Below are positions 1 through 64,000 of a DNA stretch of 64,000 bases, piece after piece. The notes beneath the pieces are model-generated. The model searched no databases. It was given only the letters and a program-made list of their open reading frames with translations, and was not told the origin of the DNA. The DNA comes from a virus, in the IMG/VR virus record IMGVR_UViG_3300025897_002116, positions 1 through 64,000 of that record, one strand, 5' to 3'. The translations under genes and the position numbers were made by a program. Within the stretch, counting starts at the first letter, position 1. Each line of letters starts with the position of its first letter.

Positions 1-626
1 CCTACTATCCTAGAATCCTCTATTGTTAGGGTTTTAAATTTTTCAACATTACCTAAGGTAAACGTAGTAGTTTTCTTTTGCCCTGAAAATGCTTGTATCT
101 TCTTTTTTAACGTGTAACCTGTAGGGTTGTTGTTTTCTATATCTGTTATTGTTATCTCAGTAGGATCGTAAGAACTTGAAAACCTAAAATCAATACCTTT
201 ATTTAATAGAAATGTAGTTTTTGAACTTTCTGATGAAGTAAAAATTGTATCAGCGGATATGTTGGCTGCTGTTGCCCAGTTGGGTTGGTAGTTTGGAGAT
301 CCTAAAGTATCAATGGTTTGTGTTGCTTCTATTTCTACTTCCGATACTCCTGTTACTTTAGGTTTATACCCCATCATATAAGCTAATGAATAAAGATTCT
401 TAGGGTCTTTAGCGTAAGTAAGATAGGTTTCCTGTAGTTGACTGTCTTGATAGAAAGATAGAATATCGCCTACATAAGCAGCCATCTCTATAAACATCAT
501 CCCGGGGGAGGTAGGAGAAAAATCATTATAGGTATCAGGGAAATAGTTTTTAGCGTATTCAACCAGTTGACTCCTAAAATCTGTAAAGTCTCTATTAACG
601 TATTTTATATCTCTTTCTTCAGCCAT
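1..626 (-). CDS. Baseplate wedge protein (T4 gp6-like), N-terminal part only; runs off the window edge
   Basis: Read manually from ATG at 626: MAEERDIKYVNRDFTDFRSQLVEYAKNYFPDTYNDFSPTSPGMMFIEMAAYVGD, a typical gp6/baseplate-J N-terminus. TAATG overlap with the gp25-like gene. Confidence 0.85.
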   Translation of the reverse strand, partial: MAEERDIKYVNRDFTDFRSQLVEYAKNYFPDTYNDFSPTSPGMMFIEMAAYVGDILSFYQDSQLQETYLTYAKDPKNLYSLAYMMGYKPKVTGVSEVEIEATQTIDTLGSPNYQPNWATAANISADTIFTSSESSKTTFLLNKGIDFRFSSSYDPTEITITDIENNNPTGYTLKKKIQAFSGQKKTTTFTLGNVEKFKTLTIEDSRIV

Positions 627-1036
627 TATTGTTCTACATCTACTGTTACTTGGTCTTCTATGTTACTGTCTATAATTCTATATTTCATATAAAACCTGAC
701 TGTGTGTGTATCTGGGTCGCTTTTTAATTCTATTTGAGTTGGGGATACCCGTGGAAAATAGTCTTTTACAGCATCCGTGATTACTTCTTTAACACCTTCT
801 AAACTATCATTAGTTATATTTTCAAATAATAAAGATCTCAGGTTAGAACCAAAATCGGGGTTTAGATAACGCTCTCTTTTATTAGTTAAAAAAAAGTTAA
901 TTAGATTTGCTTTTATTGCATCTTTAGTTTTATATGTTCTGTTAAATACAGCACCGGCAGAGAATGGAATACTTACGCCCACACCTATGCTTGGAGTTAA
1001 ATCTGATGGATCTATATGTTTTACGTCGTATGCCAT
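626..1036 (-). CDS. Baseplate wedge / sheath initiator, gp25-like
   Basis: NLINFFLTNKRERYLNPDFGSNLRSLLFE...YFPRV matches the GPW/gp25 pattern; adjacent to gp6-like gene. Confidence 0.88.
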   Translation of the reverse strand: MAYDVKHIDPSDLTPSIGVGVSIPFSAGAVFNRTYKTKDAIKANLINFFLTNKRERYLNPDFGSNLRSLLFENITNDSLEGVKEVITDAVKDYFPRVSPTQIELKSDPDTHTVRFYMKYRIIDSNIEDQVTVDVEQ

Positions 1037-1461
1037 TAAACCTTCTGTCTTGTTTTATCTTTCTCGTTAGAAGCATCAAATACTGCTTTTGCTTTTTTTA
1101 CAAAATCTAATCCACTCAAATCTAAACCAGGCTCTGCTCCGGTCATTCCCATTTGAGAAGCCATGGATTGAGCTAGTGGTGGTTTTGCAACATTTGTTGA
1201 GTCCATACTAACTATTTGGTTATAGTCTTCTGGTGTCATGGATTGCTTAGTTATGTTAAGCATTTCCATTATTGGATCGTTAGTTGGTTTTTGAGCTTGC
1301 TTAGGTGCCGACCAGCTTGTTTGACCTGCTTTAGGGGCAGGTTGCATTTTAGTTGGTGCACTAGCTATCTTAATAGCTTCGGTTAGCATATCCTGTACTT
1401 CTTCTTTTACGGCTGCTCTAACTTCTTCTCTTATGACTTTTCTAAGTTCGTCTAGTTTCAT
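1036..1461 (-). CDS. Hypothetical (probably virion-associated) protein
   Basis: 141-aa ORF with LRKVIREEV N-terminus in the baseplate cluster; CTATTTAT motif just upstream. Confidence 0.6.
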   Translation of the reverse strand: MKLDELRKVIREEVRAAVKEEVQDMLTEAIKIASAPTKMQPAPKAGQTSWSAPKQAQKPTNDPIMEMLNITKQSMTPEDYNQIVSMDSTNVAKPPLAQSMASQMGMTGAEPGLDLSGLDFVKKAKAVFDASNEKDKTRQKV

Positions 1462-1480
1462 ATGTATATAAATAGTAGGG

Positions 1481-2305
1481 TTATGGAAGTTGATTATCTA
1501 ATCTAAATTTTAATTCATCCAGTAATACTTGTTCAGAGCTAGCAAAAGAAAGTGGACCTTCTAAAACAACGATACCTCTGTAGTCTTTTGCTATTGCTTT
1601 CCTCTTAGGAACTATTGTTGTTACGTTTTCTTCTATTACTACACTTAACGTATATGATCGTCCGTTTGCTGCTGTATAACTTAGACCGGGTAGATTAGGG
1701 TCTTGTGTGTTGCCTTGTGTGTTACCTTGCGTGTTACTTTGTGCTCCTTTTAAAATAGCATCTCTTTCGGCTTGGGTTAGATTAGGGTTTGAAGCACATT
1801 CGGTTAATAGAGATTCTATTAAACCTAACTTAGTCTTAACAGGTTCAAATATGCCTGAGGCTGAGCTAACAACTGTTAGTATTGCTTTTTGATCGTTTTC
1901 AATATTTTCAACCATCTTACGAGTGAAGACTAAGAAGTTTGCTTGAGCTTGAATTAGACCAATAGGTATACCCACGCCGGGTGGTACTGCAGCAGGTATG
2001 GGAAGATGGGAAAGTAGCTCTACAATCACCTTACCTACGGTAATAGCTTTATCGAGTTTTTTAGGTAACTTAGTCATAACCTGTACTTGCTTATCAGTCT
2101 TATTCATTAAGCTTTTTAGGTTGTCTAAGGTTTTAGTTACTTCTATAAAGACCTCCGGGGGCGGGCACTCTTTTCTGAGTTCAGCTATAATTTCGTTTGC
2201 TTTTACATTAGCATAGGTTACCGCCATTGCTTTTAGCTGACCTAAGTTCGATGCTGCTAGAGTGGATAGTTGACTTTTATAATCTTTTAATAGAGCGTGT
2301 GGCAT
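1481..2305 (-). CDS. Hypothetical baseplate-region protein
   Basis: 274-aa ORF coupled to the gp5-like gene. Confidence 0.6.
   Translation of the reverse strand: MPHALLKDYKSQLSTLAASNLGQLKAMAVTYANVKANEIIAELRKECPPPEVFIEVTKTLDNLKSLMNKTDKQVQVMTKLPKKLDKAITVGKVIVELLSHLPIPAAVPPGVGIPIGLIQAQANFLVFTRKMVENIENDQKAILTVVSSASGIFEPVKTKLGLIESLLTECASNPNLTQAERDAILKGAQSNTQGNTQGNTQDPNLPGLSYTAANGRSYTLSVVIEENVTTIVPKRKAIAKDYRGIVVLEGPLSFASSEQVLLDELKFRLDNQLP
1704..1738. repeat. About 3 copies of a 12-bp in-frame tandem repeat (NTQG)
   Basis: tgtgtgttgcct/tgtgtgttacct/tgcgtgttact encodes SNTQGNTQGNTQ. Confidence 0.8.
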
Positions 2306-3459
2306 TATTCAGTAAATACTTTTTTAGATTTGATTGATGATGGTCCACCTGGGTTGATTAGTGTTAGAAGTCTCTGTGCTTCTTTGATGATTGTTGGACC
2401 TTCGGTGTTTAAATTTACTACCGGGCCCCCTGTTAAAGAGGTAGCAACTTGTAACTGCACTCCTAGGTTTCTAATCAAAACCAATAAGTCTTTTAATAAT
2501 CCTTCAAGAGCATCTCCTTTTATTATAGGTTCTCTTTCATTTTTTAATGCTTGTTTACCTAGGTATATTTTTGTAGCATCTAATCCTATACTATTAATAC
2601 CGTCGATACTCGTATTTTCTGAAGTAAAAGCAATTGTCTTTTTTGCTGAAAGTATTATACTCTCTTCTCTTGCATTAAAGAATAAGCGATTGCTGTTCAT
2701 AAGTATCTGAGAACCTTTATATACGTCTGCTTGTACTAGGGTATCTCCTTTATTAGCATCCGCTTTATTATTAGAAGGGGTTAGAGGTATAGTGTGGTTA
2801 GAGGTTAGAAAGATTGAAGAAGCGTCTTTGTTAACATCCTCTACTATATGGTCATCTTCATTACCGTTTTGACCATTACTTATAACAGTAAACGGGTCAC
2901 CGTTATTAGAATTATCTGAGAATATATTTCCGTATCCACTAGTACCTGATAGTCTTATGGATTGTCCTAACCTACCTTCTATTAAGGTATCACCGGGGAA
3001 AGGCTGTAAAGGTTTAATTTCCGTATTTTCTTCAAAATCAGAACCAAAGTCTACTTTAGCACTGCTTCCTGCGTCTATTGATGCATTATGATTAGGGTGA
3101 TTCCATACAGAAACTACTGTGGTGTAGTATTTATGTGAATCCGTACTAAGGTTATTAGATGCCTCTACTGTTGGTCCATCTGTCAATAGAACTATTTCAT
3201 TTTTTAGAGGAAGAAATCTTATATTAGAGCTAATAGGAAAAGCTACCGGTAGGGTTGATGGATCACTTACATCAATAGCTCTATCAGCAATAGAATACTT
3301 AATTGCCCCAATAGCATTAGATCTGCCGTATTTTTCATACTCAGGATGAGTGGCGTCTAATATTACATCAACAACCCGGACAGGTACTGTCTTACGTTTA
3401 AATGTCGGACGTGTATCTTGACTAGAAGTAATATTAAAAGATTTATTCCTTATCGGCAT
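2305..3459 (-). CDS. Baseplate hub/spike protein, gp5/VgrG-like
   Basis: N-terminal OB-fold-like segment (PLKNEIV), GDTLIEGRLGQSIR, and beta-helix-like C-terminus; baseplate context. Confidence 0.7.
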   Translation of the reverse strand: MPIRNKSFNITSSQDTRPTFKRKTVPVRVVDVILDATHPEYEKYGRSNAIGAIKYSIADRAIDVSDPSTLPVAFPISSNIRFLPLKNEIVLLTDGPTVEASNNLSTDSHKYYTTVVSVWNHPNHNASIDAGSSAKVDFGSDFEENTEIKPLQPFPGDTLIEGRLGQSIRLSGTSGYGNIFSDNSNNGDPFTVISNGQNGNEDDHIVEDVNKDASSIFLTSNHTIPLTPSNNKADANKGDTLVQADVYKGSQILMNSNRLFFNAREESIILSAKKTIAFTSENTSIDGINSIGLDATKIYLGKQALKNEREPIIKGDALEGLLKDLLVLIRNLGVQLQVATSLTGGPVVNLNTEGPTIIKEAQRLLTLINPGGPSSIKSKKVFTE

Positions 3460-3805
3460 TATCTTGTTTCTGTTCTAATTGCTGATCTGTATTTTCTTGC
3501 TCTAATAACAAATCCTGAATATCTGAAAAGTCGAAATCACCGCTATCTCCTTTTGTTATAGCACTTTCAATTCTCTGTATGATTGTCGCTAACTTAATCA
3601 AGGCATCGTCGTTCTTTACTCCTATCTCCATGTATTCTTTTATCATAGGAACAATCAGAGTTGCATCGCCAATGTTCTCTATAAGAGGTTTAAGCTCAGA
3701 GATGAGAGATTTTACTTGTACTTTAGTCTCTTTAGAATTATCGTAAATTTCTCCAAAAAGATCAGATAGAGTCTTACCTTTAAATATTTCTTTATCTAAG
3801 CTCAT
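3443..3805 (-). CDS. Hypothetical helical phage protein
   Basis: 120-aa ORF preceded by CTATTTAT motif. Confidence 0.6.
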   Translation of the reverse strand: MSLDKEIFKGKTLSDLFGEIYDNSKETKVQVKSLISELKPLIENIGDATLIVPMIKEYMEIGVKNDDALIKLATIIQRIESAITKGDSGDFDFSDIQDLLLEQENTDQQLEQKQDNADKE

Positions 3806-3828
3806 ATTAATACTTTAGTATAAATAGA

Positions 3829-4533
3829 CTAGATATAATTACTTGAAAGAAGACCTCTGTCGTAATATGTCTGGTATTTTTTATAAAACTCCTCTTTAAG
3901 TCTGGCTATAACTCTAGTCAATGGAGGTGTTTCACAATCTGTCATCTCTCTAATGTATATGTAAAGAGCTTTTTTCTTAAAAATATCTAAATCATTTCTG
4001 GTTTTAAAGATAGTCAAAACTGCATCCGCTATTTGTGTTTCGGATTCTTTAGGAAATAAAGTATCTAACTCTCCATACATTTGAATTACCCATTCATCTA
4101 TAAAGGAACTTAATGTGATACCGGATGGCTCATCTAGGTTTAGATTTTGATCAAATGATTCATCCATGTCGCTGAATGATCCTATCTGTTTTAATTTCTT
4201 ATAGTTCTTGTTGTTGTAGTTAATCAACCAACGCTTAACAATTGTACCGTAATAGGAATATGCCTTAGCTCCATTACTAGGGTCAAATTTATCAATCTTT
4301 TCTTCTAGCAAAACAGATACAATCTCATGCTTTAAAGATTCTATATCATCTGTATCGGTGTAGTAGAACTTAAAGGTATGAATTATATTTTCTGCGAGCT
4401 TATAAAAGGGTAAATAGATATGATCCGTGAATATCTTTGCTCGATAAACCGGATCCTTAGAGTTATTATAAAGTACTATATAATTTTCTGTATCTTTTGT
4501 AAAATAGTTACTGTTAGCTTTCTTTCTTGCCAT
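3829..4533 (-). CDS. Phage RNA polymerase sigma factor (gp55-like, late transcription)
   Basis: NYFT N-terminus and KFDPSNGAKAYSYYGTIVKR resemble sigma region 2 of T4 gp55-type proteins. Confidence 0.65.
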   Translation of the reverse strand: MARKKANSNYFTKDTENYIVLYNNSKDPVYRAKIFTDHIYLPFYKLAENIIHTFKFYYTDTDDIESLKHEIVSVLLEEKIDKFDPSNGAKAYSYYGTIVKRWLINYNNKNYKKLKQIGSFSDMDESFDQNLNLDEPSGITLSSFIDEWVIQMYGELDTLFPKESETQIADAVLTIFKTRNDLDIFKKKALYIYIREMTDCETPPLTRVIARLKEEFYKKYQTYYDRGLLSSNYI

Positions 4534-4807
4534 AATTTTTTGGTAGCATATACTTATTTAATTCCTCTTGTATTGTTTTCATATGATTGAAGAATTGTCC
4601 AACTTCATCATCTGATTGAAATACTCCTTTTTCATCAAGGGCATGTAATTGTTTACCTGAATCTAGTATAATATCGGAAATATTTTGCATATAACCTACT
4701 TGATCTTGAACTATATCTTCATATTTTTCAACTTTTTTTATTGAGTTAAAAACTCCATACATTAGTAGTAGGTTTATAACTGAGGAAATTACTATTAAGG
4801 TTATCAT
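4514..4807 (-). CDS. Small membrane-anchored protein
   Basis: N-terminal hydrophobic helix followed by a coiled-coil. Confidence 0.6.
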   Translation of the reverse strand: MITLIVISSVINLLLMYGVFNSIKKVEKYEDIVQDQVGYMQNISDIILDSGKQLHALDEKGVFQSDDEVGQFFNHMKTIQEELNKYMLPKNYGKKES

Positions 4808-4808
4808 A

Positions 4809-5543
4809 TTACAGTCCTTTTAAAATGTTACTTAGTCCTTCTGAGGATTTAATTGCCTTTCCGGTGGTAGAAACTCTTTTTTGTACTTTAGGGGTACTGC
4901 TTCCACCCTCCCTCTTCCAAATATCATACTCAACCTTAGAAGCTAGAAAGTCTGCTGAGTGAAGTATAGATATAATACTTGTTTTCTGTCTTGATGATTC
5001 CATATGGCTAAAAAAGTATGCTTCGTTAGCTTTATCAAACACACCATCATGTAATCTAATGGCTAAAAACTCCTTTTGGTTAACTTTGATACCAAATTTC
5101 TGTAAAATAAATAAAGATCTATCTGGTATGAGCATAAAATCAAGGTCTGAATTGAAAGTATACATTTCCGATAGCTTATCTTGTCGCCATTTATCGGTTT
5201 GAGGTATGTAATTAGGCTTCTCACCGTCTCCTATCTTACCTAAATCATGAAATAGGGCAGAAAAAACCAATTCTTCCTCGGTAAAGTCAACAGTTCCGCC
5301 CATCTCTGCGTAAAGTCTTGCCTGTTTTACTGCATATTGTACGACTCTATTAACGTGATCGACATAACCTCCGGGGAAAGCACTATGATACCATGTCTTT
5401 CCACTAGCAGGTGCCATAATATACACCTCGGACAAAGAATCTAACATGGTTTTTACTTGATCCTTCCGGGTAGTAAGGTAGGTATCAACAATTTTTAAAT
5501 GTTTTTCCCAATTTAATTGGATTTTATCGGCAGATATGGACAT
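4809..5543 (-). CDS. HD-domain phosphohydrolase
   Basis: H..FPGGYVDH, LFHDLGKIG, IRLHDG and ILHSAD motifs. Confidence 0.85.
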   Translation of the reverse strand: MSISADKIQLNWEKHLKIVDTYLTTRKDQVKTMLDSLSEVYIMAPASGKTWYHSAFPGGYVDHVNRVVQYAVKQARLYAEMGGTVDFTEEELVFSALFHDLGKIGDGEKPNYIPQTDKWRQDKLSEMYTFNSDLDFMLIPDRSLFILQKFGIKVNQKEFLAIRLHDGVFDKANEAYFFSHMESSRQKTSIISILHSADFLASKVEYDIWKREGGSSTPKVQKRVSTTGKAIKSSEGLSNILKGL

Positions 5544-5544
5544 A

Positions 5545-5700
5545 GATAACCTTTTTTTAGTTTAATTATATATTTTATTACTTTGTTATTAAAATTATAT
5601 TTACTATATTGTTAAAAATATTATTAATTATTACTATTATTATTATTTTATAATTAATTATTTATATATTCTTTAATATCTTATTATATACTTCTAAGTT
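5545..5700. other. Extremely AT-rich intergenic tract
   Basis: About 150 bp almost devoid of G/C. Confidence 0.7.
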
Positions 5701-5724
5701 ATACTAAAAAACGCATAATGGCAA

Positions 5725-6357
5725 CTATTCCACAATAAATTTTTCATATATATTTTTTTTAAGTACGGATTGAGAGCTTGCATCCCAAAACACTTTCATT
5801 TTTAGTGTTACTGTATCCCCAATAAAGGTAGGAGGGATTGGTCCAACGGTTCTTCTACTGTAAACTTTAGAGTTTTTATTATTAGAAAAGTAAATAGACG
5901 TATTTTGTACCAAATTCATAACTGTACCTTCAAACTGATTTAATACAACTGTTGTTGTTCCTACCGAGAGAAGATTTCCTGAAACAGAGTAGTTACTTTC
6001 TAAAAAGTTATATAGAGGCAATGTATAGGTAACACTCGAACCTAACTCCCAATATTTATCTGTATCAAATTCTGCTGATACTACTGAGATTTCATTATAT
6101 CGGTACAGGGGGTTTACATCGGAGGCCTCTACATCTACAAGAAAGTAGGGCAAATAATCTCTATTCCAATTAAGCTTAACATGGTAATACCCATTTTCAT
6201 CAGCCGGAGTACTAAATAACATCCTAGCTTCACATTCACCTCCAAGACAGGCAGGAGGGTAATCAAATTGCTCTTCACAGGAAAAGAGTGTGGGGATTAA
6301 TAAAAAGACAACCGCCGCGCGAAACGCGCGAAGTTGCCACGAAAAATTATCTTCCAT
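5725..6357 (-). CDS. Putative lipoprotein
   Basis: Hydrophobic stretch VVFLLIPTLFS followed by Cys (lipobox-like LFSC). Confidence 0.65.
   Translation of the reverse strand: MEDNFSWQLRAFRAAVVFLLIPTLFSCEEQFDYPPACLGGECEARMLFSTPADENGYYHVKLNWNRDYLPYFLVDVEASDVNPLYRYNEISVVSAEFDTDKYWELGSSVTYTLPLYNFLESNYSVSGNLLSVGTTTVVLNQFEGTVMNLVQNTSIYFSNNKNSKVYSRRTVGPIPPTFIGDTVTLKMKVFWDASSQSVLKKNIYEKFIVE
6316..6341 (+). repeat. GC-rich palindrome plus CGAAGTTGCCACG core (inverted copy of the 9.3-10.6 kb element)
   Basis: cgcgcg-aaa-cgcgcg at 6316-6330; cgaagttgccacg at 6329-6341. Confidence 0.65.
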
Positions 6358-6874
6358 AATCAGTCATTTTATAAGATTCTCCCAAACGTTCGACCACCGA
6401 ACGGCCTTGATCAACGGTGATATTAAAAAACTCTTTCTTTTTATTAACCCTAAAGCCTTCGACCTCAAGATAGGCATGTATCTCTCTCTCCAATGCATGC
6501 GCATTAAAGCAAGGGAATGCCCATTCAACCTTAAAATCTAAGGCAACTCCAGTTGCAGCATTAATCTGTTTGGCTCTCTCCCCGGGTCGGTTCTTTGTAA
6601 AGCCGATCTTCACCAGTCCGGGCATTGTGATATTAGACAGTATATAGATCCATTGGCAATTGACCTGACCTTTTGGCATCTGTGTATGTCTGGGTCGATT
6701 GGTATAGTATCTAACGTCCTCCCAGCCCTCTGATATCGGGTAGTCTGAGTTACTAGATGGAGTTAATGTGAAATATTCGGCAGGTGTGGATAATTGATCA
6801 TCGGCACATGCAATGAATTTAGATGCTTTTTTGGGTGTGATCCTTGTGATTTTGAATCCTTCTTGTTTTCTCAT
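6347..6874 (-). CDS. GIY-YIG family (T5orf172-type) domain protein
   Basis: WIYILSN..MPGLVKIGFT..P.ERAKQI..ATGV...LEREIH...EFF. Confidence 0.85.
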   Translation of the reverse strand: MRKQEGFKITRITPKKASKFIACADDQLSTPAEYFTLTPSSNSDYPISEGWEDVRYYTNRPRHTQMPKGQVNCQWIYILSNITMPGLVKIGFTKNRPGERAKQINAATGVALDFKVEWAFPCFNAHALEREIHAYLEVEGFRVNKKKEFFNITVDQGRSVVERLGESYKMTDYGR

Positions 6875-6880
6875 ACGATA

Positions 6881-6932
6881 TAACCTTTATTTTTATATCT
6901 AAAGATAAGAACTTTTACTCAATTAAACAACT
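6881..6932 (-). promoter_or_regulatory. Class I (host sigma-type) promoter plus leader
   Basis: Minus strand AGTTG-N16-TTCTTATCTTTAG ... AAAGGTTA upstream of the GIY-YIG gene. Confidence 0.7.
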
Positions 6933-6952
6933 TATTTACACTAAAAGTTAAA

Positions 6953-7363
6953 TTAAAGTTCGGTGAGTAGCTTTATATATTTCTTTATTACATTGCATTT
7001 TTCATACTCCTCCACACTTTCAAAGTAGATTCTCATCTCATCTAAACCATCATACACATCATCTTTTTCATAAGAGGTACCTATAGTGTAGATTGTCTCA
7101 AACCTGTCGCTATTGATGCGAGTTAGGTAGCTATATATTCGGCTATAGTATTTGTATTTGATACTGGTAGACACCTTCTCATACTCTTGGGGATAGTTTC
7201 TCTTATACATTACATCCATTAGAATATAGCTTTGAAGGCCATTCAACACCATCCCCATTAGTACATAAGGATTTTTAAGAGCATCCGAGGCTTCCTTATA
7301 AATCTCCTCATCACCGGATTCAAAGATAGAGAATAAAGTATTTTTATTTAACGGTTGCATCAT
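6953..7363 (-). CDS. Hypothetical protein with C-terminal UVR-like (EEYEKC) motif
   Basis: YFESVEEYEKCNVIKK. Confidence 0.6.
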   Translation of the reverse strand: MMQPLNKNTLFSIFESGDEEIYKEASDALKNPYVLMGMVLNGLQSYILMDVMYKRNYPQEYEKVSTSIKYKYYSRIYSYLTRINSDRFETIYTIGTSYEKDDVYDGLDEMRIYFESVEEYEKCNVIKKYIKLLTEL

Positions 7364-7452
7364 TCATAAATAGTTCTTATATTATGTAATATACAATACC
7401 CCTATATGGTAAAAATTTTGCCAAAAAATTTCTTTAAGTATTTTGTATAAAC

Positions 7453-7491
7453 AGTTGGAAAGTAGAGAAATATTTCGTATATTATAGTATA
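7453..7491 (+). promoter_or_regulatory. Class I promoter on the plus strand, firing into an ORF-poor region
   Basis: AGTTG-16 nt-TTCGTATATTatAGTATA; same elements and spacing as the minus-strand copies. Confidence 0.65.
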
Positions 7492-7894
7492 GAGAAAAGG
7501 TAAGATCTTAATGCCGATAGAATTATTCGGGGGAATGTCCGGAGGCAGCCCATATTAAGATCGCACCATAGAACTATAACACCCAGCATCCTCTGTATAG
7601 GACATAAGAGTATACAGATATAGAGATAATATAAGATGTGAGTGAGAACGAATGGGCAAGTAAATGATTGATGTATAAGATGAATGATGATTGATGAATG
7701 GAGTATGAATGGAAAGGTTTGTATCTAATATATACATATATAAATATATATTACCTATATACCTAAATTTCATCAGAAATATACTCCCACGTATGGCGCA
7801 GCCTTGACAGAGCCGTACCTCTTAGGGAACTATACCGGCAGTGTTATATCACCGTTAGCTCACCTTGATCAAAGCCTGCCCGTGTATGGCCGTA

Positions 7895-8233
7895 CTAAGT
7901 TTTGTAGTCACCTAATACCATCTCTGTTATGTCTATATCAGCCATGTCCATCTTGTATGTAGTCCTTGTAGACATCATATCATAAGTATAAAGATGTATG
8001 GTCGTATTGGTGATCTTATGTACGTTCATTGAAGAGGGTACACTAAGGCATGTTACTGAGTAGTCTTTATCTAGACCATCCCATGAGTTATATACCTCTA
8101 GTCTGTACTCCTTGTCTCCTTTGTAGGTAAAGCGTAAGCTGCCTCCTTTGGTAAGGTTCTTGATTAAAGCTATCTTAGACACAGCCGCCTTAACTCTTTG
8201 ATTGTATGTGGTAAATAATGTATTAGTATCCAT
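7895..8233 (-). CDS. Hypothetical early protein
   Basis: 112-aa ORF directly after a class I promoter repeat. Confidence 0.7.
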   Translation of the reverse strand: MDTNTLFTTYNQRVKAAVSKIALIKNLTKGGSLRFTYKGDKEYRLEVYNSWDGLDKDYSVTCLSVPSSMNVHKITNTTIHLYTYDMMSTRTTYKMDMADIDITEMVLGDYKT

Positions 8234-8297
8234 AACCTTTATTTTTATCTATTTGACTTATACCTAAATATACGAACTTTAATTCAGAAAGGCAACT
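8234..8297 (-). promoter_or_regulatory. Class I promoter/leader repeat
   Basis: aacctttatttttatct...ttatacctaaatatacgaactttaa...aaaggcaact. Confidence 0.85.
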
Positions 8298-8548
8298 TAT
8301 GCCGAACAACGATCATCACCTAAATCTACCTCTCTACGGTACACCGCACCCTTTACAGAGTCTTCCCAGTACCCTTTAACAATAGCCTGCTTACATTCAC
8401 CAAGAGTATCGCAATGTAGATGGTCACCGAGTTTGTTATTAACCGGCTTAATAATCCAATCATTGTATATGGCTCGGTAGGAAGCTATGAAAGATAAACT
8501 AGCCGTAACTATGTTATAACTGCCTGCTTTAATTTTAGTAACCTTCAT
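8297..8548 (-). CDS. Hypothetical early protein
   Basis: 83-aa ORF with AAAGGTTATG leader. Confidence 0.65.
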   Translation of the reverse strand: MKVTKIKAGSYNIVTASLSFIASYRAIYNDWIIKPVNNKLGDHLHCDTLGECKQAIVKGYWEDSVKGAVYRREVDLGDDRCSA

Positions 8549-8560
8549 AACCTTTATTGT

Positions 8561-8713
8561 TTAATGTCCTGTATAAATGTCTTGCCCTGATATCGTAGTA
8601 ACCTCACCCGTAATAAGATCTGTCATCTCTATCAGCTCATCATCCGTTATATAACCTGAACCCCATGCCTTAATAAGATCGTTGATTGCCTGCTGTGTTG
8701 ATTGTCTGTCCAT
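8561..8713 (-). CDS. Small hypothetical early protein (start revised to 8713, MDRQST...)
   Basis: The promoter repeat at 8714-8766 lies inside the longer ORF-track call, so the true start is the ATG after the leader. Confidence 0.6.
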   Translation of the reverse strand: MDRQSTQQAINDLIKAWGSGYITDDELIEMTDLITGEVTTISGQDIYTGH

Positions 8714-8766
8714 AACCTCTTTCTTTATATACCTAAAGATACGAACTATAAGTTTAAAAGGCAACT
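8714..8766 (-). promoter_or_regulatory. Class I promoter/leader repeat
   Basis: tatacctaaagatacgaact...aaaaggcaact. Confidence 0.8.
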
Positions 8767-9155
8767 ATTATAGGAGATTTACATTCCGTCTAAGGTTCTC
8801 TTTATTCCTTTACCCTTCTCCTACCCTACCACATAGGCAACGTTATGAATATGCTAAAGGAATTAGGTTTTAGGGGTATACACGTCTAAATATATTTTGT
8901 ATGGCCGGAAAAGTTGTAAGGGAGACACATGCAGCCCAATACTTCACTTTCTAACCCCACAACAAACTACTTCATTTTTCTACACATCATACATCTATTC
9001 ATAGTACAATACAATCAATTCAATATATACATATATACTTACAATATAGTTCATACACTTCACCGTAAACAATCACCTTAACCTTCTTTCTCCCTTGATC
9101 TCTCTATGTCTGTCCATATATCGTATGTACCGGTGTACCTATGTTTGGTCAAAGT

Positions 9156-9260
9156 CTATAATAACTCAGAGACGGGGTACGCCAGTACCTCCTCACCCTT
9201 TATCATCAGGTTTGGGAAGGCACGCCATTGTTGTTTGGTTGGTTGATAGGTTGGCTTCAT
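9156..9260 (-). CDS. Small hypothetical protein (MKPTYQPTKQQW...)
   Basis: Internal ATG at 9260; the upstream part of the track ORF is the GC-rich repeat. Confidence 0.4.
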   Translation of the reverse strand: MKPTYQPTKQQWRAFPNLMIKGEEVLAYPVSELL

Positions 9261-9280
9261 TTGAGACTTTAGTTGAAAAT

Positions 9281-9327
9281 GCGCGTGGCACCTTCGGTGG
9301 AGAGATGAAAACCCCCTCCCCCTCATC
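9281..9327 (-). repeat. GC-rich hairpin element, copy 1
   Basis: Minus strand GAGGGGGAGGGGGTTTTCATCTCTC-CACC-GAA-GGTG-CCACGCGC. Confidence 0.8.
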
Positions 9328-9368
9328 ATTCCTATCCTCCATCCAATCCCATTCCCTACCGGCATTGA

Positions 9369-9890
9369 TCATAATACTGCATTACTATTAATCTGTCTAT
9401 CAAAGCAAAATGTCTCATAATCTTTCTCATTAACCTTATACCCCCAATGCAATAAAGATTGCTGTATCCTTGGAGATATATTCCAATTGCCTTCATTATG
9501 TATCTTTGTATATATTCCTGTTCTCCATCTACCGTTGCTACCGCAGAACTCCTGCCATCTCTGTATCTGTCTATTATCGTCTGAGTGCCTTCTTCCGTTA
9601 TGGTACTTTGTATACCACTCAAACCAACCATATGGATCATCCTTATGCATCCATTTCATATCCCTCCAATAAGCATAGTTCATTCCACTTCTTATCTTGA
9701 ACTTATTCATCTTAGGTTTGTATGTTTCTCCTAAGTATAAGCTTGTGTCTACGTTATCGTACGTTTCAAATAGAGTACTATACTCACAATCACCTTCTAG
9801 TTTTTCTATACCAAAATACGATCCTCCGAATATTCCTTCTCTAAGCATCTCACTTGGTGTCAATAAAGGGTTGAATTGTAATGTACTCAT
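9369..9890 (-). CDS. Conserved hypothetical protein (TP.EML..G.FGG.YF family)
   Basis: Motifs LTPSEMLREGIFGGSYF, DPYGWFEWY, DD.RQI.RW and QSLLHWG. Confidence 0.75.
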   Translation of the reverse strand: MSTLQFNPLLTPSEMLREGIFGGSYFGIEKLEGDCEYSTLFETYDNVDTSLYLGETYKPKMNKFKIRSGMNYAYWRDMKWMHKDDPYGWFEWYTKYHNGRRHSDDNRQIQRWQEFCGSNGRWRTGIYTKIHNEGNWNISPRIQQSLLHWGYKVNEKDYETFCFDRQINSNAVL

Positions 9891-9910
9891 ATGTAGTTTA
9901 TGTTAATTTC

Positions 9911-9960
9911 GCGCGTGTCAACTTCGTTGACGGGAGAACAAACGCCCCCGCCCCCTCATC
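9911..9960 (-). repeat. GC-rich hairpin element, copy 2
   Basis: Minus strand GAGGGGGCGGGGGCGTTTGTTCTCCC-GTCAAC-GAA-GTTGAC-ACGCGC. Confidence 0.8.
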
Positions 9961-9980
9961 CTTATCCTTCTACTTAAAAA

Positions 9981-10199
9981 TTAGCGCTGTACGTTGCTAA
10001 AATAAGTCTTCAATGTATCCAATCTATCATCTGCATCTGTTAGCATCATTAATGCATCTTCGGCATTTTTATAGAAATCATCTGTTGAATGATCTCCTAT
10101 GCCGGCCGGATGATTAGATAAAAGATTTAATGTTAGTAGGGCCTTTGCTTTATCTGCCTTTGCAGATGATTTTAACATAATGTATAGTTCTTCTTTCAT
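9981..10199 (-). CDS. Hypothetical protein
   Basis: 72-aa ORF with a PAGIGDH motif. Confidence 0.65.
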   Translation of the reverse strand: MKEELYIMLKSSAKADKAKALLTLNLLSNHPAGIGDHSTDDFYKNAEDALMMLTDADDRLDTLKTYFSNVQR

Positions 10200-10210
10200 A
10201 GTTCTGAGGT

Positions 10211-10369
10211 TTAGCTTTTAGAAATATATTTGTAGTATCTGTATATCTCATCTTTGGTACCCATAATTTCAATCACCTCTGGAATTCCTTTCTCCTCTAA
10301 TTCTCTGAGTAGATCTTTATCCGTAGCGTTCATAAAGTCAACTGTTACCTGCATGAATATTTGTTTCAT
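10211..10369 (-). CDS. Small hypothetical protein (52 aa, not in ORF track)
   Basis: MKQIFMQVTVDFMNATDKDLL...YISKS fills the gap between neighbours. Confidence 0.55.
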   Translation of the reverse strand: MKQIFMQVTVDFMNATDKDLLRELEEKGIPEVIEIMGTKDEIYRYYKYISKS

Positions 10370-10581
10370 TTTATCTTATATTTCTTCTTATATATATCAA
10401 TGAATGCTTTTCCTACACCTACATCCAATATCTCCATTCCGGCTGGTATCTTCTTTGATCTCTCTGCAAGTATAGGATCTACATATCTTAGGTCCGTAAA
10501 TACTTTAAGCCAAACTTTTCTACCGTTTGGTTTCTTGTATGTTACTGCTATCGGGATCTGTTCTTTTGGTATATATGTCAT
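10366..10581 (-). CDS. Hypothetical protein (start revised to 10581, MTYIPKE...)
   Basis: The upstream extension of the track ORF is the GC-rich repeat. Confidence 0.6.
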   Translation of the reverse strand: MTYIPKEQIPIAVTYKKPNGRKVWLKVFTDLRYVDPILAERSKKIPAGMEILDVGVGKAFIDIYKKKYKIK

Positions 10582-10586
10582 AATTC

Positions 10587-10634
10587 GCGCGTGACTCCTT
10601 CGGAGGAGAGAGGTTAAACGCACCCTCACCCCCT
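10587..10634 (-). repeat. GC-rich hairpin element, copy 3
   Basis: Minus strand AAGGGGGTGAGGGTGCGTTTAACCTCTCTC-CTCC-GAA-GGAG-TCACGCGC. Confidence 0.8.
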
Positions 10635-10642
10635 TAGTTTAA

Positions 10643-11149
10643 TTATTCAAATAAACTTAACTGTACTGTACGTATTTCAGGAACTATCTTATAAGCACTC
10701 AAAACCTTTCTAGTTGGTCTGAATGCTTCAATGCCCCAGTCAGCTAATTCTCCATCTATTACTGCTACTGCATGCTTTGCAACCGTCACTATATAGTTAC
10801 CTTTAGGATGAGATTGAACAAAGCTTTTTAAAGTCTTCTTTCTCCATACAAAATCACCGTTGAATTTATACCTATTCTTAGTCGACTTAGATCCTAATAC
10901 CTCAACTTTAGCTTTCTTATCACCAAGCAGTATTCCTTTTGATTCAGCTTCTTCGAATTTACTATTAATAACTTTTTCTAAAGTTCCTTTTTTATCCTTC
11001 CTAGCGAAGGTCTCTTTTGCAACTTTATGTGCTATTGTATAATCTACTTCTCCTGCTATCGCTAATGCTCTCACAAAGCAATCATTTTTCTCTTTTGCAG
11101 CAAGAGGTGAACTAAATTCCGAGTAATTTTTTTGAATGTCTAAATACAT
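10643..11149 (-). CDS. Hypothetical protein with papain/C39-like Cys-His motifs
   Basis: NDCFVRALAIA ... KHAVAVIDG. Confidence 0.55.
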   Translation of the reverse strand: MYLDIQKNYSEFSSPLAAKEKNDCFVRALAIAGEVDYTIAHKVAKETFARKDKKGTLEKVINSKFEEAESKGILLGDKKAKVEVLGSKSTKNRYKFNGDFVWRKKTLKSFVQSHPKGNYIVTVAKHAVAVIDGELADWGIEAFRPTRKVLSAYKIVPEIRTVQLSLFE

Positions 11150-11210
11150 AACCTTTTTTTTTATTTTAACTTATACCTAAATATACGAACTTTAATTGTA
11201 AAAAGCAACC
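11150..11210 (-). promoter_or_regulatory. Class I promoter/leader repeat
   Basis: ttaacttatacctaaatatacgaactttaa...aaaagcaacc. Confidence 0.85.
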
Positions 11211-11212
11211 TT

Positions 11213-11596
11213 TTAGGCTACTTTATTTTCTACAAAAACTTTGTCTGCCCAAGTCTTAGCATTCACAGCTGAGTATTGGTGCTGATCATATAGGTTCGTG
11301 TTAAAGAATAGTTGATTGACTTCTCCTACAGTCACCTGAGCCATGAGCTCTTTATCCATAAAAACTATGGTTTTTCCTTTACGAGCAAATACTGTTAACC
11401 AGAACTCTGAACCTTCGGCTCTGAATTGAATAGTTTGCAAAGCTCCTTTCTTCCAATTACTTAACTTTGGCATGATAGTACCAACTTCGTAAGCTTTCAT
11501 AAATCCAGCTTTTACTTTAACGATTGCTTGGTAAGTTCCTTTTTGACCTTTGATGTAGTCTACTATGTTGATCGATGTTGTATTTCTAATTTCCAT
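11213..11596 (-). CDS. Hypothetical early protein
   Basis: 127-aa ORF between two promoter repeats. Confidence 0.7.
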   Translation of the reverse strand: MEIRNTTSINIVDYIKGQKGTYQAIVKVKAGFMKAYEVGTIMPKLSNWKKGALQTIQFRAEGSEFWLTVFARKGKTIVFMDKELMAQVTVGEVNQLFFNTNLYDQHQYSAVNAKTWADKVFVENKVA

Positions 11597-11660
11597 AACC
11601 TTTATTTTTATCTTTTTAACTTATACCTAAATATACGAACTTTAAGCCGGAAAGGCAACT
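11597..11660 (-). promoter_or_regulatory. Class I promoter/leader repeat
   Basis: aacctttatttttatctttttaacttatacctaaatatacgaactttaagccggaaaggcaact. Confidence 0.9.
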
Positions 11661-11711
11661 TTTAACCAAAAAAAAACGGAAAGAATTCCGTTTAATTTTA
11701 AAAACAAGGGG

Positions 11712-11963
11712 CTATGAAATCCTAGTATTTATTTGTTCTTTCTTAATTTCCAATTGTATTACCAAGTCTTCATAAAAAAGACTAACAAGTTCATTTGTAA
11801 AAAAAGTATTACCTTTGGCAGTCAGCCAGGGAGGTGATAAATACATTCTTATAAAATTATTGGCAAGCTTCTGAGAGGTTCCAATTTGCTCTAAAGTTAA
11901 ACAGGAGTTTATTGCTCTCACTGTAAATTTGTAATTCTTAAGAATTTGTCTCTTTAGTTTCAT
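11712..11963 (-). CDS. Hypothetical protein
   Basis: 83-aa ORF. Confidence 0.55.
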   Translation of the reverse strand: MKLKRQILKNYKFTVRAINSCLTLEQIGTSQKLANNFIRMYLSPPWLTAKGNTFFTNELVSLFYEDLVIQLEIKKEQINTRIS

Positions 11964-11967
11964 AAGC

Positions 11968-12741
11968 TTATTTGATGATTAGGTCTTTAAAGTCATTAAC
12001 GAATACCTCTACATTACTAACTCTTACTCCTTTTACTTTATGAATATGTTTAATATTATCATACGTGGAATGAGTAGTTACTAATAGATCAGCTGATTTG
12101 CCGGACGCAGTTACCTTACTAGCAGCAATTCTAACTATATTGGATAGAGTATGATCAAATTTAACTCTAAGTTTAGTTCTATCACTTCTATTAAAATTAA
12201 TACCTTTAGTTAGAAGGTTATCTAATAAGTTAACTTTATCTAAAGAGTCTACTACAGTTCTTTGAGCCTCAATTAACTTAAATAGTTCCGTACGCTTAGT
12301 CTTAAACGTTTCAATAAACTTATTGTATTTAGTAGTACAATTATTTAAGTCTGTAAGGATATCCTCTTTGTATTCAACAGCAATATTGATATAATGATCA
12401 ATCACATTTCGTTTTTCTCTAAGAATTATGTCATTACTGATTTCATATCTTTGAGAACTCATTGATAACTCAATTGAATTATGTAATCGAAAATTATCAT
12501 CATTCCATGAGGTATAGGTATATAGCGACAGTATAGTTGAATTGTTTTTAAAATCATTTATTTCAACATATTCATTACCTATTCTAACTTTGAAGTTTTC
12601 AGAAAAGTCATCTTGAAAATAACGAGCTAGTATTTCTCTCTTTTCATTATCAGCTCTTTGAGTTAAAGAACTAATTCTGATATCCAATTCTGCTTTTTCT
12701 GTAGTTAGCTTATCTAACTGATCTCTATGTAAATTTTTCAT
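11968..12741 (-). CDS. Hypothetical coiled-coil early protein
   Basis: 257-aa ORF after a promoter repeat. Confidence 0.7.
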   Translation of the reverse strand: MKNLHRDQLDKLTTEKAELDIRISSLTQRADNEKREILARYFQDDFSENFKVRIGNEYVEINDFKNNSTILSLYTYTSWNDDNFRLHNSIELSMSSQRYEISNDIILREKRNVIDHYINIAVEYKEDILTDLNNCTTKYNKFIETFKTKRTELFKLIEAQRTVVDSLDKVNLLDNLLTKGINFNRSDRTKLRVKFDHTLSNIVRIAASKVTASGKSADLLVTTHSTYDNIKHIHKVKGVRVSNVEVFVNDFKDLIIK

Positions 12742-12805
12742 AACCTTTATTTTTATCTTTTTAACTTATACCTAAAGATACGAACTTTAAGCCGGAAAGG
12801 CAACT
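12742..12805 (-). promoter_or_regulatory. Class I promoter/leader repeat
   Basis: Identical to 11597-11660 except one base. Confidence 0.9.
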
Positions 12806-12825
12806 ATTATCTTAATATTATTTAG

Positions 12826-13188
12826 TTAAAGGCTATTTAATAGCCCTAATGATCCAGAGAAGTCTACTCCAGCTATTACAGATTCCGGAGAGTCAACTAC
12901 CTTAGTAACCATTTCTTTTAACTGTGTATGTATTTCTTCCTCCAGTTTTACTGCAGATCTCTGTTTACTTCTCTCCTGTTCAGTCCAGCCTTCACCACCT
13001 AGTCTGATAGAATCATGACTTGCAAAATCACATTCTCTGGTAAGTTCACCGCTCAGGGTATGACCTTCATAGTCAATTAGCATACTAAAAAAGTATCCTT
13101 CATTATGTACACTGTAGGCTTTGTACTCGTCTATGAGTAGATTCTTGGCTTTACTAAAATTCTTTTTTCTTAATGCTGTTTTTGTCAT
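12826..13188 (-). CDS. Hypothetical early protein
   Basis: 120-aa ORF after a promoter repeat. Confidence 0.7.
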   Translation of the reverse strand: MTKTALRKKNFSKAKNLLIDEYKAYSVHNEGYFFSMLIDYEGHTLSGELTRECDFASHDSIRLGGEGWTEQERSKQRSAVKLEEEIHTQLKEMVTKVVDSPESVIAGVDFSGSLGLLNSL

Positions 13189-13252
13189 AACCTTTATTTA
13201 TATCTTTTTAACTTATACCTAAATATACGAACTTTAAACCAGAAAAGCAACT
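13189..13252 (-). promoter_or_regulatory. Class I promoter/leader repeat
   Basis: Near-identical 64-bp copy. Confidence 0.9.
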
Positions 13253-13464
13253 GCTTTTGTGACGTATTTTACCTACTATTAAACCACCAAATGAGTGTAT
13301 GTACGATTATTGCCACTAGTAACCACCATTGTATTCTTCTTGATTCACGTTTCTGAGAGTTCATTTTTTGTATTTATCTTTAAGGAAGCTAATCATAGAC
13401 ATACAGTATAATACGAATATTAATGTTGCAATATCTATTATTAATCTAAATTCATCCATATTGA

Positions 13465-13689
13465 TTATACGTTTTCTTTTCTTTTATTATCCTGAACAAC
13501 AAAGTAGTAAGAGAACCCTATAAGGGCTATTGATAGAATTAAAAGTGTAGTAATTGGATTCATCATCATTACATATAAGACTAAGAAAAAAGCCTTGATT
13601 GACTGTATCAACAAAAATACTGCGCATATTGTAGCCCCTATGGCTGCAAGTATGGTGAGGAATCTAAATATTAAATCTTCTATTTTCAT
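13465..13689 (-). CDS. Small two-TM membrane protein
   Basis: Two long hydrophobic segments and a basic C-terminus. Confidence 0.65.
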   Translation of the reverse strand: MKIEDLIFRFLTILAAIGATICAVFLLIQSIKAFFLVLYVMMMNPITTLLILSIALIGFSYYFVVQDNKRKENV

Positions 13690-13753
13690 AACCTTTATTT
13701 ATATCTTTTTAACTTATACCTAAAGATACGAACTTTATCTTAAAAAGGCAACT
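13690..13753 (-). promoter_or_regulatory. Class I promoter/leader repeat
   Basis: Near-identical 64-bp copy. Confidence 0.9.
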
Positions 13754-13881
13754 TTCTTACGTTTTATTTTTAATGCCCTAAATGCATTTCTATCTCCCAC
13801 ATCTCCATTTCTTCAATTTCTTTTGAGGTGAAGTTTGTATTAGCTAGCATTAATTCTTTTAGGTATTCCATAACTATTATT

Positions 13882-14106
13882 TTATTTTTTTATAGGTTGA
13901 TGACCCTCAAGCATTAGATTCCAATACTTCCTTAATTTAGAGGGCAGTGACGAATTGGGAGGAGATTTTAGTTTTGCTAATTCACTACATAACCATCCGT
14001 AGTCTGGATGTTTGTTCGTAGCTAATAACGTAAATGAGATTGCATCGGCCAATTTTCTTGTTTCTTTATCAATTCTTTTCATTATGTATTTTTTTATTAA
14101 TACCAC
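13882..14106 (-). CDS. Hypothetical protein (probably starts at the internal MKRIDK)
   Basis: ORF track; overlaps the small ORF 14069-14185. Confidence 0.5.
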   Translation of the reverse strand: MVLIKKYIMKRIDKETRKLADAISFTLLATNKHPDYGWLCSELAKLKSPPNSSLPSKLRKYWNLMLEGHQPIKK

Positions 14107-14185
14107 TTGATATTACAGTTCCAACGGAATTTGCATGAACACTCAGTAAGTACATAGCTTTTTCTAATTCACTCATCTTTTTCAT
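14069..14185 (-). CDS. Small 38-aa early peptide
   Basis: MKKMSELEKAMYLLSVHANS... starts exactly at the AAAGGTTATG leader of a promoter repeat. Confidence 0.5.
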   Translation of the reverse strand: MKKMSELEKAMYLLSVHANSVGTVISSGINKKIHNEKN

Positions 14186-14249
14186 AACCTTTATTTTTAT
14201 CTTTTTAACTTATACCTAAATATACGAACTTAAAATCAGAAAGGCAACT
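14186..14249 (-). promoter_or_regulatory. Class I promoter/leader repeat
   Basis: Near-identical 64-bp copy. Confidence 0.9.
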
Positions 14250-14304
14250 GTTTTTCAATGTTTTTTTTGGGGATCTATGGGTTAACTCCGCTATAATGAT
14301 CTTA

Positions 14305-14430
14305 CTATCTTCTTGTTTCTCTCCATTTTTCCAATATGTTGGCAATTACTGCAAAAAAGATAGGTACAGGAAGTACTGCGCATATTCCTAAAAATGTAAT
14401 GATAACTATTTCTATTACAGTTGGACCCAT
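14305..14430 (-). CDS. Small single-TM peptide (41 aa)
   Basis: MGPTVIEIVIITFLGICAVLPVPIFFAVIANILEKWRETRR. Confidence 0.45.
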   Translation of the reverse strand: MGPTVIEIVIITFLGICAVLPVPIFFAVIANILEKWRETRR

Positions 14431-14691
14431 GGCGGTTACTAGTTTATATTATGTTACTGTAACCGGCTATACTCAAATAAGTATGTTTATATTGAGTTTT
14501 TTATACTAAGACTATACTTCTATGAACTTTTATATTAATGATAAATATTACTAGTTAACCATTATCTTGATTGTATTTGTAGATAAATTCATTAAAGTAG
14601 AGATTTAACTATTGTAATAAAGTTTCTATTTATTATCGGTAGAGAAGGTTATGGCAGAATGGTTTTTATTCACCTGTAACTATTTACCTGC

Positions 14692-15075
14692 ATGCCAAAA
14701 GTAGAATTATCAGCTTTTTATATAGAATTTATTGGATTTATACTTACCTTGATTGTAGGCTTAGCTATTAGAGATATGGCTATGTCTTTCGTACAAGGTA
14801 TGAAATTTAAAATGCATAAAGCTTTCAAGGAAGGAGATAGGGTCCTACTAGATGATGATCATGCATTAATTGTAAAAATAGGATTTACCGAAACAGTTTT
14901 TGGTATTTACGGAGAACAAGGATATACATGGAGATATATTCCAAATTCCAGAATAGCAGGATTGAAGTTAGAAAAAATTGTTGATCCGGACTTGCATCCT
15001 GATACGAGAGAAGAGCGTGCTCAAAAACTTCTAGATACTATTAACGTTGCTAAGAAAATAAGAACAAAATCTTAG
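14692..15075 (+). CDS. Minimal MscS-like (mechanosensitive channel) domain protein; the only clear plus-strand gene
   Basis: TM helix, then F.QG..F....FKEGDRVLL...IVKIG...T.F......IPNS; CTATTTAT at 14626-14633. Confidence 0.65.
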   Translation: MPKVELSAFYIEFIGFILTLIVGLAIRDMAMSFVQGMKFKMHKAFKEGDRVLLDDDHALIVKIGFTETVFGIYGEQGYTWRYIPNSRIAGLKLEKIVDPDLHPDTREERAQKLLDTINVAKKIRTKS

Positions 15076-15080
15076 CCCTC

Positions 15081-15500
15081 TTAATTTTTAAACATTTCTA
15101 AATACTGTGGATTTTTAGCTAAAATAGAAAAACTATTGGTTTTAGATAATCTTTTAAATTTTTGATTATTTAACAAACCTTTAAATTCTCCAAGGTTAGT
15201 AGTATCTAAGTTAGTATTTTCTATGAACTCAGTAAAATTTGCAGAGTGTATAAACTTATTAAAGTTCTCATCTTTTAGTAATTCCTGAAATTCATCATTT
15301 TGTAGAAGTATCTGTAGATCTTCACCTTCAAGCTCTACTTCGGTATCATCTTCAATTTTATATTTATTTGCTTTTTGAACTCCTTTTATTGCAGAACCCG
15401 TCATAGTATCTATTGGGAACCCTGTTGTGAGTTGTATAATGTATATAGCAACTGATATTGCTACTAAAGTAAGTGCTATTTTTATACTTGATTTTTTCAT
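15081..15500 (-). CDS. Hypothetical protein with N-terminal signal/TM
   Basis: Hydrophobic N-terminus and F..LL...F helical repeats. Confidence 0.6.
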   Translation of the reverse strand: MKKSSIKIALTLVAISVAIYIIQLTTGFPIDTMTGSAIKGVQKANKYKIEDDTEVELEGEDLQILLQNDEFQELLKDENFNKFIHSANFTEFIENTNLDTTNLGEFKGLLNNQKFKRLSKTNSFSILAKNPQYLEMFKN

Positions 15501-15529
15501 AATCTTATTGGTTTTGTTTTTTTAAGTTA

Positions 15530-16153
15530 TTATATTAAATTAGGTTTCTGTATGGTAAGAAGTTTATTAAAAGTTTTTTCATCATACCCATAAAAAGGAA
15601 GTGGCGTAATATCAGAATCTACTCCAGGATATTGTTTAAAGTATCTACTATTCAATTGGTCCTCTTTTAATATTCCTTTATTTTTAATACCACCGTACAT
15701 TAAATCTAATCCCTCTGGTAATCTATTTTCTTCAATGAAGTTCAATAGCTTTTTAGCTCCTTCGGGCCAAATTATATAAGCTAAAATAGAAAAAGTATCT
15801 GGTACTAACCAAAATGTATCTAAATCTGTTCTATCTAATATTTCTTCAAATGAAAAATCAATAGGCTTCATTAATTCGGCATCATCTTCTATAATAACAT
15901 AAGGAGCATTACTTGCAATACATTCTTCATAAAGTCTCATATGCATTCTATTTGCACATACAAGAGATGGTATATGAATCTGCAATGAATCATATTTATT
16001 TCCTTCAATCATTCTCGTATCTTCTTTGGTTAATTTATACTCTAACCCATCAACCGCATCTACAAATTCAAAATCGAAATAAGGACTAAATGTATTAGTA
16101 AATTTAGTTCTACGGTCTTGTCTTCTTTTTAACGAAATAACTTTGATGTTCAT
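15530..16153 (-). CDS. Glycosyltransferase family 25-like
   Basis: VISLKRRQDRR, FVDAVDG, IIEDDA. Confidence 0.8.
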   Translation of the reverse strand: MNIKVISLKRRQDRRTKFTNTFSPYFDFEFVDAVDGLEYKLTKEDTRMIEGNKYDSLQIHIPSLVCANRMHMRLYEECIASNAPYVIIEDDAELMKPIDFSFEEILDRTDLDTFWLVPDTFSILAYIIWPEGAKKLLNFIEENRLPEGLDLMYGGIKNKGILKEDQLNSRYFKQYPGVDSDITPLPFYGYDEKTFNKLLTIQKPNLI

Positions 16154-16163
16154 ATAATATAAT

Positions 16164-16922
16164 TTAAAGCATGTATCTATCTGATTCTCTGTTTAGGCTT
16201 TCAAAAATATATTTATCGAATTTTGAAAAACCAAAGTAATGTTTGTACTTATTAGATTTATAATCTTTTGTAAAATTATACTTAGTGTTATTTTTTTCAC
16301 AGATATTTGTAAAATAGTACTGACAAATTATAGTTGATACAATTATTCCTTGTGTTATTAGTTTCTCTGTCGGTTCTATGTTTGTTAAGTAATATTTTCT
16401 AACTTTATAATATGAATCAATAAAAAGATTCTTTATATCTTCTGTTTTAAACCTCAGTATGCCGACATTGAATACAAGTTTTGGATCAAATGAAAAGTCT
16501 GAAAACACCTCATCCATTTTATATTTTTTTAAAATATTCAATATATCTCTGTGGCATTGTTGTAGTCTTTCTTTTTGTTCAAATACAATATCAGATGTTT
16601 CATCAACTGAAAGTTTAGTGTGTAAAATTATATCCCCATCAAATGTAATACTTCCTGCTGGTTCCTGAGTATGTACGTAAATCTTTAGGTCATCTGTAAT
16701 CTCAAATTCAACATTTTCTACATTAACAAAGACATCGTAATAACCTTTTAAATAATTTAAAGAGTAATCACAACCATAGAATTTTATTTTATGGCCAAGT
16801 GATTTTGCTCGTTCCATTGATATTTTATATAACTTTAGAACATGGTCTGTTTCATTATCTTTGGTATATCTACCACCTTTATAATCTCCAATATGTGTTG
16901 AAAAACTAAAAATTAATGTCAT
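16164..16922 (-). CDS. GT-A-like protein (DUF6734-like)
   Basis: ITFDGDIIL and FNVGIL; resembles 18723-19643 and 26416-27522. Confidence 0.55.
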   Translation of the reverse strand: MTLIFSFSTHIGDYKGGRYTKDNETDHVLKLYKISMERAKSLGHKIKFYGCDYSLNYLKGYYDVFVNVENVEFEITDDLKIYVHTQEPAGSITFDGDIILHTKLSVDETSDIVFEQKERLQQCHRDILNILKKYKMDEVFSDFSFDPKLVFNVGILRFKTEDIKNLFIDSYYKVRKYYLTNIEPTEKLITQGIIVSTIICQYYFTNICEKNNTKYNFTKDYKSNKYKHYFGFSKFDKYIFESLNRESDRYML

Positions 16923-17497
16923 ATTAAACTATAGTTTTTATTTTCAATAAGATCGGTTACCCATTTAGAAACTTTTTGATGTCCCTCGAAACTCCAATGA
17001 CCTCCATCTTCTTCTTCCTGCATATCTATTTTGTTAAGAGCCCACCAATTATTATCAGATGGAAAGTAATAAGAATCTATTTCATTAGAGTTAAGATACT
17101 TTACTAAACAATTAAAAGTGGTTTGGTAATATCTCTTGAGAGGTTCTTCATATTCTGCTCTCATTGCATAATAATTATCACTATATCTTTCACGAATTTT
17201 AATATATGAAGATTTCGGCCAATTAGAATAGAAATCTGATTCTTCCCTAACAAATGATGACCTTGCTGAATGTGTATCAAATATAAAAAGATAATCTCCT
17301 TTTTTGACTTTATTTATATTTGTTAGTATACTAAATAATATATTTTCATTTGAGTAACCATATTGAGCCAAATTCTTTTCCTTACAATTTAAATGTTCGG
17401 TTACAATTTGTGACATTATTTTATCTTTATCATTGGTTCTATCTCTACAGCCCCAACCGTAGACAAAAGAATCTCCAAAAAACCAAGCAGTTTTCAT
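16919..17497 (-). CDS. SGNH/GDSL hydrolase-like (acyl-esterase/transferase)
   Basis: FFGDSFVYG, G.SN and DGGHWSFEGH blocks. Confidence 0.75.
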   Translation of the reverse strand: MKTAWFFGDSFVYGWGCRDRTNDKDKIMSQIVTEHLNCKEKNLAQYGYSNENILFSILTNINKVKKGDYLFIFDTHSARSSFVREESDFYSNWPKSSYIKIRERYSDNYYAMRAEYEEPLKRYYQTTFNCLVKYLNSNEIDSYYFPSDNNWWALNKIDMQEEEDGGHWSFEGHQKVSKWVTDLIENKNYSLI

Positions 17498-17498
17498 A

Positions 17499-18080
17499 TT
17501 AAATTAAATTTATTTTTTCTAGTTTTTTTTTAATCCAAGAGGAATCATCAAATGTTTTATCAGGATATCCAATTACCTCCTGTATCGCAGTAACTACACT
17601 AGGCCACTTTTTTTGATAATCGTGTCCGCCAATAGATCCACCTGGTTTTACTTTAGGGTAATACAATGTTAAATCTTGCTTTACTGATTCATATAAGTGA
17701 TTGGCATCTATGTAAATAAAATCTATACTATTATCTTCAAACGTATCAACAACATTATAACTATAATCTGATATTAAGGATATGTTATCGAAGTATCGTG
17801 TATTTATTTCGAATTGTTGTTTAACAAGTTCCCAAGAATAATCATGGTTCTCGTTAAATATCTCGTGCCCCTCATGTGGCTCTACTGTATAAATCTTATC
17901 AAATATTTGAGATGATGCAAATAACATCGTGGATTCTCCCATATAGGAACCTATCTCAATCATAGTAGTGTTCTTGCCTTTTAGAGTTTTAAGTTCCGTT
18001 AGCATATCCACAAACCCAAAAAACATATTATTTGTATTACCTTTGAACCAATGTGGTGTATGTAATCTTTGAGTATTCAT
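17499..18080 (-). CDS. Class I SAM methyltransferase (Methyltransf_24-like)
   Basis: IEIGSYMGES, IDFIYIDANHLYESVKQD, GGHDY. Confidence 0.85.
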   Translation of the reverse strand: MNTQRLHTPHWFKGNTNNMFFGFVDMLTELKTLKGKNTTMIEIGSYMGESTMLFASSQIFDKIYTVEPHEGHEIFNENHDYSWELVKQQFEINTRYFDNISLISDYSYNVVDTFEDNSIDFIYIDANHLYESVKQDLTLYYPKVKPGGSIGGHDYQKKWPSVVTAIQEVIGYPDKTFDDSSWIKKKLEKINLI

Positions 18081-18697
18081 ATAATGGATTTTACTATTCT
18101 TTCTTTATAGAAGTTTTTAAAAATAATTTGTTTATCACTATAAACACACGCATATAAACATCTTGGTTTATCTGATTTGTTTGATTCTGATTGATGTGTA
18201 GTATCTCCATGTATTGCAACTATATCTCCGGCTTTTGGATATATCTTTGTATCTCTTAATTGTAGTGTTCCGTTCTCATCCGTAAAGTCATTCAGTATTA
18301 CAGACATATTTACTGTATTAGCTCCTTCGTTAAAATTACCTCCGATTGTATTATCAGTATGTTTTCCAAATCCAAAATTATCATTGGGTAATTTAACAAC
18401 AATCTGGTCATTATATAACCAAACATCTTTACTATTCAGAAGTTGTGTTGCAATATCAATCATAAGGTTTGATTTATAAAAATCCAAAAGATAGGGATCA
18501 TACATCCCCGCACATCCCAATCCATTCCAATGAATATCTCCTCCATATTTAGAGGGCTTTCCTACCTTATCACTTACCCATTTTCTTAATTTAATAGAAC
18601 GAGTTTGTAATTCATGAACTACATCTTCACTTATCATTTTTTGTAAATGTACCCATCCATGTTTTTTATAAAATTGTAAATTATTATGTATATTCAT
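18077..18697 (-). CDS. PhyH-like 2OG-Fe(II) dioxygenase
   Basis: HTD, DFTDENGTL, H.S..N.S..PR. Confidence 0.8.
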   Translation of the reverse strand: MNIHNNLQFYKKHGWVHLQKMISEDVVHELQTRSIKLRKWVSDKVGKPSKYGGDIHWNGLGCAGMYDPYLLDFYKSNLMIDIATQLLNSKDVWLYNDQIVVKLPNDNFGFGKHTDNTIGGNFNEGANTVNMSVILNDFTDENGTLQLRDTKIYPKAGDIVAIHGDTTHQSESNKSDKPRCLYACVYSDKQIIFKNFYKERIVKSII

Positions 18698-18722
18698 GAA
18701 TGCCTTCCTCCTGGTACATCAA

Positions 18723-19643
18723 TCATAATAAAACCCTTTGTTTAGTATCATTATAAATATTGTTTAAATAATACATGACCTCTTCACGGTATATTAAATC
18801 TTTTTTAATTGTAGATTTATCTAACCAAATATGCCAATATTTAAAGTTACCAATAGTATTTGAACTATTTGAATCAACCCACATAGGAGAATAACCACAA
18901 TCCGAATGAGATACATCAGCAGATAGCTGTTCTTCAGAAAACGCTAAATAAGTTTTATCCTCAATACACCCAACCTTTAAATTTAATTCTCTTGCACAAT
19001 AACCAAGTATTGATTGGTCCGATAATAACCACAACCATTCTGGTGTATTTTTGTATTTAGTTGAAACTACATTAAGATGATTTACATAGTAATTATTTTG
19101 TAATTCTTTATTATTCATAAATACAAAAGAAGTATTTGGCATTAACATTCTTTGATTAAAATTTGTAATAGGAACTTTATATTCTTTTATTAATTCATCT
19201 GTAATAAAGTATTTTCCTCTATGCAATTCCCAATGTGTATGAACTAAATCATAATTAAATACTGATTTTGGTAGTTCACTTTGAACTATGAAATCATTAT
19301 CTAAAAATAAAAATGGGCCCACTTCTTTTCCTATTGCTACTGATTTACCACTTGTCCACCATTTACCTGCATCTAAAGTATCTTCATTGTACTTATTTAA
19401 TGTATCTATATCTATTTCATCGAACAACTTAATCATGTTGTGTTTTTTATAAAAAGAATACCCAACATCATCAGTATACAATTTGATTGGAACTTTTAAA
19501 AACTTTCTGGCACTTGTTATTGCTGCTTTGTTGATTAGTAATTCGTAATCAACTATATCATATTCTTTACCTTTATTTTTATAAAAGAAAGGTTTTGTCC
19601 AATTAACAAATATTACTTTATAATTTACTTGTATGCCAGCCAT
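18723..19643 (-). CDS. GT-A-like protein (DUF6734-like)
   Basis: LYTDDVG, W..GK, PFLFLDNDF, PNTSF. Confidence 0.6.
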   Translation of the reverse strand: MAGIQVNYKVIFVNWTKPFFYKNKGKEYDIVDYELLINKAAITSARKFLKVPIKLYTDDVGYSFYKKHNMIKLFDEIDIDTLNKYNEDTLDAGKWWTSGKSVAIGKEVGPFLFLDNDFIVQSELPKSVFNYDLVHTHWELHRGKYFITDELIKEYKVPITNFNQRMLMPNTSFVFMNNKELQNNYYVNHLNVVSTKYKNTPEWLWLLSDQSILGYCARELNLKVGCIEDKTYLAFSEEQLSADVSHSDCGYSPMWVDSNSSNTIGNFKYWHIWLDKSTIKKDLIYREEVMYYLNNIYNDTKQRVLL

Positions 19644-19644
19644 T

Positions 19645-19953
19645 TTACATAAAACCTAATTCAAGTCTTGCTGAATCCGACATCATAGAGGAAACATATG
19701 GAGGATTAAATGTTAACTCTACGTACACATCATTAACCCAGCTAATCGATTTGACCATCTGTTCTACTGAACCTGGTATTTCTTCTGCTGAAGGACATGA
19801 GGGTGAAGTCAAAGTCATAACTACATGTACGTTGTTGTCTGAATTAATGTTTACTTCATAAATTAGACCTAATTCGTATATATCTACAGGGATTTCTGGG
19901 TCGTAAATGGTTTTTATAGCATCTATAACTTCCTCTTGTTGGGTTTGTACCAT
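19645..19953 (-). CDS. sufT: Fe-S cluster assembly protein SufT (DUF59/MIP18)
   Basis: IYDPEIPVDIYELGLIY, MTLTSPSCP, LTFNPPY...MSDSARLELG. Confidence 0.88.
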   Translation of the reverse strand: MVQTQQEEVIDAIKTIYDPEIPVDIYELGLIYEVNINSDNNVHVVMTLTSPSCPSAEEIPGSVEQMVKSISWVNDVYVELTFNPPYVSSMMSDSARLELGFM

Positions 19954-19956
19954 AAC

Positions 19957-20211
19957 TTACTTTTTTTCTTTACCTTCAATGTATCCTTTTTCATATTGAA
20001 GTTCTTTTTCTATTTCAACTATCCTATCTTCTAATTCGCTGATAACTTTAATTTTTTTATCTAATCTATCATGTACACTAGTCAACTCTACTTGAAGAGC
20101 AGTGAACTGAGCAAATATAGTACCGGCAGTAAATATAGCTACTAGTATACCGGCTACGATTGACCAGTTATTTACTATAATCTTATTTAAATTCATCTCA
20201 TCCTTACTCAC
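19957..20211 (-). CDS. Small TM plus coiled-coil protein
   Basis: Hydrophobic N-terminal helix. Confidence 0.6.
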   Translation of the reverse strand: MSKDEMNLNKIIVNNWSIVAGILVAIFTAGTIFAQFTALQVELTSVHDRLDKKIKVISELEDRIVEIEKELQYEKGYIEGKEKK

Positions 20212-20262
20212 TTTTATTTATTTTTCAGTGTTTTAATTATCTAGTTCCGGCTATCTATGAAG

Positions 20263-20520
20263 TTATTGGGAAAGTATTACTTCATTTTTAATATCCAAAA
20301 GCATTTCACAATGCTCGTACATTTCATGTTCTTCAGCGTAGGTAATTAACCCATCTAGATCTTCTAGTTTATCTTCAATAGTAATCTCATCAGTTTCAAT
20401 ATAATCTTTCCTTGCTTTAGAATCTTCGTATAACATCTCAATTGAATCATGGTATATGCCTTGAATAATTGTAGGAAGTTTATCTAAATTACGGTTGATT
20501 CTATCTTCTGGGTTATTCAT
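20263..20520 (-). CDS. Hypothetical protein with UVR-like (E.YE.C) motif
   Basis: YAEEHEMYEHCEMLLDIK. Confidence 0.6.
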   Translation of the reverse strand: MNNPEDRINRNLDKLPTIIQGIYHDSIEMLYEDSKARKDYIETDEITIEDKLEDLDGLITYAEEHEMYEHCEMLLDIKNEVILSQ

Positions 20521-20565
20521 ATCAAGTTTATTTAAACATGTTTTATAGTCTGCTCTTTTATAACT

Positions 20566-21348
20566 TCACTCACTCCAATGCTTAAATTGTAGCTCTTTCA
20601 TATCAATTGGCTCCCTTTTCATATGTCCACCTTTTGAGAAATTTGCTCCTCTTTTAAGATACCCTCCTAATAGGTTTCTTCTCATTCTATTAGAATTATT
20701 AGTTTCGGAACCATGAACGTTATGAGAGTGTAGTAATACCACCTGCCCTTTTTTTAATACTCCTTCTAGTTTCCTAAAATCATGACCTTCCGGCATGATA
20801 CAAGGCTTGCCTCTTTCATTATTCCAGAATGCTGGGTTGGTTTTTACTCTTTCCTGGTCTACTTCTATCGGTAATATTGGAAGTCTGTGTGATCCTTCGT
20901 ATACCCAAACGGCTCCATTACCTTCATCATGATTATCTAAAGCTAAGGCCGTATTGATAATTTCATTGTGACCGCATTTAGTGTAGAATGCATTTTGATG
21001 CTGATCTCTGCCTAGCTGTCCGGGTGGTTTGAAGTAACACCAATCTTGCATTCCATCTATTGGACCATCCATTAGGTACTCAACTGCTTCTAAAATTTTT
21101 GGATGTGCAAAATATTTCTCTAGTAATAGTGAGAGTTTATGGGGGTAAGCAAATGGGTCCCACTCTCCCCAAATCTTTCCGTCGGGTGATTCGGTTCCTG
21201 TTCTTTCTTTTCTTAGACGGCTTAGTTCATCGTTAATCAAATCACATTCTTCTTCTGTGATTAGTTCTAAAACGGTAAAGCCTTTATACCTCCAGTCAAA
21301 TGTAATTTGCTGTAGTTCTTCTTCGCTAAGGTATTTTAATTTTGACAT
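20566..21348 (-). CDS. PhyH-like 2OG-Fe(II) dioxygenase
   Basis: YFKPPG, HQN, ALDNHDEGNGAVWVYEGSH, VHGSETNNS.R.R. Confidence 0.85.
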   Translation of the reverse strand: MSKLKYLSEEELQQITFDWRYKGFTVLELITEEECDLINDELSRLRKERTGTESPDGKIWGEWDPFAYPHKLSLLLEKYFAHPKILEAVEYLMDGPIDGMQDWCYFKPPGQLGRDQHQNAFYTKCGHNEIINTALALDNHDEGNGAVWVYEGSHRLPILPIEVDQERVKTNPAFWNNERGKPCIMPEGHDFRKLEGVLKKGQVVLLHSHNVHGSETNNSNRMRRNLLGGYLKRGANFSKGGHMKREPIDMKELQFKHWSE

Positions 21349-21367
21349 AAAACTTGTTTGTAGACTG

Positions 21368-21571
21368 TTAATTAATTATTTCTTTTATTAATGCAACAAT
21401 AAATATAACTAGACTTAAAGGCCAATATAGAATATGGTAAAGTCTTTCTTTCCAGCTCCATGGCTCTGCTATTTTTCCATTAAAATTATTTAGTGTAAAA
21501 TTCTCTAAGAATCCTGTATAAACTAAACCTATTAATATGTACCCTCCTATTTTAAGTATTAAAGTTTCCAT
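21368..21571 (-). CDS. Small membrane protein
   Basis: Two hydrophobic segments; YWP motif. Confidence 0.6.
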   Translation of the reverse strand: METLILKIGGYILIGLVYTGFLENFTLNNFNGKIAEPWSWKERLYHILYWPLSLVIFIVALIKEIIN

Positions 21572-21738
21572 TGAGTGTTTACCTGTTTAGTATGTTTACA
21601 TTTTTTATGGGCCATATACCCCCAGCAGTTACAGTACGGTCCATTTTTACCTAACTTAACTCTATATTCTTTTTCTGAGGATTCAGATTTAAATAGCCAA
21701 TATTTTTCTTCTTGAAATAGTTCTTCAAATAATTCCAT
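21559..21738 (-). CDS. SWIM zinc-finger protein (59 aa, not in ORF track)
   Basis: Y.V...YCNCWGYMAHKKCKH matches CxC-x8-CxH. Confidence 0.7.
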   Translation of the reverse strand: MELFEELFQEEKYWLFKSESSEKEYRVKLGKNGPYCNCWGYMAHKKCKHTKQVNTQWKL

Positions 21739-21739
21739 T

Positions 21740-22276
21740 TTACATCCATTTTATATTACTATGAAACGTTACAGAAGAATAGTGACATGTATTATTTTTA
21801 TATCCTTCTTCAAGATTCATCTTAATATTAAGTTTACCAGCCGGAGGAACAGTAACTTGCTCTGTAAATTGTTTTCTTGTTAGCAATACTACTCCTGTAG
21901 GGCTTAATAAAGGAGAATAAAAAGCAATATGAGTAAAAGCATATTTACCGTCTTTATTTTTTTTCTGTTTTATGCTCTGAAATGAGACGTATTTATTATC
22001 TGGTTTCCAGCTAGTCTTTACTTCAATGGAAATTTCTTCATCTAAACTTTTAACATCAAAGCCAAATTGATTAGATAGTGTACCGACCTCCATATCTCTT
22101 CTGAAGTAATGAGAAGCCCAATTTTTTATAATTACTTCTGATAATATGGGTAGACCTCCACGTTTTAAAGCATCTCTTGCCTCTTGGTTATCTCTTATAT
22201 ACTTATCTAAAATCTTTTTAGGAAATCCTAAATCTTCTTCGTACATACTTAAAATTGCTTTTTTATTTACCATCAT
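21740..22276 (-). CDS. Putative PD-(D/E)XK restriction-like endonuclease
   Basis: GFDVKS...ISIEVKT. Confidence 0.6.
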   Translation of the reverse strand: MMVNKKAILSMYEEDLGFPKKILDKYIRDNQEARDALKRGGLPILSEVIIKNWASHYFRRDMEVGTLSNQFGFDVKSLDEEISIEVKTSWKPDNKYVSFQSIKQKKNKDGKYAFTHIAFYSPLLSPTGVVLLTRKQFTEQVTVPPAGKLNIKMNLEEGYKNNTCHYSSVTFHSNIKWM

Positions 22277-22285
22277 ACTATACGG

Positions 22286-22648
22286 TTAAAAAAGTCCAAT
22301 CCAATTATCTTCTTCTGAGAATGCTGCAATCTCATAGGGGTGATCGTAATAACCGTAACCCATATTATAGTACCTTGTCATCCATGTAGGGGATTGTAGG
22401 TAATGTACATACTCGTGAACTACTGTTCTAATAACTTCTACAGTCGTTTTTATATTACTGAAGTATAAAATTATTTCATTTGAATCTTGTATGTATTCAC
22501 CTAGAAGGTCTGGGTCGGAAGTATTACTGGTTGTATTTCTTTCTAAGACTAGATAGGGTGTAGTTTGTTTAAATTTACTTTCACCGTAAACTTCCACACA
22601 TTCAGCTAAGTATTTTTCAGCGATTTTTTTAACAGTTCTTTGATGCAT
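22286..22648 (-). CDS. HEXXH zinc metallopeptidase-like protein
   Basis: TVVHEYVHYLQ ... HPYEIAA. Confidence 0.7.
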   Translation of the reverse strand: MHQRTVKKIAEKYLAECVEVYGESKFKQTTPYLVLERNTTSNTSDPDLLGEYIQDSNEIILYFSNIKTTVEVIRTVVHEYVHYLQSPTWMTRYYNMGYGYYDHPYEIAAFSEEDNWIGLF

Positions 22649-22705
22649 ATAACCTTTGTTTTTAAATGTAACTAAATATACGAAATTTAACTTAGAAAAA
22701 CAACT
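22649..22705 (-). promoter_or_regulatory. Class I promoter
   Basis: ctaaatatacgaa...aaaacaact plus aacctt leader. Confidence 0.75.
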
Positions 22706-23770
22706 TTAGTTTGATAAAGGTGCTTTAATATTTGGGTGTGATTGATAGTTTACTAAATGAAAATCAATTTGCCCATTGATAGCTTCATCAAATGATCTAT
22801 GTTCTAAATTAGCTAAAAATATAGGATTCATTTTTAATTTAGGTAATTTAAATGAGTCTCTACCAATTTGTTTTTTAGCTTGTTCAATATGATTTGAATA
22901 TAAGTGAACATCTCCAAGATTCCCAATTAACTCATCAGGCACCATATTTACTTCCTTAGCTATGATTTCTAGTAATAAACCATATGATGCTATGTTAAAT
23001 GGAAGCCCTAAGAAAGTATCTACAGAGCGTTGATTCCACATTAAGGAGATAGATCTTGTTGGTATTCCGTAAGTATCTAAACCTGTATCCCATATTTTAT
23101 TATTAGAGGTAAATTGATTATTTTGTTCTTCATTTTCAAGTCGAAACTTATCGTTCCAGAGACCTAATCTTTCTTCATAACTCAACTCTTTTGTATAAAC
23201 TTGAAAACCATAATGACAAGGAGGTAGTGTCATCTCTGATAACTCTCCAACATTCCATGCTGATACCATCAACCTTCTACTATCTGGATTCTCTTTGAGA
23301 TTATTGATAAGAATTTTTATTTGGTCAAACCATTGGTTTCTGTACCCTGATTCTACTGTCCAATCTCTCCATTGTTTACCGTAAATAGGTCCAAGTGATC
23401 CCCATACATTTGCAAAATTTTTATCTGTTTTTATTTTTTGAACAAAATCTTTTAATGGTAATGGTTCATCTAAATCATGAGCATATGTACGCTCATATAC
23501 CTTATAAGCATCCCCATTCCAAATATTACAGCCATTATCAACTAAGTACTTTATGTTTGTATCTCCTTTAAGAAACCATATAAGTTCAGTAACTATAGTT
23601 TTAAGTGGAAGTTTTTTAGTAGTAAGTAGAGGAAAGCCTTCACTCATATTATGTTTAATATGTCTACCAAATATAGATACAGTACCAGTTCCTGTTCTAT
23701 CCTTTTTGATTACTCCATTATCAAGAATATCATGTAGGAGGTCTTGGTACTGTTTATCTAAACTGTTCAT
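22706..23770 (-). CDS. thyA: Thymidylate synthase
   Basis: DRTGTGT, ELIWFLKG, LGPIYGKQWR, LPPCH, QRSVD.FLGLPFNIASY. Confidence 0.97.
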   Translation of the reverse strand: MNSLDKQYQDLLHDILDNGVIKKDRTGTGTVSIFGRHIKHNMSEGFPLLTTKKLPLKTIVTELIWFLKGDTNIKYLVDNGCNIWNGDAYKVYERTYAHDLDEPLPLKDFVQKIKTDKNFANVWGSLGPIYGKQWRDWTVESGYRNQWFDQIKILINNLKENPDSRRLMVSAWNVGELSEMTLPPCHYGFQVYTKELSYEERLGLWNDKFRLENEEQNNQFTSNNKIWDTGLDTYGIPTRSISLMWNQRSVDTFLGLPFNIASYGLLLEIIAKEVNMVPDELIGNLGDVHLYSNHIEQAKKQIGRDSFKLPKLKMNPIFLANLEHRSFDEAINGQIDFHLVNYQSHPNIKAPLSN

Positions 23771-23952
23771 AATCTGGGATCTTGTTTTTCTAACTGACTC
23801 TCATTGAAAATATGTAACATACCATTATCTTCCATTTCAGCTACTATTCTTATCTTACCTTCAGTTGTACCGAAAATAGATACTATAGTACAAGGGAATT
23901 TATAACCTGAGGGTTTAAATGCCTTATCTCCTAATTTAAATTTATACTTCAT
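23767..23952 (-). CDS. Small SH3-like hypothetical protein
   Basis: FKLGD.A.K..GY.F...IV...HIFNE.QL. Confidence 0.6.
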   Translation of the reverse strand: MKYKFKLGDKAFKPSGYKFPCTIVSIFGTTEGKIRIVAEMEDNGMLHIFNESQLEKQDPRL

Positions 23953-23956
23953 TTTT

Positions 23957-24145
23957 TTATCCGTAAATTACAATTTTTTCTTTTGTTACTTCGTTAAATA
24001 ACCTTCTAACTACTCTTCTTCCGACAGGACGTTTAGAGATTCTTTCATAAGTGTAGCCGGCAATACCTATATGGTGGCCGTATTGAACCGAGTCTTCTAT
24101 CTTATGGTTTATTTTAGTAGCGGTAACGTAAAATGATTTTTTCAT
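23957..24145 (-). CDS. Hypothetical protein
   Basis: 62-aa ORF after a promoter variant at about 24170-24210. Confidence 0.55.
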   Translation of the reverse strand: MKKSFYVTATKINHKIEDSVQYGHHIGIAGYTYERISKRPVGRRVVRRLFNEVTKEKIVIYG

Positions 24146-24240
24146 AACATTTGATTTTTATATGATTTCTAATACCTAAATATAGTCGAGTTTGCGCAGA
24201 AAAACAACTTTCTACGAATTATTTTTCTTTTACTTTGCTT

Positions 24241-24678
24241 TCATTTTATACTTGGTTTTAAATATATTTTATAACCCTCGGGTGTAGGCTTAAAGTGAGA
24301 TATCTCCGTACCTTTTAACTCCTTAGCTATAGTTTCTACAGGCATATCTTCACATAGATACGGTCCACCGCTTGGATCAACCATATCAATTCTACTAGTA
24401 TCGCTTGTAACATATCGTAAAAATTCTTGTGATATAAAACTCTGTTTAATTTCTTTAGTCTCTTTATCAAAGGACTGTTGATGTACATGTATTTTAAAAT
24501 CTTCAAGTGACATAGGGTCACGTGAGTACCCTAAGTACTTCTTGTAGGCTTGGGTATAATCATTAGGAGACCCAAATCTACACCGTTTAAAATCTCCTTG
24601 CCATAATATTGTTCCATCGTCCTGTGGTGTGAAGCTATGCTCATTATTATAACGGTTCAGTATTTTATACGTTTTCAT
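24241..24678 (-). CDS. Hypothetical protein
   Basis: 145-aa ORF with VDPSGGPY motif. Confidence 0.65.
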   Translation of the reverse strand: MKTYKILNRYNNEHSFTPQDDGTILWQGDFKRCRFGSPNDYTQAYKKYLGYSRDPMSLEDFKIHVHQQSFDKETKEIKQSFISQEFLRYVTSDTSRIDMVDPSGGPYLCEDMPVETIAKELKGTEISHFKPTPEGYKIYLKPSIK

Positions 24679-25288
24679 TGTTTGTTATTTTTTCTAGTTT
24701 TTTAAGTTGTTTCTCAAATCGTTCAATACTACCCCATATGATTGAGGCATCTGGGTCAAGTAATTTTATTTGCTCAACCAACTCTTGTTGCCTGCCCCTA
24801 CTATGAAATCCACGTTCAATATCATATGCTAAATCTTGTAAGTGTTTTGGTGCTGAGATACTAATTCGTAAATCATAGTGATCCCATTTAGTTTTCCAAT
24901 CAACAAACCCAATACCTTTAGTTAGTGTATTAAGTAGATTATGTAGTCTACGATTACGAACTCTTACTATTGATTTATCACTTCCAAATACATGAAGGAA
25001 TCGTAAAAACCATCTTGGGCAATATTTAGGCTTTGCTTTGTAATCTAAAGCAAGTACAAGTGGGTAAAGTGCTTTAAAATAATCACCATCTCCCCATATT
25101 TGAGTTCCTAAATAGCCATACCGCTCAAATCCTTTTGGAAAGAATATGAAACGCAAATCATCCCATTCTAAATTACGAGTATAAACCATGCCCTTATTTC
25201 GACCTTTCCAAAACAACATACTTTTCCCAAACGCCATCATTTTCTCACTACTAGTTCTATTGTCTTTTATTTCAAATTTACTTTTCAT
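24665..25288 (-). CDS. Hypothetical protein
   Basis: 207-aa ORF. Confidence 0.65.
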   Translation of the reverse strand: MKSKFEIKDNRTSSEKMMAFGKSMLFWKGRNKGMVYTRNLEWDDLRFIFFPKGFERYGYLGTQIWGDGDYFKALYPLVLALDYKAKPKYCPRWFLRFLHVFGSDKSIVRVRNRRLHNLLNTLTKGIGFVDWKTKWDHYDLRISISAPKHLQDLAYDIERGFHSRGRQQELVEQIKLLDPDASIIWGSIERFEKQLKKLEKITNNENV

Positions 25289-25442
25289 AATCTATGATTA
25301 AATTGCTTGTGCTACATTTTTCACACAATCTTTTATTGCTATAAACTAAACCTAACTTAGGTGTGTGCATGGTAACCTTCATACAACTATTACAAAACTG
25401 CTTACCTCGTTTAAGTACTTCCGCTATTTTCTTTCTACCCAT
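25278..25442 (-). CDS. Small Zn-ribbon protein (54 aa, not in ORF track)
   Basis: FCNSC...LCEKC. Confidence 0.5.
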   Translation of the reverse strand: MGRKKIAEVLKRGKQFCNSCMKVTMHTPKLGLVYSNKRLCEKCSTSNLIIDYEK

Positions 25443-25454
25443 GATAGTAGTATA

Positions 25455-26312
25455 TTAACTATAAAGTAAATTAGTTGCTAATTTGAATAGTTCTCTATTT
25501 ACTTTTATATCTTTCTCAAAAGATTTAATCTTTCGTACTTTTTGCACTTTTGCTCCAGTTAAAGCAACATGGAAGTCACCCTGTATAATTTTTTCCTGCA
25601 AAGTATTAAAAACTTTCCAAAGATCATTACCTCTATCTTCGTCCCTGTTAGGTGAAAGTAGTGACTTAAGTGTTATAATATTATACTCTATTCCAGAAGC
25701 CTGTTCAGATCCTATCTTTATTCCTGCTCTAATAAGCATTGAATCAGTAGCGAGTTGATGCTTTTCTTCTTCAGATAAGATTCTATTCTTCATACTGTTC
25801 AGTACCTCTACCTTACTAGGGAGATCTTGGACTGCCTGTGAGACAACGTTTCTAAGCTCATCAAAACTATAACCTTTATGTCGGATGGAGAAATCATTAA
25901 ACTTTTCGTCAGCAACAACTAAACCATTAGAGCATACAAGTCTGTATATACCTAACATAAACTTAAATGCCTGTGTACCGTCATGACTGTTTGTAAGAAG
26001 TATACGAGGGTAAGCATCGTCACCTTTTTCACCCTTAATCAAAATATCAGGATTTTGGAAACTAACCATATGTTTTGAGTAAACAGTTCCTTCTGTTTTA
26101 CGAGGTGATCGTTGGGCAGCTTTGACTGGAAACCAATTAAGCTTAGCTAGATCATCTATGATGGTTTCTGTATTAACAAATAAGTACTGATTGCTAAGTA
26201 AAGGATTTGTAGGCTTTTCTGCAAAAACTAAAGGAGCCTGTATCTTAATTTGTTCTTTAGTGAGGTAGGTATCTAAACCTTTACCTGTCTTCATTATTAT
26301 ATCGCTGTTCAT
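25455..26312 (-). CDS. DUF932/DUF945 family protein
   Basis: LLTNSHDG, YRLVCSNGLV, IRHKG, DLWKVFNTLQE. Confidence 0.85.
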   Translation of the reverse strand: MNSDIIMKTGKGLDTYLTKEQIKIQAPLVFAEKPTNPLLSNQYLFVNTETIIDDLAKLNWFPVKAAQRSPRKTEGTVYSKHMVSFQNPDILIKGEKGDDAYPRILLTNSHDGTQAFKFMLGIYRLVCSNGLVVADEKFNDFSIRHKGYSFDELRNVVSQAVQDLPSKVEVLNSMKNRILSEEEKHQLATDSMLIRAGIKIGSEQASGIEYNIITLKSLLSPNRDEDRGNDLWKVFNTLQEKIIQGDFHVALTGAKVQKVRKIKSFEKDIKVNRELFKLATNLLYS

Positions 26313-26317
26313 AATTA

Positions 26318-26385
26318 TAACCTTTTAAGTTTATTTTTACTTTTAATATACTTAAAGATACGAACTTAAATTAAGAAAGGCAACT
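26318..26385 (-). promoter_or_regulatory. Class I promoter
   Basis: tacttaaagatacgaactt...aaaggcaact. Confidence 0.8.
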
Positions 26386-26415
26386 AACTTACAAAGAACT
26401 TTTATATGTATGAGC

Positions 26416-27522
26416 TTAATCTAATTCTATAAATTTAAAGCCCGTTAAGTTTTCGTAAAGCTCTTCACCTTTAGATTTCATTGGTAATGGGTCTGATGAA
26501 TTTTCCAAGCTTAGTAGATTCTGCGGGAGGTTAGGATGTATCTTCCGGAAATAAGAATGTATTTTTTGAAGTTGATTATCCCCTATTTCTTTTCTTAACT
26601 TATGAATAATCATTGCTTGAAAAATATCAAACCATTTTTGATAAGTAAGATGAAGGAATCCGTTAAAATTGTAATCTAAGAATGATAAAAGAGTTTCCCT
26701 AGTTTTATCTTCTAGGGTATATTTTACCATTTCTTGGGTATCTTTATGTATTACATTATACGTCAATGGGAAGGTTAGACCTTCAAGACTCACAGCATCA
26801 TTGTTAACGCTATTATTTCTGTTGTCCACACTAAAGGGAATATTATTAAAGAAGACATGATTGTGTTTGTCCGATATTTGCAAATACTCTGAGTTTAGTT
26901 CTCTTAATTTAAAATGAAGCATGAGTTGATCTATAAAACATGGTCCATCAATATCTTGATCAATCACTTTTTTATGTTTACCGTAAAAATCTAAAACAAA
27001 ATCACTGGCCTCTTTAAATAATTTAGGATTCCCTATATAAGCCAAATTCGTATTAGGAATAGATGAAAAATCAAACGTATTTAATATTCCAGCAGGCATT
27101 TCGTCCTTTAATTTTGAAAATAATTTTGAATAACAATTATTTTCGTTTAATATAAACTCAGTGCGATTTGAAGGACCTAAGTCTAGGTGACTAAACACAT
27201 TAGAATTTTTGTATTCTCCTAGTTGAAATTTATCAAATAAGAGTGTATCTGTATCTAAATGTAAGTATTGTTCCTCTATAGTGTTAAATACTTTAACTTT
27301 AGGAACAGACCAGCATTTTAAATCTTGCTGATTAATGGTTTTATCGTCTATAAAATCATATGGTAAGTTTAATTCTTCTACTTGCTTTCTAATCTTTGGT
27401 GTACAGTAGAAGGATATATTTCCGTAGTGTTTCTTTGCTAATATCGCACTAAGGTATTGAGTGTACAGAAGCTCTTTCCAAAGTACTTCGTGTTGATTAG
27501 CGTATGTATGTATTACTTTCAT
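26416..27522 (-). CDS. DUF6734-like GT-A protein
   Basis: WSVPKVKV, YLHLDTD, PNT, GFLHL. Confidence 0.6.
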   Translation of the reverse strand: MKVIHTYANQHEVLWKELLYTQYLSAILAKKHYGNISFYCTPKIRKQVEELNLPYDFIDDKTINQQDLKCWSVPKVKVFNTIEEQYLHLDTDTLLFDKFQLGEYKNSNVFSHLDLGPSNRTEFILNENNCYSKLFSKLKDEMPAGILNTFDFSSIPNTNLAYIGNPKLFKEASDFVLDFYGKHKKVIDQDIDGPCFIDQLMLHFKLRELNSEYLQISDKHNHVFFNNIPFSVDNRNNSVNNDAVSLEGLTFPLTYNVIHKDTQEMVKYTLEDKTRETLLSFLDYNFNGFLHLTYQKWFDIFQAMIIHKLRKEIGDNQLQKIHSYFRKIHPNLPQNLLSLENSSDPLPMKSKGEELYENLTGFKFIELD

Positions 27523-27526
27523 ATTA

Positions 27527-27820
27527 TTAAACCTTTACTGCTTCTAATAAGTGCCAGGTATCTATCTGCTGGTCGGCTAATTCTAGTTCATGGTAATGAT
27601 CTAAACAGCTCTGTAAAGCATCTTCCCATTGTGATTGTAGTAGAGATACTTCAAACATTGTATCGGCATTATCAAAGGTTAGTTCAAATACTAAAGCTCT
27701 TTTAGTCCTGTTAATCATTGCATTTTCAATTGCCTTGAATATACTATCAGTTACCTCTTTATTTTTGCTTTTAAAAGTAGCTTCAAAATCTGCTGTTGAT
27801 TCAAAATGTAATTTTACCAT
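27527..27820 (-). CDS. Hypothetical protein
   Basis: 97-aa ORF. Confidence 0.6.
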   Translation of the reverse strand: MVKLHFESTADFEATFKSKNKEVTDSIFKAIENAMINRTKRALVFELTFDNADTMFEVSLLQSQWEDALQSCLDHYHELELADQQIDTWHLLEAVKV

Positions 27821-27840
27821 TTTTTTGTGGTTAGTAGTAT

Positions 27841-28140
27841 TTAAACTTGAAGTGAACCTCTTTTGGAACTGTCCTCTACTTTTCCTGAGTTAGTGAATGG
27901 TACTATCGTGTTTGATCCCCAATTATAAACAGGGCCTAAATATTCTTCAGTAACTTGACGAGCATTTGTACCTTTTACTACCTCTATAGGTGAGGTAATC
28001 CTTCTTAGTCCATTAAAAGCACGAAAATCTCTTTCAGTAACTCTATACCATTTTTCTCTTTTAGGCATATATACCTCTAGTAATCCATTTGGATTAAAAT
28101 TCATCTCTAATTTTCCGGTTTCCCCTCTCTTTTCTGCCAT
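27841..28140 (-). CDS. Hypothetical protein
   Basis: 99-aa ORF after a promoter variant at 28141-28195. Confidence 0.6.
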   Translation of the reverse strand: MAEKRGETGKLEMNFNPNGLLEVYMPKREKWYRVTERDFRAFNGLRRITSPIEVVKGTNARQVTEEYLGPVYNWGSNTIVPFTNSGKVEDSSKRGSLQV

Positions 28141-28235
28141 AACCTTTATATACTTTAGTCGTTAAATATAGTTAATAAATCGGAGAATTCCAACTCTTTA
28201 TGTATATAAGTAGTATAGTGTTAAGTTTAATTACT

Positions 28236-28829
28236 TTAATTTAAAGCTAAATTATAGCCACTAAACTGCACCATATACTCTTTAATTCCGGTTCCTAAAC
28301 CATCTTTAAAATCTACACCGGTGCGCAGAAATTTCTTAACACTAGAAGGGCCTCCTAGATGAGCGGCTGCTAATAAACCGGAAGGGGTAATTTGCACTCC
28401 GTAAACTACTTTACCACTGTACCGTCCAATTTCGTTTTTTAGTACAGTGTTATTGTGTATTAGTAACTTAAACATTGCTTCTTCTTGTATCCTAGGTGAA
28501 TTTAAGAACTGAGAGTTTGTAACGTTTCTATATCCAAGGCCGTTTAAAGTCTTTCTACCAAATTGATATTTTCCTAAATATCCGAATTTGTTGATTGCTT
28601 TATAATTATTGGACGATTCTCTAGCTCCGATAGATTGCAAAAAATCATTATGAGATTTTATAGCAGGGTAATAGTTAATTACTTCAACTAGATTGTAATT
28701 TAAAGGTGTAATTTGTTTTTTTACTATATTAATACTTTCTAACTTACTGAGCGGTCTTTCCACATTGGCAAAAGCCATAATAACAAACATAGTTGTAGTC
28801 ATAGCGATAAAAGTCAATAAATGTTTCAT
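28236..28829 (-). CDS. Secreted lysozyme-like/lytic transglycosylase
   Basis: Signal/TM then RESSNNY...GYLGKYQFG...LAAAHLGG. Confidence 0.75.
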   Translation of the reverse strand: MKHLLTFIAMTTTMFVIMAFANVERPLSKLESINIVKKQITPLNYNLVEVINYYPAIKSHNDFLQSIGARESSNNYKAINKFGYLGKYQFGRKTLNGLGYRNVTNSQFLNSPRIQEEAMFKLLIHNNTVLKNEIGRYSGKVVYGVQITPSGLLAAAHLGGPSSVKKFLRTGVDFKDGLGTGIKEYMVQFSGYNLALN

Positions 28830-28844
28830 GAGTTTTTGTTTAGG

Positions 28845-28994
28845 TTAAAATAGATCCAAGAATGATGTTCCGATCTCTTTTTTGCGCAACTTTTCATTAC
28901 GTTCGTGCAGTTTTACTAAACTGTCTGCAACTTTACGTTCAACTGTTTTAGATTTTTTGAACGTGGAAAACTTGATTATTTTGGTTTTTTCCAT
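28845..28994 (-). CDS. Small basic protein (49 aa, not in ORF track)
   Basis: MEKTKIIKFSTFKK... with CTATTTAT at 28999-29006. Confidence 0.5.
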   Translation of the reverse strand: MEKTKIIKFSTFKKSKTVERKVADSLVKLHERNEKLRKKEIGTSFLDLF

Positions 28995-29008
28995 GTTAAT
29001 AAATAGCA

Positions 29009-29647
29009 TTAAATTCTTGAGATGTATTCATCACCGGGTTTGCTATTGTCCTGCGACCAAAGTCCTAGTTCTTTTAAGTGTTCTATGTGGTGCTCATCTA
29101 ACTCCCAATCTACCTGTTCTGCTTTCTTATCCAGATAATCCTCCATTACCTCAACCTGCTGGTCTGTTATAGGAGAAGTAGCGTAAAGAAAAGAACAGTT
29201 ATAGCATAAAAATTCTAAATTATCTAAATGCCAATTTTTTTTATCGCCATTTTTATGCTGTAGTATAAGAGGTACTTTTGTATCCAGAACTCTTCGTTCA
29301 CTAAAAGAACAGTGAGCGCATTTTTCTTCAATTAGAGCTTCAAATATGATCCTTTGTTTTATTTTCTTTGGATCAAAATGTTCTGCTGGTACTCTACCTT
29401 CAAGTAAATCAAGAAGTGGTGGTTCCTTTCCTCCGTTGGTTAAAAACTTTGGAATACCTTTCCCTTCTTGGTTCATATGAATTTCCAATAAAGTTTTACC
29501 AGTTGCTTCATCTTTATAAAGCTTGGCATACTTTTTATAATGATTATAGGATACATTAAGGTACCTTGCTGCTGCTCTATTTGAACGAGTAACAGTTATA
29601 GCTCTCAACATAGCTTCTTTAGTCAATATTTTGGAAGGTCTTGGCAT
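29009..29647 (-). CDS. HTH plus degenerate HNH domain protein
   Basis: SNRAAARYLNVSY (HTH); CAHC ... LQHKNGDKKN...NLEFLCYNC. Confidence 0.7.
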   Translation of the reverse strand: MPRPSKILTKEAMLRAITVTRSNRAAARYLNVSYNHYKKYAKLYKDEATGKTLLEIHMNQEGKGIPKFLTNGGKEPPLLDLLEGRVPAEHFDPKKIKQRIIFEALIEEKCAHCSFSERRVLDTKVPLILQHKNGDKKNWHLDNLEFLCYNCSFLYATSPITDQQVEVMEDYLDKKAEQVDWELDEHHIEHLKELGLWSQDNSKPGDEYISRI

Positions 29648-29656
29648 TATGTAAGT

Positions 29657-30016
29657 CTATCTTTCTATTGAGTTAGGATTAAGCATATCATTGTCTTGAG
29701 AATCTTGTTCTAATTTTCTAGTCACTCTACCTTTTACGAATTGATCTGTCTGTTGATCATCTGTTTCAAAGTCTAAGACTTCTATCAATGCCTTTTGACC
29801 TGATAGTTCTGAAGCTCTTCTAGCTATTGCTACAGCTTGGTCGTGGTCCATAATAATTAAACCATTATAAGTATCCTCACCATGGCCTTCTACAGTCGTG
29901 ATACCTACTAAGGGTTTTACAGTGGAACAGTTTATACAAACTGCGTAACCTAATTCTTTTCTCTTTAATGGAAAGTCGTTGCCGCACTTAGGGCATTCAA
30001 TCATTTCTAATTGCAT
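29657..30016 (-). CDS. C4 zinc-finger protein, TraR/DksA-like finger
   Basis: CPKCGNDFPLKR.ELGY..CINC. Confidence 0.55.
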   Translation of the reverse strand: MQLEMIECPKCGNDFPLKRKELGYAVCINCSTVKPLVGITTVEGHGEDTYNGLIIMDHDQAVAIARRASELSGQKALIEVLDFETDDQQTDQFVKGRVTRKLEQDSQDNDMLNPNSIER

Positions 30017-30022
30017 ATCGTA

Positions 30023-30082
30023 TAACCTTTTACATTTTAAATTTATACCTAAAGATAAGTAATAAAATTCAGAAAGGCAACT
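30023..30082 (-). promoter_or_regulatory. Class I promoter
   Basis: ttatacctaaagataag...agaaaggcaact. Confidence 0.75.
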
Positions 30083-30094
30083 CTTTCTTAAACT

Positions 30095-30499
30095 TTATTT
30101 ATTTATTTTATTTATTACATTCCAGACGTCTTCTGGTTTCTTAAAATCGACCTCTTTTTGTTTTTTATCTACATTTATAGTTATTTTACCGTTCCAATCC
30201 ATATCGGGCATGAGTTGGTATAGGTACGTATTAATTAGAGTGTACTGCTCTTTTGAGAACGACATTCTAAATAAGTTCTCTATAACATCGAAGAATTGAT
30301 CTTCGTAGACAGTCATATCTAACCCTATCTCAGTTTCCATAAAATCTCTTCTTTCTTCTATTTTACGAAGGCCGTCTAAAATTTGTACAAAGAGTTTTTT
30401 GTTCATAGTTTCTGCACTAAGTGGTTTTTGTGTTATCCGGTAAGAAATTTTGTGGGCAGAAAATAGTACTTGGCGAATCCTTTTTTTTGGTTCAATCAT
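30095..30499 (-). CDS. Hypothetical protein (probable start MIEPKK)
   Basis: The longer track ORF overlaps the upstream gene. Confidence 0.55.
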   Translation of the reverse strand: MIEPKKRIRQVLFSAHKISYRITQKPLSAETMNKKLFVQILDGLRKIEERRDFMETEIGLDMTVYEDQFFDVIENLFRMSFSKEQYTLINTYLYQLMPDMDWNGKITINVDKKQKEVDFKKPEDVWNVINKINK

Positions 30500-30551
30500 A
30501 ATAATCCACTTTAATAGTTTATTGTCACCGTTATAACCTTTAGGTTTAAAT

Positions 30552-30938
30552 TTAAACTTGTCCTGGATCAGCTCCAGTATCACCTTGATCAGGATTCTCT
30601 CCTGCTAAAGCTTTACGAATAATTCTATCAAAGTATTCAATGTAAATAAAGAAACCAATTATTGTCTTGTCTTTCAAGTTTCTATCTCTTTCAACTCTCA
30701 TATCAAATTCACCTAATCCTTTTTCAAGTCTAGTTTCTAATTCAATAGCGATGTCGTTTTGTTGGGTTGGAGTTATAGAACCAAATTCTGTAGGAATAAA
30801 TTGAATTTTCACTCCTTTTTTCTGAGGGTCTTCATTTGTATCTACTTTTAGTAGAAAGGAATGTCCAGCAAATTTAATTTTGGCAGCTTCGGTTATAACT
30901 TCTTTTACTAATTTTTCTAAATGGGTTAATTGCTTCAT
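30552..30938 (-). CDS. Hypothetical protein (probable start MKQLTH)
   Basis: CTATTTAT at 30974-30981 upstream. Confidence 0.6.
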   Translation of the reverse strand: MKQLTHLEKLVKEVITEAAKIKFAGHSFLLKVDTNEDPQKKGVKIQFIPTEFGSITPTQQNDIAIELETRLEKGLGEFDMRVERDRNLKDKTIIGFFIYIEYFDRIIRKALAGENPDQGDTGADPGQV

Positions 30939-30981
30939 ATTATAAAGATAGGTAATTAAATTCAATTATACAAATAAATAG

Positions 30982-31155
30982 TTAACCAAATAGCATTTTC
31001 TTTTGTTTTGCATTATTTTCATTCAAGATTTGGTGATTTACTATCTTTCTATTACGACAATATTGGTCAATTGTCCATACTAAATCATCAGTATTAAATT
31101 CTACCTCTTCTTTTGTTCCGTTGAGGTACGTAAATTCTATTATATATTTTTTCAT
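30982..31155 (-). CDS. Small hypothetical protein (57 aa, not in ORF track)
   Basis: MKKYIIEFTYLNG...KMLFG fills the gap. Confidence 0.55.
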   Translation of the reverse strand: MKKYIIEFTYLNGTKEEVEFNTDDLVWTIDQYCRNRKIVNHQILNENNAKQKKMLFG

Positions 31156-31157
31156 AT

Positions 31158-31949
31158 CTAAAAAGTTATTCCTTTAATTTCTTGACCAATCGGTCTATGT
31201 GAATTATTTTTGTACCGGGTTGGCGGTGTTCCCCACTTATAAATATACGTCTCTGCTGCTGGACCTTCTGTTGCCTTAAACGCTGTACCTTCCTTACCGT
31301 TTTTTGTTGCTGAGGAGCCGAAGTGGTAAAAATGTGCTTGATGAGTTCTGATAAAAGTCATTCCTTTAAGGTCTAATTTTAAAAAGAAATCCCAATCACA
31401 TATAAATGGAGATTTATAGAGTGTATCGAATCCTCCAACGATCATGTAGTCTATCTTTTGCATAGCAAAAGGAAAAATTCCTCCATCATTAGTAGTCTTC
31501 ACCTCACTAATACTTTTTTCATACTTAAGAAATCCTTCGTAGTCAAAGGTACTGGGTGTACGACCTAAATCCTTTGCAGGAAAGTTAAAAATCCCAGGTC
31601 CTTCTGGTTCAATCTGATTAATAGTAAGAACTGTATTAGTGAGTTCTGTTTGCTCTATGACTGTATCCCAGCCTTTACTTAGAACATTGTCATCATTTAT
31701 AATACATATTTTTTTATTTTTTGCATTATATACTCCAAGGTTTAAAGCCATCTGCATTCCTTGATTATCAGCTAGTGGAAGCACATTAATGCTGTCTTTA
31801 TATCTGTTCAGTATATGTTTGCTCTCTTCTACAAATCCATCTACAATTACTATTATTTCATTTTTATTATCTTGACCTTCGAGAGCAGATCTTAAGCATA
31901 TATCCAAAAACTCAGGATTTCTATAGGTAGGTATTATTAAACTAATCAT
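31158..31949 (-). CDS. Glycosyltransferase family 2
   Basis: ISLIIPTY, IIVIVDG, INDD, GGFD..Y....DWDF. Confidence 0.9.
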   Translation of the reverse strand: MISLIIPTYRNPEFLDICLRSALEGQDNKNEIIVIVDGFVEESKHILNRYKDSINVLPLADNQGMQMALNLGVYNAKNKKICIINDDNVLSKGWDTVIEQTELTNTVLTINQIEPEGPGIFNFPAKDLGRTPSTFDYEGFLKYEKSISEVKTTNDGGIFPFAMQKIDYMIVGGFDTLYKSPFICDWDFFLKLDLKGMTFIRTHQAHFYHFGSSATKNGKEGTAFKATEGPAAETYIYKWGTPPTRYKNNSHRPIGQEIKGITF

Positions 31950-32949
31950 TTTTCCAAAATTTATAAATTCCTTTTTCTAATTCATATTTTTCCCATACAA
32001 ATCTATCTTGCATAGGTTGGTGATTTGCCCAAATCCACATTTTTTCTAAACCATCTCTCAATGTAGTTGTAAATTTAAAATCTAATAAATCAATAGATTT
32101 TTGAAAGGTTGGTATTGAATGTTTTACTTCATGTCTTGCTTCTAAGTACCTAAATTTATCCTCAGTTCCAATTACGGATTTAAGAGTATTAGCAGCTTCC
32201 TCTATTGATATTTCCTCAACACCTCCTAAGTTAATAATTTGTTTTGATGTTTGTTCCCTTACAGCAGCATTCCATAAAGGCTCTAATATATCATCTATAA
32301 AACTAAATGCCCTAGTTTGTGAACCATCTCCAAATATAGTCATTTGTTCCTGATTGATATACTGGTACATCCATATGCCTAGTACATTTCTATACTTGTC
32401 CCATATATTTTGTTTAATACCGTAAACATTATGGGGTCTTATTATACAGTAATCTAATCCGTGCTGTTCGTTTGCAATTTGGATATCCATTTCACAGGCA
32501 TATTTTGCTACACCGTATGGGTCAATAGGCTTAGGTACTTGTTTTTCGTCAAATATGCCACCATACCCATGACCGTATACAGCAAGTGTTGATGTAAATA
32601 CTAGCCGTTTAACGTCGTTTTTAATACATTCATTGACTATACGTGCTGTAACCTTTAAGTTGTTATCATAGTTAAAGCAGCGAATAAAAGGTGATAATCC
32701 TTCTGCTGCATAGGCAGCAAAGTGAAACACATAATCAAACTTATGAACTTCAAAGCAGTTCTCAATAGGGTGATCTACTAAGTTCATTTGCCAAAATGTA
32801 ACTTTAGGGTGTACATTAGTTTTATACCCCCCACTTAGATCATCAATACCTACTACTTCATATTCTGGTTTATTTTCTATAATCCAATCTGCTAGTCTGC
32901 TTCCTAGTAGTCCTGCTACTCCTGTAATTAGTATTGTTTTCTTACTCAT
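31942..32949 (-). CDS. NAD-dependent nucleotide-sugar epimerase/dehydratase
   Basis: ITGVAGLLG, PYGVAKY, FGDGSQTRAF. Confidence 0.92.
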   Translation of the reverse strand: MSKKTILITGVAGLLGSRLADWIIENKPEYEVVGIDDLSGGYKTNVHPKVTFWQMNLVDHPIENCFEVHKFDYVFHFAAYAAEGLSPFIRCFNYDNNLKVTARIVNECIKNDVKRLVFTSTLAVYGHGYGGIFDEKQVPKPIDPYGVAKYACEMDIQIANEQHGLDYCIIRPHNVYGIKQNIWDKYRNVLGIWMYQYINQEQMTIFGDGSQTRAFSFIDDILEPLWNAAVREQTSKQIINLGGVEEISIEEAANTLKSVIGTEDKFRYLEARHEVKHSIPTFQKSIDLLDFKFTTTLRDGLEKMWIWANHQPMQDRFVWEKYELEKGIYKFWKND

Positions 32950-33650
32950 ATCTTATCCCAATTTGTTAAAGGTGCTAGCCAAGCTGTTTCTCCGTGAGTT
33001 GCGTAACCTGGAAGTGGTGTTACTAATAATTCGTTTTTCTCTCTAAGTTCTGTAAACATATTAAAGTCATTAGGATATGTACCGATTGTATGCTTTTTCA
33101 TTATTTCGTTTACTTTCTTTAATGTTTTAACTCTAGCAGCAAATGTCATTGTGGTACTGTTAGTTATCTTCCAATGTACACTATCCGTTAAGTACACTCT
33201 AGTATCTTCTGCGTTACCTTTACAGTAAGGGTTACCACCTTTTGATGGATCTAAATACTTATCGGGGTGGTCATATAAAGATACGAAACTTGCTCCTAAT
33301 AAAAAACCTTCTTCCAATATTTTTTTACTATCAGGTTTATGTAAGTAGTCATTTTCAATAAAATAGACTATCTCTTCATTATCAAACTTTAAAGCTTCAT
33401 TTAATCCAATATTAAAAGTACCAGCTCCATGTCCTATAGAAACATACTTAATTGTTACATTTTTCAAAAACGGAGTCTTTGTATACTTATAAAGCATATG
33501 GTTTGTTTCCTCTGAGGTATCATCGGCTATGATAATCCATTCTGCATCTTTAAATTCTTTTACTGCATTTTTTAAGCAGTTTTCATTGTTAATGTAATCT
33601 GGTTTAACTTTATTGTATCCGCTATCTGAAATTCTATATATTACTTTCAT
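32946..33650 (-). CDS. GT-A fold glycosyltransferase-like protein
   Basis: IIADD and VYFIENDYLH; cluster context. Confidence 0.65.
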   Translation of the reverse strand: MKVIYRISDSGYNKVKPDYINNENCLKNAVKEFKDAEWIIIADDTSEETNHMLYKYTKTPFLKNVTIKYVSIGHGAGTFNIGLNEALKFDNEEIVYFIENDYLHKPDSKKILEEGFLLGASFVSLYDHPDKYLDPSKGGNPYCKGNAEDTRVYLTDSVHWKITNSTTMTFAARVKTLKKVNEIMKKHTIGTYPNDFNMFTELREKNELLVTPLPGYATHGETAWLAPLTNWDKI

Positions 33651-34399
33651 TTTAAAAGCTTTATTAGAGCGTCCTGCATTCTTTTTTCATCTGATCTCTG
33701 TTTAACTCTATATTCAATCTCTCCAGGTCCTCCATCTATATAAATGTTAGGGAGGTGATGAATAAGATTATCTTCAAAATCTGATATGCATATTAGTTTT
33801 TTCATTCCGGCATGTCCATATATGTCTGTATTAGTTTTACATTTAACACTAAAATGATCATTAGAGAAAAATTGAGTAAAATCTTTTTCTGACTTAATTT
33901 TTAATAATTGCTCTTTTGATAAGATAAAGGAGGCTTGATGAATGTTTGTAAAGTGTGCAAATTTCTTGCCGTTATACTCTTCTACCGAATTATAATCCCA
34001 GTCGTAGATCCAATGATAGGCAGGGTAGTAACGCCCTGTATGGTTCTGTTCGTACTGTATCAATCCTGCTATTCTATCTTGAGGTAGTATTTTTGTGTAC
34101 TCTATAAACTTATCAACGTGGTGTTCTTTCCATAAATGGTCATTCTCAGAAAAAATAAAGTAATCAAAATTATTTGATTCTTGATTAATCATCTGACGGC
34201 ATGTCATAGGTAGAAGCTGGTAATCTTCTAGTTCTATTTTATTTACCAGATCAATTCCTTTTATAGAAGGAAGATCTATATTTGAATGAACGACTACGGT
34301 GATTTCGTACTTCTTAAAAGACTTTAACTCCGCTACTACCTGTTGTAGGTAATTTAGTTGCTCCTCACCAAAATTTACTAAAACTGCTAATATTCTCAT
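33647..34399 (-). CDS. Putative glycosyltransferase
   Basis: FDYFIFSENDH and IHHLPN; cluster context. Confidence 0.55.
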   Translation of the reverse strand: MRILAVLVNFGEEQLNYLQQVVAELKSFKKYEITVVVHSNIDLPSIKGIDLVNKIELEDYQLLPMTCRQMINQESNNFDYFIFSENDHLWKEHHVDKFIEYTKILPQDRIAGLIQYEQNHTGRYYPAYHWIYDWDYNSVEEYNGKKFAHFTNIHQASFILSKEQLLKIKSEKDFTQFFSNDHFSVKCKTNTDIYGHAGMKKLICISDFEDNLIHHLPNIYIDGGPGEIEYRVKQRSDEKRMQDALIKLLK

Positions 34400-34406
34400 A
34401 ACTTAC

Positions 34407-35192
34407 CTACCATCTATTTTTTACTTCTTTGATTAAGCTTTTATAGGAATTAAATCCTAATATGTTTGCTCCACTGAGGAGTTTTAACCATGAATCTGTT
34501 TTCCAGATACCTCTTCCTGCTCCTATTCCTTGGGGGCTGTCAAATATCATTACATCTCCTCCAAAATAAGAAGCAATACATGCATTTCCTCCCGATACTG
34601 TTATATGTCTTTCTGATGAGGCTTCTATCGTAAACTGTAATGTATTATAGCTCATATCTGGGTACATTCTTGTAAAGTCTTCTATGGTGTATACTTCCGG
34701 ATGTTCCTTTTTTATAAACGCATAGTCTTCAAACTCTTTAATTTCGTTTTCATCAGTGTAATAGTCCTTAGCTTTACCTGTAGGTCTTATATATACAATA
34801 TCGTATTTTTCTTTTAAATATCCAAATAATTCACCTAGTACTTCTATTGTAAAATAGTTAAATACACCTTGTGACCACTCTAATGCAAATTTATTTTGAA
34901 TAACTACAACAGGTTTATTGAAACTAATCTTATTTTTGAAATGGTCTTTAATCGGCGGTGGGGACCATTGAGATTCTGTGTAATAAGGAGGTTCTAAATT
35001 ATATGAAACAGTATCATTAATCGCATCGAATCTTTCTACTTCTTCTACATCCGAACTAAAATAGTAAACAGATTTTAATCCTGGTTTGCATTTTACCTGG
35101 TAAGGTAAATTAATATTTTGGAAGTAATAAGCTTTAGGTAGAGATTTAATCATATCCCAAGTAAACTCATGAAACTCTTCTACTACTTTCAT
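34407..35192 (-). CDS. Putative glycosyltransferase (GT-B-like)
   Basis: HITVSGGNACIASYFG; cluster context. Confidence 0.5.
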   Translation of the reverse strand: MKVVEEFHEFTWDMIKSLPKAYYFQNINLPYQVKCKPGLKSVYYFSSDVEEVERFDAINDTVSYNLEPPYYTESQWSPPPIKDHFKNKISFNKPVVVIQNKFALEWSQGVFNYFTIEVLGELFGYLKEKYDIVYIRPTGKAKDYYTDENEIKEFEDYAFIKKEHPEVYTIEDFTRMYPDMSYNTLQFTIEASSERHITVSGGNACIASYFGGDVMIFDSPQGIGAGRGIWKTDSWLKLLSGANILGFNSYKSLIKEVKNRW

Positions 35193-35812
35193 TTATTTAA
35201 ATTTAAACTCTTATGATAACCTCTTGTTGCCTTGCCTACATATGGATCAAATACACTCCCTACATCTATATATGTGTTTGTCTTATTTTCTTTCCATAAT
35301 TCGTGTATGAAGACATTTGTTGCCATTCCAGCTGAGAAGCAATACACTTTCTGTTTATCGTCAAATGTGCTTCTAACTAAGTTTAACAATGCCTCTCTCT
35401 GTAGCCAAACATTATTTTGAGGAATAGTTATAAATTCTGTTACAAATGAAAGTTTTTTTAGATCTTGATTACCAATATAGGTTACCCATTTATTTTTTAA
35501 TGTCTCAATAAGAGGTTGAAGATTTCCTTGCATACTAGCTTTATGAAATATATCAGCATCTATCCAGTCTTGATAGTATTTCTCAACGTCTGAGTCTAGA
35601 TTAAAAGTTTTGTAATCTTGTGCTCCTAATATGTAATCTTGTTTTACACTAACTATTTCTTTTAACGCATCTCCTAAGTCCGGGTAGTATATATTACCAT
35701 CACAGTTGGCTCCTTTAAGTTTTCTAATATTATACCATTCTCCATCTCCCCAACGTGTTAGGGCAAAAGGTTGGTTTGTTTCTAATTTAAAAAGTATATC
35801 TTTAAGTGTCAT
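35189..35812 (-). CDS. GT-D fold-like (DUF1792-like) protein
   Basis: LTRWGDGE and IDVGSVFD. Confidence 0.6.
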   Translation of the reverse strand: MTLKDILFKLETNQPFALTRWGDGEWYNIRKLKGANCDGNIYYPDLGDALKEIVSVKQDYILGAQDYKTFNLDSDVEKYYQDWIDADIFHKASMQGNLQPLIETLKNKWVTYIGNQDLKKLSFVTEFITIPQNNVWLQREALLNLVRSTFDDKQKVYCFSAGMATNVFIHELWKENKTNTYIDVGSVFDPYVGKATRGYHKSLNLNK

Positions 35813-36638
35813 TACTTTCGCTAATTGCTCTACCTTTGCTTTTCTCCCAGTCTTTTTCTGGTCTAACCTCTAGGTTTGTTTTCCAACCTCCTTTGATAGT
35901 ATGCAAGGGACTATCTAATTTATCAGCTAATGTAATTAATGCATTTACATCCTTAGGGAAACATGTTCCTCCGTATCCTAGTTTTCCATCTGGGCCAGGT
36001 ACATGTAGGTGACTATCTCCTATTCTCCCGTCTGAAGCGAAGCCGTATAATGCATCATTCCAGTTAGCACCTAGCTTGTCTGATAGTACTTTAAATTCAT
36101 TTACTATGGAAACCTTAGTAGCAAAAAAAGTATTATTCATATATTTAATTAGTTCGGCGGTAATATAATCAGTTTGAATTATATGTCTATTTCTAAATCT
36201 CTGCTCAAATAGCTGTGTTACTTTAGAACACAGATCTTTAGGTCCTCCGAAAATAATTCTTGCTTGAGTCAACATATCTAATTTAGCGGTTCTCTCAGTG
36301 AGAAACTCCGGACTAAATACTATATTAATTTTAGGGTACTTCTTTGAGAGAGCTAATGTAGTACCGGGTAGTACAGTGGATTTAAGTATATAGATAGGAC
36401 CTTCTGCAGCATCTTCAAATACTCTATCTACATAGGATGTGTCTTGAGATCCATCTTTAAACATTGGGGTTGGTACACAAACAAAAATAAAATCGCATTG
36501 ATCTATCTCCTCTTTTGTGTGAGTAGTTTTTAAAGGATCTAAATCATAGATTCTTAAATCAGTTGTTGGGGAGAAAGCAAATGCTTGACTCTCTCCTACA
36601 AACCCATTTCCTATCACTCCTACTTTAAATTTTTCCAT
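35802..36638 (-). CDS. ugd: UDP-glucose/GDP-mannose 6-dehydrogenase (lacks C-terminal UDP-binding domain)
   Basis: GNGFVG, VCVPTP, KSTVLPGT, SPEFL, GYGGTCFPKD. Confidence 0.85.
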   Translation of the reverse strand: MEKFKVGVIGNGFVGESQAFAFSPTTDLRIYDLDPLKTTHTKEEIDQCDFIFVCVPTPMFKDGSQDTSYVDRVFEDAAEGPIYILKSTVLPGTTLALSKKYPKINIVFSPEFLTERTAKLDMLTQARIIFGGPKDLCSKVTQLFEQRFRNRHIIQTDYITAELIKYMNNTFFATKVSIVNEFKVLSDKLGANWNDALYGFASDGRIGDSHLHVPGPDGKLGYGGTCFPKDVNALITLADKLDSPLHTIKGGWKTNLEVRPEKDWEKSKGRAISESNDT

Positions 36639-37302
36639 ATAGTAATTCTGCTATTTTGAATTGCCATTTATAATCTATATCAAATGCTTGATGCTCTTCT
36701 ATAGTATATAAGATAAGGTTTTCTTTTGAATAATCCACCATAAAATGATTATTTTTTATAATATTTAATTTCGATGCATATAAACAATGAGCTGCTTCGT
36801 AAGTGGGGTTTATAACTTTTGTGTTCATTATAGTTTCTCCAGCCGGCCAGGAGTTAATCATGTTACCGGATGCATCCCAATAGTACTGTTTTTTTTCTAT
36901 AACCGCAAATAAATTTTCTTCATCTTGAGTTAAAAATTTAGAAACAAAATCATCTATAGTTTTTATAGTCAAAAAAGGAATACATCCTGAGATTAGTACA
37001 ACATATTTGTAGTCAAGTTTATCATGCCATTCATATATTGTTTTAAGATCCTTATCTTCATTAGCAGATTCTTGACTCCTACTGTAAATATGTATACCTT
37101 TTTTAGAAGCTATGTTTTTTAACTCCTCCTCATATACCGAGGCAATGATTTGTTTTTTAGGTATAATAGAAGAAGTAATTAACTTGTCTAATACTAGATC
37201 AAATAAGGTAGTGCCTGCAAAAGGTTCAAGCATTTTTTGAGGAACCCTCTGACTGTTTAGTCTTGCTTGAACAATAAATGCTACATCTTTAATGTCTTTC
37301 AC
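36625..37302 (-). CDS. neuA: CMP-nonulosonic acid synthetase (NeuA-like cytidylyltransferase)
   Basis: QARLNSQRVPQKML and FDIDYKWQF. Confidence 0.8.
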   Translation of the reverse strand: MKDIKDVAFIVQARLNSQRVPQKMLEPFAGTTLFDLVLDKLITSSIIPKKQIIASVYEEELKNIASKKGIHIYSRSQESANEDKDLKTIYEWHDKLDYKYVVLISGCIPFLTIKTIDDFVSKFLTQDEENLFAVIEKKQYYWDASGNMINSWPAGETIMNTKVINPTYEAAHCLYASKLNIIKNNHFMVDYSKENLILYTIEEHQAFDIDYKWQFKIAELLYGKI

Positions 37303-38156
37303 CCTCTTAGTTTCTTTTTAATTTCTTCTTCAGCTTCTGTAACAACTATCTTTCCATCACCATAGGCTTCCTCTAGTTCCCTTATTCCGGAAACTAATTT
37401 AAAGAGGCCATGTGGGGTGACAGAACAGCTATGATCAGATCCCCAGCTCGTTCTATCTAAAGTTACATGTCTTTCTATAATAGTGGCCCCTAGGTATATA
37501 GCAGCAACTGTTGTGCCTAAAAGTAACTCATGTCCTGAGTATCCTATTTCACAGTCGGTGTATTTTTCAGCTAATGTATTTATAGCAGATAGATTAAGAT
37601 CTCTAACCGGTGTAGGGTATGAAGAATTACAATGAAGTATTCCTATTTGATGACCGTTTTTAAATAGGTCTTTTGCTTTTCTTAAAACATTTACTGCCGA
37701 GTCGATCTCCTCCTCTGTGGACATTCCTGTGGAAAGAATAACTTTCATGTTACTTTTCATACAAGATATAAGTATCTCATAATTAGTTAACATTGCAGAA
37801 GGTATTTTAATAAAAGGCAGGTTATATTGTTTTAAAAATTCTACCGAATCGTAATCCCAAGGAGAAGCAGACCAAGTAATTCCGGACTGTTTACAGTATG
37901 AATCTATAAAATCATATTCTTTTTTACCGAACTCTATCTTGTTTTTATATTCAAGATAGGGCATTTTTCCCCATGGAGTATCTCTTATAATATTTTTTTG
38001 ATGTTCAGGAATACTTTTATCAGGGTTTCTTTTTTGGAATTTGACTGCATTACAGCCTGCTGCTGCTGCTATATCTATAAGTTTTTTTGCAACAGAAAGA
38101 TCGCCGTTGTGATTAATACCTATTTCAGCTATGATATAGGTGTCAAATTTCTTCAA
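37299..38156 (-). CDS. neuB: Nonulosonic acid(-9-P) synthase, NeuB family
   Basis: IAEIGINHNGD, AVKFQKR, ILSTGMS, LHCNSSYP, GYSGHE, IERHVTLD. Confidence 0.92.
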   Translation of the reverse strand: MKKFDTYIIAEIGINHNGDLSVAKKLIDIAAAAGCNAVKFQKRNPDKSIPEHQKNIIRDTPWGKMPYLEYKNKIEFGKKEYDFIDSYCKQSGITWSASPWDYDSVEFLKQYNLPFIKIPSAMLTNYEILISCMKSNMKVILSTGMSTEEEIDSAVNVLRKAKDLFKNGHQIGILHCNSSYPTPVRDLNLSAINTLAEKYTDCEIGYSGHELLLGTTVAAIYLGATIIERHVTLDRTSWGSDHSCSVTPHGLFKLVSGIRELEEAYGDGKIVVTEAEEEIKKKLRG

Positions 38157-38445
38157 TTCTTCTAGATTTATCGCAAATTAACAAGTCGTATGGAGGTTTA
38201 TCCCCTACTCTTAATTGATGGTATTTGCAACTCCATTCATCAAGTTGTTTTTTTGTTAAATCATAATGGTTTATACCAGATTTTGATCCTCTTGCTGTCC
38301 AGTATGTAATGTTATGACCTTCATCATACAGTTTATTAATCTTATCTATATTAACCTGTATAGGGCTGGCTAAAGCATACGCTCGAAAGTCTCCTCCGTA
38401 AACGTAATCACAAATTGTTTCATCAATATCTACGTAGATGTTCAT
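38143..38445 (-). CDS. Small HAD-family phosphatase
   Basis: VDIDETI, WTARG, KPPYDLLICDK. Confidence 0.8.
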   Translation of the reverse strand: MNIYVDIDETICDYVYGGDFRAYALASPIQVNIDKINKLYDEGHNITYWTARGSKSGINHYDLTKKQLDEWSCKYHQLRVGDKPPYDLLICDKSRRIEEI

Positions 38446-39062
38446 AATGTACTGTAGTATTTATTTTGTTTTTCTTGTCTTATTATATCTTTTGGATGAT
38501 ATAGAGCCCACTCTTCTTCCATAGGGAGCATACCATGTAACTTAAAACCCTTTAATACTTCATGAACCTTATTAACCCATTTAATATCTAAATGGTTTCT
38601 ATATATTCTCATCTGCCAATCAGCCCAGTTTACCCATCCTTTTTCATTTACATTCCAGCCCCATTTTTTAATATGATCTTCTGTTAATCCTTGTACAGTA
38701 TTTACTCGAGGCACTCTTAGCATATCAACTTCAGAATTTGCTTCTAATAATGCTGGTAGGTTGTCTATTAAGTGTTTGTTAGGTATCTCATCTGCATCTA
38801 TCTGAAATATATATTCTCCAGAGCAGTAACTTGTAAGTTGATTTTTCCAATCTGCAAAATGATTATCAAAATCATCATTAAACACTTTAACCTCTACATA
38901 GTCTAAACCACTTAGGTAAGTGAAAACACTACTATCCCCATTTTTAGAATCATAAAGAACCACTATTTCATCTTCTTCTCTTTTGTTAAAGATTAAAAAA
39001 CTAATAAGCTTCTGTACTTCTACTAACTCATTACAAACAGTTACAGCGTAACTTATTTTCAT
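38442..39062 (-). CDS. Glycosyltransferase family 2
   Basis: ISYAVTVCNE, IFQIDADE, VHEVL. Confidence 0.85.
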   Translation of the reverse strand: MKISYAVTVCNELVEVQKLISFLIFNKREEDEIVVLYDSKNGDSSVFTYLSGLDYVEVKVFNDDFDNHFADWKNQLTSYCSGEYIFQIDADEIPNKHLIDNLPALLEANSEVDMLRVPRVNTVQGLTEDHIKKWGWNVNEKGWVNWADWQMRIYRNHLDIKWVNKVHEVLKGFKLHGMLPMEEEWALYHPKDIIRQEKQNKYYSTL

Positions 39063-39508
39063 GCTTCAAAAAATCCGATTGCATCTAGAGCATCCATAAA
39101 ATCTTTTTGTCCAAATTGCTTAGAATTTTTCATATCCATTCTATATGTTTGATCAGAAGGAAATTGCTTTATTTTTCTTTCTTCTTCTGTAATTTCTATG
39201 GCTTTAACAGAAGACCATTTCCAATTTGTTTTATTTGTTCCATCTATAAACACCATTCCTTTAGCTGGTAATGTAACCGTTGATGGAAGCCAGGTTTGCT
39301 TATTTGAGTCTTCAAACATTAAATCTTTGTATAACTCAGGGGATGTTTCAATTGCATCAGTGATAACTTTGCTTCCTTTCACTAACTCGGTACTAGACGT
39401 AAAACCACATCCCAGGCATAGCCATGTTGTTAGTTTTTCACTAAGTACTTGTTCATAACATGCGTTACCGTTGCATCGGCCGCATTCTACTAATTGGTCT
39501 TTATCCAT
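39059..39508 (-). CDS. Zn-ribbon hypothetical protein
   Basis: CGRC ... CLGCG. Confidence 0.65.
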   Translation of the reverse strand: MDKDQLVECGRCNGNACYEQVLSEKLTTWLCLGCGFTSSTELVKGSKVITDAIETSPELYKDLMFEDSNKQTWLPSTVTLPAKGMVFIDGTNKTNWKWSSVKAIEITEEERKIKQFPSDQTYRMDMKNSKQFGQKDFMDALDAIGFFEA

Positions 39509-40790
39509 TTGTTTGTAATTTTGGTAAATTTAATTTAGGTAAATTTAATTCGATTTGTTTGGGAAAATCAGGAAGGGTTCTTTCTAGAATTATTCCTAGT
39601 TCCTCAGTCATTTTATCTAAACTAAAATTAGTCCTGTTTTTAAATCCTAATTTTTTCGCGTTAACTGTGAAGCTCTTATAATTCTTATAGACATTTTTTA
39701 TCGCATTAGCAGCTTGCCCATCATCTGGGGTGAACCATTTTGAAGTCTCAATTATAGTGCCTTGTGATAAAGCTGATTTATGTACATCGGTTAGTGTTCC
39801 TCCTACTAGTATGGCAAGATCTTTATCTAAAAAATCTAATTGACCAGACCAACCAGATGATATGATAGGTTTATTACTAAGGCTAAACTCTAATAAAGGT
39901 CTTCCAAATCCTTCTCCTTTTGTAAAACTCACCATTGCCTTTACTTTAGGGTGGTTGTATAGCTCATTAACTTCTTCATCGGTAATATCGCCGTGAAAAA
40001 GATATATGTTAGGTAAGGATCCTTTAACAGTAGATTTTATACTTTCAATTTTATCTAATACCTCTTCCCTGTCAAGTAAGGATGTAGTAGCGTTATTAGT
40101 TTTTAAAATTAATGCAGGAGGATTAGGTTTATTTTTAAATACCTCTAAGAAAGACTTGACTGTGTATCCAACATTTTTCCTATCATGTCCGAAATCTCCT
40201 TGGAGCCAATGTCCCACAAATAGAAAACAAAAGGACTCTTTAATCTGATTTAAGGCTATAGTAACTTCCGAATTAGGTCTAGGTGTGGTAGGAAAATATT
40301 TTGTAATATCAGCTCCTTCGAAAATTACTTCAATAGGAGTTTCTAATTTTACCTTACCTACTGTCTTATTTGTATTTTGATCTACTGCATCAAATGAAGT
40401 TTCAAGAAAAATATCTTTACTGTGTTGAGATGATGTTAGTATTAGATCCATACTATTGCAACCTTTAATCCAGCTAGCATCTGCAAGATTTGTTTCTATA
40501 CCTGCAGTTAATCCTATATTAAACTTCCCTGTCTTTTTGAACTCATTTGGGACAGTAATTTGAATCCATACATCAGGTTGAGATTGCAAGTTATGTACTA
40601 TTAGATTTTGAAGTTCTACTTCTTGATGATCAGCTAAATAACCGAATCGAGTATTTCCCCATCTCTGGCTTAATACTTTAACTTCGTATTTCTCTAATGA
40701 TAATAAAGCTTTAATGAAATCTCTAGATCTTGCTCCATATCCTGAGTATGTGTCAATTGGGCAAGAAACTACTACTGTTGTTTTATTCAT
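39501..40790 (-). CDS. Glycosyltransferase family 4-like
   Basis: SGYG..SR, DRKN, KGEGFGRPLLE. Confidence 0.85.
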   Translation of the reverse strand: MNKTTVVVSCPIDTYSGYGARSRDFIKALLSLEKYEVKVLSQRWGNTRFGYLADHQEVELQNLIVHNLQSQPDVWIQITVPNEFKKTGKFNIGLTAGIETNLADASWIKGCNSMDLILTSSQHSKDIFLETSFDAVDQNTNKTVGKVKLETPIEVIFEGADITKYFPTTPRPNSEVTIALNQIKESFCFLFVGHWLQGDFGHDRKNVGYTVKSFLEVFKNKPNPPALILKTNNATTSLLDREEVLDKIESIKSTVKGSLPNIYLFHGDITDEEVNELYNHPKVKAMVSFTKGEGFGRPLLEFSLSNKPIISSGWSGQLDFLDKDLAILVGGTLTDVHKSALSQGTIIETSKWFTPDDGQAANAIKNVYKNYKSFTVNAKKLGFKNRTNFSLDKMTEELGIILERTLPDFPKQIELNLPKLNLPKLQTNG

Positions 40791-40791
40791 C

Positions 40792-42237
40792 TTAATAACC
40801 AGTTAATTTATGCTTAATGTACTTTGAAGGTCTTTTTTTAGTCTTAATTAAATCAAATCTAGATCTAGGTTTAAATTTATCAAAAGCTTCATCTAATGTT
40901 TCAACTATATTTTTACACATAGCAGATGCAGACATTTGTGACTCATCTGATGTCACCCACTCTCTGCCTTTAAGACCTCTTTTTTCTCTATCTTCAGAAG
41001 AAAGGTTGTAAACCTTTTCTATAGCCTTAGCTACATCTTCAGGTTGACATCTATCATCGAAAATATAAGGGGTGGTTGGGGAGCCTGTAAGTGAAATATT
41101 AGATGGGAAAACCGGTTCTACCCACTCCCCACATTCTTTTACAGTACCTCTATGGTTAGAAGGAAAATCAGCGTCAAAATCTATCCACTTACCGTCTTTT
41201 TCAAATCTCATTTGATCTTGCATACCTCCGGTTACATTACCGATAATCATCTTACCAGCCATCATAGATTCAGTTAAACTTAATCCCCAACCTTCGTTAG
41301 AAGAAATTAAAACCGTAACATCTGAGATATTATACATGAGGTTCATTTGACTAGGATTAATACGGGCCTGTGAAAAATACACATTAACGTAACTTGGATC
41401 GGTTAATGCCTCTTTTACAGCTCTTAGATCAGTTCCATTATTGTCACTAACATGAGTATGCATTATAAGAGCACATTTTTTTGCTTTTTCTTCTCCAATT
41501 AAGTCACAGAAAAGTCTATACGCAAAAATTACATCAGCAGGTTTTTTTCTTTGAATATTTCTAGAATTGAAAAATACTATAAATTCAATATCGTCTCTAC
41601 CAAGAGTATTCTTTTTAAACTCTAAAAGATTTTCATATAGAGAATGCTTAGAATCTATAGGGAAAAAATCATTTTCGTTAATTCCATGAGGAACATACTT
41701 TAGTATCTTACTATCGGCTTTTTCACCTAGGACTAATCTATTAATATTGTTAGTTTGTTTTGAAATTGCCATAAGTACATCAACTGAATCATAATAGTTG
41801 ACATTATACCCTGGGGCTGGGTAGTCATCCCATATATTGAGCCAGAAGATTGGTATCTTGGACCTAATTTCCCTTTCTATTTGGAATAACCATACCCAAT
41901 ATCTTGGATCGGTAAAGATAAAAATAGCATCAGGTTTCTCTCTTTCAATTAACGCTCTCATTAACTCAGCATCTCCGTAACCATTGTTCGGCAGTACCTG
42001 TACAAGTGAATCTGTGATTCCTATTATTTTGTTTACCTCCTCTGATAGATCGTAGATTTTACCAATCTCAGGATGCTTTACAGCGGCTCCTACATTGAAC
42101 CAATTAAAGTGCTGTGCTGTACCGACTGTGAACTCTCTTGCCATTGTGGCAATTCCGGAGTTCATTCTGATATCATCACATAAAAGTAAGATCTTTTTCC
42201 GATCCTTCTTTTCGATATAACGAAACTGTTCTTTCAT
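40792..42237 (-). CDS. Glycosyltransferase family 4-like
   Basis: VPHG, RNIQRK, NEGWGLSLTES. Confidence 0.88.
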   Translation of the reverse strand: MKEQFRYIEKKDRKKILLLCDDIRMNSGIATMAREFTVGTAQHFNWFNVGAAVKHPEIGKIYDLSEEVNKIIGITDSLVQVLPNNGYGDAELMRALIEREKPDAIFIFTDPRYWVWLFQIEREIRSKIPIFWLNIWDDYPAPGYNVNYYDSVDVLMAISKQTNNINRLVLGEKADSKILKYVPHGINENDFFPIDSKHSLYENLLEFKKNTLGRDDIEFIVFFNSRNIQRKKPADVIFAYRLFCDLIGEEKAKKCALIMHTHVSDNNGTDLRAVKEALTDPSYVNVYFSQARINPSQMNLMYNISDVTVLISSNEGWGLSLTESMMAGKMIIGNVTGGMQDQMRFEKDGKWIDFDADFPSNHRGTVKECGEWVEPVFPSNISLTGSPTTPYIFDDRCQPEDVAKAIEKVYNLSSEDREKRGLKGREWVTSDESQMSASAMCKNIVETLDEAFDKFKPRSRFDLIKTKKRPSKYIKHKLTGY

Positions 42238-42241
42238 GGAA

Positions 42242-42424
42242 CTATTTTAATTTTAATGTAGTTTGTTTATGAAGTTTTTCTCTAAATTCTATATCATTAA
42301 GATAAAGAAAAATAGCACGATCGGCAAGCTTTTTAAAAGAAAAGTTGTCCTGATAGCAAGCTATTTTAAATTGATCAAAGAGAGGTTGGGTTACTTTTAC
42401 TGAGGTGAGTCTTTCTTGTGCCAT
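42242..42424 (-). CDS. Small ribbon-helix-helix-like DNA-binding protein
   Basis: LTSVKV beta-strand followed by two helices. Confidence 0.5.
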   Translation of the reverse strand: MAQERLTSVKVTQPLFDQFKIACYQDNFSFKKLADRAIFLYLNDIEFREKLHKQTTLKLK

Positions 42425-42460
42425 AACTTTTTAATTTATATATAAATATATACGTATATA

Positions 42461-43423
42461 TTAAACCGCATCAGGACATAGCCTGTTTTGTTTAAAAGAG
42501 CAAAATCTACAATTATGTTTTGAAGGTGAAGTAGGGTACTCTTTATCTATATACTCTCCGTTTAGGTCCACTGCAGTTTTTACAAAATTATTCATTAGTG
42601 AAATTGCTTGACCTCTTTTAATCTTACCAGCGGATGGTTTAAACTCTTGTACTCTTTTTTGCATTGAGGCAAACTCTGCTTCAACAGGTACTTTTCTTTT
42701 TAGGATAAAATATTCTACTTCAATTCTATCTATGTCAATCCCAAATTGATTAGCAAAGAATTCTTTATATAGTAAGATTTGTGCTATTTTTTTATCGTCT
42801 TTCTTAGCATAATCATTCCATCCTGATGTTGATGTTTTAATATCAACAATAGTCCAAATATCTGCAGTAGAGTTATAAAAAACTAAGTCAATAAAGCCTT
42901 TAAACATCACTCCAGGTCTTAACTCCTGGTATAATAGTGTCTCTATGCCAGCTAAATACGTATTGTTAGTACTAAAGTACCCTCCTCGTTTTTTCTTTAA
43001 GTAATCTAGTATGTGTTTCCCGTCTAAGTAGAACATATTCAACTCTGCTGCGGTTGAAAAATGCTGATGACTGTTTTGTGCTTTATTAGATTTATAGGCT
43101 TTAATCATATTATCATAAAAAAGCTTATCTAAATCCATCTCATTGGCTGTCTTTACTTTATCTCGGTAAAGAACCTCTAGCCAGGTTTGTATAGTAGAGT
43201 GCATAGCTGTACCAAAGGCTGCATGAATAGAAGCTTGGTAGGGTGCTAAGTTTCTAACATAGGTTAAGTACCATTGCTTCTGACAGGAGGCAAAGGTAGA
43301 TAACTGGCTGTATGAAATATGTTTATTTGATTTAGGAGATTGTTTAAGTTTACTCTCCCATACTTGTTTTACTAAGGGATTAGCCTTAGTTTTTGTACCC
43401 TCGGGGTATATTTTTTTTGGCAT
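42461..43423 (-). CDS. PD-(D/E)XK exonuclease (RecB/Cas4-like)
   Basis: ISYSQL..F..C, FGTAMH, GFIDL, IVDIKT, Q..LY, C-terminal CRFC...C. Confidence 0.88.
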   Translation of the reverse strand: MPKKIYPEGTKTKANPLVKQVWESKLKQSPKSNKHISYSQLSTFASCQKQWYLTYVRNLAPYQASIHAAFGTAMHSTIQTWLEVLYRDKVKTANEMDLDKLFYDNMIKAYKSNKAQNSHQHFSTAAELNMFYLDGKHILDYLKKKRGGYFSTNNTYLAGIETLLYQELRPGVMFKGFIDLVFYNSTADIWTIVDIKTSTSGWNDYAKKDDKKIAQILLYKEFFANQFGIDIDRIEVEYFILKRKVPVEAEFASMQKRVQEFKPSAGKIKRGQAISLMNNFVKTAVDLNGEYIDKEYPTSPSKHNCRFCSFKQNRLCPDAV

Positions 43424-43454
43424 AACTCTTATTTTTTTTACTCATAACTCGAAG

Positions 43455-43673
43455 CTACTCAATACCGTACTTCTCTTTAAGTACAGCTTTTATTTTTTCT
43501 AAGTATAACGTTAAGTCCATAGCCTCCTCTTGAGCATGTTCTAACCAATCTAAAAGATTTAAGTCTTCTCTTTCTAAAGTAGTATTATATTTTTTAATAC
43601 CTGTTTGAGATCTTATTTCAAACTTTTTTTTGACTAATTCTACGTACTTATCCTTCTTTAAATTTTTTTCCAT
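43455..43673 (-). CDS. Small all-alpha protein, possibly NTP-pyrophosphatase-like
   Basis: GIKKYNTTL ... WLEHAQEEAMD..LYLEK. Confidence 0.55.
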   Translation of the reverse strand: MEKNLKKDKYVELVKKKFEIRSQTGIKKYNTTLEREDLNLLDWLEHAQEEAMDLTLYLEKIKAVLKEKYGIE

Positions 43674-43703
43674 ATAACTAAATATACGAACTTTTTGGTG
43701 AGA

Positions 43704-44933
43704 TTACAAATATCTCTTAATACTTTTCTTTTCTTTCCAACCCTCTGTACCGTCGGTGTATTTAACTCTAATCTTACTAGGGGACTTTTGTAGAACTCTT
43801 GCTACTTTTTTTTCTTTTAATTCTGATCCGTCTTCATTGAGAGTTATCCATTCATCTTCCGGAGCTTTTTCTTTTATTGCTTCTGTAACTTCTGCTTCTT
43901 CTTTAATCTCCTCCAAATTTTCTGGTGTCGGGAGTGAAGTTTCTTCTATAATTTGTTCTTTTTTTACTTCAATATCATCTAGTACTTCATCTAATGTTTC
44001 TTCTAAACTTTCTATTTTAGAATCTTTATCTATGGAGTTAAAAAAGTCTACAGCTTCTTCTTCAGTGTAATTTAGTTTACCTTCTTGAAGTTCTCCGTAT
44101 AGATTTTCTTCATATTTCTTTTTAGGGAAAGCTTGCTCAAAAGCAAAGTTTGCTGCAATTACTAGGGAAAGTGCTAGTGGGTCAAAAACAAATATAATTA
44201 TAAGGAGTAAAATATTTATAATTTTATCCATAGGTACACCTGTTAGTCCGGAAAGGTATTGAAGTGGGCCTAATTCACCAGTAGCTTCATTATCGTTCTC
44301 TAAAGTAAGTATATTGAGTTGGTATTTTTGTAGGCTATCAGCAACTATTTCTCTTTTTGCTTGAACTGCTTTCCTATTTTCTTCTTCTACTGTTATCCTT
44401 TTTTGAGATAACCTAAGTTCAGTAGTCGATATAGTATTTCTTATCCCTGTTGCTGCCGTAGTATCTCTAACCTGTATACCGGTGGCTTTGGCGTTGGAGA
44501 GTATAGATATATTCTCTGATATTCTATTGAGTTCTGTATCGTACCTCTTGACATCGCTTTCGTAGAAGTCTTTTTTTTGAGTCAAGAATAAAACTTTATT
44601 GTCTTTAATTGATAGACTCCTATAAGTATCCTGATATGCTGCACTTAGGAAACCGTAGATACCCATACTAGTAATGAGTACTAGCACTAGGGCAGCAATG
44701 GAGAGATACGCTCTAAGCCATTTGTTTAGGTTACCCCAGTACTGATAAAGAAGTGAAGCTATAACCAGCTTAGCTATTTCTAATGAACCAGCCATAAGTA
44801 TGACTGCGAATGATGCTCCGGCAAAAAGTTTACTAAGGCCGCTGACTGAGTAAAAAGCAGCTGAAGCTGATACAGATAAGGCGGATAAGGTAATTACAGA
44901 GGGGAAGAATCCTTTCTTAATATTTTTCCACAT
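43704..44933 (-). CDS. Multi-TM plus coiled-coil membrane protein
   Basis: Three N-terminal TMs (LEIAKLV), a long coiled coil, then a FVFDPLA TM. Confidence 0.75.
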   Translation of the reverse strand: MWKNIKKGFFPSVITLSALSVSASAAFYSVSGLSKLFAGASFAVILMAGSLEIAKLVIASLLYQYWGNLNKWLRAYLSIAALVLVLITSMGIYGFLSAAYQDTYRSLSIKDNKVLFLTQKKDFYESDVKRYDTELNRISENISILSNAKATGIQVRDTTAATGIRNTISTTELRLSQKRITVEEENRKAVQAKREIVADSLQKYQLNILTLENDNEATGELGPLQYLSGLTGVPMDKIINILLLIIIFVFDPLALSLVIAANFAFEQAFPKKKYEENLYGELQEGKLNYTEEEAVDFFNSIDKDSKIESLEETLDEVLDDIEVKKEQIIEETSLPTPENLEEIKEEAEVTEAIKEKAPEDEWITLNEDGSELKEKKVARVLQKSPSKIRVKYTDGTEGWKEKKSIKRYL

Positions 44934-44948
44934 AGAGTTCTTTATTAG

Positions 44949-45383
44949 TTAAGTACCAATTATATTTAATAAGAGTACTACAGCTCCGATTACAGAACCT
45001 ATCTGGTATAATTTTTTTTGTTTTTGAGCTTTCTTTAAAGACGATTGTAGTTGATCTGAGAGTTCTTGAAAAGCTGTTAATTGTTTGTCTTTGTTACTGG
45101 ATATTAAGTTTAAATTCTCGATTTGTTTTTGCTGATTGAATACTAGTTCGTTCAAACTTAATACTTTACCGTTGATGCTTTCAATTAATTCATTTAGATT
45201 TATATTTTCTAAAACTACTCCATCAAGCCTAGTTAGATCCTTAGCTACTAATTTAGCGATTGGAGTTGTTAGTTGAATCGTTTTTGTAGTATCCGTAGCG
45301 TTTTGCGAAAAACTGTTCAAGCTCATCATCACCAAAGTAATCAATAGCATCCAATTTAATTTTTGTTTCATCTTGTATGACAA
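44949..45383 (-). CDS. Putative spanin-like subunit (secreted coiled coil with C-terminal TM)
   Basis: Signal ending SFS-Q, coiled coil, C-terminal hydrophobic tail; overlaps the upstream gene. Confidence 0.45.
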   Translation of the reverse strand: MSYKMKQKLNWMLLITLVMMSLNSFSQNATDTTKTIQLTTPIAKLVAKDLTRLDGVVLENINLNELIESINGKVLSLNELVFNQQKQIENLNLISSNKDKQLTAFQELSDQLQSSLKKAQKQKKLYQIGSVIGAVVLLLNIIGT

Positions 45384-45633
45384 TTATTTTTGTATTAAGT
45401 TTTTTAATTTTAATATCATAAGAAGCTATTTCTTCATTAAGATTAGTAGCCTGTATTTTTAAACTATCATTTAGAAATTGGACAGAATCTACTCTTAGTT
45501 GTAATGAATCAATCTGTGATTTGTAAACATCAATGTCTACTACTTCTTCACTTGATTTTATGAAAACCATATAAATTAGAAGTAACCCGGCAATTAAAAG
45601 CCCTAGATTTTTCTTTATATACTTTATCATCAT
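45253..45633 (-). CDS. Putative i-spanin-like protein
   Basis: N-terminal TM plus coiled coil directly after the endolysin. Confidence 0.5.
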   Translation of the reverse strand: MMIKYIKKNLGLLIAGLLLIYMVFIKSSEEVVDIDVYKSQIDSLQLRVDSVQFLNDSLKIQATNLNEEIASYDIKIKKLNTKIIVIQDETKIKLDAIDYFGDDELEQFFAKRYGYYKNDSTNNSNR

Positions 45634-45657
45634 ATTAATATAGTAAAATTTTTCCCC

Positions 45658-46269
45658 TTATGCAACTATATCCTTAGATTCTATTAGAGTGTAGGTAAAT
45701 GAATTACCCCATACATCTTTAGCTTTATTACAGATCTCCATAAATTGATTGAAATCTGATTCTTTTGCAAACACTTGGCAGCCGGCAGACCATTTATCTA
45801 TCTGAGTTGATCCAGCTACTCTTGATCCTGCTTTATGTATGTTAATACCAAATATCCCTTCTTTTACATTTTCTTCAATCATATCATACTTTCCGTCTTC
45901 ATTATTATCACGGTAAACTTTAACAGGTTTTTGCTGCCTTAAAGCTTCATACTTACCTTGATGTAATCCAACCTTATGAGACCCTCTATACTGGCCTGGT
46001 TTTAAAATAGCTACGCCATCTTCATTCATTATATTCTCTACCCAGTGTTTTCCAGGGTCTGTGGTACAGTCTGATTCGTAGTATTTCCAGTTACCGTCTG
46101 GGTCTTTAAATGATATTGTCATCTTATCGTCAAACTTATTTGTTACTTGATCGCCGGTACTTGAATTTCTAATTCCAACGATGTTAACGTCTAATCCTTT
46201 ATCACTTGTAAAGTACTTATATCCTTTACTTCTTACTGCTTTTTCAATTTGATCTCTAGTATAACTCAT
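45658..46269 (-). CDS. Putative endolysin, L,D-transpeptidase (YkuD)-like fold
   Basis: GINIH ... WSAGCQV (His/Cys catalytic pair); between holin and spanin candidates. Confidence 0.7.
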   Translation of the reverse strand: MSYTRDQIEKAVRSKGYKYFTSDKGLDVNIVGIRNSSTGDQVTNKFDDKMTISFKDPDGNWKYYESDCTTDPGKHWVENIMNEDGVAILKPGQYRGSHKVGLHQGKYEALRQQKPVKVYRDNNEDGKYDMIEENVKEGIFGINIHKAGSRVAGSTQIDKWSAGCQVFAKESDFNQFMEICNKAKDVWGNSFTYTLIESKDIVA

Positions 46270-46279
46270 AATTTATTTT

Positions 46280-46543
46280 TTATTCGGATTCTCCTTTTTT
46301 TCCGAAGATTTTTCCGGCTTCAGCGATTCCAAAAGAACCTAATGTGATTATTACAAATGAATTGTAAACAAATTCATTAATTTCTAGTTCCTGGCCAGTA
46401 AACCCTGTTACTATGTCAGCTGTTGCAAATAGTACCATTACTGCAAATGAAGAAAAACCAACTACTGATTTTTCGTTAATATCGTTTTTATCTTTGAAAA
46501 TGTCTCTGAAGGCCATCCATTTATGATTTAAATAATTAAACAT
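46280..46543 (-). CDS. Putative holin
   Basis: 87 aa, two TMs, charged C-terminus; first gene after CTATTTAT at 46580-46587. Confidence 0.55.
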   Translation of the reverse strand: MFNYLNHKWMAFRDIFKDKNDINEKSVVGFSSFAVMVLFATADIVTGFTGQELEINEFVYNSFVIITLGSFGIAEAGKIFGKKGESE

Positions 46544-46614
46544 AGCTTAATAACATTTTAAGTAAAACATTTATTTAGTATAAATAGTCAAGTAGAAACA
46601 CGGAATTGGGGTTC

Positions 46615-47604
46615 CTAAGTAGAGAGGTTTTTCTTGAAAATAATCTTTCTCCAATAATTATTTAATTCACTTAGTAATAAACCAGCTTCACCAAGTTCAG
46701 AACGGTTATCGGGATATCCTATTTCTTTATCATAATCAAAATCTTCTACATCTTCTATGAATTCATACATATCAGGATTAACTCTCTTTAACTTTGGAAT
46801 ATCCCTTCTCCAAAGATGTGAAGGTAATTGTGTTTGGGATTTATATAAATTATTTATATGGTCATCTGGTAGTTCGTTATCTCCTGTAAATGAATGAATC
46901 ATTTTAGTTCCCATTTGTCCTATGAGTGTTTGATAAGTGGCAAGTGAAGTATGTAGTATACCATCTTCTTTATCTAATACTAAATCAGCAGGCATATTTA
47001 TAACCTTCATACTATCAAGAAGTTCTCGTAAAGAATTAACATTAACTATATACGATTGAGCTCCTGGTGCTTCAAATCTTCTGATATGCTGTAATCTACC
47101 ATTCAAATTTATTCCTCGTATTTCGGGTGTTGCTCTACCCAACCAGAGTATATCGAATGAAAGTTTTATAATATCTTCTACCAATAGAGTGTACTCACCA
47201 TCTTGAATAGAATTAATTAATGCAGTTGTTGGTCTAGCATCATCTTCTAAAAATAAAAAATATCCTAGTGAATTTCCATTAGAATCGAATTCATTCAAAG
47301 CAATCTCATACGCCTTCTGATGAGATAATGCAACTCCAATAATATTTTTAGAAAGATTCCCTGATGGGTCTATAAATGTATCCAATCTACCAGTTTGTAT
47401 CATAGATTTGATATCAAGATCTCTACCCATTATAGCATCTACAAATTCATATTCTAAATCAGACCATTCCCAAGCTTTAGTAAATTCCTGTCTTCTATAA
47501 CTATCCTTTTCGGATATTACATAAACTTTATCTGCTCCAAAATTTTGTAAGTGGGCAATATTAGTCTTTATCGACACTCTTAATTTCCTTTGGCAAGAAT
47601 TCAA
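46615..47604 (-). CDS. Glycosyltransferase family 25-like
   Basis: YVIS....RR, FVDAIMG, GVALSH, FLEDDA, SYIV. Confidence 0.75.
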   Translation of the reverse strand: MNSCQRKLRVSIKTNIAHLQNFGADKVYVISEKDSYRRQEFTKAWEWSDLEYEFVDAIMGRDLDIKSMIQTGRLDTFIDPSGNLSKNIIGVALSHQKAYEIALNEFDSNGNSLGYFLFLEDDARPTTALINSIQDGEYTLLVEDIIKLSFDILWLGRATPEIRGINLNGRLQHIRRFEAPGAQSYIVNVNSLRELLDSMKVINMPADLVLDKEDGILHTSLATYQTLIGQMGTKMIHSFTGDNELPDDHINNLYKSQTQLPSHLWRRDIPKLKRVNPDMYEFIEDVEDFDYDKEIGYPDNRSELGEAGLLLSELNNYWRKIIFKKNLST

Positions 47605-47788
47605 CGTTTACATGTCCGCATTTAGTACAAGCAAAAACGGGAATTGGAATATAAGAGGGTTTTCCAGTTCCTGTAAGAAATCCTGATGCTTTTCTTATAA
47701 TGATATGCTGTTCAAAATAAACTCCATTGCATTCATCACACGTAATTCCTGTTGTCTGGTTAAGATCTATGTTTAGTTGTTGTTCCAT
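47561..47788 (-). CDS. Zn-ribbon protein
   Basis: CDEC ... CTKCGH. Confidence 0.7.
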   Translation of the reverse strand: MEQQLNIDLNQTTGITCDECNGVYFEQHIIIRKASGFLTGTGKPSYIPIPVFACTKCGHVNVEFLPKEIKSVDKD

Positions 47789-47794
47789 AGTTAC

Positions 47795-47974
47795 TTACTT
47801 TTTAACTATAGTCGATTTTTTAGCACGAGGCTTTCTAGGTTTTGCAGATGGTTTTTTTGTTTTTTTGATTTGTGCTGCAGCTTTGGCTTTTCGTTCAGCT
47901 GCAAACTTAGATACGACATAGATTACTAGTACAGTAGATATTAGGATTAAACTAAAAATTGCAAATAATTTCAT
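47795..47974 (-). CDS. Small TM-anchored Lys/Ala-rich protein (59 aa, not in ORF track)
   Basis: MKLFAIFSLILISTVLVIYVV-SKFAAERKAKAAAQIKKTKKPSAKPRKPRAKK. Confidence 0.6.
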   Translation of the reverse strand: MKLFAIFSLILISTVLVIYVVSKFAAERKAKAAAQIKKTKKPSAKPRKPRAKKSTIVKK

Positions 47975-48019
47975 AGGTGTTTTTTAAAATTTGATATAAA
48001 TATATATTAATTAACTAAG

Positions 48020-48490
48020 TTAGTATTTATTTTCTAAGTAGAAATAAAAATCTAGGATAGTGCCTTTAGATTCTAAGATTTCATCATCGTACTCTTTGTC
48101 GGGAATGCCGAATTTTTTACATAAGCCTTTTTTTAGTGCTTCTAATCGTTTTGATTCTTCTTTTTCAAAATCTACGAGAAGTCTTTTTCTTCTAGCCCTT
48201 GCTAGTGAGGTTTCTTCCACCCATTTAAGTTGGTCTCGGATTGAAAGTTGGAATTTTTCATTTAACTGGTGTTCTACTATTTCAGCTTCAAATTCAAATG
48301 GTGCATAATCAAAATCGCCATTCTCTATTCTATCAAGAATAGGCGCGTTTGCCGGTAAAGGTTTAGTTTTTGCCGTAAAACTTCTCCACCACATAAATCG
48401 ATCATATGGCTTTTTATAGTAATTTTTTTTAAAGTATCTTTCTAACCAAGTTAATTTATGGGTAGGACTATAAGGTAATGAAATATCCAT
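48020..48490 (-). CDS. Hypothetical protein
   Basis: 156-aa ORF (FMWWR, RIENGDF). Confidence 0.65.
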   Translation of the reverse strand: MDISLPYSPTHKLTWLERYFKKNYYKKPYDRFMWWRSFTAKTKPLPANAPILDRIENGDFDYAPFEFEAEIVEHQLNEKFQLSIRDQLKWVEETSLARARRKRLLVDFEKEESKRLEALKKGLCKKFGIPDKEYDDEILESKGTILDFYFYLENKY

Positions 48491-48504
48491 ATCTAAATAT
48501 AGTA

Positions 48505-48948
48505 TTAAATTTTTAAAAATCCAACTTTTTCAAAGAATTTCTGTCCTCTTATATTATCTTTAACGCAATAAAGTCTAATATCTTTACCTACATGATAGCA
48601 AACATAATTACAGAAATCATGGGAGTCACCGTGTATTCTCTTTTTTGAGACAAACATATTATAGAGGTAATTATTATCAAACCAAACATAGCCGAGAACA
48701 TTATTATTCTCCTTTAAAACAAACATTAAATTGTTTTTTTGAAATCTATGTTTGGCTTCTTCAACATTAAACATTCCTGCCCATTGTATTTCTGAGTTGA
48801 ATAAGTCAATGCATTTTTGGACTAGATGGAGATCATCAGGTTCTACTTGTTGAACATTTAAATTAGGTCTAAGTGTAGGTGCTTTAAAAACCTCTTTATC
48901 GGCAATGTACCAAATTTTTTTTGTAGGATCTTCAACAAGTGGAAACAT
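48505..48948 (-). CDS. GNAT-fold acetyltransferase-like protein
   Basis: LGYVW, YNMFVS, N..GQKFFEKVGF. Confidence 0.7.
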   Translation of the reverse strand: MFPLVEDPTKKIWYIADKEVFKAPTLRPNLNVQQVEPDDLHLVQKCIDLFNSEIQWAGMFNVEEAKHRFQKNNLMFVLKENNNVLGYVWFDNNYLYNMFVSKKRIHGDSHDFCNYVCYHVGKDIRLYCVKDNIRGQKFFEKVGFLKI

Positions 48949-49121
48949 TACTTAGTCTTTTGTAGTATTTCAAGAGCGCGTTGTATTTCTTCAGTTGTGT
49001 ATTCTAAGAGAATTTGATAAGCTCGTCGATCATCTACTTTTCGTTTAAAGTCTTTTGATTCGCTTTGATGACTTGAAAGTCTATTTTGTCTATCATGCCA
49101 GGCTGTAATTGTATCACTCAT
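48948..49121 (-). CDS. Small hypothetical protein (57 aa, not in ORF track)
   Basis: MSDTITAWHDRQ...; TAATG coupling to the GNAT gene; promoter variant at 49122-49177. Confidence 0.55.
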   Translation of the reverse strand: MSDTITAWHDRQNRLSSHQSESKDFKRKVDDRRAYQILLEYTTEEIQRALEILQKTK

Positions 49122-49178
49122 AACTTTCTATTTTTATATTTACTTAAAGATAGTATAATTTAACCAGAAAACCAACTA

Positions 49179-49679
49179 TTACAAGTTTTTATTATGAACT
49201 AAAATACCATTAGCAAAAAAATTACTATTGTCTTCTACATGAAAAATATAAGTCTGTACTGGTTCTCTCTCCTGTTCTTCTAAGTCTACAAGTTTTACAT
49301 TCTCTAGTTCCAAATCAATTAAACTATCTCCTACTTTAAGTTGATTAATTTCGGAGGTAAAAGTGTATCTTGCTGATGTTAGGTTTGGTTTATAAGATGC
49401 TAGGTGTTTACCCTCAACATAGTATGGATGATCAAATGTAGAAATTATTTCAATATCATTTTCTAATATCAATTTGATTAAGTCATTATGTATAGAGGTA
49501 GAAACTTCTATTACTTCTTTAACTTCTATTTCTTGAGTTTTTTCGTTATAAGAGAGAACAAAATCACCTATTCTAATGTCCTCTATGTACTTAGTATAGT
49601 AATCCTCCATGGTAACCTCTGTACCTGCTACAAAGCAAAGTTTATTGGACATTTGTTTACTATTTAAAAATTTTTCCAT
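49179..49679 (-). CDS. Stand-alone Hint (intein-like) domain protein
   Basis: CFVAGTEV, STFDHP, NFFANGILVHN-KNL. Confidence 0.9.
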   Translation of the reverse strand: MEKFLNSKQMSNKLCFVAGTEVTMEDYYTKYIEDIRIGDFVLSYNEKTQEIEVKEVIEVSTSIHNDLIKLILENDIEIISTFDHPYYVEGKHLASYKPNLTSARYTFTSEINQLKVGDSLIDLELENVKLVDLEEQEREPVQTYIFHVEDNSNFFANGILVHNKNL

Positions 49680-49761
49680 TTATATCTATTAAATTTTTGA
49701 AATATTTACACTTGCTTTAAGGAAATAAAACAGTCTGCACTATACTTTTCATATGCTACTT

Positions 49762-50904
49762 TCAAATTAAACTTTTTGCTTTCTTTTTTAAATCTTTATT
49801 TTTTACTTGTATTACTATTTGGTATTTAGTTCCTTCTTCTACTTTATCATATGTCATATGCTGCCAAGGTTTATAAATATATACATCTCCTTGTTTAATC
49901 TTACAAACAGCGCATCCTCCTTCTTTACTTCGTTCCCAACTTTCTTCTGCAATAAGGTTACCTCCTTTGAAATTATCATTTAAGTATATATCAATACTCA
50001 TACATAGTTGTTCAGGGGCAGATAAAGGCATTCCTTTAGTAGTCATAACATGTCTATCGTATTTATCTCCTTCTTTGTATCTGAATAGACTGATATCTAA
50101 ATCATTAAAATTAACATTATTAAACTCTTTAAATATTTTCTCACTAATGATACTATTTAATCTTTGATTAGATTTAATTTTTGGTACATATCCAAATCCT
50201 CTAGAATGCACTACTCCTTTTACTAAAGCTGAAGTTTTATGATCTTTTAAATCGTTAATATTATCTTCTAGAAGTTCATTACAAAGATCTTGAGGTATTA
50301 TATTAGTTAATTTACGAAAAAGAGGAGTGCAAACAAACTCTTTACCTACATAATAAGTCCAACATACTTCTTTATAGTCTCTCATAAATTTAGGATAAGA
50401 TTTGAGAGAGTCTTTCTTGAAATGATATATCTTTTTGTTTAAAAGTTTATCTTTTTTTAATCTAGCATATTCATATATCGATAAACAACAGTTTTGGTTA
50501 GCTATAGATTTAGCTGCTTCTTCAAACTTACCGTAACTTCTATCTTTATATGTATCCATAAAGATACCATCATACTTAATGCCTTTCTCTGCTAATGTAG
50601 GTATTACTTCAGTCCAGTCACCAAATAAGATAGTAACATTTGACTTACCTATAGCCCATTCTAACGCTTTTTCATAAATCTGAGGGTTTATTTCTATACA
50701 GGTGTAGTGGTTTGCAAGTTCTGACATTTTATTTGCCGAGAATCCCATTCCGAATCCAACATCAAGAACGTTGCCTCCATTTTCACAAACTACGTTTGAA
50801 TACATATCCATCAGAGATTTGGATATAGAATCCATTACAATGGAACGATTATTATTTTTTAGGTAAATTGTTTTACCTGTAAATACTACCTCTTTATCTC
50901 TCAT
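49762..50904 (-). CDS. Fusion: GAMT/Rmt2-like SAM methyltransferase plus 2OG-Fe(II) oxygenase-like domain
   Basis: GGNVLDVGFGMG, CIEINP, DGIFMDTY; C-terminal RYKEGD.Y.RH, YLNDNFKGG, H...V..G.KY. Confidence 0.75.
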   Translation of the reverse strand: MRDKEVVFTGKTIYLKNNNRSIVMDSISKSLMDMYSNVVCENGGNVLDVGFGMGFSANKMSELANHYTCIEINPQIYEKALEWAIGKSNVTILFGDWTEVIPTLAEKGIKYDGIFMDTYKDRSYGKFEEAAKSIANQNCCLSIYEYARLKKDKLLNKKIYHFKKDSLKSYPKFMRDYKEVCWTYYVGKEFVCTPLFRKLTNIIPQDLCNELLEDNINDLKDHKTSALVKGVVHSRGFGYVPKIKSNQRLNSIISEKIFKEFNNVNFNDLDISLFRYKEGDKYDRHVMTTKGMPLSAPEQLCMSIDIYLNDNFKGGNLIAEESWERSKEGGCAVCKIKQGDVYIYKPWQHMTYDKVEEGTKYQIVIQVKNKDLKKKAKSLI

Positions 50905-51425
50905 ATTAAACTTGTATCTAATTTTAATCGCGTTTTTGATATTCCTATTTGGAATATTTCAATATTATGTGGGAGTTCAATTACGAATTTTATAATATTA
51001 GAAACTTCTGAGAATTTTAGTTTTTGATTTTTTACTAACTTAGCACTCTCTAATGTATTAGGGTATACATTTATAATACGAACTTCCTTTTCTATATCTC
51101 GTAATTCAAATGTTTTTTGTTCTAAATGTTTTTTATCCTCAATATACTTTTGATTAGGGCCTCCAAATATTAATGCAGATGTTAGTATATTAATTATAGT
51201 TTTAGGTTTATATTTCCACTCTTTATAAACAAGTTCAAATAAATCAGATTGTAATTTATCTTTATATTCATTATTAATAAATACATCATACTCGTTTATC
51301 ACATTTGAAAAGTAATGTGCATACGAATCAGTAGTACTTAGGGAATCAGCTTTATGACCATTTGAAGAGAGATGATCTTTTATATTCTTTCCCAATCCAT
51401 AATTTCCTGTAACTAATATTTTCAT
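50901..51425 (-). CDS. Short-chain dehydrogenase/reductase-like protein
   Basis: ILVTG.YGLG, DVFINN, IINI, Y...K. Confidence 0.7.
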   Translation of the reverse strand: MKILVTGNYGLGKNIKDHLSSNGHKADSLSTTDSYAHYFSNVINEYDVFINNEYKDKLQSDLFELVYKEWKYKPKTIINILTSALIFGGPNQKYIEDKKHLEQKTFELRDIEKEVRIINVYPNTLESAKLVKNQKLKFSEVSNIIKFVIELPHNIEIFQIGISKTRLKLDTSLI

Positions 51426-51437
51426 ACCATAAAGGTA

Positions 51438-51932
51438 TTACAGTAGTGGGTTTTTTAAATCTAAATGTTCGTAAAAGTAGAACCCGATTAAACTCCATCG
51501 ATTTCCCTTAGTAACTTCTAAGACTTCGTGTTCTAATGAATGTTTAAAAGTGTAAAGGGAACCTGTATTTTTTGGTAGTATCTGGTATTTCGGTTGGTGT
51601 ATAACAAAATCACCTCCTTCGTAATCTTCATTTAAAGAAGCTCCTATATTATAAATCTGATTATCATAATAGATATCTCTATGTCTACCGAACTTGTCAC
51701 CAACGGAATAGTTAAACATATGAATAGCATCTAAACTTTTAACAACTTTAATTCCAGTTGTTTCAGTAAAGTAAGAATCCATTCTATCAAAAATCCACCG
51801 TATATATTGATTCCACCCAATAGAATAAAAATTATAACTAATAGGACGTGGGTATTCATTCCTCTCTGTCTTTTGTAACTTAGCCGAAAGTTTTATAATA
51901 GCATCACATTCTTGTTTATTAAATGAAATCAT
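51438..51932 (-). CDS. 2OG-Fe(II) oxygenase (prolyl-hydroxylase-like)
   Basis: Y..GD.F.RHRD, LNEDYEGGDF, HEV.EVTKG.RWSL. Confidence 0.88.
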   Translation of the reverse strand: MISFNKQECDAIIKLSAKLQKTERNEYPRPISYNFYSIGWNQYIRWIFDRMDSYFTETTGIKVVKSLDAIHMFNYSVGDKFGRHRDIYYDNQIYNIGASLNEDYEGGDFVIHQPKYQILPKNTGSLYTFKHSLEHEVLEVTKGNRWSLIGFYFYEHLDLKNPLL

Positions 51933-52075
51933 CAAAGATGCTTAGCACTAAATAATTCAAAAAATTTAGTTACAGTTCGTCTAATTTGAGATTTTTCAGT
52001 ATCAGTCAATACTTGTACAGTTCGATTTTGAACATTAGTATTTGATACTTTTTTGTATAATGTTGGTTTTTTCAT
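51932..52075 (-). CDS. Small basic 47-aa peptide (not in ORF track)
   Basis: MKKPTLYKKVSNTNVQNRTVQVLTDTEKSQIRRTVTKFFELFSAKHL; TGATG coupling to the oxygenase. Confidence 0.65.
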   Translation of the reverse strand: MKKPTLYKKVSNTNVQNRTVQVLTDTEKSQIRRTVTKFFELFSAKHL

Positions 52076-52083
52076 ACTATTAA

Positions 52084-54402
52084 TTATTTATTGTGCACTA
52101 ATATTCCGTTAGCGTAAAAATTTCTATTATCTTCAACGGAAAAAATATAAGTTTGAGTTGGTACAACTGGTAGTTCCGTTATACTCAAAATAGTAGTTTC
52201 AATATCACTATCTAATGTGTATACCGTATCACCAACTTTTATCTGAGAAACTTCTAACGGTAAGTCATATCTTTCGTTTGTTAACTTAGGAGCATACGAT
52301 GCAAGTTCTAAATTATTTACATAGAATGGGTGGTCATGTGTAGATATAACTTCTGTTTGATTTGAAAAAGTATATTTAACCAAATCATCATGTACTGGTG
52401 ATTCAGTATCTAATACATTCTTATCTTGATGTATTCCAGTTTTTTCATTATACGTTAAGACTGTATCACCAACTACTACGTCTTCTATGTTTTTTTCATC
52501 TCCATTGGATAACATAATTGAAGTTCCTGCAATAAAACAATACCTATTATGTACCAATACCTTATTTGCAAAAAAGTTATGATTTACTTCTACTGTCTTT
52601 ACATTGTAAACAGCAGTTGGTTCTGTTAGTATTTCGGTTGATAATATTGTTAATTCTGAACCATCTTGTTTAAATACTTTGAATCCTTCTTCTGCTTTTG
52701 TTGTAGTAAGATTGTATACACCTGTAGTGTAATCTGGGTCCATAGATACCCATCCTTTTTCTTTTGAATATAATGGATGATCTAACGTTGATTCTATAAT
52801 ACTGTTATCTTCAAATGTGTATTTTACAGTTGTATTTACCAATTTGGATCCGATTCCTTTAACTAAGTGCGGCTCTACTACATTAGTAGCAAAATTAAAA
52901 GACAAAACAGAATCTCCTATTTTAATATCTTCTACTAATTTATACTCGCCATTTGCTAAGGTAATTTCAGTTCCTGCTACAAAACAAGGAGCGTTGTGTG
53001 ATACGATGGCTTGAAAAGAAGTAGACCCACTTATGATATATGTATCAGTATCTTCAACATCTAACTCAACAATTTTCAAACCAGTATCGGATGTTACATA
53101 AAAGTTAACCTCGTCTATATCAATAATATTACCGTTTAAATCAAAGAAATAATCATCATCCGGGTTTAGATATTGGGTAGGTTTATATGCTGTTTGATTT
53201 GAAGAAGAATTATAGACTAACCACTGTTTACCGGTGCCGGTGAATTTAGAATCTGAATCGATTACAACTTCCATAAGTGCATTATAAGTTGAATCTCTTT
53301 CTACTTTAAATACAACTTGTGATGATGTTATGAATGATCCAGATGGTAATTCGTTACCTTCAAAATTCCAAGCTAGTAATGTGGAATCGGATTCAACTTG
53401 TGGTGAACCAGAAATAAAATACGATGATACAAAGTCTCCGACTTCCGTATCTCCTATTTCGGTGAAAGTACCGTCTACCATTTGTATTTTATGAGTAGAC
53501 AATATACCAGATGATCCTGCTTTTATAAAGTTTGTAGCAAACTCATAATAATGAATATCTGATAGCTTATTAATGTACCTTGTTGTGTCCACTTCAGATG
53601 ATATGTCAGCAGGTAATTCAAATATAGAACTTATCTTATAACTATGTAGTGTTACTACACTTAAATCACTCCCATACACTATTTGAAAAGATCTTACAGA
53701 TGTTATGTGGCCATTATCATCGGTATTAGACGTATTATAGTGATATTGGAGGATTAATTTATCATCTCCTTTAATTTCCTCTACAAATGAATTCCATCTA
53801 TCTTCGTTTGACTCATTTTCTACTGTAGAACCTATTTTATAGAAACTAATAGGGTTATATACTTCGGTTATATCCTTTATAGCAACATCTGGAATATTAG
53901 ATGGGTTAATAGTTGATTCTAGTGTATTTGTAATTGAATCAGATCCAGAGTAATAATGTGAAACTACAAAACTACCGCTATCAGTTGAATCACTTGAATC
54001 AAATAAACTAAGTAGCTCTAATGTGCTTTTACAGTATACACTATCAAATAAAGCAGATTCATCATATGCTAACCTTAATATAAATTTATCATCTGAATCT
54101 TCTATACTTTCTGGGTATATTGTGTTTAAATCCTCTGGATGTAGAACTATATTATCAGCAAGTGATGGAATACTTGTGGTTATAGCAGTAGATATCGCAG
54201 AAACTATCTCATTGTGAAAAACTGGTTTGTAAGTAATATGTAACTCAGCTATGTCATTTGTAGTAAGGATTTCAGCAAATTCAGTAAAATTAAAATTTGA
54301 CAATTCATTACCGACTATACTAGTATCTGTGTTTATTTCTAATAACCTAAGATTTCCATTACTGTCTTTTGCAAAATCTGCAGAAAAAAATGTGCCTTTC
54401 AT
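52084..54402 (-). CDS. Circularly permuted ATP-grasp-like domain fused to three tandem Hint domains
   Basis: N-terminal DF..D.NG.LRLLEINT, then PDVAIK, LILQY, SVR; Hints at aa 299-470, 473-619 and 622-771, each ending HN. Confidence 0.8.
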   Translation of the reverse strand: MKGTFFSADFAKDSNGNLRLLEINTDTSIVGNELSNFNFTEFAEILTTNDIAELHITYKPVFHNEIVSAISTAITTSIPSLADNIVLHPEDLNTIYPESIEDSDDKFILRLAYDESALFDSVYCKSTLELLSLFDSSDSTDSGSFVVSHYYSGSDSITNTLESTINPSNIPDVAIKDITEVYNPISFYKIGSTVENESNEDRWNSFVEEIKGDDKLILQYHYNTSNTDDNGHITSVRSFQIVYGSDLSVVTLHSYKISSIFELPADISSEVDTTRYINKLSDIHYYEFATNFIKAGSSGILSTHKIQMVDGTFTEIGDTEVGDFVSSYFISGSPQVESDSTLLAWNFEGNELPSGSFITSSQVVFKVERDSTYNALMEVVIDSDSKFTGTGKQWLVYNSSSNQTAYKPTQYLNPDDDYFFDLNGNIIDIDEVNFYVTSDTGLKIVELDVEDTDTYIISGSTSFQAIVSHNAPCFVAGTEITLANGEYKLVEDIKIGDSVLSFNFATNVVEPHLVKGIGSKLVNTTVKYTFEDNSIIESTLDHPLYSKEKGWVSMDPDYTTGVYNLTTTKAEEGFKVFKQDGSELTILSTEILTEPTAVYNVKTVEVNHNFFANKVLVHNRYCFIAGTSIMLSNGDEKNIEDVVVGDTVLTYNEKTGIHQDKNVLDTESPVHDDLVKYTFSNQTEVISTHDHPFYVNNLELASYAPKLTNERYDLPLEVSQIKVGDTVYTLDSDIETTILSITELPVVPTQTYIFSVEDNRNFYANGILVHNK

Positions 54403-54419
54403 GTAGTAAGTATTTTAAA

Positions 54420-54427
54420 ATAAATAG
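54420..54427 (-). promoter_or_regulatory. Class II (putative late) promoter motif CTATTTAT
   Basis: Same octamer sits upstream of genes at 1468, 3820, 7366, 14626(+), 28999, 30974, 46580 and 57273. Confidence 0.65.
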
Positions 54428-54574
54428 AAGTATTTTCAGTAATACCTACTGATCTGTTAGTCTTTTTTACCATAGTCACCGTATAAGCATTCTACTCCCC
54501 GCTATACAGAAATTGTATCTTACTTAGCCCTACTGTGCGGTATGGGTACTTAAGGGTAACTATCTTTAATTAAT

Positions 54575-54742
54575 TTATTTGTTTTCCTCTACGGAAGCGG
54601 CACGGTAAGCTGTAATCAACTTTTTTATTTCACCTGCGAATTTGCGAGCTCTCTGTTGAGACGCTTTAGTAGTGCCGGAATTGTTTTCTGCTAATCCGTT
54701 AAAATTAGACTGTATTTCTTCAAATAACTCTTGTTTGTTCAT
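54575..54742 (-). CDS. Histone H1-like (Hc1-type, Bacteroidota) small protein (55 aa, not in ORF track)
   Basis: TKASQQRARKFAGEIKKLITAYRAASV resembles the KAA..RARK....I.K....YRK.S motif. Confidence 0.7.
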   Translation of the reverse strand: MNKQELFEEIQSNFNGLAENNSGTTKASQQRARKFAGEIKKLITAYRAASVEENK

Positions 54743-54761
54743 AATTTTTAATTTAATTGTT

Positions 54762-56405
54762 TTAACCTAATAGCATATTTGGATCTATACTATCTTCTTT
54801 TTTATTTAACTCTGGTGTAATAGAAACTACTGCTTCTGTTATTAACATCGTACCAGCTACCGATGCGGCATTTTCTAGTGCCAGTCTTGCGACTTTGGTC
54901 GGATCAATAATACCTGCTGAGAACATATTTACTTTCTTATTCTCTCTAGGATTATACCCTAACCAATTATCTTTAGAGTTTCGTAACTCTTTATCAATAC
55001 TGTTTATACTTTCGGCAGTAAATCCAGCATTCTGTAGTATCTTCTTAAATGGTGCCACACAGGAATTAAGTACTATCTGGTATCCTTTTCGTTCATCAGT
55101 AGAATCAATTGAATCTAATCTAGTTTGTAGCATTGTAGCTGCATTTAGTAATGCAATTCCTCCTCCAGGTAATATACCTTCTTCTAAAGCTGCTTTTGTA
55201 GCATGTAGTGCATCGTCAACTCTATCTTTCTTTTCTTTCATTTCAACCTCTGTATGACCTCCTACATGTACAATTGCTACTCCTCCAATAAATTTAGCTA
55301 AACGGTCTTGAAGGGTTTCTTTTTCGTAGGGTGAAACTGTATCGTCAATCTGGTGTTTTATCTCTTCAATACGAGCTGAGATTTTTTCTTCTGTTCCTTT
55401 AGCGTCAATAAGCGTGGTGGTGTCTTTACCCACAGTAACCTTATTAGCTTTACCAAGCCAGGTAGCATCAAATTTATCTAATCTCATTCCTTTTTCAGTA
55501 GATACTACTTGACCTCCAGTCATTATTGCAATATCCTCTAATACAGCTTTTCTTCTTTCTCCAAACTCAGGAGCTTTAACCGCCACTACATTTAGAATTC
55601 CTCTCATTTTATTAACAACAAGTGTCGACAAAGCTTCTCCATCTATATCTTCAGCAATTACTAATAATGATTTACTCTGTTGGGAGGCACCTTCTAAGAT
55701 AGGTAGTAACTCTTTTACCTGTGTTAGACGTTTATCTGTAATTAAAATTAACGGATCACGAAGAACAGCTGTCATTGTGGTATTATCGGTAACAAAATAA
55801 GGAGATTTATAACCTCTATCGAATTGCATTCCTTCGACAGTTTCTAAATATGTTTCTCCTGTTTTTGATTCCTCAATTGTCACAACTCCGTCTCTACCTA
55901 CCTTATCCATGGCAGTGGAAATTAATTCGCCTACTTCCGTATCATTATTAGCTGAAATGGTAGCGACTTGTTTTAGCTGCTCTTCATCCGTTATTTCTTT
56001 AGAGTAATCTTTCTGTAGGAATTCTACGACTTCTTTTACTGCTTTATCAATTCCTCTTTTAATATCTACTGCATTTGAACCTGCATCTAGAGAATTGATA
56101 CCTTCATCAAGAATGGATTGTGCAAGTAGAGTAGAAGTTGTAGTTCCGTCGCCGGCTTGTTCTCCTGTTTTAATAGAAGCTTGTTTTACAATTTGTGCTC
56201 CTAAATTTTCAACTTTATCTTTTAATTCAATAGATTTAGCAACTGTTACTCCGTCTTTAGTAGATATTGGATTTCCCATCTCTTGTTCTAAAATAACATT
56301 ACGACCTGAGGGTCCTAGTGTTGCGGTGACTGCATTTGCTAATTTATCTACTCCGTCTGCAAGTTTATTTCTTGCTTCTTTTGAAAAAATAATTTCTTTA
56401 TTCAT
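54762..56405 (-). CDS. groEL: Chaperonin GroEL
   Basis: [41 protein letters not shown]. Confidence 0.97.
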
Positions 56406-56406
56406 T

Positions 56407-56709
56407 TTATGATTCTTTTACAACTGCTAAAATTTCTCTGTCTTGTGCTATATAGAACTCTTCACCTTCAAAGTCAATTCGAAGTGTTCCTATTTTTGGA
56501 ACAAGTACTATGTCTCCTACCTTGCAGGATCGGACAGTAATTAATTGATTATGTTCGGACATTCGGCCAGGACCGACTGCTAGTACTTCTCCCATTTCTG
56601 GTTTTTCTTTTCCTAAATCTGGGATTACTATTGAACCGTAAGTTTGTTCTCCTTCATCTATTGGTTTTAGAAGAACGCGGTCATTTGCTGGTGATAACTT
56701 TTTTAACAT
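56407..56709 (-). CDS. groES: Co-chaperonin GroES
   Basis: PANDRVL, IVIPD, GEVLAVGPG, KVGDIVL. Confidence 0.95.
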   Translation of the reverse strand: MLKKLSPANDRVLLKPIDEGEQTYGSIVIPDLGKEKPEMGEVLAVGPGRMSEHNQLITVRSCKVGDIVLVPKIGTLRIDFEGEEFYIAQDREILAVVKES

Positions 56710-56759
56710 ATATATAACGTTTTAGTTTATTAATATAAGAAATAAAATTTTAAGATCAA

Positions 56760-57254
56760 ACTCGAGAGCGGAAATAATTAAGCTATTTTCAAAGTTTTTA
56801 ACTCTGAACCTTTAGCGAAAGGGACTGTGATTTTAAGTAAACCATTTTCAAACTCAGCATTTGCTTTGCTTAAATTAAATTTACTATCAATCTTCCAACC
56901 AAGATTAAAAGATCGTTTAGCTATACCCTTATGTAGGTACTGACTAAGGTCATCTTCTTTTGGTCGGGTGTAGTTTATTCTAATTATATTACCCTGAATT
57001 TGTATCTCAACTTCTTCTTTTGAGATTCCTGTACAAGCAATATCTAGACCTAGACCGTTGTCTTTCTCGTAAATATCTACAGGATGGGGGAGTTTGGATG
57101 CTGCCAGTGGTGCGTATGCACTGGCGTCTTGGAAAAAATTCTTTACTAGAATGTCGAACGGATTGCGTTCGTAAAATAATGTACTCATATCATTTAAAAT
57201 TTGTGATGCCCTAGGGTCATCGGTTAAAAAAAAAATATAAAATCGCTCTCGAGT
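56760..57254. repeat. 11-bp perfect inverted repeat bracketing hsp20
   Basis: actcgagagcg (56760-56770) and cgctctcgagt (57244-57254). Confidence 0.75.
56778..57188 (-). CDS. Small heat-shock protein (Hsp20)
   Basis: HPVDIYE, YLHKGIAKRSF, AEFENGLLKI. Confidence 0.92.
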   Translation of the reverse strand: MSTLFYERNPFDILVKNFFQDASAYAPLAASKLPHPVDIYEKDNGLGLDIACTGISKEEVEIQIQGNIIRINYTRPKEDDLSQYLHKGIAKRSFNLGWKIDSKFNLSKANAEFENGLLKITVPFAKGSELKTLKIA

Positions 57255-57319
57255 CGACCTTAATTACTTTTAATAAATAGGATAAAATTTACTTTCCTAC
57301 GTATCTTCCGTTTATAACT

Positions 57320-59683
57320 TTAATGACCATCTCTCCAGTTATTAGATATCTCTGGTGGTGCCTTTAGTGTAACACCGGGTAATACGGTAGTGGTCTCCAT
57401 TATATGCTGGACTATAGGGGCAAACATTTCAGCATCATTCTCCGATACGTTTATTAAGAGCTGATCATGTACCTGTGCCTGGACTGTAGCATCTATGCCG
57501 AGCTCTCTTGCTTTACGATTAATCTTCACTGCAGCTCGATTTACTACCGCAGCGGCTAAAGATTGAAGTTGAAAGTTAAGACAGTTATTTAATCCATTTC
57601 TATAATCTCTATACGCTTGCATTACTTGCTCTTTACCGTATTTGATTTCTAACTCTTTTCTAAATCTCCAGTCCATTATACGGTCTTGAAACTTAATATA
57701 GGTCTTCTGTACTTTAGGTAAGTGCCTAACTCGGCCAACGTAGTTCTTTATAAAGCCATGAGCTTTCACTTGAAGTCTAGAGTTTTCTCTCCATTCTTTA
57801 AGTTGAGGGAAACCATTTAAATACCCTTGAACTAAACTTTCAGCAGTCTTTTGATCTACCCCTAAAGTCATTTTAAGAGCATAGGCCTCCATTCCGTATG
57901 CAATACCTAAAGAGTAAGCCTTTGCCTTATTACGTGCTGGTGCATCTAAGTTTTTAAGATAGTTGGTAGCCTTTTTATCAGGCGAGACTCCGTTAGGAAA
58001 TCTTTTTAGATCCTGGTCTAGCTTTTCAGTTTTAATAGCAACGGTAGAGTAGAAATCCCATCCTTTATTAAAGATTTCCTGTAATGCAGTATCACCGGTA
58101 ACTGAAGCAAAACAATGAGGTTCAAGAGATTCATAATCAGCATCTATTACTTTTCTACCTTCACCGGCTATCATAAAAGCTCTAACAATATTATTATACT
58201 TAACTATTATAGGAACATCTTCTCCTTCTTCTTTGGTTTTAGGTAACTGTTGAGCATCTGAACCATATCGACCGGAGACAGTACCGTTCTGCTTAAAGTA
58301 AAAATAATATTTACCATCTTCGGCTCTATCTAAGAATCTATCTACGTAGGTAGATTTAATTTTAAGTAGTTTATTATAGATTCGTAAATTCTCGGCCCAT
58401 TCATAGTCTTTTGCTAATTCTTCAATCATATCCATGTCGAATTGATCTCTTCCGGATTTAGTATTACCGCCGGACTTAAGGGGAGTAATACCCATATATT
58501 TAAATACGATTTCTCCTAGATGCTTTTTAGATTGAATATTAATAAGGTCGCCGTCATTAGTTTCCTTCCACATACTCATAGAAATTCTATACATTTCTAC
58601 TTCCTCTAAAAAAGATTCATCTCCAGTAAGTAGAAACTGCTTTACTTTTTCCTCTTTTTCATTAGTAGACTCTAGGTCTTGTATTACCTTTTGAGTTAAT
58701 GTATATTTACCGGTCTTTTCAGATTTAGGTAGAGATAGAGAATAACGTTTAGCAAGATTCTGAGCCCAATTACCTTTATTTGATACCGGGAACTTATCGT
58801 TAGCGGTCTTAATTACCCAGGTTTTAGCTTCTGATGTAGCCAGTAAGGATTTCATTACAACCTCTTTATTATGAGCCAAATCAGTAGTTATTTCATTAAG
58901 AGTATTCTTTATAAGGTCCATATTAAGTTCAACTCCATATGCTTCCATAGGAACAGTAACTTCCCTATATACAGGCATTACCTCTTCTTCAAAAAAGAAC
59001 TTCTCCAGGTTTTCTTGCTTAAGTTTAGCAAGGTAAAGATTACAGATACGGAGAGTAAGGTCAGTATCAGCCGAGGCATATTTAGATAAGATTTCAAGGT
59101 CTGCTTTATATATTTCATAACTTTCTTTAGTAACGGATCCTCCGTTATTTTTTATACTTTCTTTTAATTCAAGTTGTTCCTGATTAGCGGCTTCTTCAAC
59201 GTTTAACCCTAGAGCTTCTTGATTCATAATTGCAATGGACTTTAGTCCGAATGGATTACCAAATCCAAAGGCTCCTTCTTCATAAACTGTATGAACTAGT
59301 AGCCCAGTATCTACCCAAATATCTTGTAGTAGATCCACACCAAAATAATTCTTTATAAACTGAACATCAAAGGAGGCATTATGGAAAACTAACTTTTTAC
59401 CTTTAAGAAGTTTAAGTAGATTTATAGAGATCACCTCAGTAGAGGTACCTTCTATTTCCTGTAACACTAATTCTTCTCGATGGTAATCCCATACAAGGGT
59501 AGGTAAGTAGAATCCTATGCCTTCATCTCCGGATACTGACCATCCAATAATTTTATTCTTTCTAGGATTAAGTCCGGTAGTTTCTGTATCCACCGCAAGT
59601 ACGTCTGAGTTACTTATATGTTGGTGGAGTAGCTCAAGAGTAGTTTTATCTTGAACAGTATAGTACTTTTTTTCTAATTTCAT
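57320..59683 (-). CDS. polA: Family A DNA polymerase (3'-5' exonuclease plus polymerase, no 5'-3' exonuclease)
   Basis: VDTETTG, HNASFD, YASAD, GTVSGRY, DADYESLE, R.KAK...G..YG, QVHD. Confidence 0.95.
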   Translation of the reverse strand: MKLEKKYYTVQDKTTLELLHQHISNSDVLAVDTETTGLNPRKNKIIGWSVSGDEGIGFYLPTLVWDYHREELVLQEIEGTSTEVISINLLKLLKGKKLVFHNASFDVQFIKNYFGVDLLQDIWVDTGLLVHTVYEEGAFGFGNPFGLKSIAIMNQEALGLNVEEAANQEQLELKESIKNNGGSVTKESYEIYKADLEILSKYASADTDLTLRICNLYLAKLKQENLEKFFFEEEVMPVYREVTVPMEAYGVELNMDLIKNTLNEITTDLAHNKEVVMKSLLATSEAKTWVIKTANDKFPVSNKGNWAQNLAKRYSLSLPKSEKTGKYTLTQKVIQDLESTNEKEEKVKQFLLTGDESFLEEVEMYRISMSMWKETNDGDLINIQSKKHLGEIVFKYMGITPLKSGGNTKSGRDQFDMDMIEELAKDYEWAENLRIYNKLLKIKSTYVDRFLDRAEDGKYYFYFKQNGTVSGRYGSDAQQLPKTKEEGEDVPIIVKYNNIVRAFMIAGEGRKVIDADYESLEPHCFASVTGDTALQEIFNKGWDFYSTVAIKTEKLDQDLKRFPNGVSPDKKATNYLKNLDAPARNKAKAYSLGIAYGMEAYALKMTLGVDQKTAESLVQGYLNGFPQLKEWRENSRLQVKAHGFIKNYVGRVRHLPKVQKTYIKFQDRIMDWRFRKELEIKYGKEQVMQAYRDYRNGLNNCLNFQLQSLAAAVVNRAAVKINRKARELGIDATVQAQVHDQLLINVSENDAEMFAPIVQHIMETTTVLPGVTLKAPPEISNNWRDGH

Positions 59684-59738
59684 ATATAACCTTTTAATTA
59701 TAACTTAAATATAAGAACTTTTACTCAAATAAACAACT
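59684..59738 (-). promoter_or_regulatory. Class I promoter
   Basis: cttaaatataagaacttttactcaaataaacaact, nearly the same as 6899-6932. Confidence 0.75.
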
Positions 59739-59784
59739 ATGTACCTATTTTAATTTAGGTCTACAGTTTGAATGCATTATATTC

Positions 59785-60045
59785 TTACATTTCTCCGTAA
59801 AGATCAAACTTTTCGGGTTCGGGCTCTTCTATCAATATTTCATTTTCCTTTATAGCAAATAACTTACCATTTAAAGGCTCTAGTCTATAATGACCTTTGA
59901 ATTGTGTTTTTCGCATATAAGCAGTTAGTGTTGCTACAAGGCCTGTGATAACTGTTGCTTTGTCTATTGTTAACTCCCAGCTATCACCAGGAGGAACTCT
60001 TTTAGCTATAAGTTCATTTTGCTCTTCTATTATTTTCTCAGTCAT
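59785..60045 (-). CDS. Hypothetical protein
   Basis: 86-aa ORF (IAKRVPPGD.W). Confidence 0.65.
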   Translation of the reverse strand: MTEKIIEEQNELIAKRVPPGDSWELTIDKATVITGLVATLTAYMRKTQFKGHYRLEPLNGKLFAIKENEILIEEPEPEKFDLYGEM

Positions 60046-61604
60046 TATTTTCCTTTAATATAATCTAAAATTTCGTCTTGAATATCAGGTTCTATATAAT
60101 CTTGAGATCCTGGGTTAGAGTTTTGTGGGGATAGTACCCATCCTTCTTTTTTAGCTAGTTCTAAAACACCAGAAACTTCACTATTAGAATTAGCTGTATC
60201 ACCATTCATTGACCCCAAAAGCACAGGGGCTAATTTGGTTTCTGGAATAGAATCCCACCACTCTTTTAATGTAGGGAAGGCTTCAAGAAAGTTTTTATTT
60301 CTTCTTATATCGTATTGAGTATAGAAGGATTTCCAATCTCTTTCTCTACTTTCAAAAGAGGAAGTATGTTTATGTCCAGTCTTGATTTCTCTAATATAGG
60401 CAATAAGTCTTACTATACCATCTTTCTCCATCTCTAAGAGATACTGAGTATTCAATTCTAGCCATTTTTCGATGTGATCTGCACGTTCTTTTCTAATATA
60501 TTCCGGTAAGGTTACTATAGACTGGAAGCTTGGAAATCTTAAAATATTAAAAGAGCAGATTGGAAAATGATCTCCATATTTTTGTTTCAATTTTATTACT
60601 TCGTCCATAAATTCTGTTATAGAGAATAGGCACAAAGCATTAATTGTCATCATAACATTTAAAGATTTGATATTAGCTTCATCACATACTCTGTACATAT
60701 TAGATAACCACTTATCCCAAATTAAATTATACCGTATATACTCAGACTGCAATCCTGTAGATTCATTAGATGTATAAAGATGAAATGATTTGATATTATG
60801 ACTTGCTTTAATTAACTCATCTAAGAGTCTATCTTTCTGCCCTAAATTAGAATTAACTGCAAACTCAACTTCACACTCTTTATGTGTTTCCCACCACTTC
60901 ATTAGTTTCCAAAAATCTGGGGACATGGTAGGTTCACCGCCTGTCACTCTTAATTCACGTAAACTAAATTGTAGCTCGGCTTCCCACCATTTATAAAAAG
61001 CTTCTACATAAGGATTATTTTCATTTTTCCTGCCGTATGGCATGGCATGACCACCATCGTGTTGGAATGCTACCGCACCATCGGATACCAGGTTTTGATA
61101 CGGGCCGAATTGTTTGATATCTTTTTGCCAAGTAGTTGAAAATGAAGCATTGCAGTAAGAACAAGCAAAATTACAATTAGGGTCAAATGCAATTTCTAAA
61201 GTCTTTAAGTCAACATCTTCTTGCCATCCAAATTTTGACTTAGCATCTTTAAGTTCCTCATCGGTATAAATTACAGATTTGTAAACTCTATCTGATATTT
61301 TATCTTCCCCTAGGTCTTCAATCTTCCAGCAATATTCACACTCTTTTGGTCTTTCTCCTTCGAGCATCTGCTTTCGGATAAGCTTCTTATAACTAGTGTT
61401 GTGTATTGCTTTATAACTTTGGGCTACTTCCTCTAAAGGTATCTTATGTGCGGGTGGGTGATGGCAGCTTGCAGTAGTACCATTTCCTAGCCATATAGTA
61501 GCGTTATACCATTTGGCTCCGCAGAAAGCAGGGGATACAGAGTTTATTGCTCTATCTCTGTATTTCTGGTAGCTTTCGTTTCCTTTTTTTGCGAATATTC
61601 CCAT
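60045..61604 (-). CDS. Radical SAM protein with N-terminal Cys-rich (twitch/SPASM-like) segment
   Basis: CNFACSYC and TGGEP; N-terminal FC..KW, SCHH, CEYCW. Confidence 0.88.
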   Translation of the reverse strand: MGIFAKKGNESYQKYRDRAINSVSPAFCGAKWYNATIWLGNGTTASCHHPPAHKIPLEEVAQSYKAIHNTSYKKLIRKQMLEGERPKECEYCWKIEDLGEDKISDRVYKSVIYTDEELKDAKSKFGWQEDVDLKTLEIAFDPNCNFACSYCNASFSTTWQKDIKQFGPYQNLVSDGAVAFQHDGGHAMPYGRKNENNPYVEAFYKWWEAELQFSLRELRVTGGEPTMSPDFWKLMKWWETHKECEVEFAVNSNLGQKDRLLDELIKASHNIKSFHLYTSNESTGLQSEYIRYNLIWDKWLSNMYRVCDEANIKSLNVMMTINALCLFSITEFMDEVIKLKQKYGDHFPICSFNILRFPSFQSIVTLPEYIRKERADHIEKWLELNTQYLLEMEKDGIVRLIAYIREIKTGHKHTSSFESRERDWKSFYTQYDIRRNKNFLEAFPTLKEWWDSIPETKLAPVLLGSMNGDTANSNSEVSGVLELAKKEGWVLSPQNSNPGSQDYIEPDIQDEILDYIKGK

Positions 61605-61634
61605 ATTATGTTACTATCCCCCTCATGTAAATTT

Positions 61635-62543
61635 TTACTGTCTTAAAGTTTTGGCAATTCTGAACTCTGGTGAAGTAAAGAATTCTGGTATCAGCATTGA
61701 ATGCGTTGCTCTAATTGGATTAATATCAATTCCTCCTCTACGGGTGTATAAACAAGATACCATTAACTGCTCAGGTTGAAAAGCATCATATAGGTGTCTA
61801 AATATCATTTCACATATTTCTTCATGAAAATGTGATACAGTTCTATGAGAAACTATATATTTAGCGATTGATCCGGATGATGGTATTTTCTTTCCTATAA
61901 TTTTTATGTAAACATCTCCCCAATCCGGTTGATTTGTAACTCTACAGTTTGATCGAAGTAAATTTGAGGATAATTTTATTTCACTTGATTCTTCAGCAAC
62001 TTCTTCTACTGTTAGTTGAGAAGCATCGGATTGAAAAGCGGTAAAGTCTATTTGATCTAAATCTGTTGCATCTTTTAAATCTACGTACCCTTCAAAAGAA
62101 AGCGGGTGACCATCATCATTAGATGTATAAAAAGAAACAGTTGTATCAGTTTCTAATAATTCATCTAGATCCCTTTTGACTCTTGCTTCAATTCCAGAAA
62201 TACAATCTGATGCGGTCTTGCCGATTTTAGTCATATTAAGTGAATTCAAGTAAAGTTTAATTGACTTAGACTCTACGTGATTATATGAATCAGCAGGGCA
62301 AACTATTTTAAGCATTCCGGCTACGGGTTGACCTTTTTCGGTTATTGCTGAGACTTCATATGCATTCCAGGTATCTACCCCAACGAACTCTTCTCCGGTT
62401 AAGCTATATGCTTCTCGATTAAGGTATCGAGGAATTTTCACTAATAGGGATGCATCGTATTGATCTGAGTAACCATCACCGCCTACTTTACCTAAATGTC
62501 TGTTTGCTAGACTTACTACTTCTTCTTGATTCTTATCTGCCAT
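61635..62543 (-). CDS. queF: 7-cyano-7-deazaguanine reductase (bimodular type)
   Basis: DTWNAYEVS, VESKSIKLYLNS, LRSNCRVTNQPDWG, FHE, YTRRGGIDINP. Confidence 0.93.
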   Translation of the reverse strand: MADKNQEEVVSLANRHLGKVGGDGYSDQYDASLLVKIPRYLNREAYSLTGEEFVGVDTWNAYEVSAITEKGQPVAGMLKIVCPADSYNHVESKSIKLYLNSLNMTKIGKTASDCISGIEARVKRDLDELLETDTTVSFYTSNDDGHPLSFEGYVDLKDATDLDQIDFTAFQSDASQLTVEEVAEESSEIKLSSNLLRSNCRVTNQPDWGDVYIKIIGKKIPSSGSIAKYIVSHRTVSHFHEEICEMIFRHLYDAFQPEQLMVSCLYTRRGGIDINPIRATHSMLIPEFFTSPEFRIAKTLRQ

Positions 62544-62547
62544 AATT

Positions 62548-63093
62548 TTATTTAATAAATTCCAATATTTGCTCTACTCTTTGCATAGGAGAACCAGTAA
62601 CTTTTATCATATTACTGTTTATACTAGCTAATTGATTTCTAAATTCTTTATCTATATCTCTTCTCCACTCTTCATTAATACTCCTAACTCCATCATCAAC
62701 TGATTTGAACTCTATAGGAAAGTAAACATAATGTGAATATTCATTTTTAATTCTTGACCAAGTATCATCAACAAACGCTACGGTTGCAGCGCTTGCTTTA
62801 TTCATATACTTAGTATATACTACTAAATCCATATAACATCGATCTAACACACAGTTATACGGTTTAAGTAATGCTTCTAAATGAAAACTAGAGATTGCTA
62901 ATTGAGTTTCCGAAGTTCCTTGTTCATTAATAGGAAACCCAAACTCTTTGACCGTACGAGTAGATTCATTTATAAACTCGTATTTAGGTAATTTACTTTT
63001 CAGTAATTCATATACTGTAGTCTTACCGGTACTGCTTGCTCCTATTAATGCTATTTTCTTTACCATGTAACCTTTTTTAAAAACATAACCCAC
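62548..63093 (-). CDS. P-loop (d)NMP kinase-like protein
   Basis: IGASSTGKTT, E..R, DRC.MD, DDGVR. Confidence 0.8.
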   Translation of the reverse strand: MGYVFKKGYMVKKIALIGASSTGKTTVYELLKSKLPKYEFINESTRTVKEFGFPINEQGTSETQLAISSFHLEALLKPYNCVLDRCYMDLVVYTKYMNKASAATVAFVDDTWSRIKNEYSHYVYFPIEFKSVDDGVRSINEEWRRDIDKEFRNQLASINSNMIKVTGSPMQRVEQILEFIK

Positions 63094-63617
63094 ATACTTA
63101 AACTCGTATCTCTAAATTTAAGGAATAATTCTTCAATTTCCAACTCTTCAGCATTAAATTTTCCAGTTGCTATAACTCCTCCTTCGTCTACTCCTTTAGT
63201 TACCCTATGTAGTACACAACCTGCTTGTTTGTAATTACCTCGGTAAGCTCTTATTTGAGGATCTTTACCTTTAAGTTCTGGATACTCGGTTATAAGTCCT
63301 GGATGACCATTAATTATCTTGTATTTTTCACAGAGCTCAGGAGGAATCACTCTTAACCAACCATGTAGAGTTATAATTGGATTATCAAACTTACTTAAAA
63401 ATCTTTCATAATCCTCAACAGTAGGTTTATTAGGGGTATAGCGTACAATACCTTTATTATTAGCCCAGGAAAGTATCTGCTTATTTATTTTCCTCAAATT
63501 TTCAGGTCTCTCATTAGTAATTATTCTATCAGGCAGTCTTCCTAATTTTTCTACTAAATCTACTATTTCGGTACCTGTTTGACTAAAAAATACAATCCAG
63601 GGTTTATTCTTATTCAT
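63060..63617 (-). CDS. PurN-like formyltransferase (candidate preQ1 formyltransferase, DpdN-like)
   Basis: FFSQTG, LHGWLRVI, INGHPGL, GCVLH.V..GVDEG. Confidence 0.8.
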   Translation of the reverse strand: MNKNKPWIVFFSQTGTEIVDLVEKLGRLPDRIITNERPENLRKINKQILSWANNKGIVRYTPNKPTVEDYERFLSKFDNPIITLHGWLRVIPPELCEKYKIINGHPGLITEYPELKGKDPQIRAYRGNYKQAGCVLHRVTKGVDEGGVIATGKFNAEELEIEELFLKFRDTSLSMWVMFLKKVTW

Positions 63618-64000
63618 TCCAAAACTTTCTAAACTTTTTTATATTTACTTTTATTAACTCATTACTTATCTCCGCTAAAGGAGTATTGATTAATGTGAAT
63701 AGCTTTTGAGATTCCTTACTCCATAATCCCGTTTCTCCGTACTTAATATTCTTAATAGCATGTACTACAGGGTTAGATGTATCCATTGAATAGATCCATG
63801 GATAGTTTCTATAGTACATTCCTTCTTGGGGTAATGAACATCCTAATAGGTGATGAGGTTTATTCTCGTTCAATATCCCATCTTTTAATAAGTCCCCTAA
63901 TAGTTTTACTCTGCCGAGCATCCAACTAACATACTTATTTGGATGAGGAACAGACTTACTATAGTAGGAATAATCGAAAGAGATTGCAATCATATCTACG
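63610..64000 (-). CDS. TGT/DpdA-like protein, C-terminal part (start lies beyond the window)
   Basis: KPHHLLGC and IYSMDTSNP resemble TGT-fold HLLG and DS motifs; next to queF and the formyltransferase; frame open to the edge. Confidence 0.6.
   Translation of the reverse strand, partial: VDMIAISFDYSYYSKSVPHPNKYVSWMLGRVKLLGDLLKDGILNENKPHHLLGCSLPQEGMYYRNYPWIYSMDTSNPVVHAIKNIKYGETGLWSKESQKLFTLINTPLAEISNELIKVNIKKFRKFWNE

Follow-up and report, generated by a model that had tools for sequence, protein, structure and literature searches.

A phage ATP-grasp–Hint protein and its small partner as a possible two-subunit amide ligase with a self-removing tail

ATP-grasp enzymes couple a carboxylate with an amine by way of an acyl phosphate, as set out in PMC12568646. 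Those whose fold and strand order recur in the protein analysed here are E. coli YgiC/YjfC, the synthetase domain of GspS, eukaryotic glutathione synthetase and fungal Cp1B. In other ATP-grasp systems – LysX/LysW, RimK/S6 and the graspetide ligases with their precursors – the ligase gene adjoins the gene of a small protein. Hint domains of the BIL type, examples being the C. thermocellum BIL (2lwy) and, from Tetrahymena, BIL2 of the BUBL1 locus (6tmm/6y75), have no nucleophile at +1 and yield mainly cleaved products, according to PMC7664689; pretoxin-HINT domains are those of the polymorphic toxins. Here we analyse a gene run of an uncultured marine phage in which an ATP-grasp domain, Hint domains and a small partner occur together, a family of which we found no description in the literature.

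The run comprises six tightly packed ORFs on the minus strand (54402-49179, from the ORF list) of the 64,000-nt stretch of DNA analysed, hereafter the window. A preliminary description had placed six ORFs at 49179..54427, with stop/start overlaps at 51932 and 50901; all six are present with matching coordinates and strand, and both overlaps can be seen in the sequence. The genes encode, in order, a 772-aa ATP-grasp-3xHint protein, a 47-aa protein, a 2OG oxygenase, a 174-aa protein, a methyltransferase fusion and a free Hint, with the following features:

54420..54427, minus strand: CTATTTAT motif, candidate phage promoter element, 18 nt upstream of the ATG of the 772-aa gene
53515..54402, minus strand: predicted circularly permuted ATP-grasp ligase domain of GS/GspS/YgiC type, aa 1-296 (fold and conserved residues)
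52993..53514, minus strand: Hint0, a degenerate Hint/BIL domain, aa 297-470 (profile match and fold)
52987..52992, minus strand: Ala-Pro linker at the Hint0/Hint1 junction, aa 471-472 (sequence)
52546..52986, minus strand: Hint1, intact and BIL-type, aa 473-619 (Pfam PT-HINT)
52540..52545, minus strand: Arg-Tyr linker, aa 620-621 (sequence)
52090..52539, minus strand: Hint2, intact and BIL-type, aa 622-771 (Pfam, conserved columns)
51932..52075, minus strand: 47-aa basic partner protein, starting 8 nt after the stop of the 772-aa gene
51438..51935, minus strand: 165-aa P4H-type 2OG-Fe(II) oxygenase, its start overlapping the peptide stop codon
50901..51425, minus strand: 174-aa protein, possibly a short SDR-like Rossmann protein (Atlas lead)
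49762..50904, minus strand: 380-aa methyltransferase/2OG-like fusion, with an ATGA overlap with the preceding gene
49179..49679, minus strand: free-standing Hint, 166 aa (Pfam; Hint2 paralogue, 46% identity)

The CTATTTAT motif reported ahead of the run is indeed there. Across the window it occurs nine times against 11.5 expected, which is no over-representation; all but one of the nine are in coding-strand orientation, and of these eight, seven have an ATG 2-44 nt further on, the exception being the copy at 57273, which has no ATG within the 45 nt inspected. Among the seven starts are those of a baseplate gene (gp25-like) and of an endolysin-like gene, as had been noted before, and the motif may function as a promoter. 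A search of the minus strand between 47500 and 55000 found no terminator-like site, and the RNA evidence for the locus amounts to one overlap of 284 nt with the start of the gene.

The N-terminal domain of the 772-aa protein (aa 1-296) was assigned from its modelled fold (pLDDT 95.4); neither Pfam nor PDB sequence searches placed it in an ATP-grasp family. When compared with 48,161 chains, its top 11 matches are all ligases of the GS/GspS/YgiC/Cp1B type (Z 7.6-9.9), with alignments that begin at residue 1-4 of the protein. The match to 5oeu has a Z of 9.9 (rmsd 4.9, 221 residues aligned) and that to YgiC (7uka) a Z of 9.6 (rmsd 4.1, 203 aligned), values of 8-10 being only moderately above the background quoted by the fold-comparison tool. 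Foldseek retrieved YgiC (E 7e-6, probability 1.00), matches to this group of ligases ranging over E 7e-6 to 1.5e-4. Non-permuted ATP-grasps (TTLL, ArgX, RimK, Ddl) show no alignment ahead of residue ~44-52, which fits a permutation that places the metal-binding strands first. It is in the first two strands that D9, E22 and N24 sit, and conserved acidic and Asn residues in these strands are shared with YgiC, GspS, glutathione synthetase and Cp1B. E22, T25 and D120 do not vary in any of the three large-protein alignments, D9 is invariant in two and at least 90% conserved in the third, N24 is invariant in one and at least 90% conserved in the other two, and D102, R110, Y113, K176 and R237 are invariant or at least 90% conserved. 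As judged by the model, the domain is a circularly permuted ATP-grasp. Unlike YgiC, GspS, glutathione synthetase and Cp1B, to which it has no detectable sequence similarity, it is much smaller (296 aa), fused to Hint domains, essentially restricted to viruses, and in need of, or at least always accompanied by, a partner of 24-53 aa. LysX/ArgX and RimK belong to a different, non-permuted ATP-grasp lineage (Z 5.0-5.9 in the fold comparison).

The three Hints that had been proposed alongside the ATP-grasp domain are likewise borne out, here by Pfam, profile and fold together. Pfam places two of them at aa 472-619 and 622-771, PT-HINT being among the best matches (E 1.3e-14 over the 772-aa protein, best stretch aa 486-619). 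Hint1 has C473, T539/D541/H542 and H618-N619, with Arg at +1, and Hint2 has C622, H691 and the HN at 770-771, followed by one Lys and the stop codon. Across 14 relatives neither domain shows any variation in the Cys1, block-B His or terminal HN columns; 32 of 52 dereplicated relatives terminate in HNK, and one to three extra Hints are arrayed in 51 of the 52. If the Hints were merely discarded, this strict catalytic conservation and the arrays would need some other reason. Hint0 matches the KlbA intein in a profile search (E 3e-7) and the BIL domain 2lwy in fold (Z 19.2, rmsd 1.6 Å, 138/138 aligned), the BIL matches spanning Z 18.4-19.2. It has no N-terminal Cys, and inspection revealed no TxxH motif, but it retains the terminal His-Asn (H469-N470), N470 being invariant and H469 at least 90% conserved in 110 sequences. 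It lacks a block-B His and has Asp/Thr at the block-F His position, so that even C-terminal cleavage by Hint0 is a putative step.

Hint1 and Hint2 resemble BIL domains in Cys1, the block-B His, the terminal HN, a non-nucleophilic +1 residue and the lack of an endonuclease insert, and as for BIL domains (PMC7664689), cleavage rather than splicing would be expected of them. The phage Hints differ in forming a C-terminal tandem array with spacers of 0-8 residues, in having no cargo after the last copy (usually one Lys), in that the first copy lacks the N-terminal half of the chemistry, and in being attached to an enzyme and not to a secreted or variable protein. The likeness to pretoxin-HINT extends to distant phage relatives, in which a Hint stands ahead of a highly variable C-terminal piece; in contrast to polymorphic toxins, however, the phage system has no toxin domain, trafficking/secretion domain or immunity gene, and its variable pieces are tails of 1-60 aa. 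The free Hint described at the end of the run is confirmed by Pfam; its 14-aa leader can be aligned to the final part of a preceding Hint and thus looks like a duplication scar, and with no counterpart at the 52 dereplicated loci it is unique to the window.

The second gene encodes the 47-aa basic peptide of the preliminary description (10 K/R versus 3 D/E), with an N-terminal strand containing Tyr-Lys and a C-terminal amphipathic helix ending in KHL. Among 53 sequences Y7, K8 and H46 are at least 90% conserved and the C-terminus is kept as KH[LSTM]; such near-invariance could equally point to a reactive or a structural role. Immediately behind the large gene stands a micro-ORF at 80/80 complete loci of the window's subfamily and, in two distant subfamilies, in 57/57 distinct Cys-tail rows listed and in 55/56 rows of a third subfamily, where the partner has 24-30 aa and is essentially the helix alone (24-53 aa across the family). 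The complex model of the 772-aa and 47-aa proteins scored 0.90, compared with 0.50 for the best control; 116 of 157 solved complexes attained this mark, as did 2 of 215 mismatched pairs, counts that apply only roughly, since the model was built with custom, unpaired alignments and with ATP. The runs share at least 93% of contacts, with partner pLDDT of at least 88. The modelled partner clamps the back of the ATP-grasp sheet and Hint0, 43 of its 47 residues being bound, on the face opposite the catalytic residues: D9, E22, N24, K176 and R237 are absent from the listed partner contacts, which include the strand neighbours 8, 10, 18, 20, 23 and 234-242.

Adjacency and model score together uphold the earlier claim that the peptide belongs with the ATP-grasp protein, and the pair is predicted to be tightly bound, helix included, as other ATP-grasp/small-protein pairs are. 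The earlier reading of the peptide as a RiPP core is not supported: the clamp placement fits a subunit better, and burial off the catalytic face, together with one relative's partner (L060) that contains zero Asp and zero Glu, makes a graspetide-type core unlikely. The partner further differs from graspetide precursors in having no conserved Thr/Ser/Lys-Asp/Glu core, and from LysW in having neither acidic tail nor Zn finger.

Downstream, the proposed 2OG oxygenase matches PF13640 (E 5.6e-9, 37.3 bits against a cutoff of 27) and has homologues at 45 of the 52 dereplicated loci, at 19 of which the homologue is the next gene after that of the peptide. The proposed SDR survives as a lead: the 174-aa protein has no Pfam or PDB sequence match, and its nearest Atlas clusters are viral, some with adh_short in 15-56% of members. 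As for the methyltransferase–2OG fusion, the N-terminal class I methyltransferase is real and GAMT-like, with guanidinoacetate N-methyltransferases as best solved relatives (E 6e-10, aa 33-120, which we take to be the SAM-binding core), but the similarity of the C-terminal part to 2OG enzymes is weak (E 8e-4 against the oxygenase encoded nearby in the run, tblastn matches overlapping 2OG genes). For the oxygenase, the 174-aa protein and the methyltransferase, the top homologues (42%, 40% and 62%, respectively) are encoded at the loci of the closest large-gene relatives, consistent with the suggested operon. The genes do not, however, form a fixed unit: homologues of the methyltransferase occur at 10/52 loci and of the 174-aa protein at 6/52, and tailoring genes shift in order and content from locus to locus. 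Since many of these regions are rich in 2OG oxygenases (92 copies across the 52 loci), part of the adjacency may stem from an island of accessory genes. The conserved core is the first two genes only.

We propose, giving it about an even chance, that this two-gene module encodes an ATP-dependent amide ligase of two subunits whose tail removes itself. The permuted ATP-grasp domain would be rigidly joined to Hint0, and the 47-aa protein would clamp both, with its C-terminal helix lying over the rear face of the ATP-grasp sheet and the N-terminal strand extending a Hint0 sheet. Hint1 and Hint2 would self-excise, each through an N-S acyl shift at its Cys (C473, C622) and cyclisation of its terminal Asn (N619, N771), while Hint0, capable of the C-terminal step only, would cut after N470, AP and RY being left over from the junctions rather than made as products. 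Once matured, the enzyme would use ATP to phosphorylate a carboxylate, which it would then couple to an amine, a reaction proposed because the nearest structural relatives (glutathione synthetase, GspS, and the peptide-spermidine ligases YgiC/YjfC) carry it out.

The 47-aa protein may instead be a substrate or carrier, with the ATP-grasp domain activating its C-terminal carboxylate (…KHL) or ligating onto the conserved Lys, after the model of RimK, TTL, LysX/LysW and YgiC acting on peptide ends, and with the oxygenase, the methyltransferase (a SET enzyme in relatives) and a GNAT tailoring it. The universal adjacency, the strong predicted binding and the near-invariant Tyr, Lys, His and C-terminus suit such a role. 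So does the gene directly after the peptide gene, a P4H-type oxygenase at 19/52 loci or a SET-domain protein at 17/52, both protein-modifying classes; the nearest fold relatives, YgiC/YjfC, reportedly ligate peptide C-termini to spermidine. We nevertheless consider a substrate or carrier unlikely, given the modelled burial with catalytic residues outside the listed contacts, the lack of both a hypervariable core and a LysW-type acidic tail, the reduction to essentially a helix in the third subfamily, and the L060 partner, for which side-chain graspetide chemistry is excluded. A product might also lie behind Hint0, the large protein being an enzyme-fused precursor from which Hint0 Asn cyclisation frees a tail that the ATP-grasp domain modifies or cyclises. 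In distant relatives the invariant HN is indeed followed at once by a hypervariable tail with some six to ten Cys, and in three of them (L088, L089, L108) the tail lies between Hint0 and an intact Hint, the layout of a BIL-flanked cargo; tails end in K or K-hydrophobic in 48/57 and 47/60 members of two subfamilies, with Lys among the last four residues in 60/60 of the latter, and radical SAM and 2OG genes recur nearby. Yet 52/56 tails of the third subfamily break the K-end rule, the six-Cys pattern of one subfamily is conserved in the manner of a small domain, unlike a free peptide, and tail cleavage is itself a predicted step. In the window BIL domains would have replaced the tail, leaving remnants (AP, RY, K) or no product, and the short, variable spacers of its subfamily, absent at 10 junctions, argue against a defined tail product here; we regard this scenario as decidedly improbable.

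Spacers released as products in their own right, with N470 cleavage and the C473 thioester liberating activated Ala-Pro, and likewise Arg-Tyr, as diketopiperazines for the oxygenase and methyltransferase to tailor, seem hardly credible. The geometry is correct (HN/AP/C and HN/RY/C), the methyltransferase is nearest to GAMT and the oxygenase is of P4H type. While AP is the commonest first spacer after HN among the 52 dereplicated relatives (20 counts, followed by none in 10, SP in 4 and R, RA and RF in 3 each), the remainder are dozens of unique strings and lengths range over 0-8 residues. The Arg/Pro linkers earlier suggested as modification targets are thus not conserved, and this variation makes AP and RY unlikely products. 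The methyltransferase, moreover, is present at few loci, its GAMT similarity is limited to one stretch, and a single dipeptide would be obtained from each 772-aa protein. Nor do we attach more than a slight probability to conjugation in the Hedgehog/BUBL manner, in which the Hint1 thioester would join the ATP-grasp-Hint0 body, via its new C-terminus, to a host or virion amine or hydroxyl. Intact Cys1/HN Hints under purifying selection, the presence of BIL2 of the BUBL1 locus among the closest solved Hint0 folds (Z 18.7) and an upstream motif common to baseplate and lysis gene starts, fitting late expression, speak for it. However, relatives without any intact Hint still have the ATP-grasp domain, Hint0 and the partner, so the thioester is not the core function, and the HN of Hint0 itself would cut the body off from the thioester.

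With a two-subunit ligase as the preferred reading, the P4H-type oxygenase, the GAMT-like methyltransferase and the 174-aa protein would be co-inherited accessory enzymes that probably act on the same peptide or metabolite as the ligase, and the ATP-grasp-Hint family to which that ligase belongs is large and essentially viral.

The large protein (772 aa, ATP-grasp plus three Hint domains) is encoded by the first of six ORFs arranged head to tail on the minus strand between 54402 and 49179:

Genes of the run and their junctions
52084-54402, minus strand: 772-aa gene (the large gene), first of the run
51932-52075, minus strand: 47-aa gene (the partner), 8-nt gap after the 772-aa gene
51438-51935, minus strand: 165-aa gene, start overlapping the TGA of the 47-aa gene
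50901-51425, minus strand: 174-aa gene, 12-nt gap after the 165-aa gene (from coordinates)
49762-50904, minus strand: 380-aa gene, ATGA overlap with the 174-aa gene
49179-49679, minus strand: 166-aa gene (the free Hint), 82-nt gap after the 380-aa gene (from coordinates)

A terminator scan of 47500-55000 yielded zero terminator-like sites on the minus strand and only two on the plus strand, which is about the chance level. The large gene's ATG is preceded, 18 nt upstream, by CTATTTAT, a motif that is not enriched in the window (9 copies found, 11.5 expected). The coding strand carries eight of the nine, all in short spacers:

1468, 3820, 7366, 28999, 30974, 46580, 54420 and 57273, minus strand: coding-strand copies of CTATTTAT

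Seven of these lie 2-44 nt before an ATG, and for the copy at 57273 no ATG was found within the 45 nt inspected. As the preliminary description had it, the motif is shared with baseplate and lysis genes: it precedes the starts of the gp25-like baseplate gene and of an endolysin-like gene. This placement fits a candidate phage promoter element, and CTATTTAT may function as such. All sequencing runs were examined as contigs; the single RNA-library run matches 54217-54500 only, together with a poor 40-nt match, and three DNA runs contain no joint skipping a Hint.

The record holding the window is an IMG/VR virus of 72,952 bases with an estimated completeness of 44%, and nearly all genes of the window are on the minus strand. 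Pfam matches include the gp25-like baseplate protein, GroEL/GroES, Hsp20, a family-A DNA polymerase, thymidylate synthase, NeuB and many glycosyltransferases. The proposal of a Bacteroidota phage is reasonable, since the DNA polymerase shares 68% identity with its counterpart in Flavobacterium phage vB_FspM_immuto. Marine and estuary metagenome runs of 2014, 2017 and 2024 carry near-identical DNA. Several further features of the window were recorded in passing:

54430-54570: intergenic stretch of about 170 nt before the large gene, by eye richer in G+C than its flanks
54575-54742, minus strand: 55-aa histone H1-like Hc1 protein (PF07432, E 4e-6), directly upstream of the cassette
54762-57188, minus strand: GroEL, GroES and Hsp20 genes, which the Hc1 gene follows
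31158-42237, minus strand: sugar-nucleotide/glycosyltransferase island with NeuB, cytidylyltransferase, UDP-glucose dehydrogenase, epimerase and several glycosyltransferases
60045-63993, minus strand: second cluster, with radical SAM, QueF-like, AAA_28 and formyltransferase genes

At gathering thresholds Rfam detected no family in the whole window, the intergenic stretch at 54430-54570 included.

Pfam recognises two Hint domains in the large protein, Hint1 (aa 472-619) and Hint2 (aa 622-771), with E values, computed for the whole 772-aa protein, of 1.3e-14 for PT-HINT, 1.1e-10 for Intein_splicing and 2.3e-10 for Hint; it detects no family in aa 1-470 at E up to 0.01. The third Hint that had been claimed, the degenerate Hint0, is nevertheless recovered from a profile match and from the modelled fold. 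A profile built from 30 diverse relatives matches the KlbA intein among PDB sequences at positions 292-450 (E 3e-7), and in the structure model of aa 1-470 (pLDDT 94.2, pTM 0.89) residues 296-470 superpose on the Clostridium thermocellum bacterial intein-like (BIL) domain with a Z of 19.2 and an rmsd of 1.6 Å, all 138 of 138 residues being aligned. Hint0 does not begin with a Cys and no Thr-x-x-His motif was seen in it, while the final His-Asn is retained: across 110 sequences, down to 21% identity, N470 is invariant and H469 is conserved in at least 90%.

Hint1 and Hint2 carry their motif residues in sequence (C473, T539/H542 and H618/N619 in the former; C622, H691 and the terminal HN in the latter), and in 14 relatives the columns of Cys1, the block-B His and the terminal HN are invariant, except for N771, which is conserved in at least 90%. 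The +1 residues are non-nucleophilic: R620 after Hint1, K772 after Hint2 and K164 in the free Hint. BIL domains are defined by a non-nucleophilic +1 residue and give mostly cleavage products rather than splicing (PMC7664689). By fold or family, motif and +1 residue, Hint1, Hint2 and the free Hint are thus of the BIL type as far as sequence can tell, and are predicted to self-cleave. The class 1 intein pattern does not fit: Ala (Hint0), Arg and Lys occupy the +1 positions in place of Cys, Ser or Thr, and the Hints are C-terminal, with only one Lys beyond the last of them and no host protein flank to be re-ligated. Hint numbers in relatives were assigned by length class, because counting with an HMM merged neighbouring domains; on this basis the proteins of 52 dereplicated loci carry no extra Hint in 1 case, one in 17, two in 29 and three in 5.

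Modelled alone, aa 1-296 reach a pLDDT of 95.4. In an unbiased fold comparison against 48,161 chains the top 11 hits all belong to one ligase group – glutathione synthetase and its relatives, YgiC, GspS, trypanothione synthetase, two Methylobacillus structural-genomics proteins and the E-64 ligase Cp1B – with Z of 7.6-9.9 and 194-236 residues aligned from residue 1-4 onwards; Foldseek also returned YgiC (E 7e-6, probability 1.00). Classical ATP-grasps (TTLL, ArgX/LysX, RimK, Ddl, PurD) have Z values of 4.7-6.2, and their alignments begin only at about residue 44-52, as a circular permutation that moved the last metal-binding strands to the front predicts. Eukaryotic glutathione synthetase is itself a circularly permuted ATP-grasp. 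In all three alignments made of the large protein E22 is invariant, and D9, N24, T25, D102, R110, Y113, D120, Y123, K176 and R237 are invariant or conserved in at least 90%. The Asp...Glu-x-Asn pattern formed by D9, E22 and N24 presumably resembles the metal site of Ddl, which would make these residues putative Mg/ATP ligands, with K176 and R237 as candidates for the basic residues that bind ATP. A profile search of PDB sequences returned Hint proteins only and gave no ATP-grasp match for aa 1-296, and the domain is not placed in the curated families Pfam ATP-grasp, GSP_synth or CP_ATPgrasp. Since the Z values are just moderately over the background stated for the comparison tool and sequence methods link the domain to none of the curated families, the model-based assignment to a permuted ATP-grasp of the GS/GspS/YgiC group appears good for the fold, not for a curated family. 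The R2K/CDC123 ATP-grasp clade, which is known from phages, was dropped as a candidate, none of its families having matched in Pfam. These families carry the annotation DUF4343 or are wrongly labelled membrane proteins, and the terms Hint, intein and circular are absent from the paper describing them (PMC4431377).

The most consistent feature of the locus is the 47-aa partner. Among 81 related viral loci, in one of which the large gene runs off the contig end, an ORF of 38-60 aa begins within 120 nt of the large gene's stop in 80 of 80 cases. The 55 distinct partner sequences, the window's included, can be aligned over their full length, and Y7, K8 and H46 are each conserved in at least 90% of 53 sequences. 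BLASTP finds no alignment between the window's partner and that of L001 (one of these loci), and their kinship is visible only in the multiple alignment and in their common position. Two distant subfamilies, 21-25% identical to the window's large protein, were collected separately. In the Cys-tail subfamily all 57 distinct rows listed have an ORF of 41-56 aa that ends in KHL or in KHL plus one or two residues; in the third subfamily 55 of 56 rows have an ORF of 24-44 aa, approximately one helix ending in (A/S/E/V)NS. Partner ORFs of this last group (L166-L243) are mostly 24-30 aa long (maximum 44) with the pattern ...IGxLIxxxNS, and an ORF floor of 30 aa would lose most of them.

Modelled together, aa 1-470, ATP and the partner score 0.90, as compared to 0.50 for the best of three controls, with at least 93% contact agreement between runs and a partner pLDDT of at least 88. 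Of 157 solved complexes 116 attain the mark used for this score, as do 2 of 215 mismatched pairs; these counts serve as a rough guide here because our own alignments and a ligand were used. The preliminary description was therefore right to pair the small protein with the ATP-grasp operon: it belongs there, as judged by the adjacency at 80 of 80 loci and by the complex score. In the model 43 of the 47 partner residues contact the large protein. Partner residues 5-11 pair with the Hint0 strand 431-439, and the C-terminal helix lies on residues 8, 10, 18, 20, 23, 118-137 and the even-numbered residues of 234-242. The contact list contains the strand neighbours of D9, E22, N24, K176 and R237, not these residues themselves. 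We read this geometry as a helix that would cover the back of the catalytic sheet, i.e. as a clamp-like subunit rather than an active-site substrate, although a reactive role may also fit the conserved Tyr, Lys and His.

Two known kinds of small ATP-grasp partner were weighed. A graspetide-type precursor is argued against by the partner of locus L060, which has no Asp or Glu, by the lack of an invariant acidic column in the 53 partner sequences, and by the RimK-type folds, which score only Z 5.0 against the ATP-grasp domain. A LysW-type amino-group carrier combines a Zn-finger body with an acidic C-terminal tail whose last residue is Glu. Cys pairs are absent from the partner, which terminates in K-H-L/S/T/M; this argues against a LysW-type carrier too.

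As for the genes downstream, the 165-aa protein is predicted to be a P4H-type 2OG-Fe(II) oxygenase (PF13640, 37.3 bits against a cutoff of 27, E 5.6e-9; HxD and a distal His are visible). The first 190 residues of the 380-aa protein are a class I methyltransferase that matches four GAMT PDB sequences over aa 32-120 (E 6e-10 to 9e-10; the next family, COMT, is at E 3.5e-3). The earlier GAMT call holds for this matched region, presumably the SAM-binding core; the match stops short of the substrate-binding part. The C-terminal part of the fusion, a 2OG-like segment at 49762-50154 on the minus strand, is weakly similar to the 165-aa oxygenase (E 8e-4) with the Asp of HxD unmatched, and may be inactive or altered. 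For the 174-aa protein Pfam gives no family and the best SDR in PDB is at E 2.2; its Atlas neighbours have adh_short in 15-56% of members and it has an N-terminal TGxxGxG-like string, so that an SDR identity, taken from the Atlas neighbours, can be regarded as a lead. The free Hint (PT-HINT E 1.8e-12) is 46% identical to Hint2. Its 14-aa leader (49638-49679, minus strand) aligns with the C-terminal block of the preceding Hint, FLNSKQMSNKLC against FANKVLVHNRYC, and for this reason the free Hint looks like a duplicated internal unit and its leader like a duplication scar.

Neighbours were counted within about 4 kb of the large gene:

Genes near the large gene in 52 dereplicated loci
P4H-type oxygenase: 45 of 52 loci, 92 copies; directly after the peptide gene in 19
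SET-domain protein of about 144 aa (PF00856, E 7e-11): 25 of 52 loci; directly after the peptide gene in 17
GAMT-like methyltransferase: 10 of 52 loci
174-aa protein: 6 of 52 loci

The SET gene follows the partner ORF in L002-L026, L078 and others, and the window has no SET-domain gene. Radical SAM, carbamoyltransferase and PhoH genes also recur near relatives, and many of these neighbours are shared by the two distant subfamilies. The closest relatives (L002-L007, L022, L023) have first the oxygenase and then the 174-aa gene ahead of the large gene and the peptide, with SET and methyltransferase usually coming next; the window's order differs in that oxygenase, 174-aa protein and methyltransferase all come after the peptide. 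A tblastn search within the window (E up to 0.001) found no second oxygenase copy. The proposed co-occurrence of the operon thus stands in part: homologues of the oxygenase, the 174-aa protein and the methyltransferase recur, but the gene order shifts, the latter two are found at few loci, and the free Hint is present at 0 of the 52 within the DNA examined. This pattern fits a co-travelling cassette and also an accessory-gene island rich in 2OG oxygenases, and a functional link of the tailoring enzymes to the large gene is at most suggested by it.

The spacers AP and RY between successive Hints had been put forward as targets of the oxygenase and the methyltransferase, a proposal not borne out by the relatives. 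The strings that separate HN from the following Cys vary widely across the 52 dereplicated relatives: AP occurs 20 times, no residue 10 times, SP 4 times, and R, RA and RF 3 times each, the remainder being about forty other strings of up to 8 residues. Because of this variation the spacers look like junction remnants. HNK forms the C-terminal end in 32 of the 52.

Relatives without intact Hints have two kinds of tail beyond the invariant HN: one short and often basic (e.g. PAPPPKL, KVKIEPPK or K), the other rich in Cys, highly variable and some 25-60 residues in length. In three loci (L088, L089, L108) a Cys-rich tail of about 25-30 residues sits between Hint0 and an intact Cys1 Hint, which by analogy would be the layout of a BIL-flanked cargo. 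Among 57 distinct proteins of the window's subfamily, 48 have a tail that ends in K or K-hydrophobic. One Cys-rich subfamily shows such an end in 47 of 60 proteins and a Lys within the last four residues in 60 of 60; for the other Cys-rich subfamily the count is only 3 of 56. In view of the tails and the BIL-flanked layout, the part after Hint0 may still be read as a released cargo. Two relatives of the large protein (P0219, P0235) have about 60 extra C-terminal residues beyond the HN, a tail that we take to resemble the self-cleaving chaperone domain of phage tail fibres, and one 211-kb viral contig encodes two divergent large-gene copies (L171, L177) with differing Cys-rich tails.

The preliminary description was correct in that the system is real, conserved and unusual and includes the small protein; its RiPP core peptide and linker-derived products are disfavoured. 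The evidence speaks rather for a permuted ATP-grasp ligase of two subunits whose BIL tail would remove itself, a chemistry that we infer. A more novel scheme, to which we assign a low probability, is that of a new virus-encoded ribosomal peptide machine with enzyme and cargo in one polypeptide. The half-disabled Hint would free the amino end of the cargo as a built-in leader protease and the permuted ATP-grasp, kept in shape by the micro-protein subunit, would activate a carboxyl end, the two together cyclising or ligating hypervariable Cys-rich or short basic tails; the window's tandem BILs would be an alternative thioester activation of the same junction.

A word-based search retrieved 1,055 proteins at E up to 0.001, and the full scan gave 266 clusters at 50% identity; the IMG/VR stretches that encode relatives number 108, 199 and 83 for the three subfamilies. 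A scan of species-representative genomes found one relative only, on a 2.8-kb contig of a Cyanobium MAG. Searched as DNA against 50,697 phage records, from which records near the window's own genome may be excluded, the region had no match; at the protein level the same records matched the Hint part only (Vibrio and Ruminococcus phages), with no match to residues 1-470. We found no description of an ATP-grasp, Hint and small-partner design in the literature covered, which takes in few subscription journals.

The module is thus common in aquatic viral metagenomes and nearly absent from cellular genomes. It joins two chemistries that activate peptide ends, the acyl phosphates of ATP-grasps and the thioester/succinimide chemistry of Hints, and its obligate partner of 24-53 aa may escape gene callers. 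The cargo-free tandem BIL arrays and the Hint limited to C-cleavage could serve as natural self-removing tags. Once worked out, the product of the system would reveal what these phages make or modify during infection.
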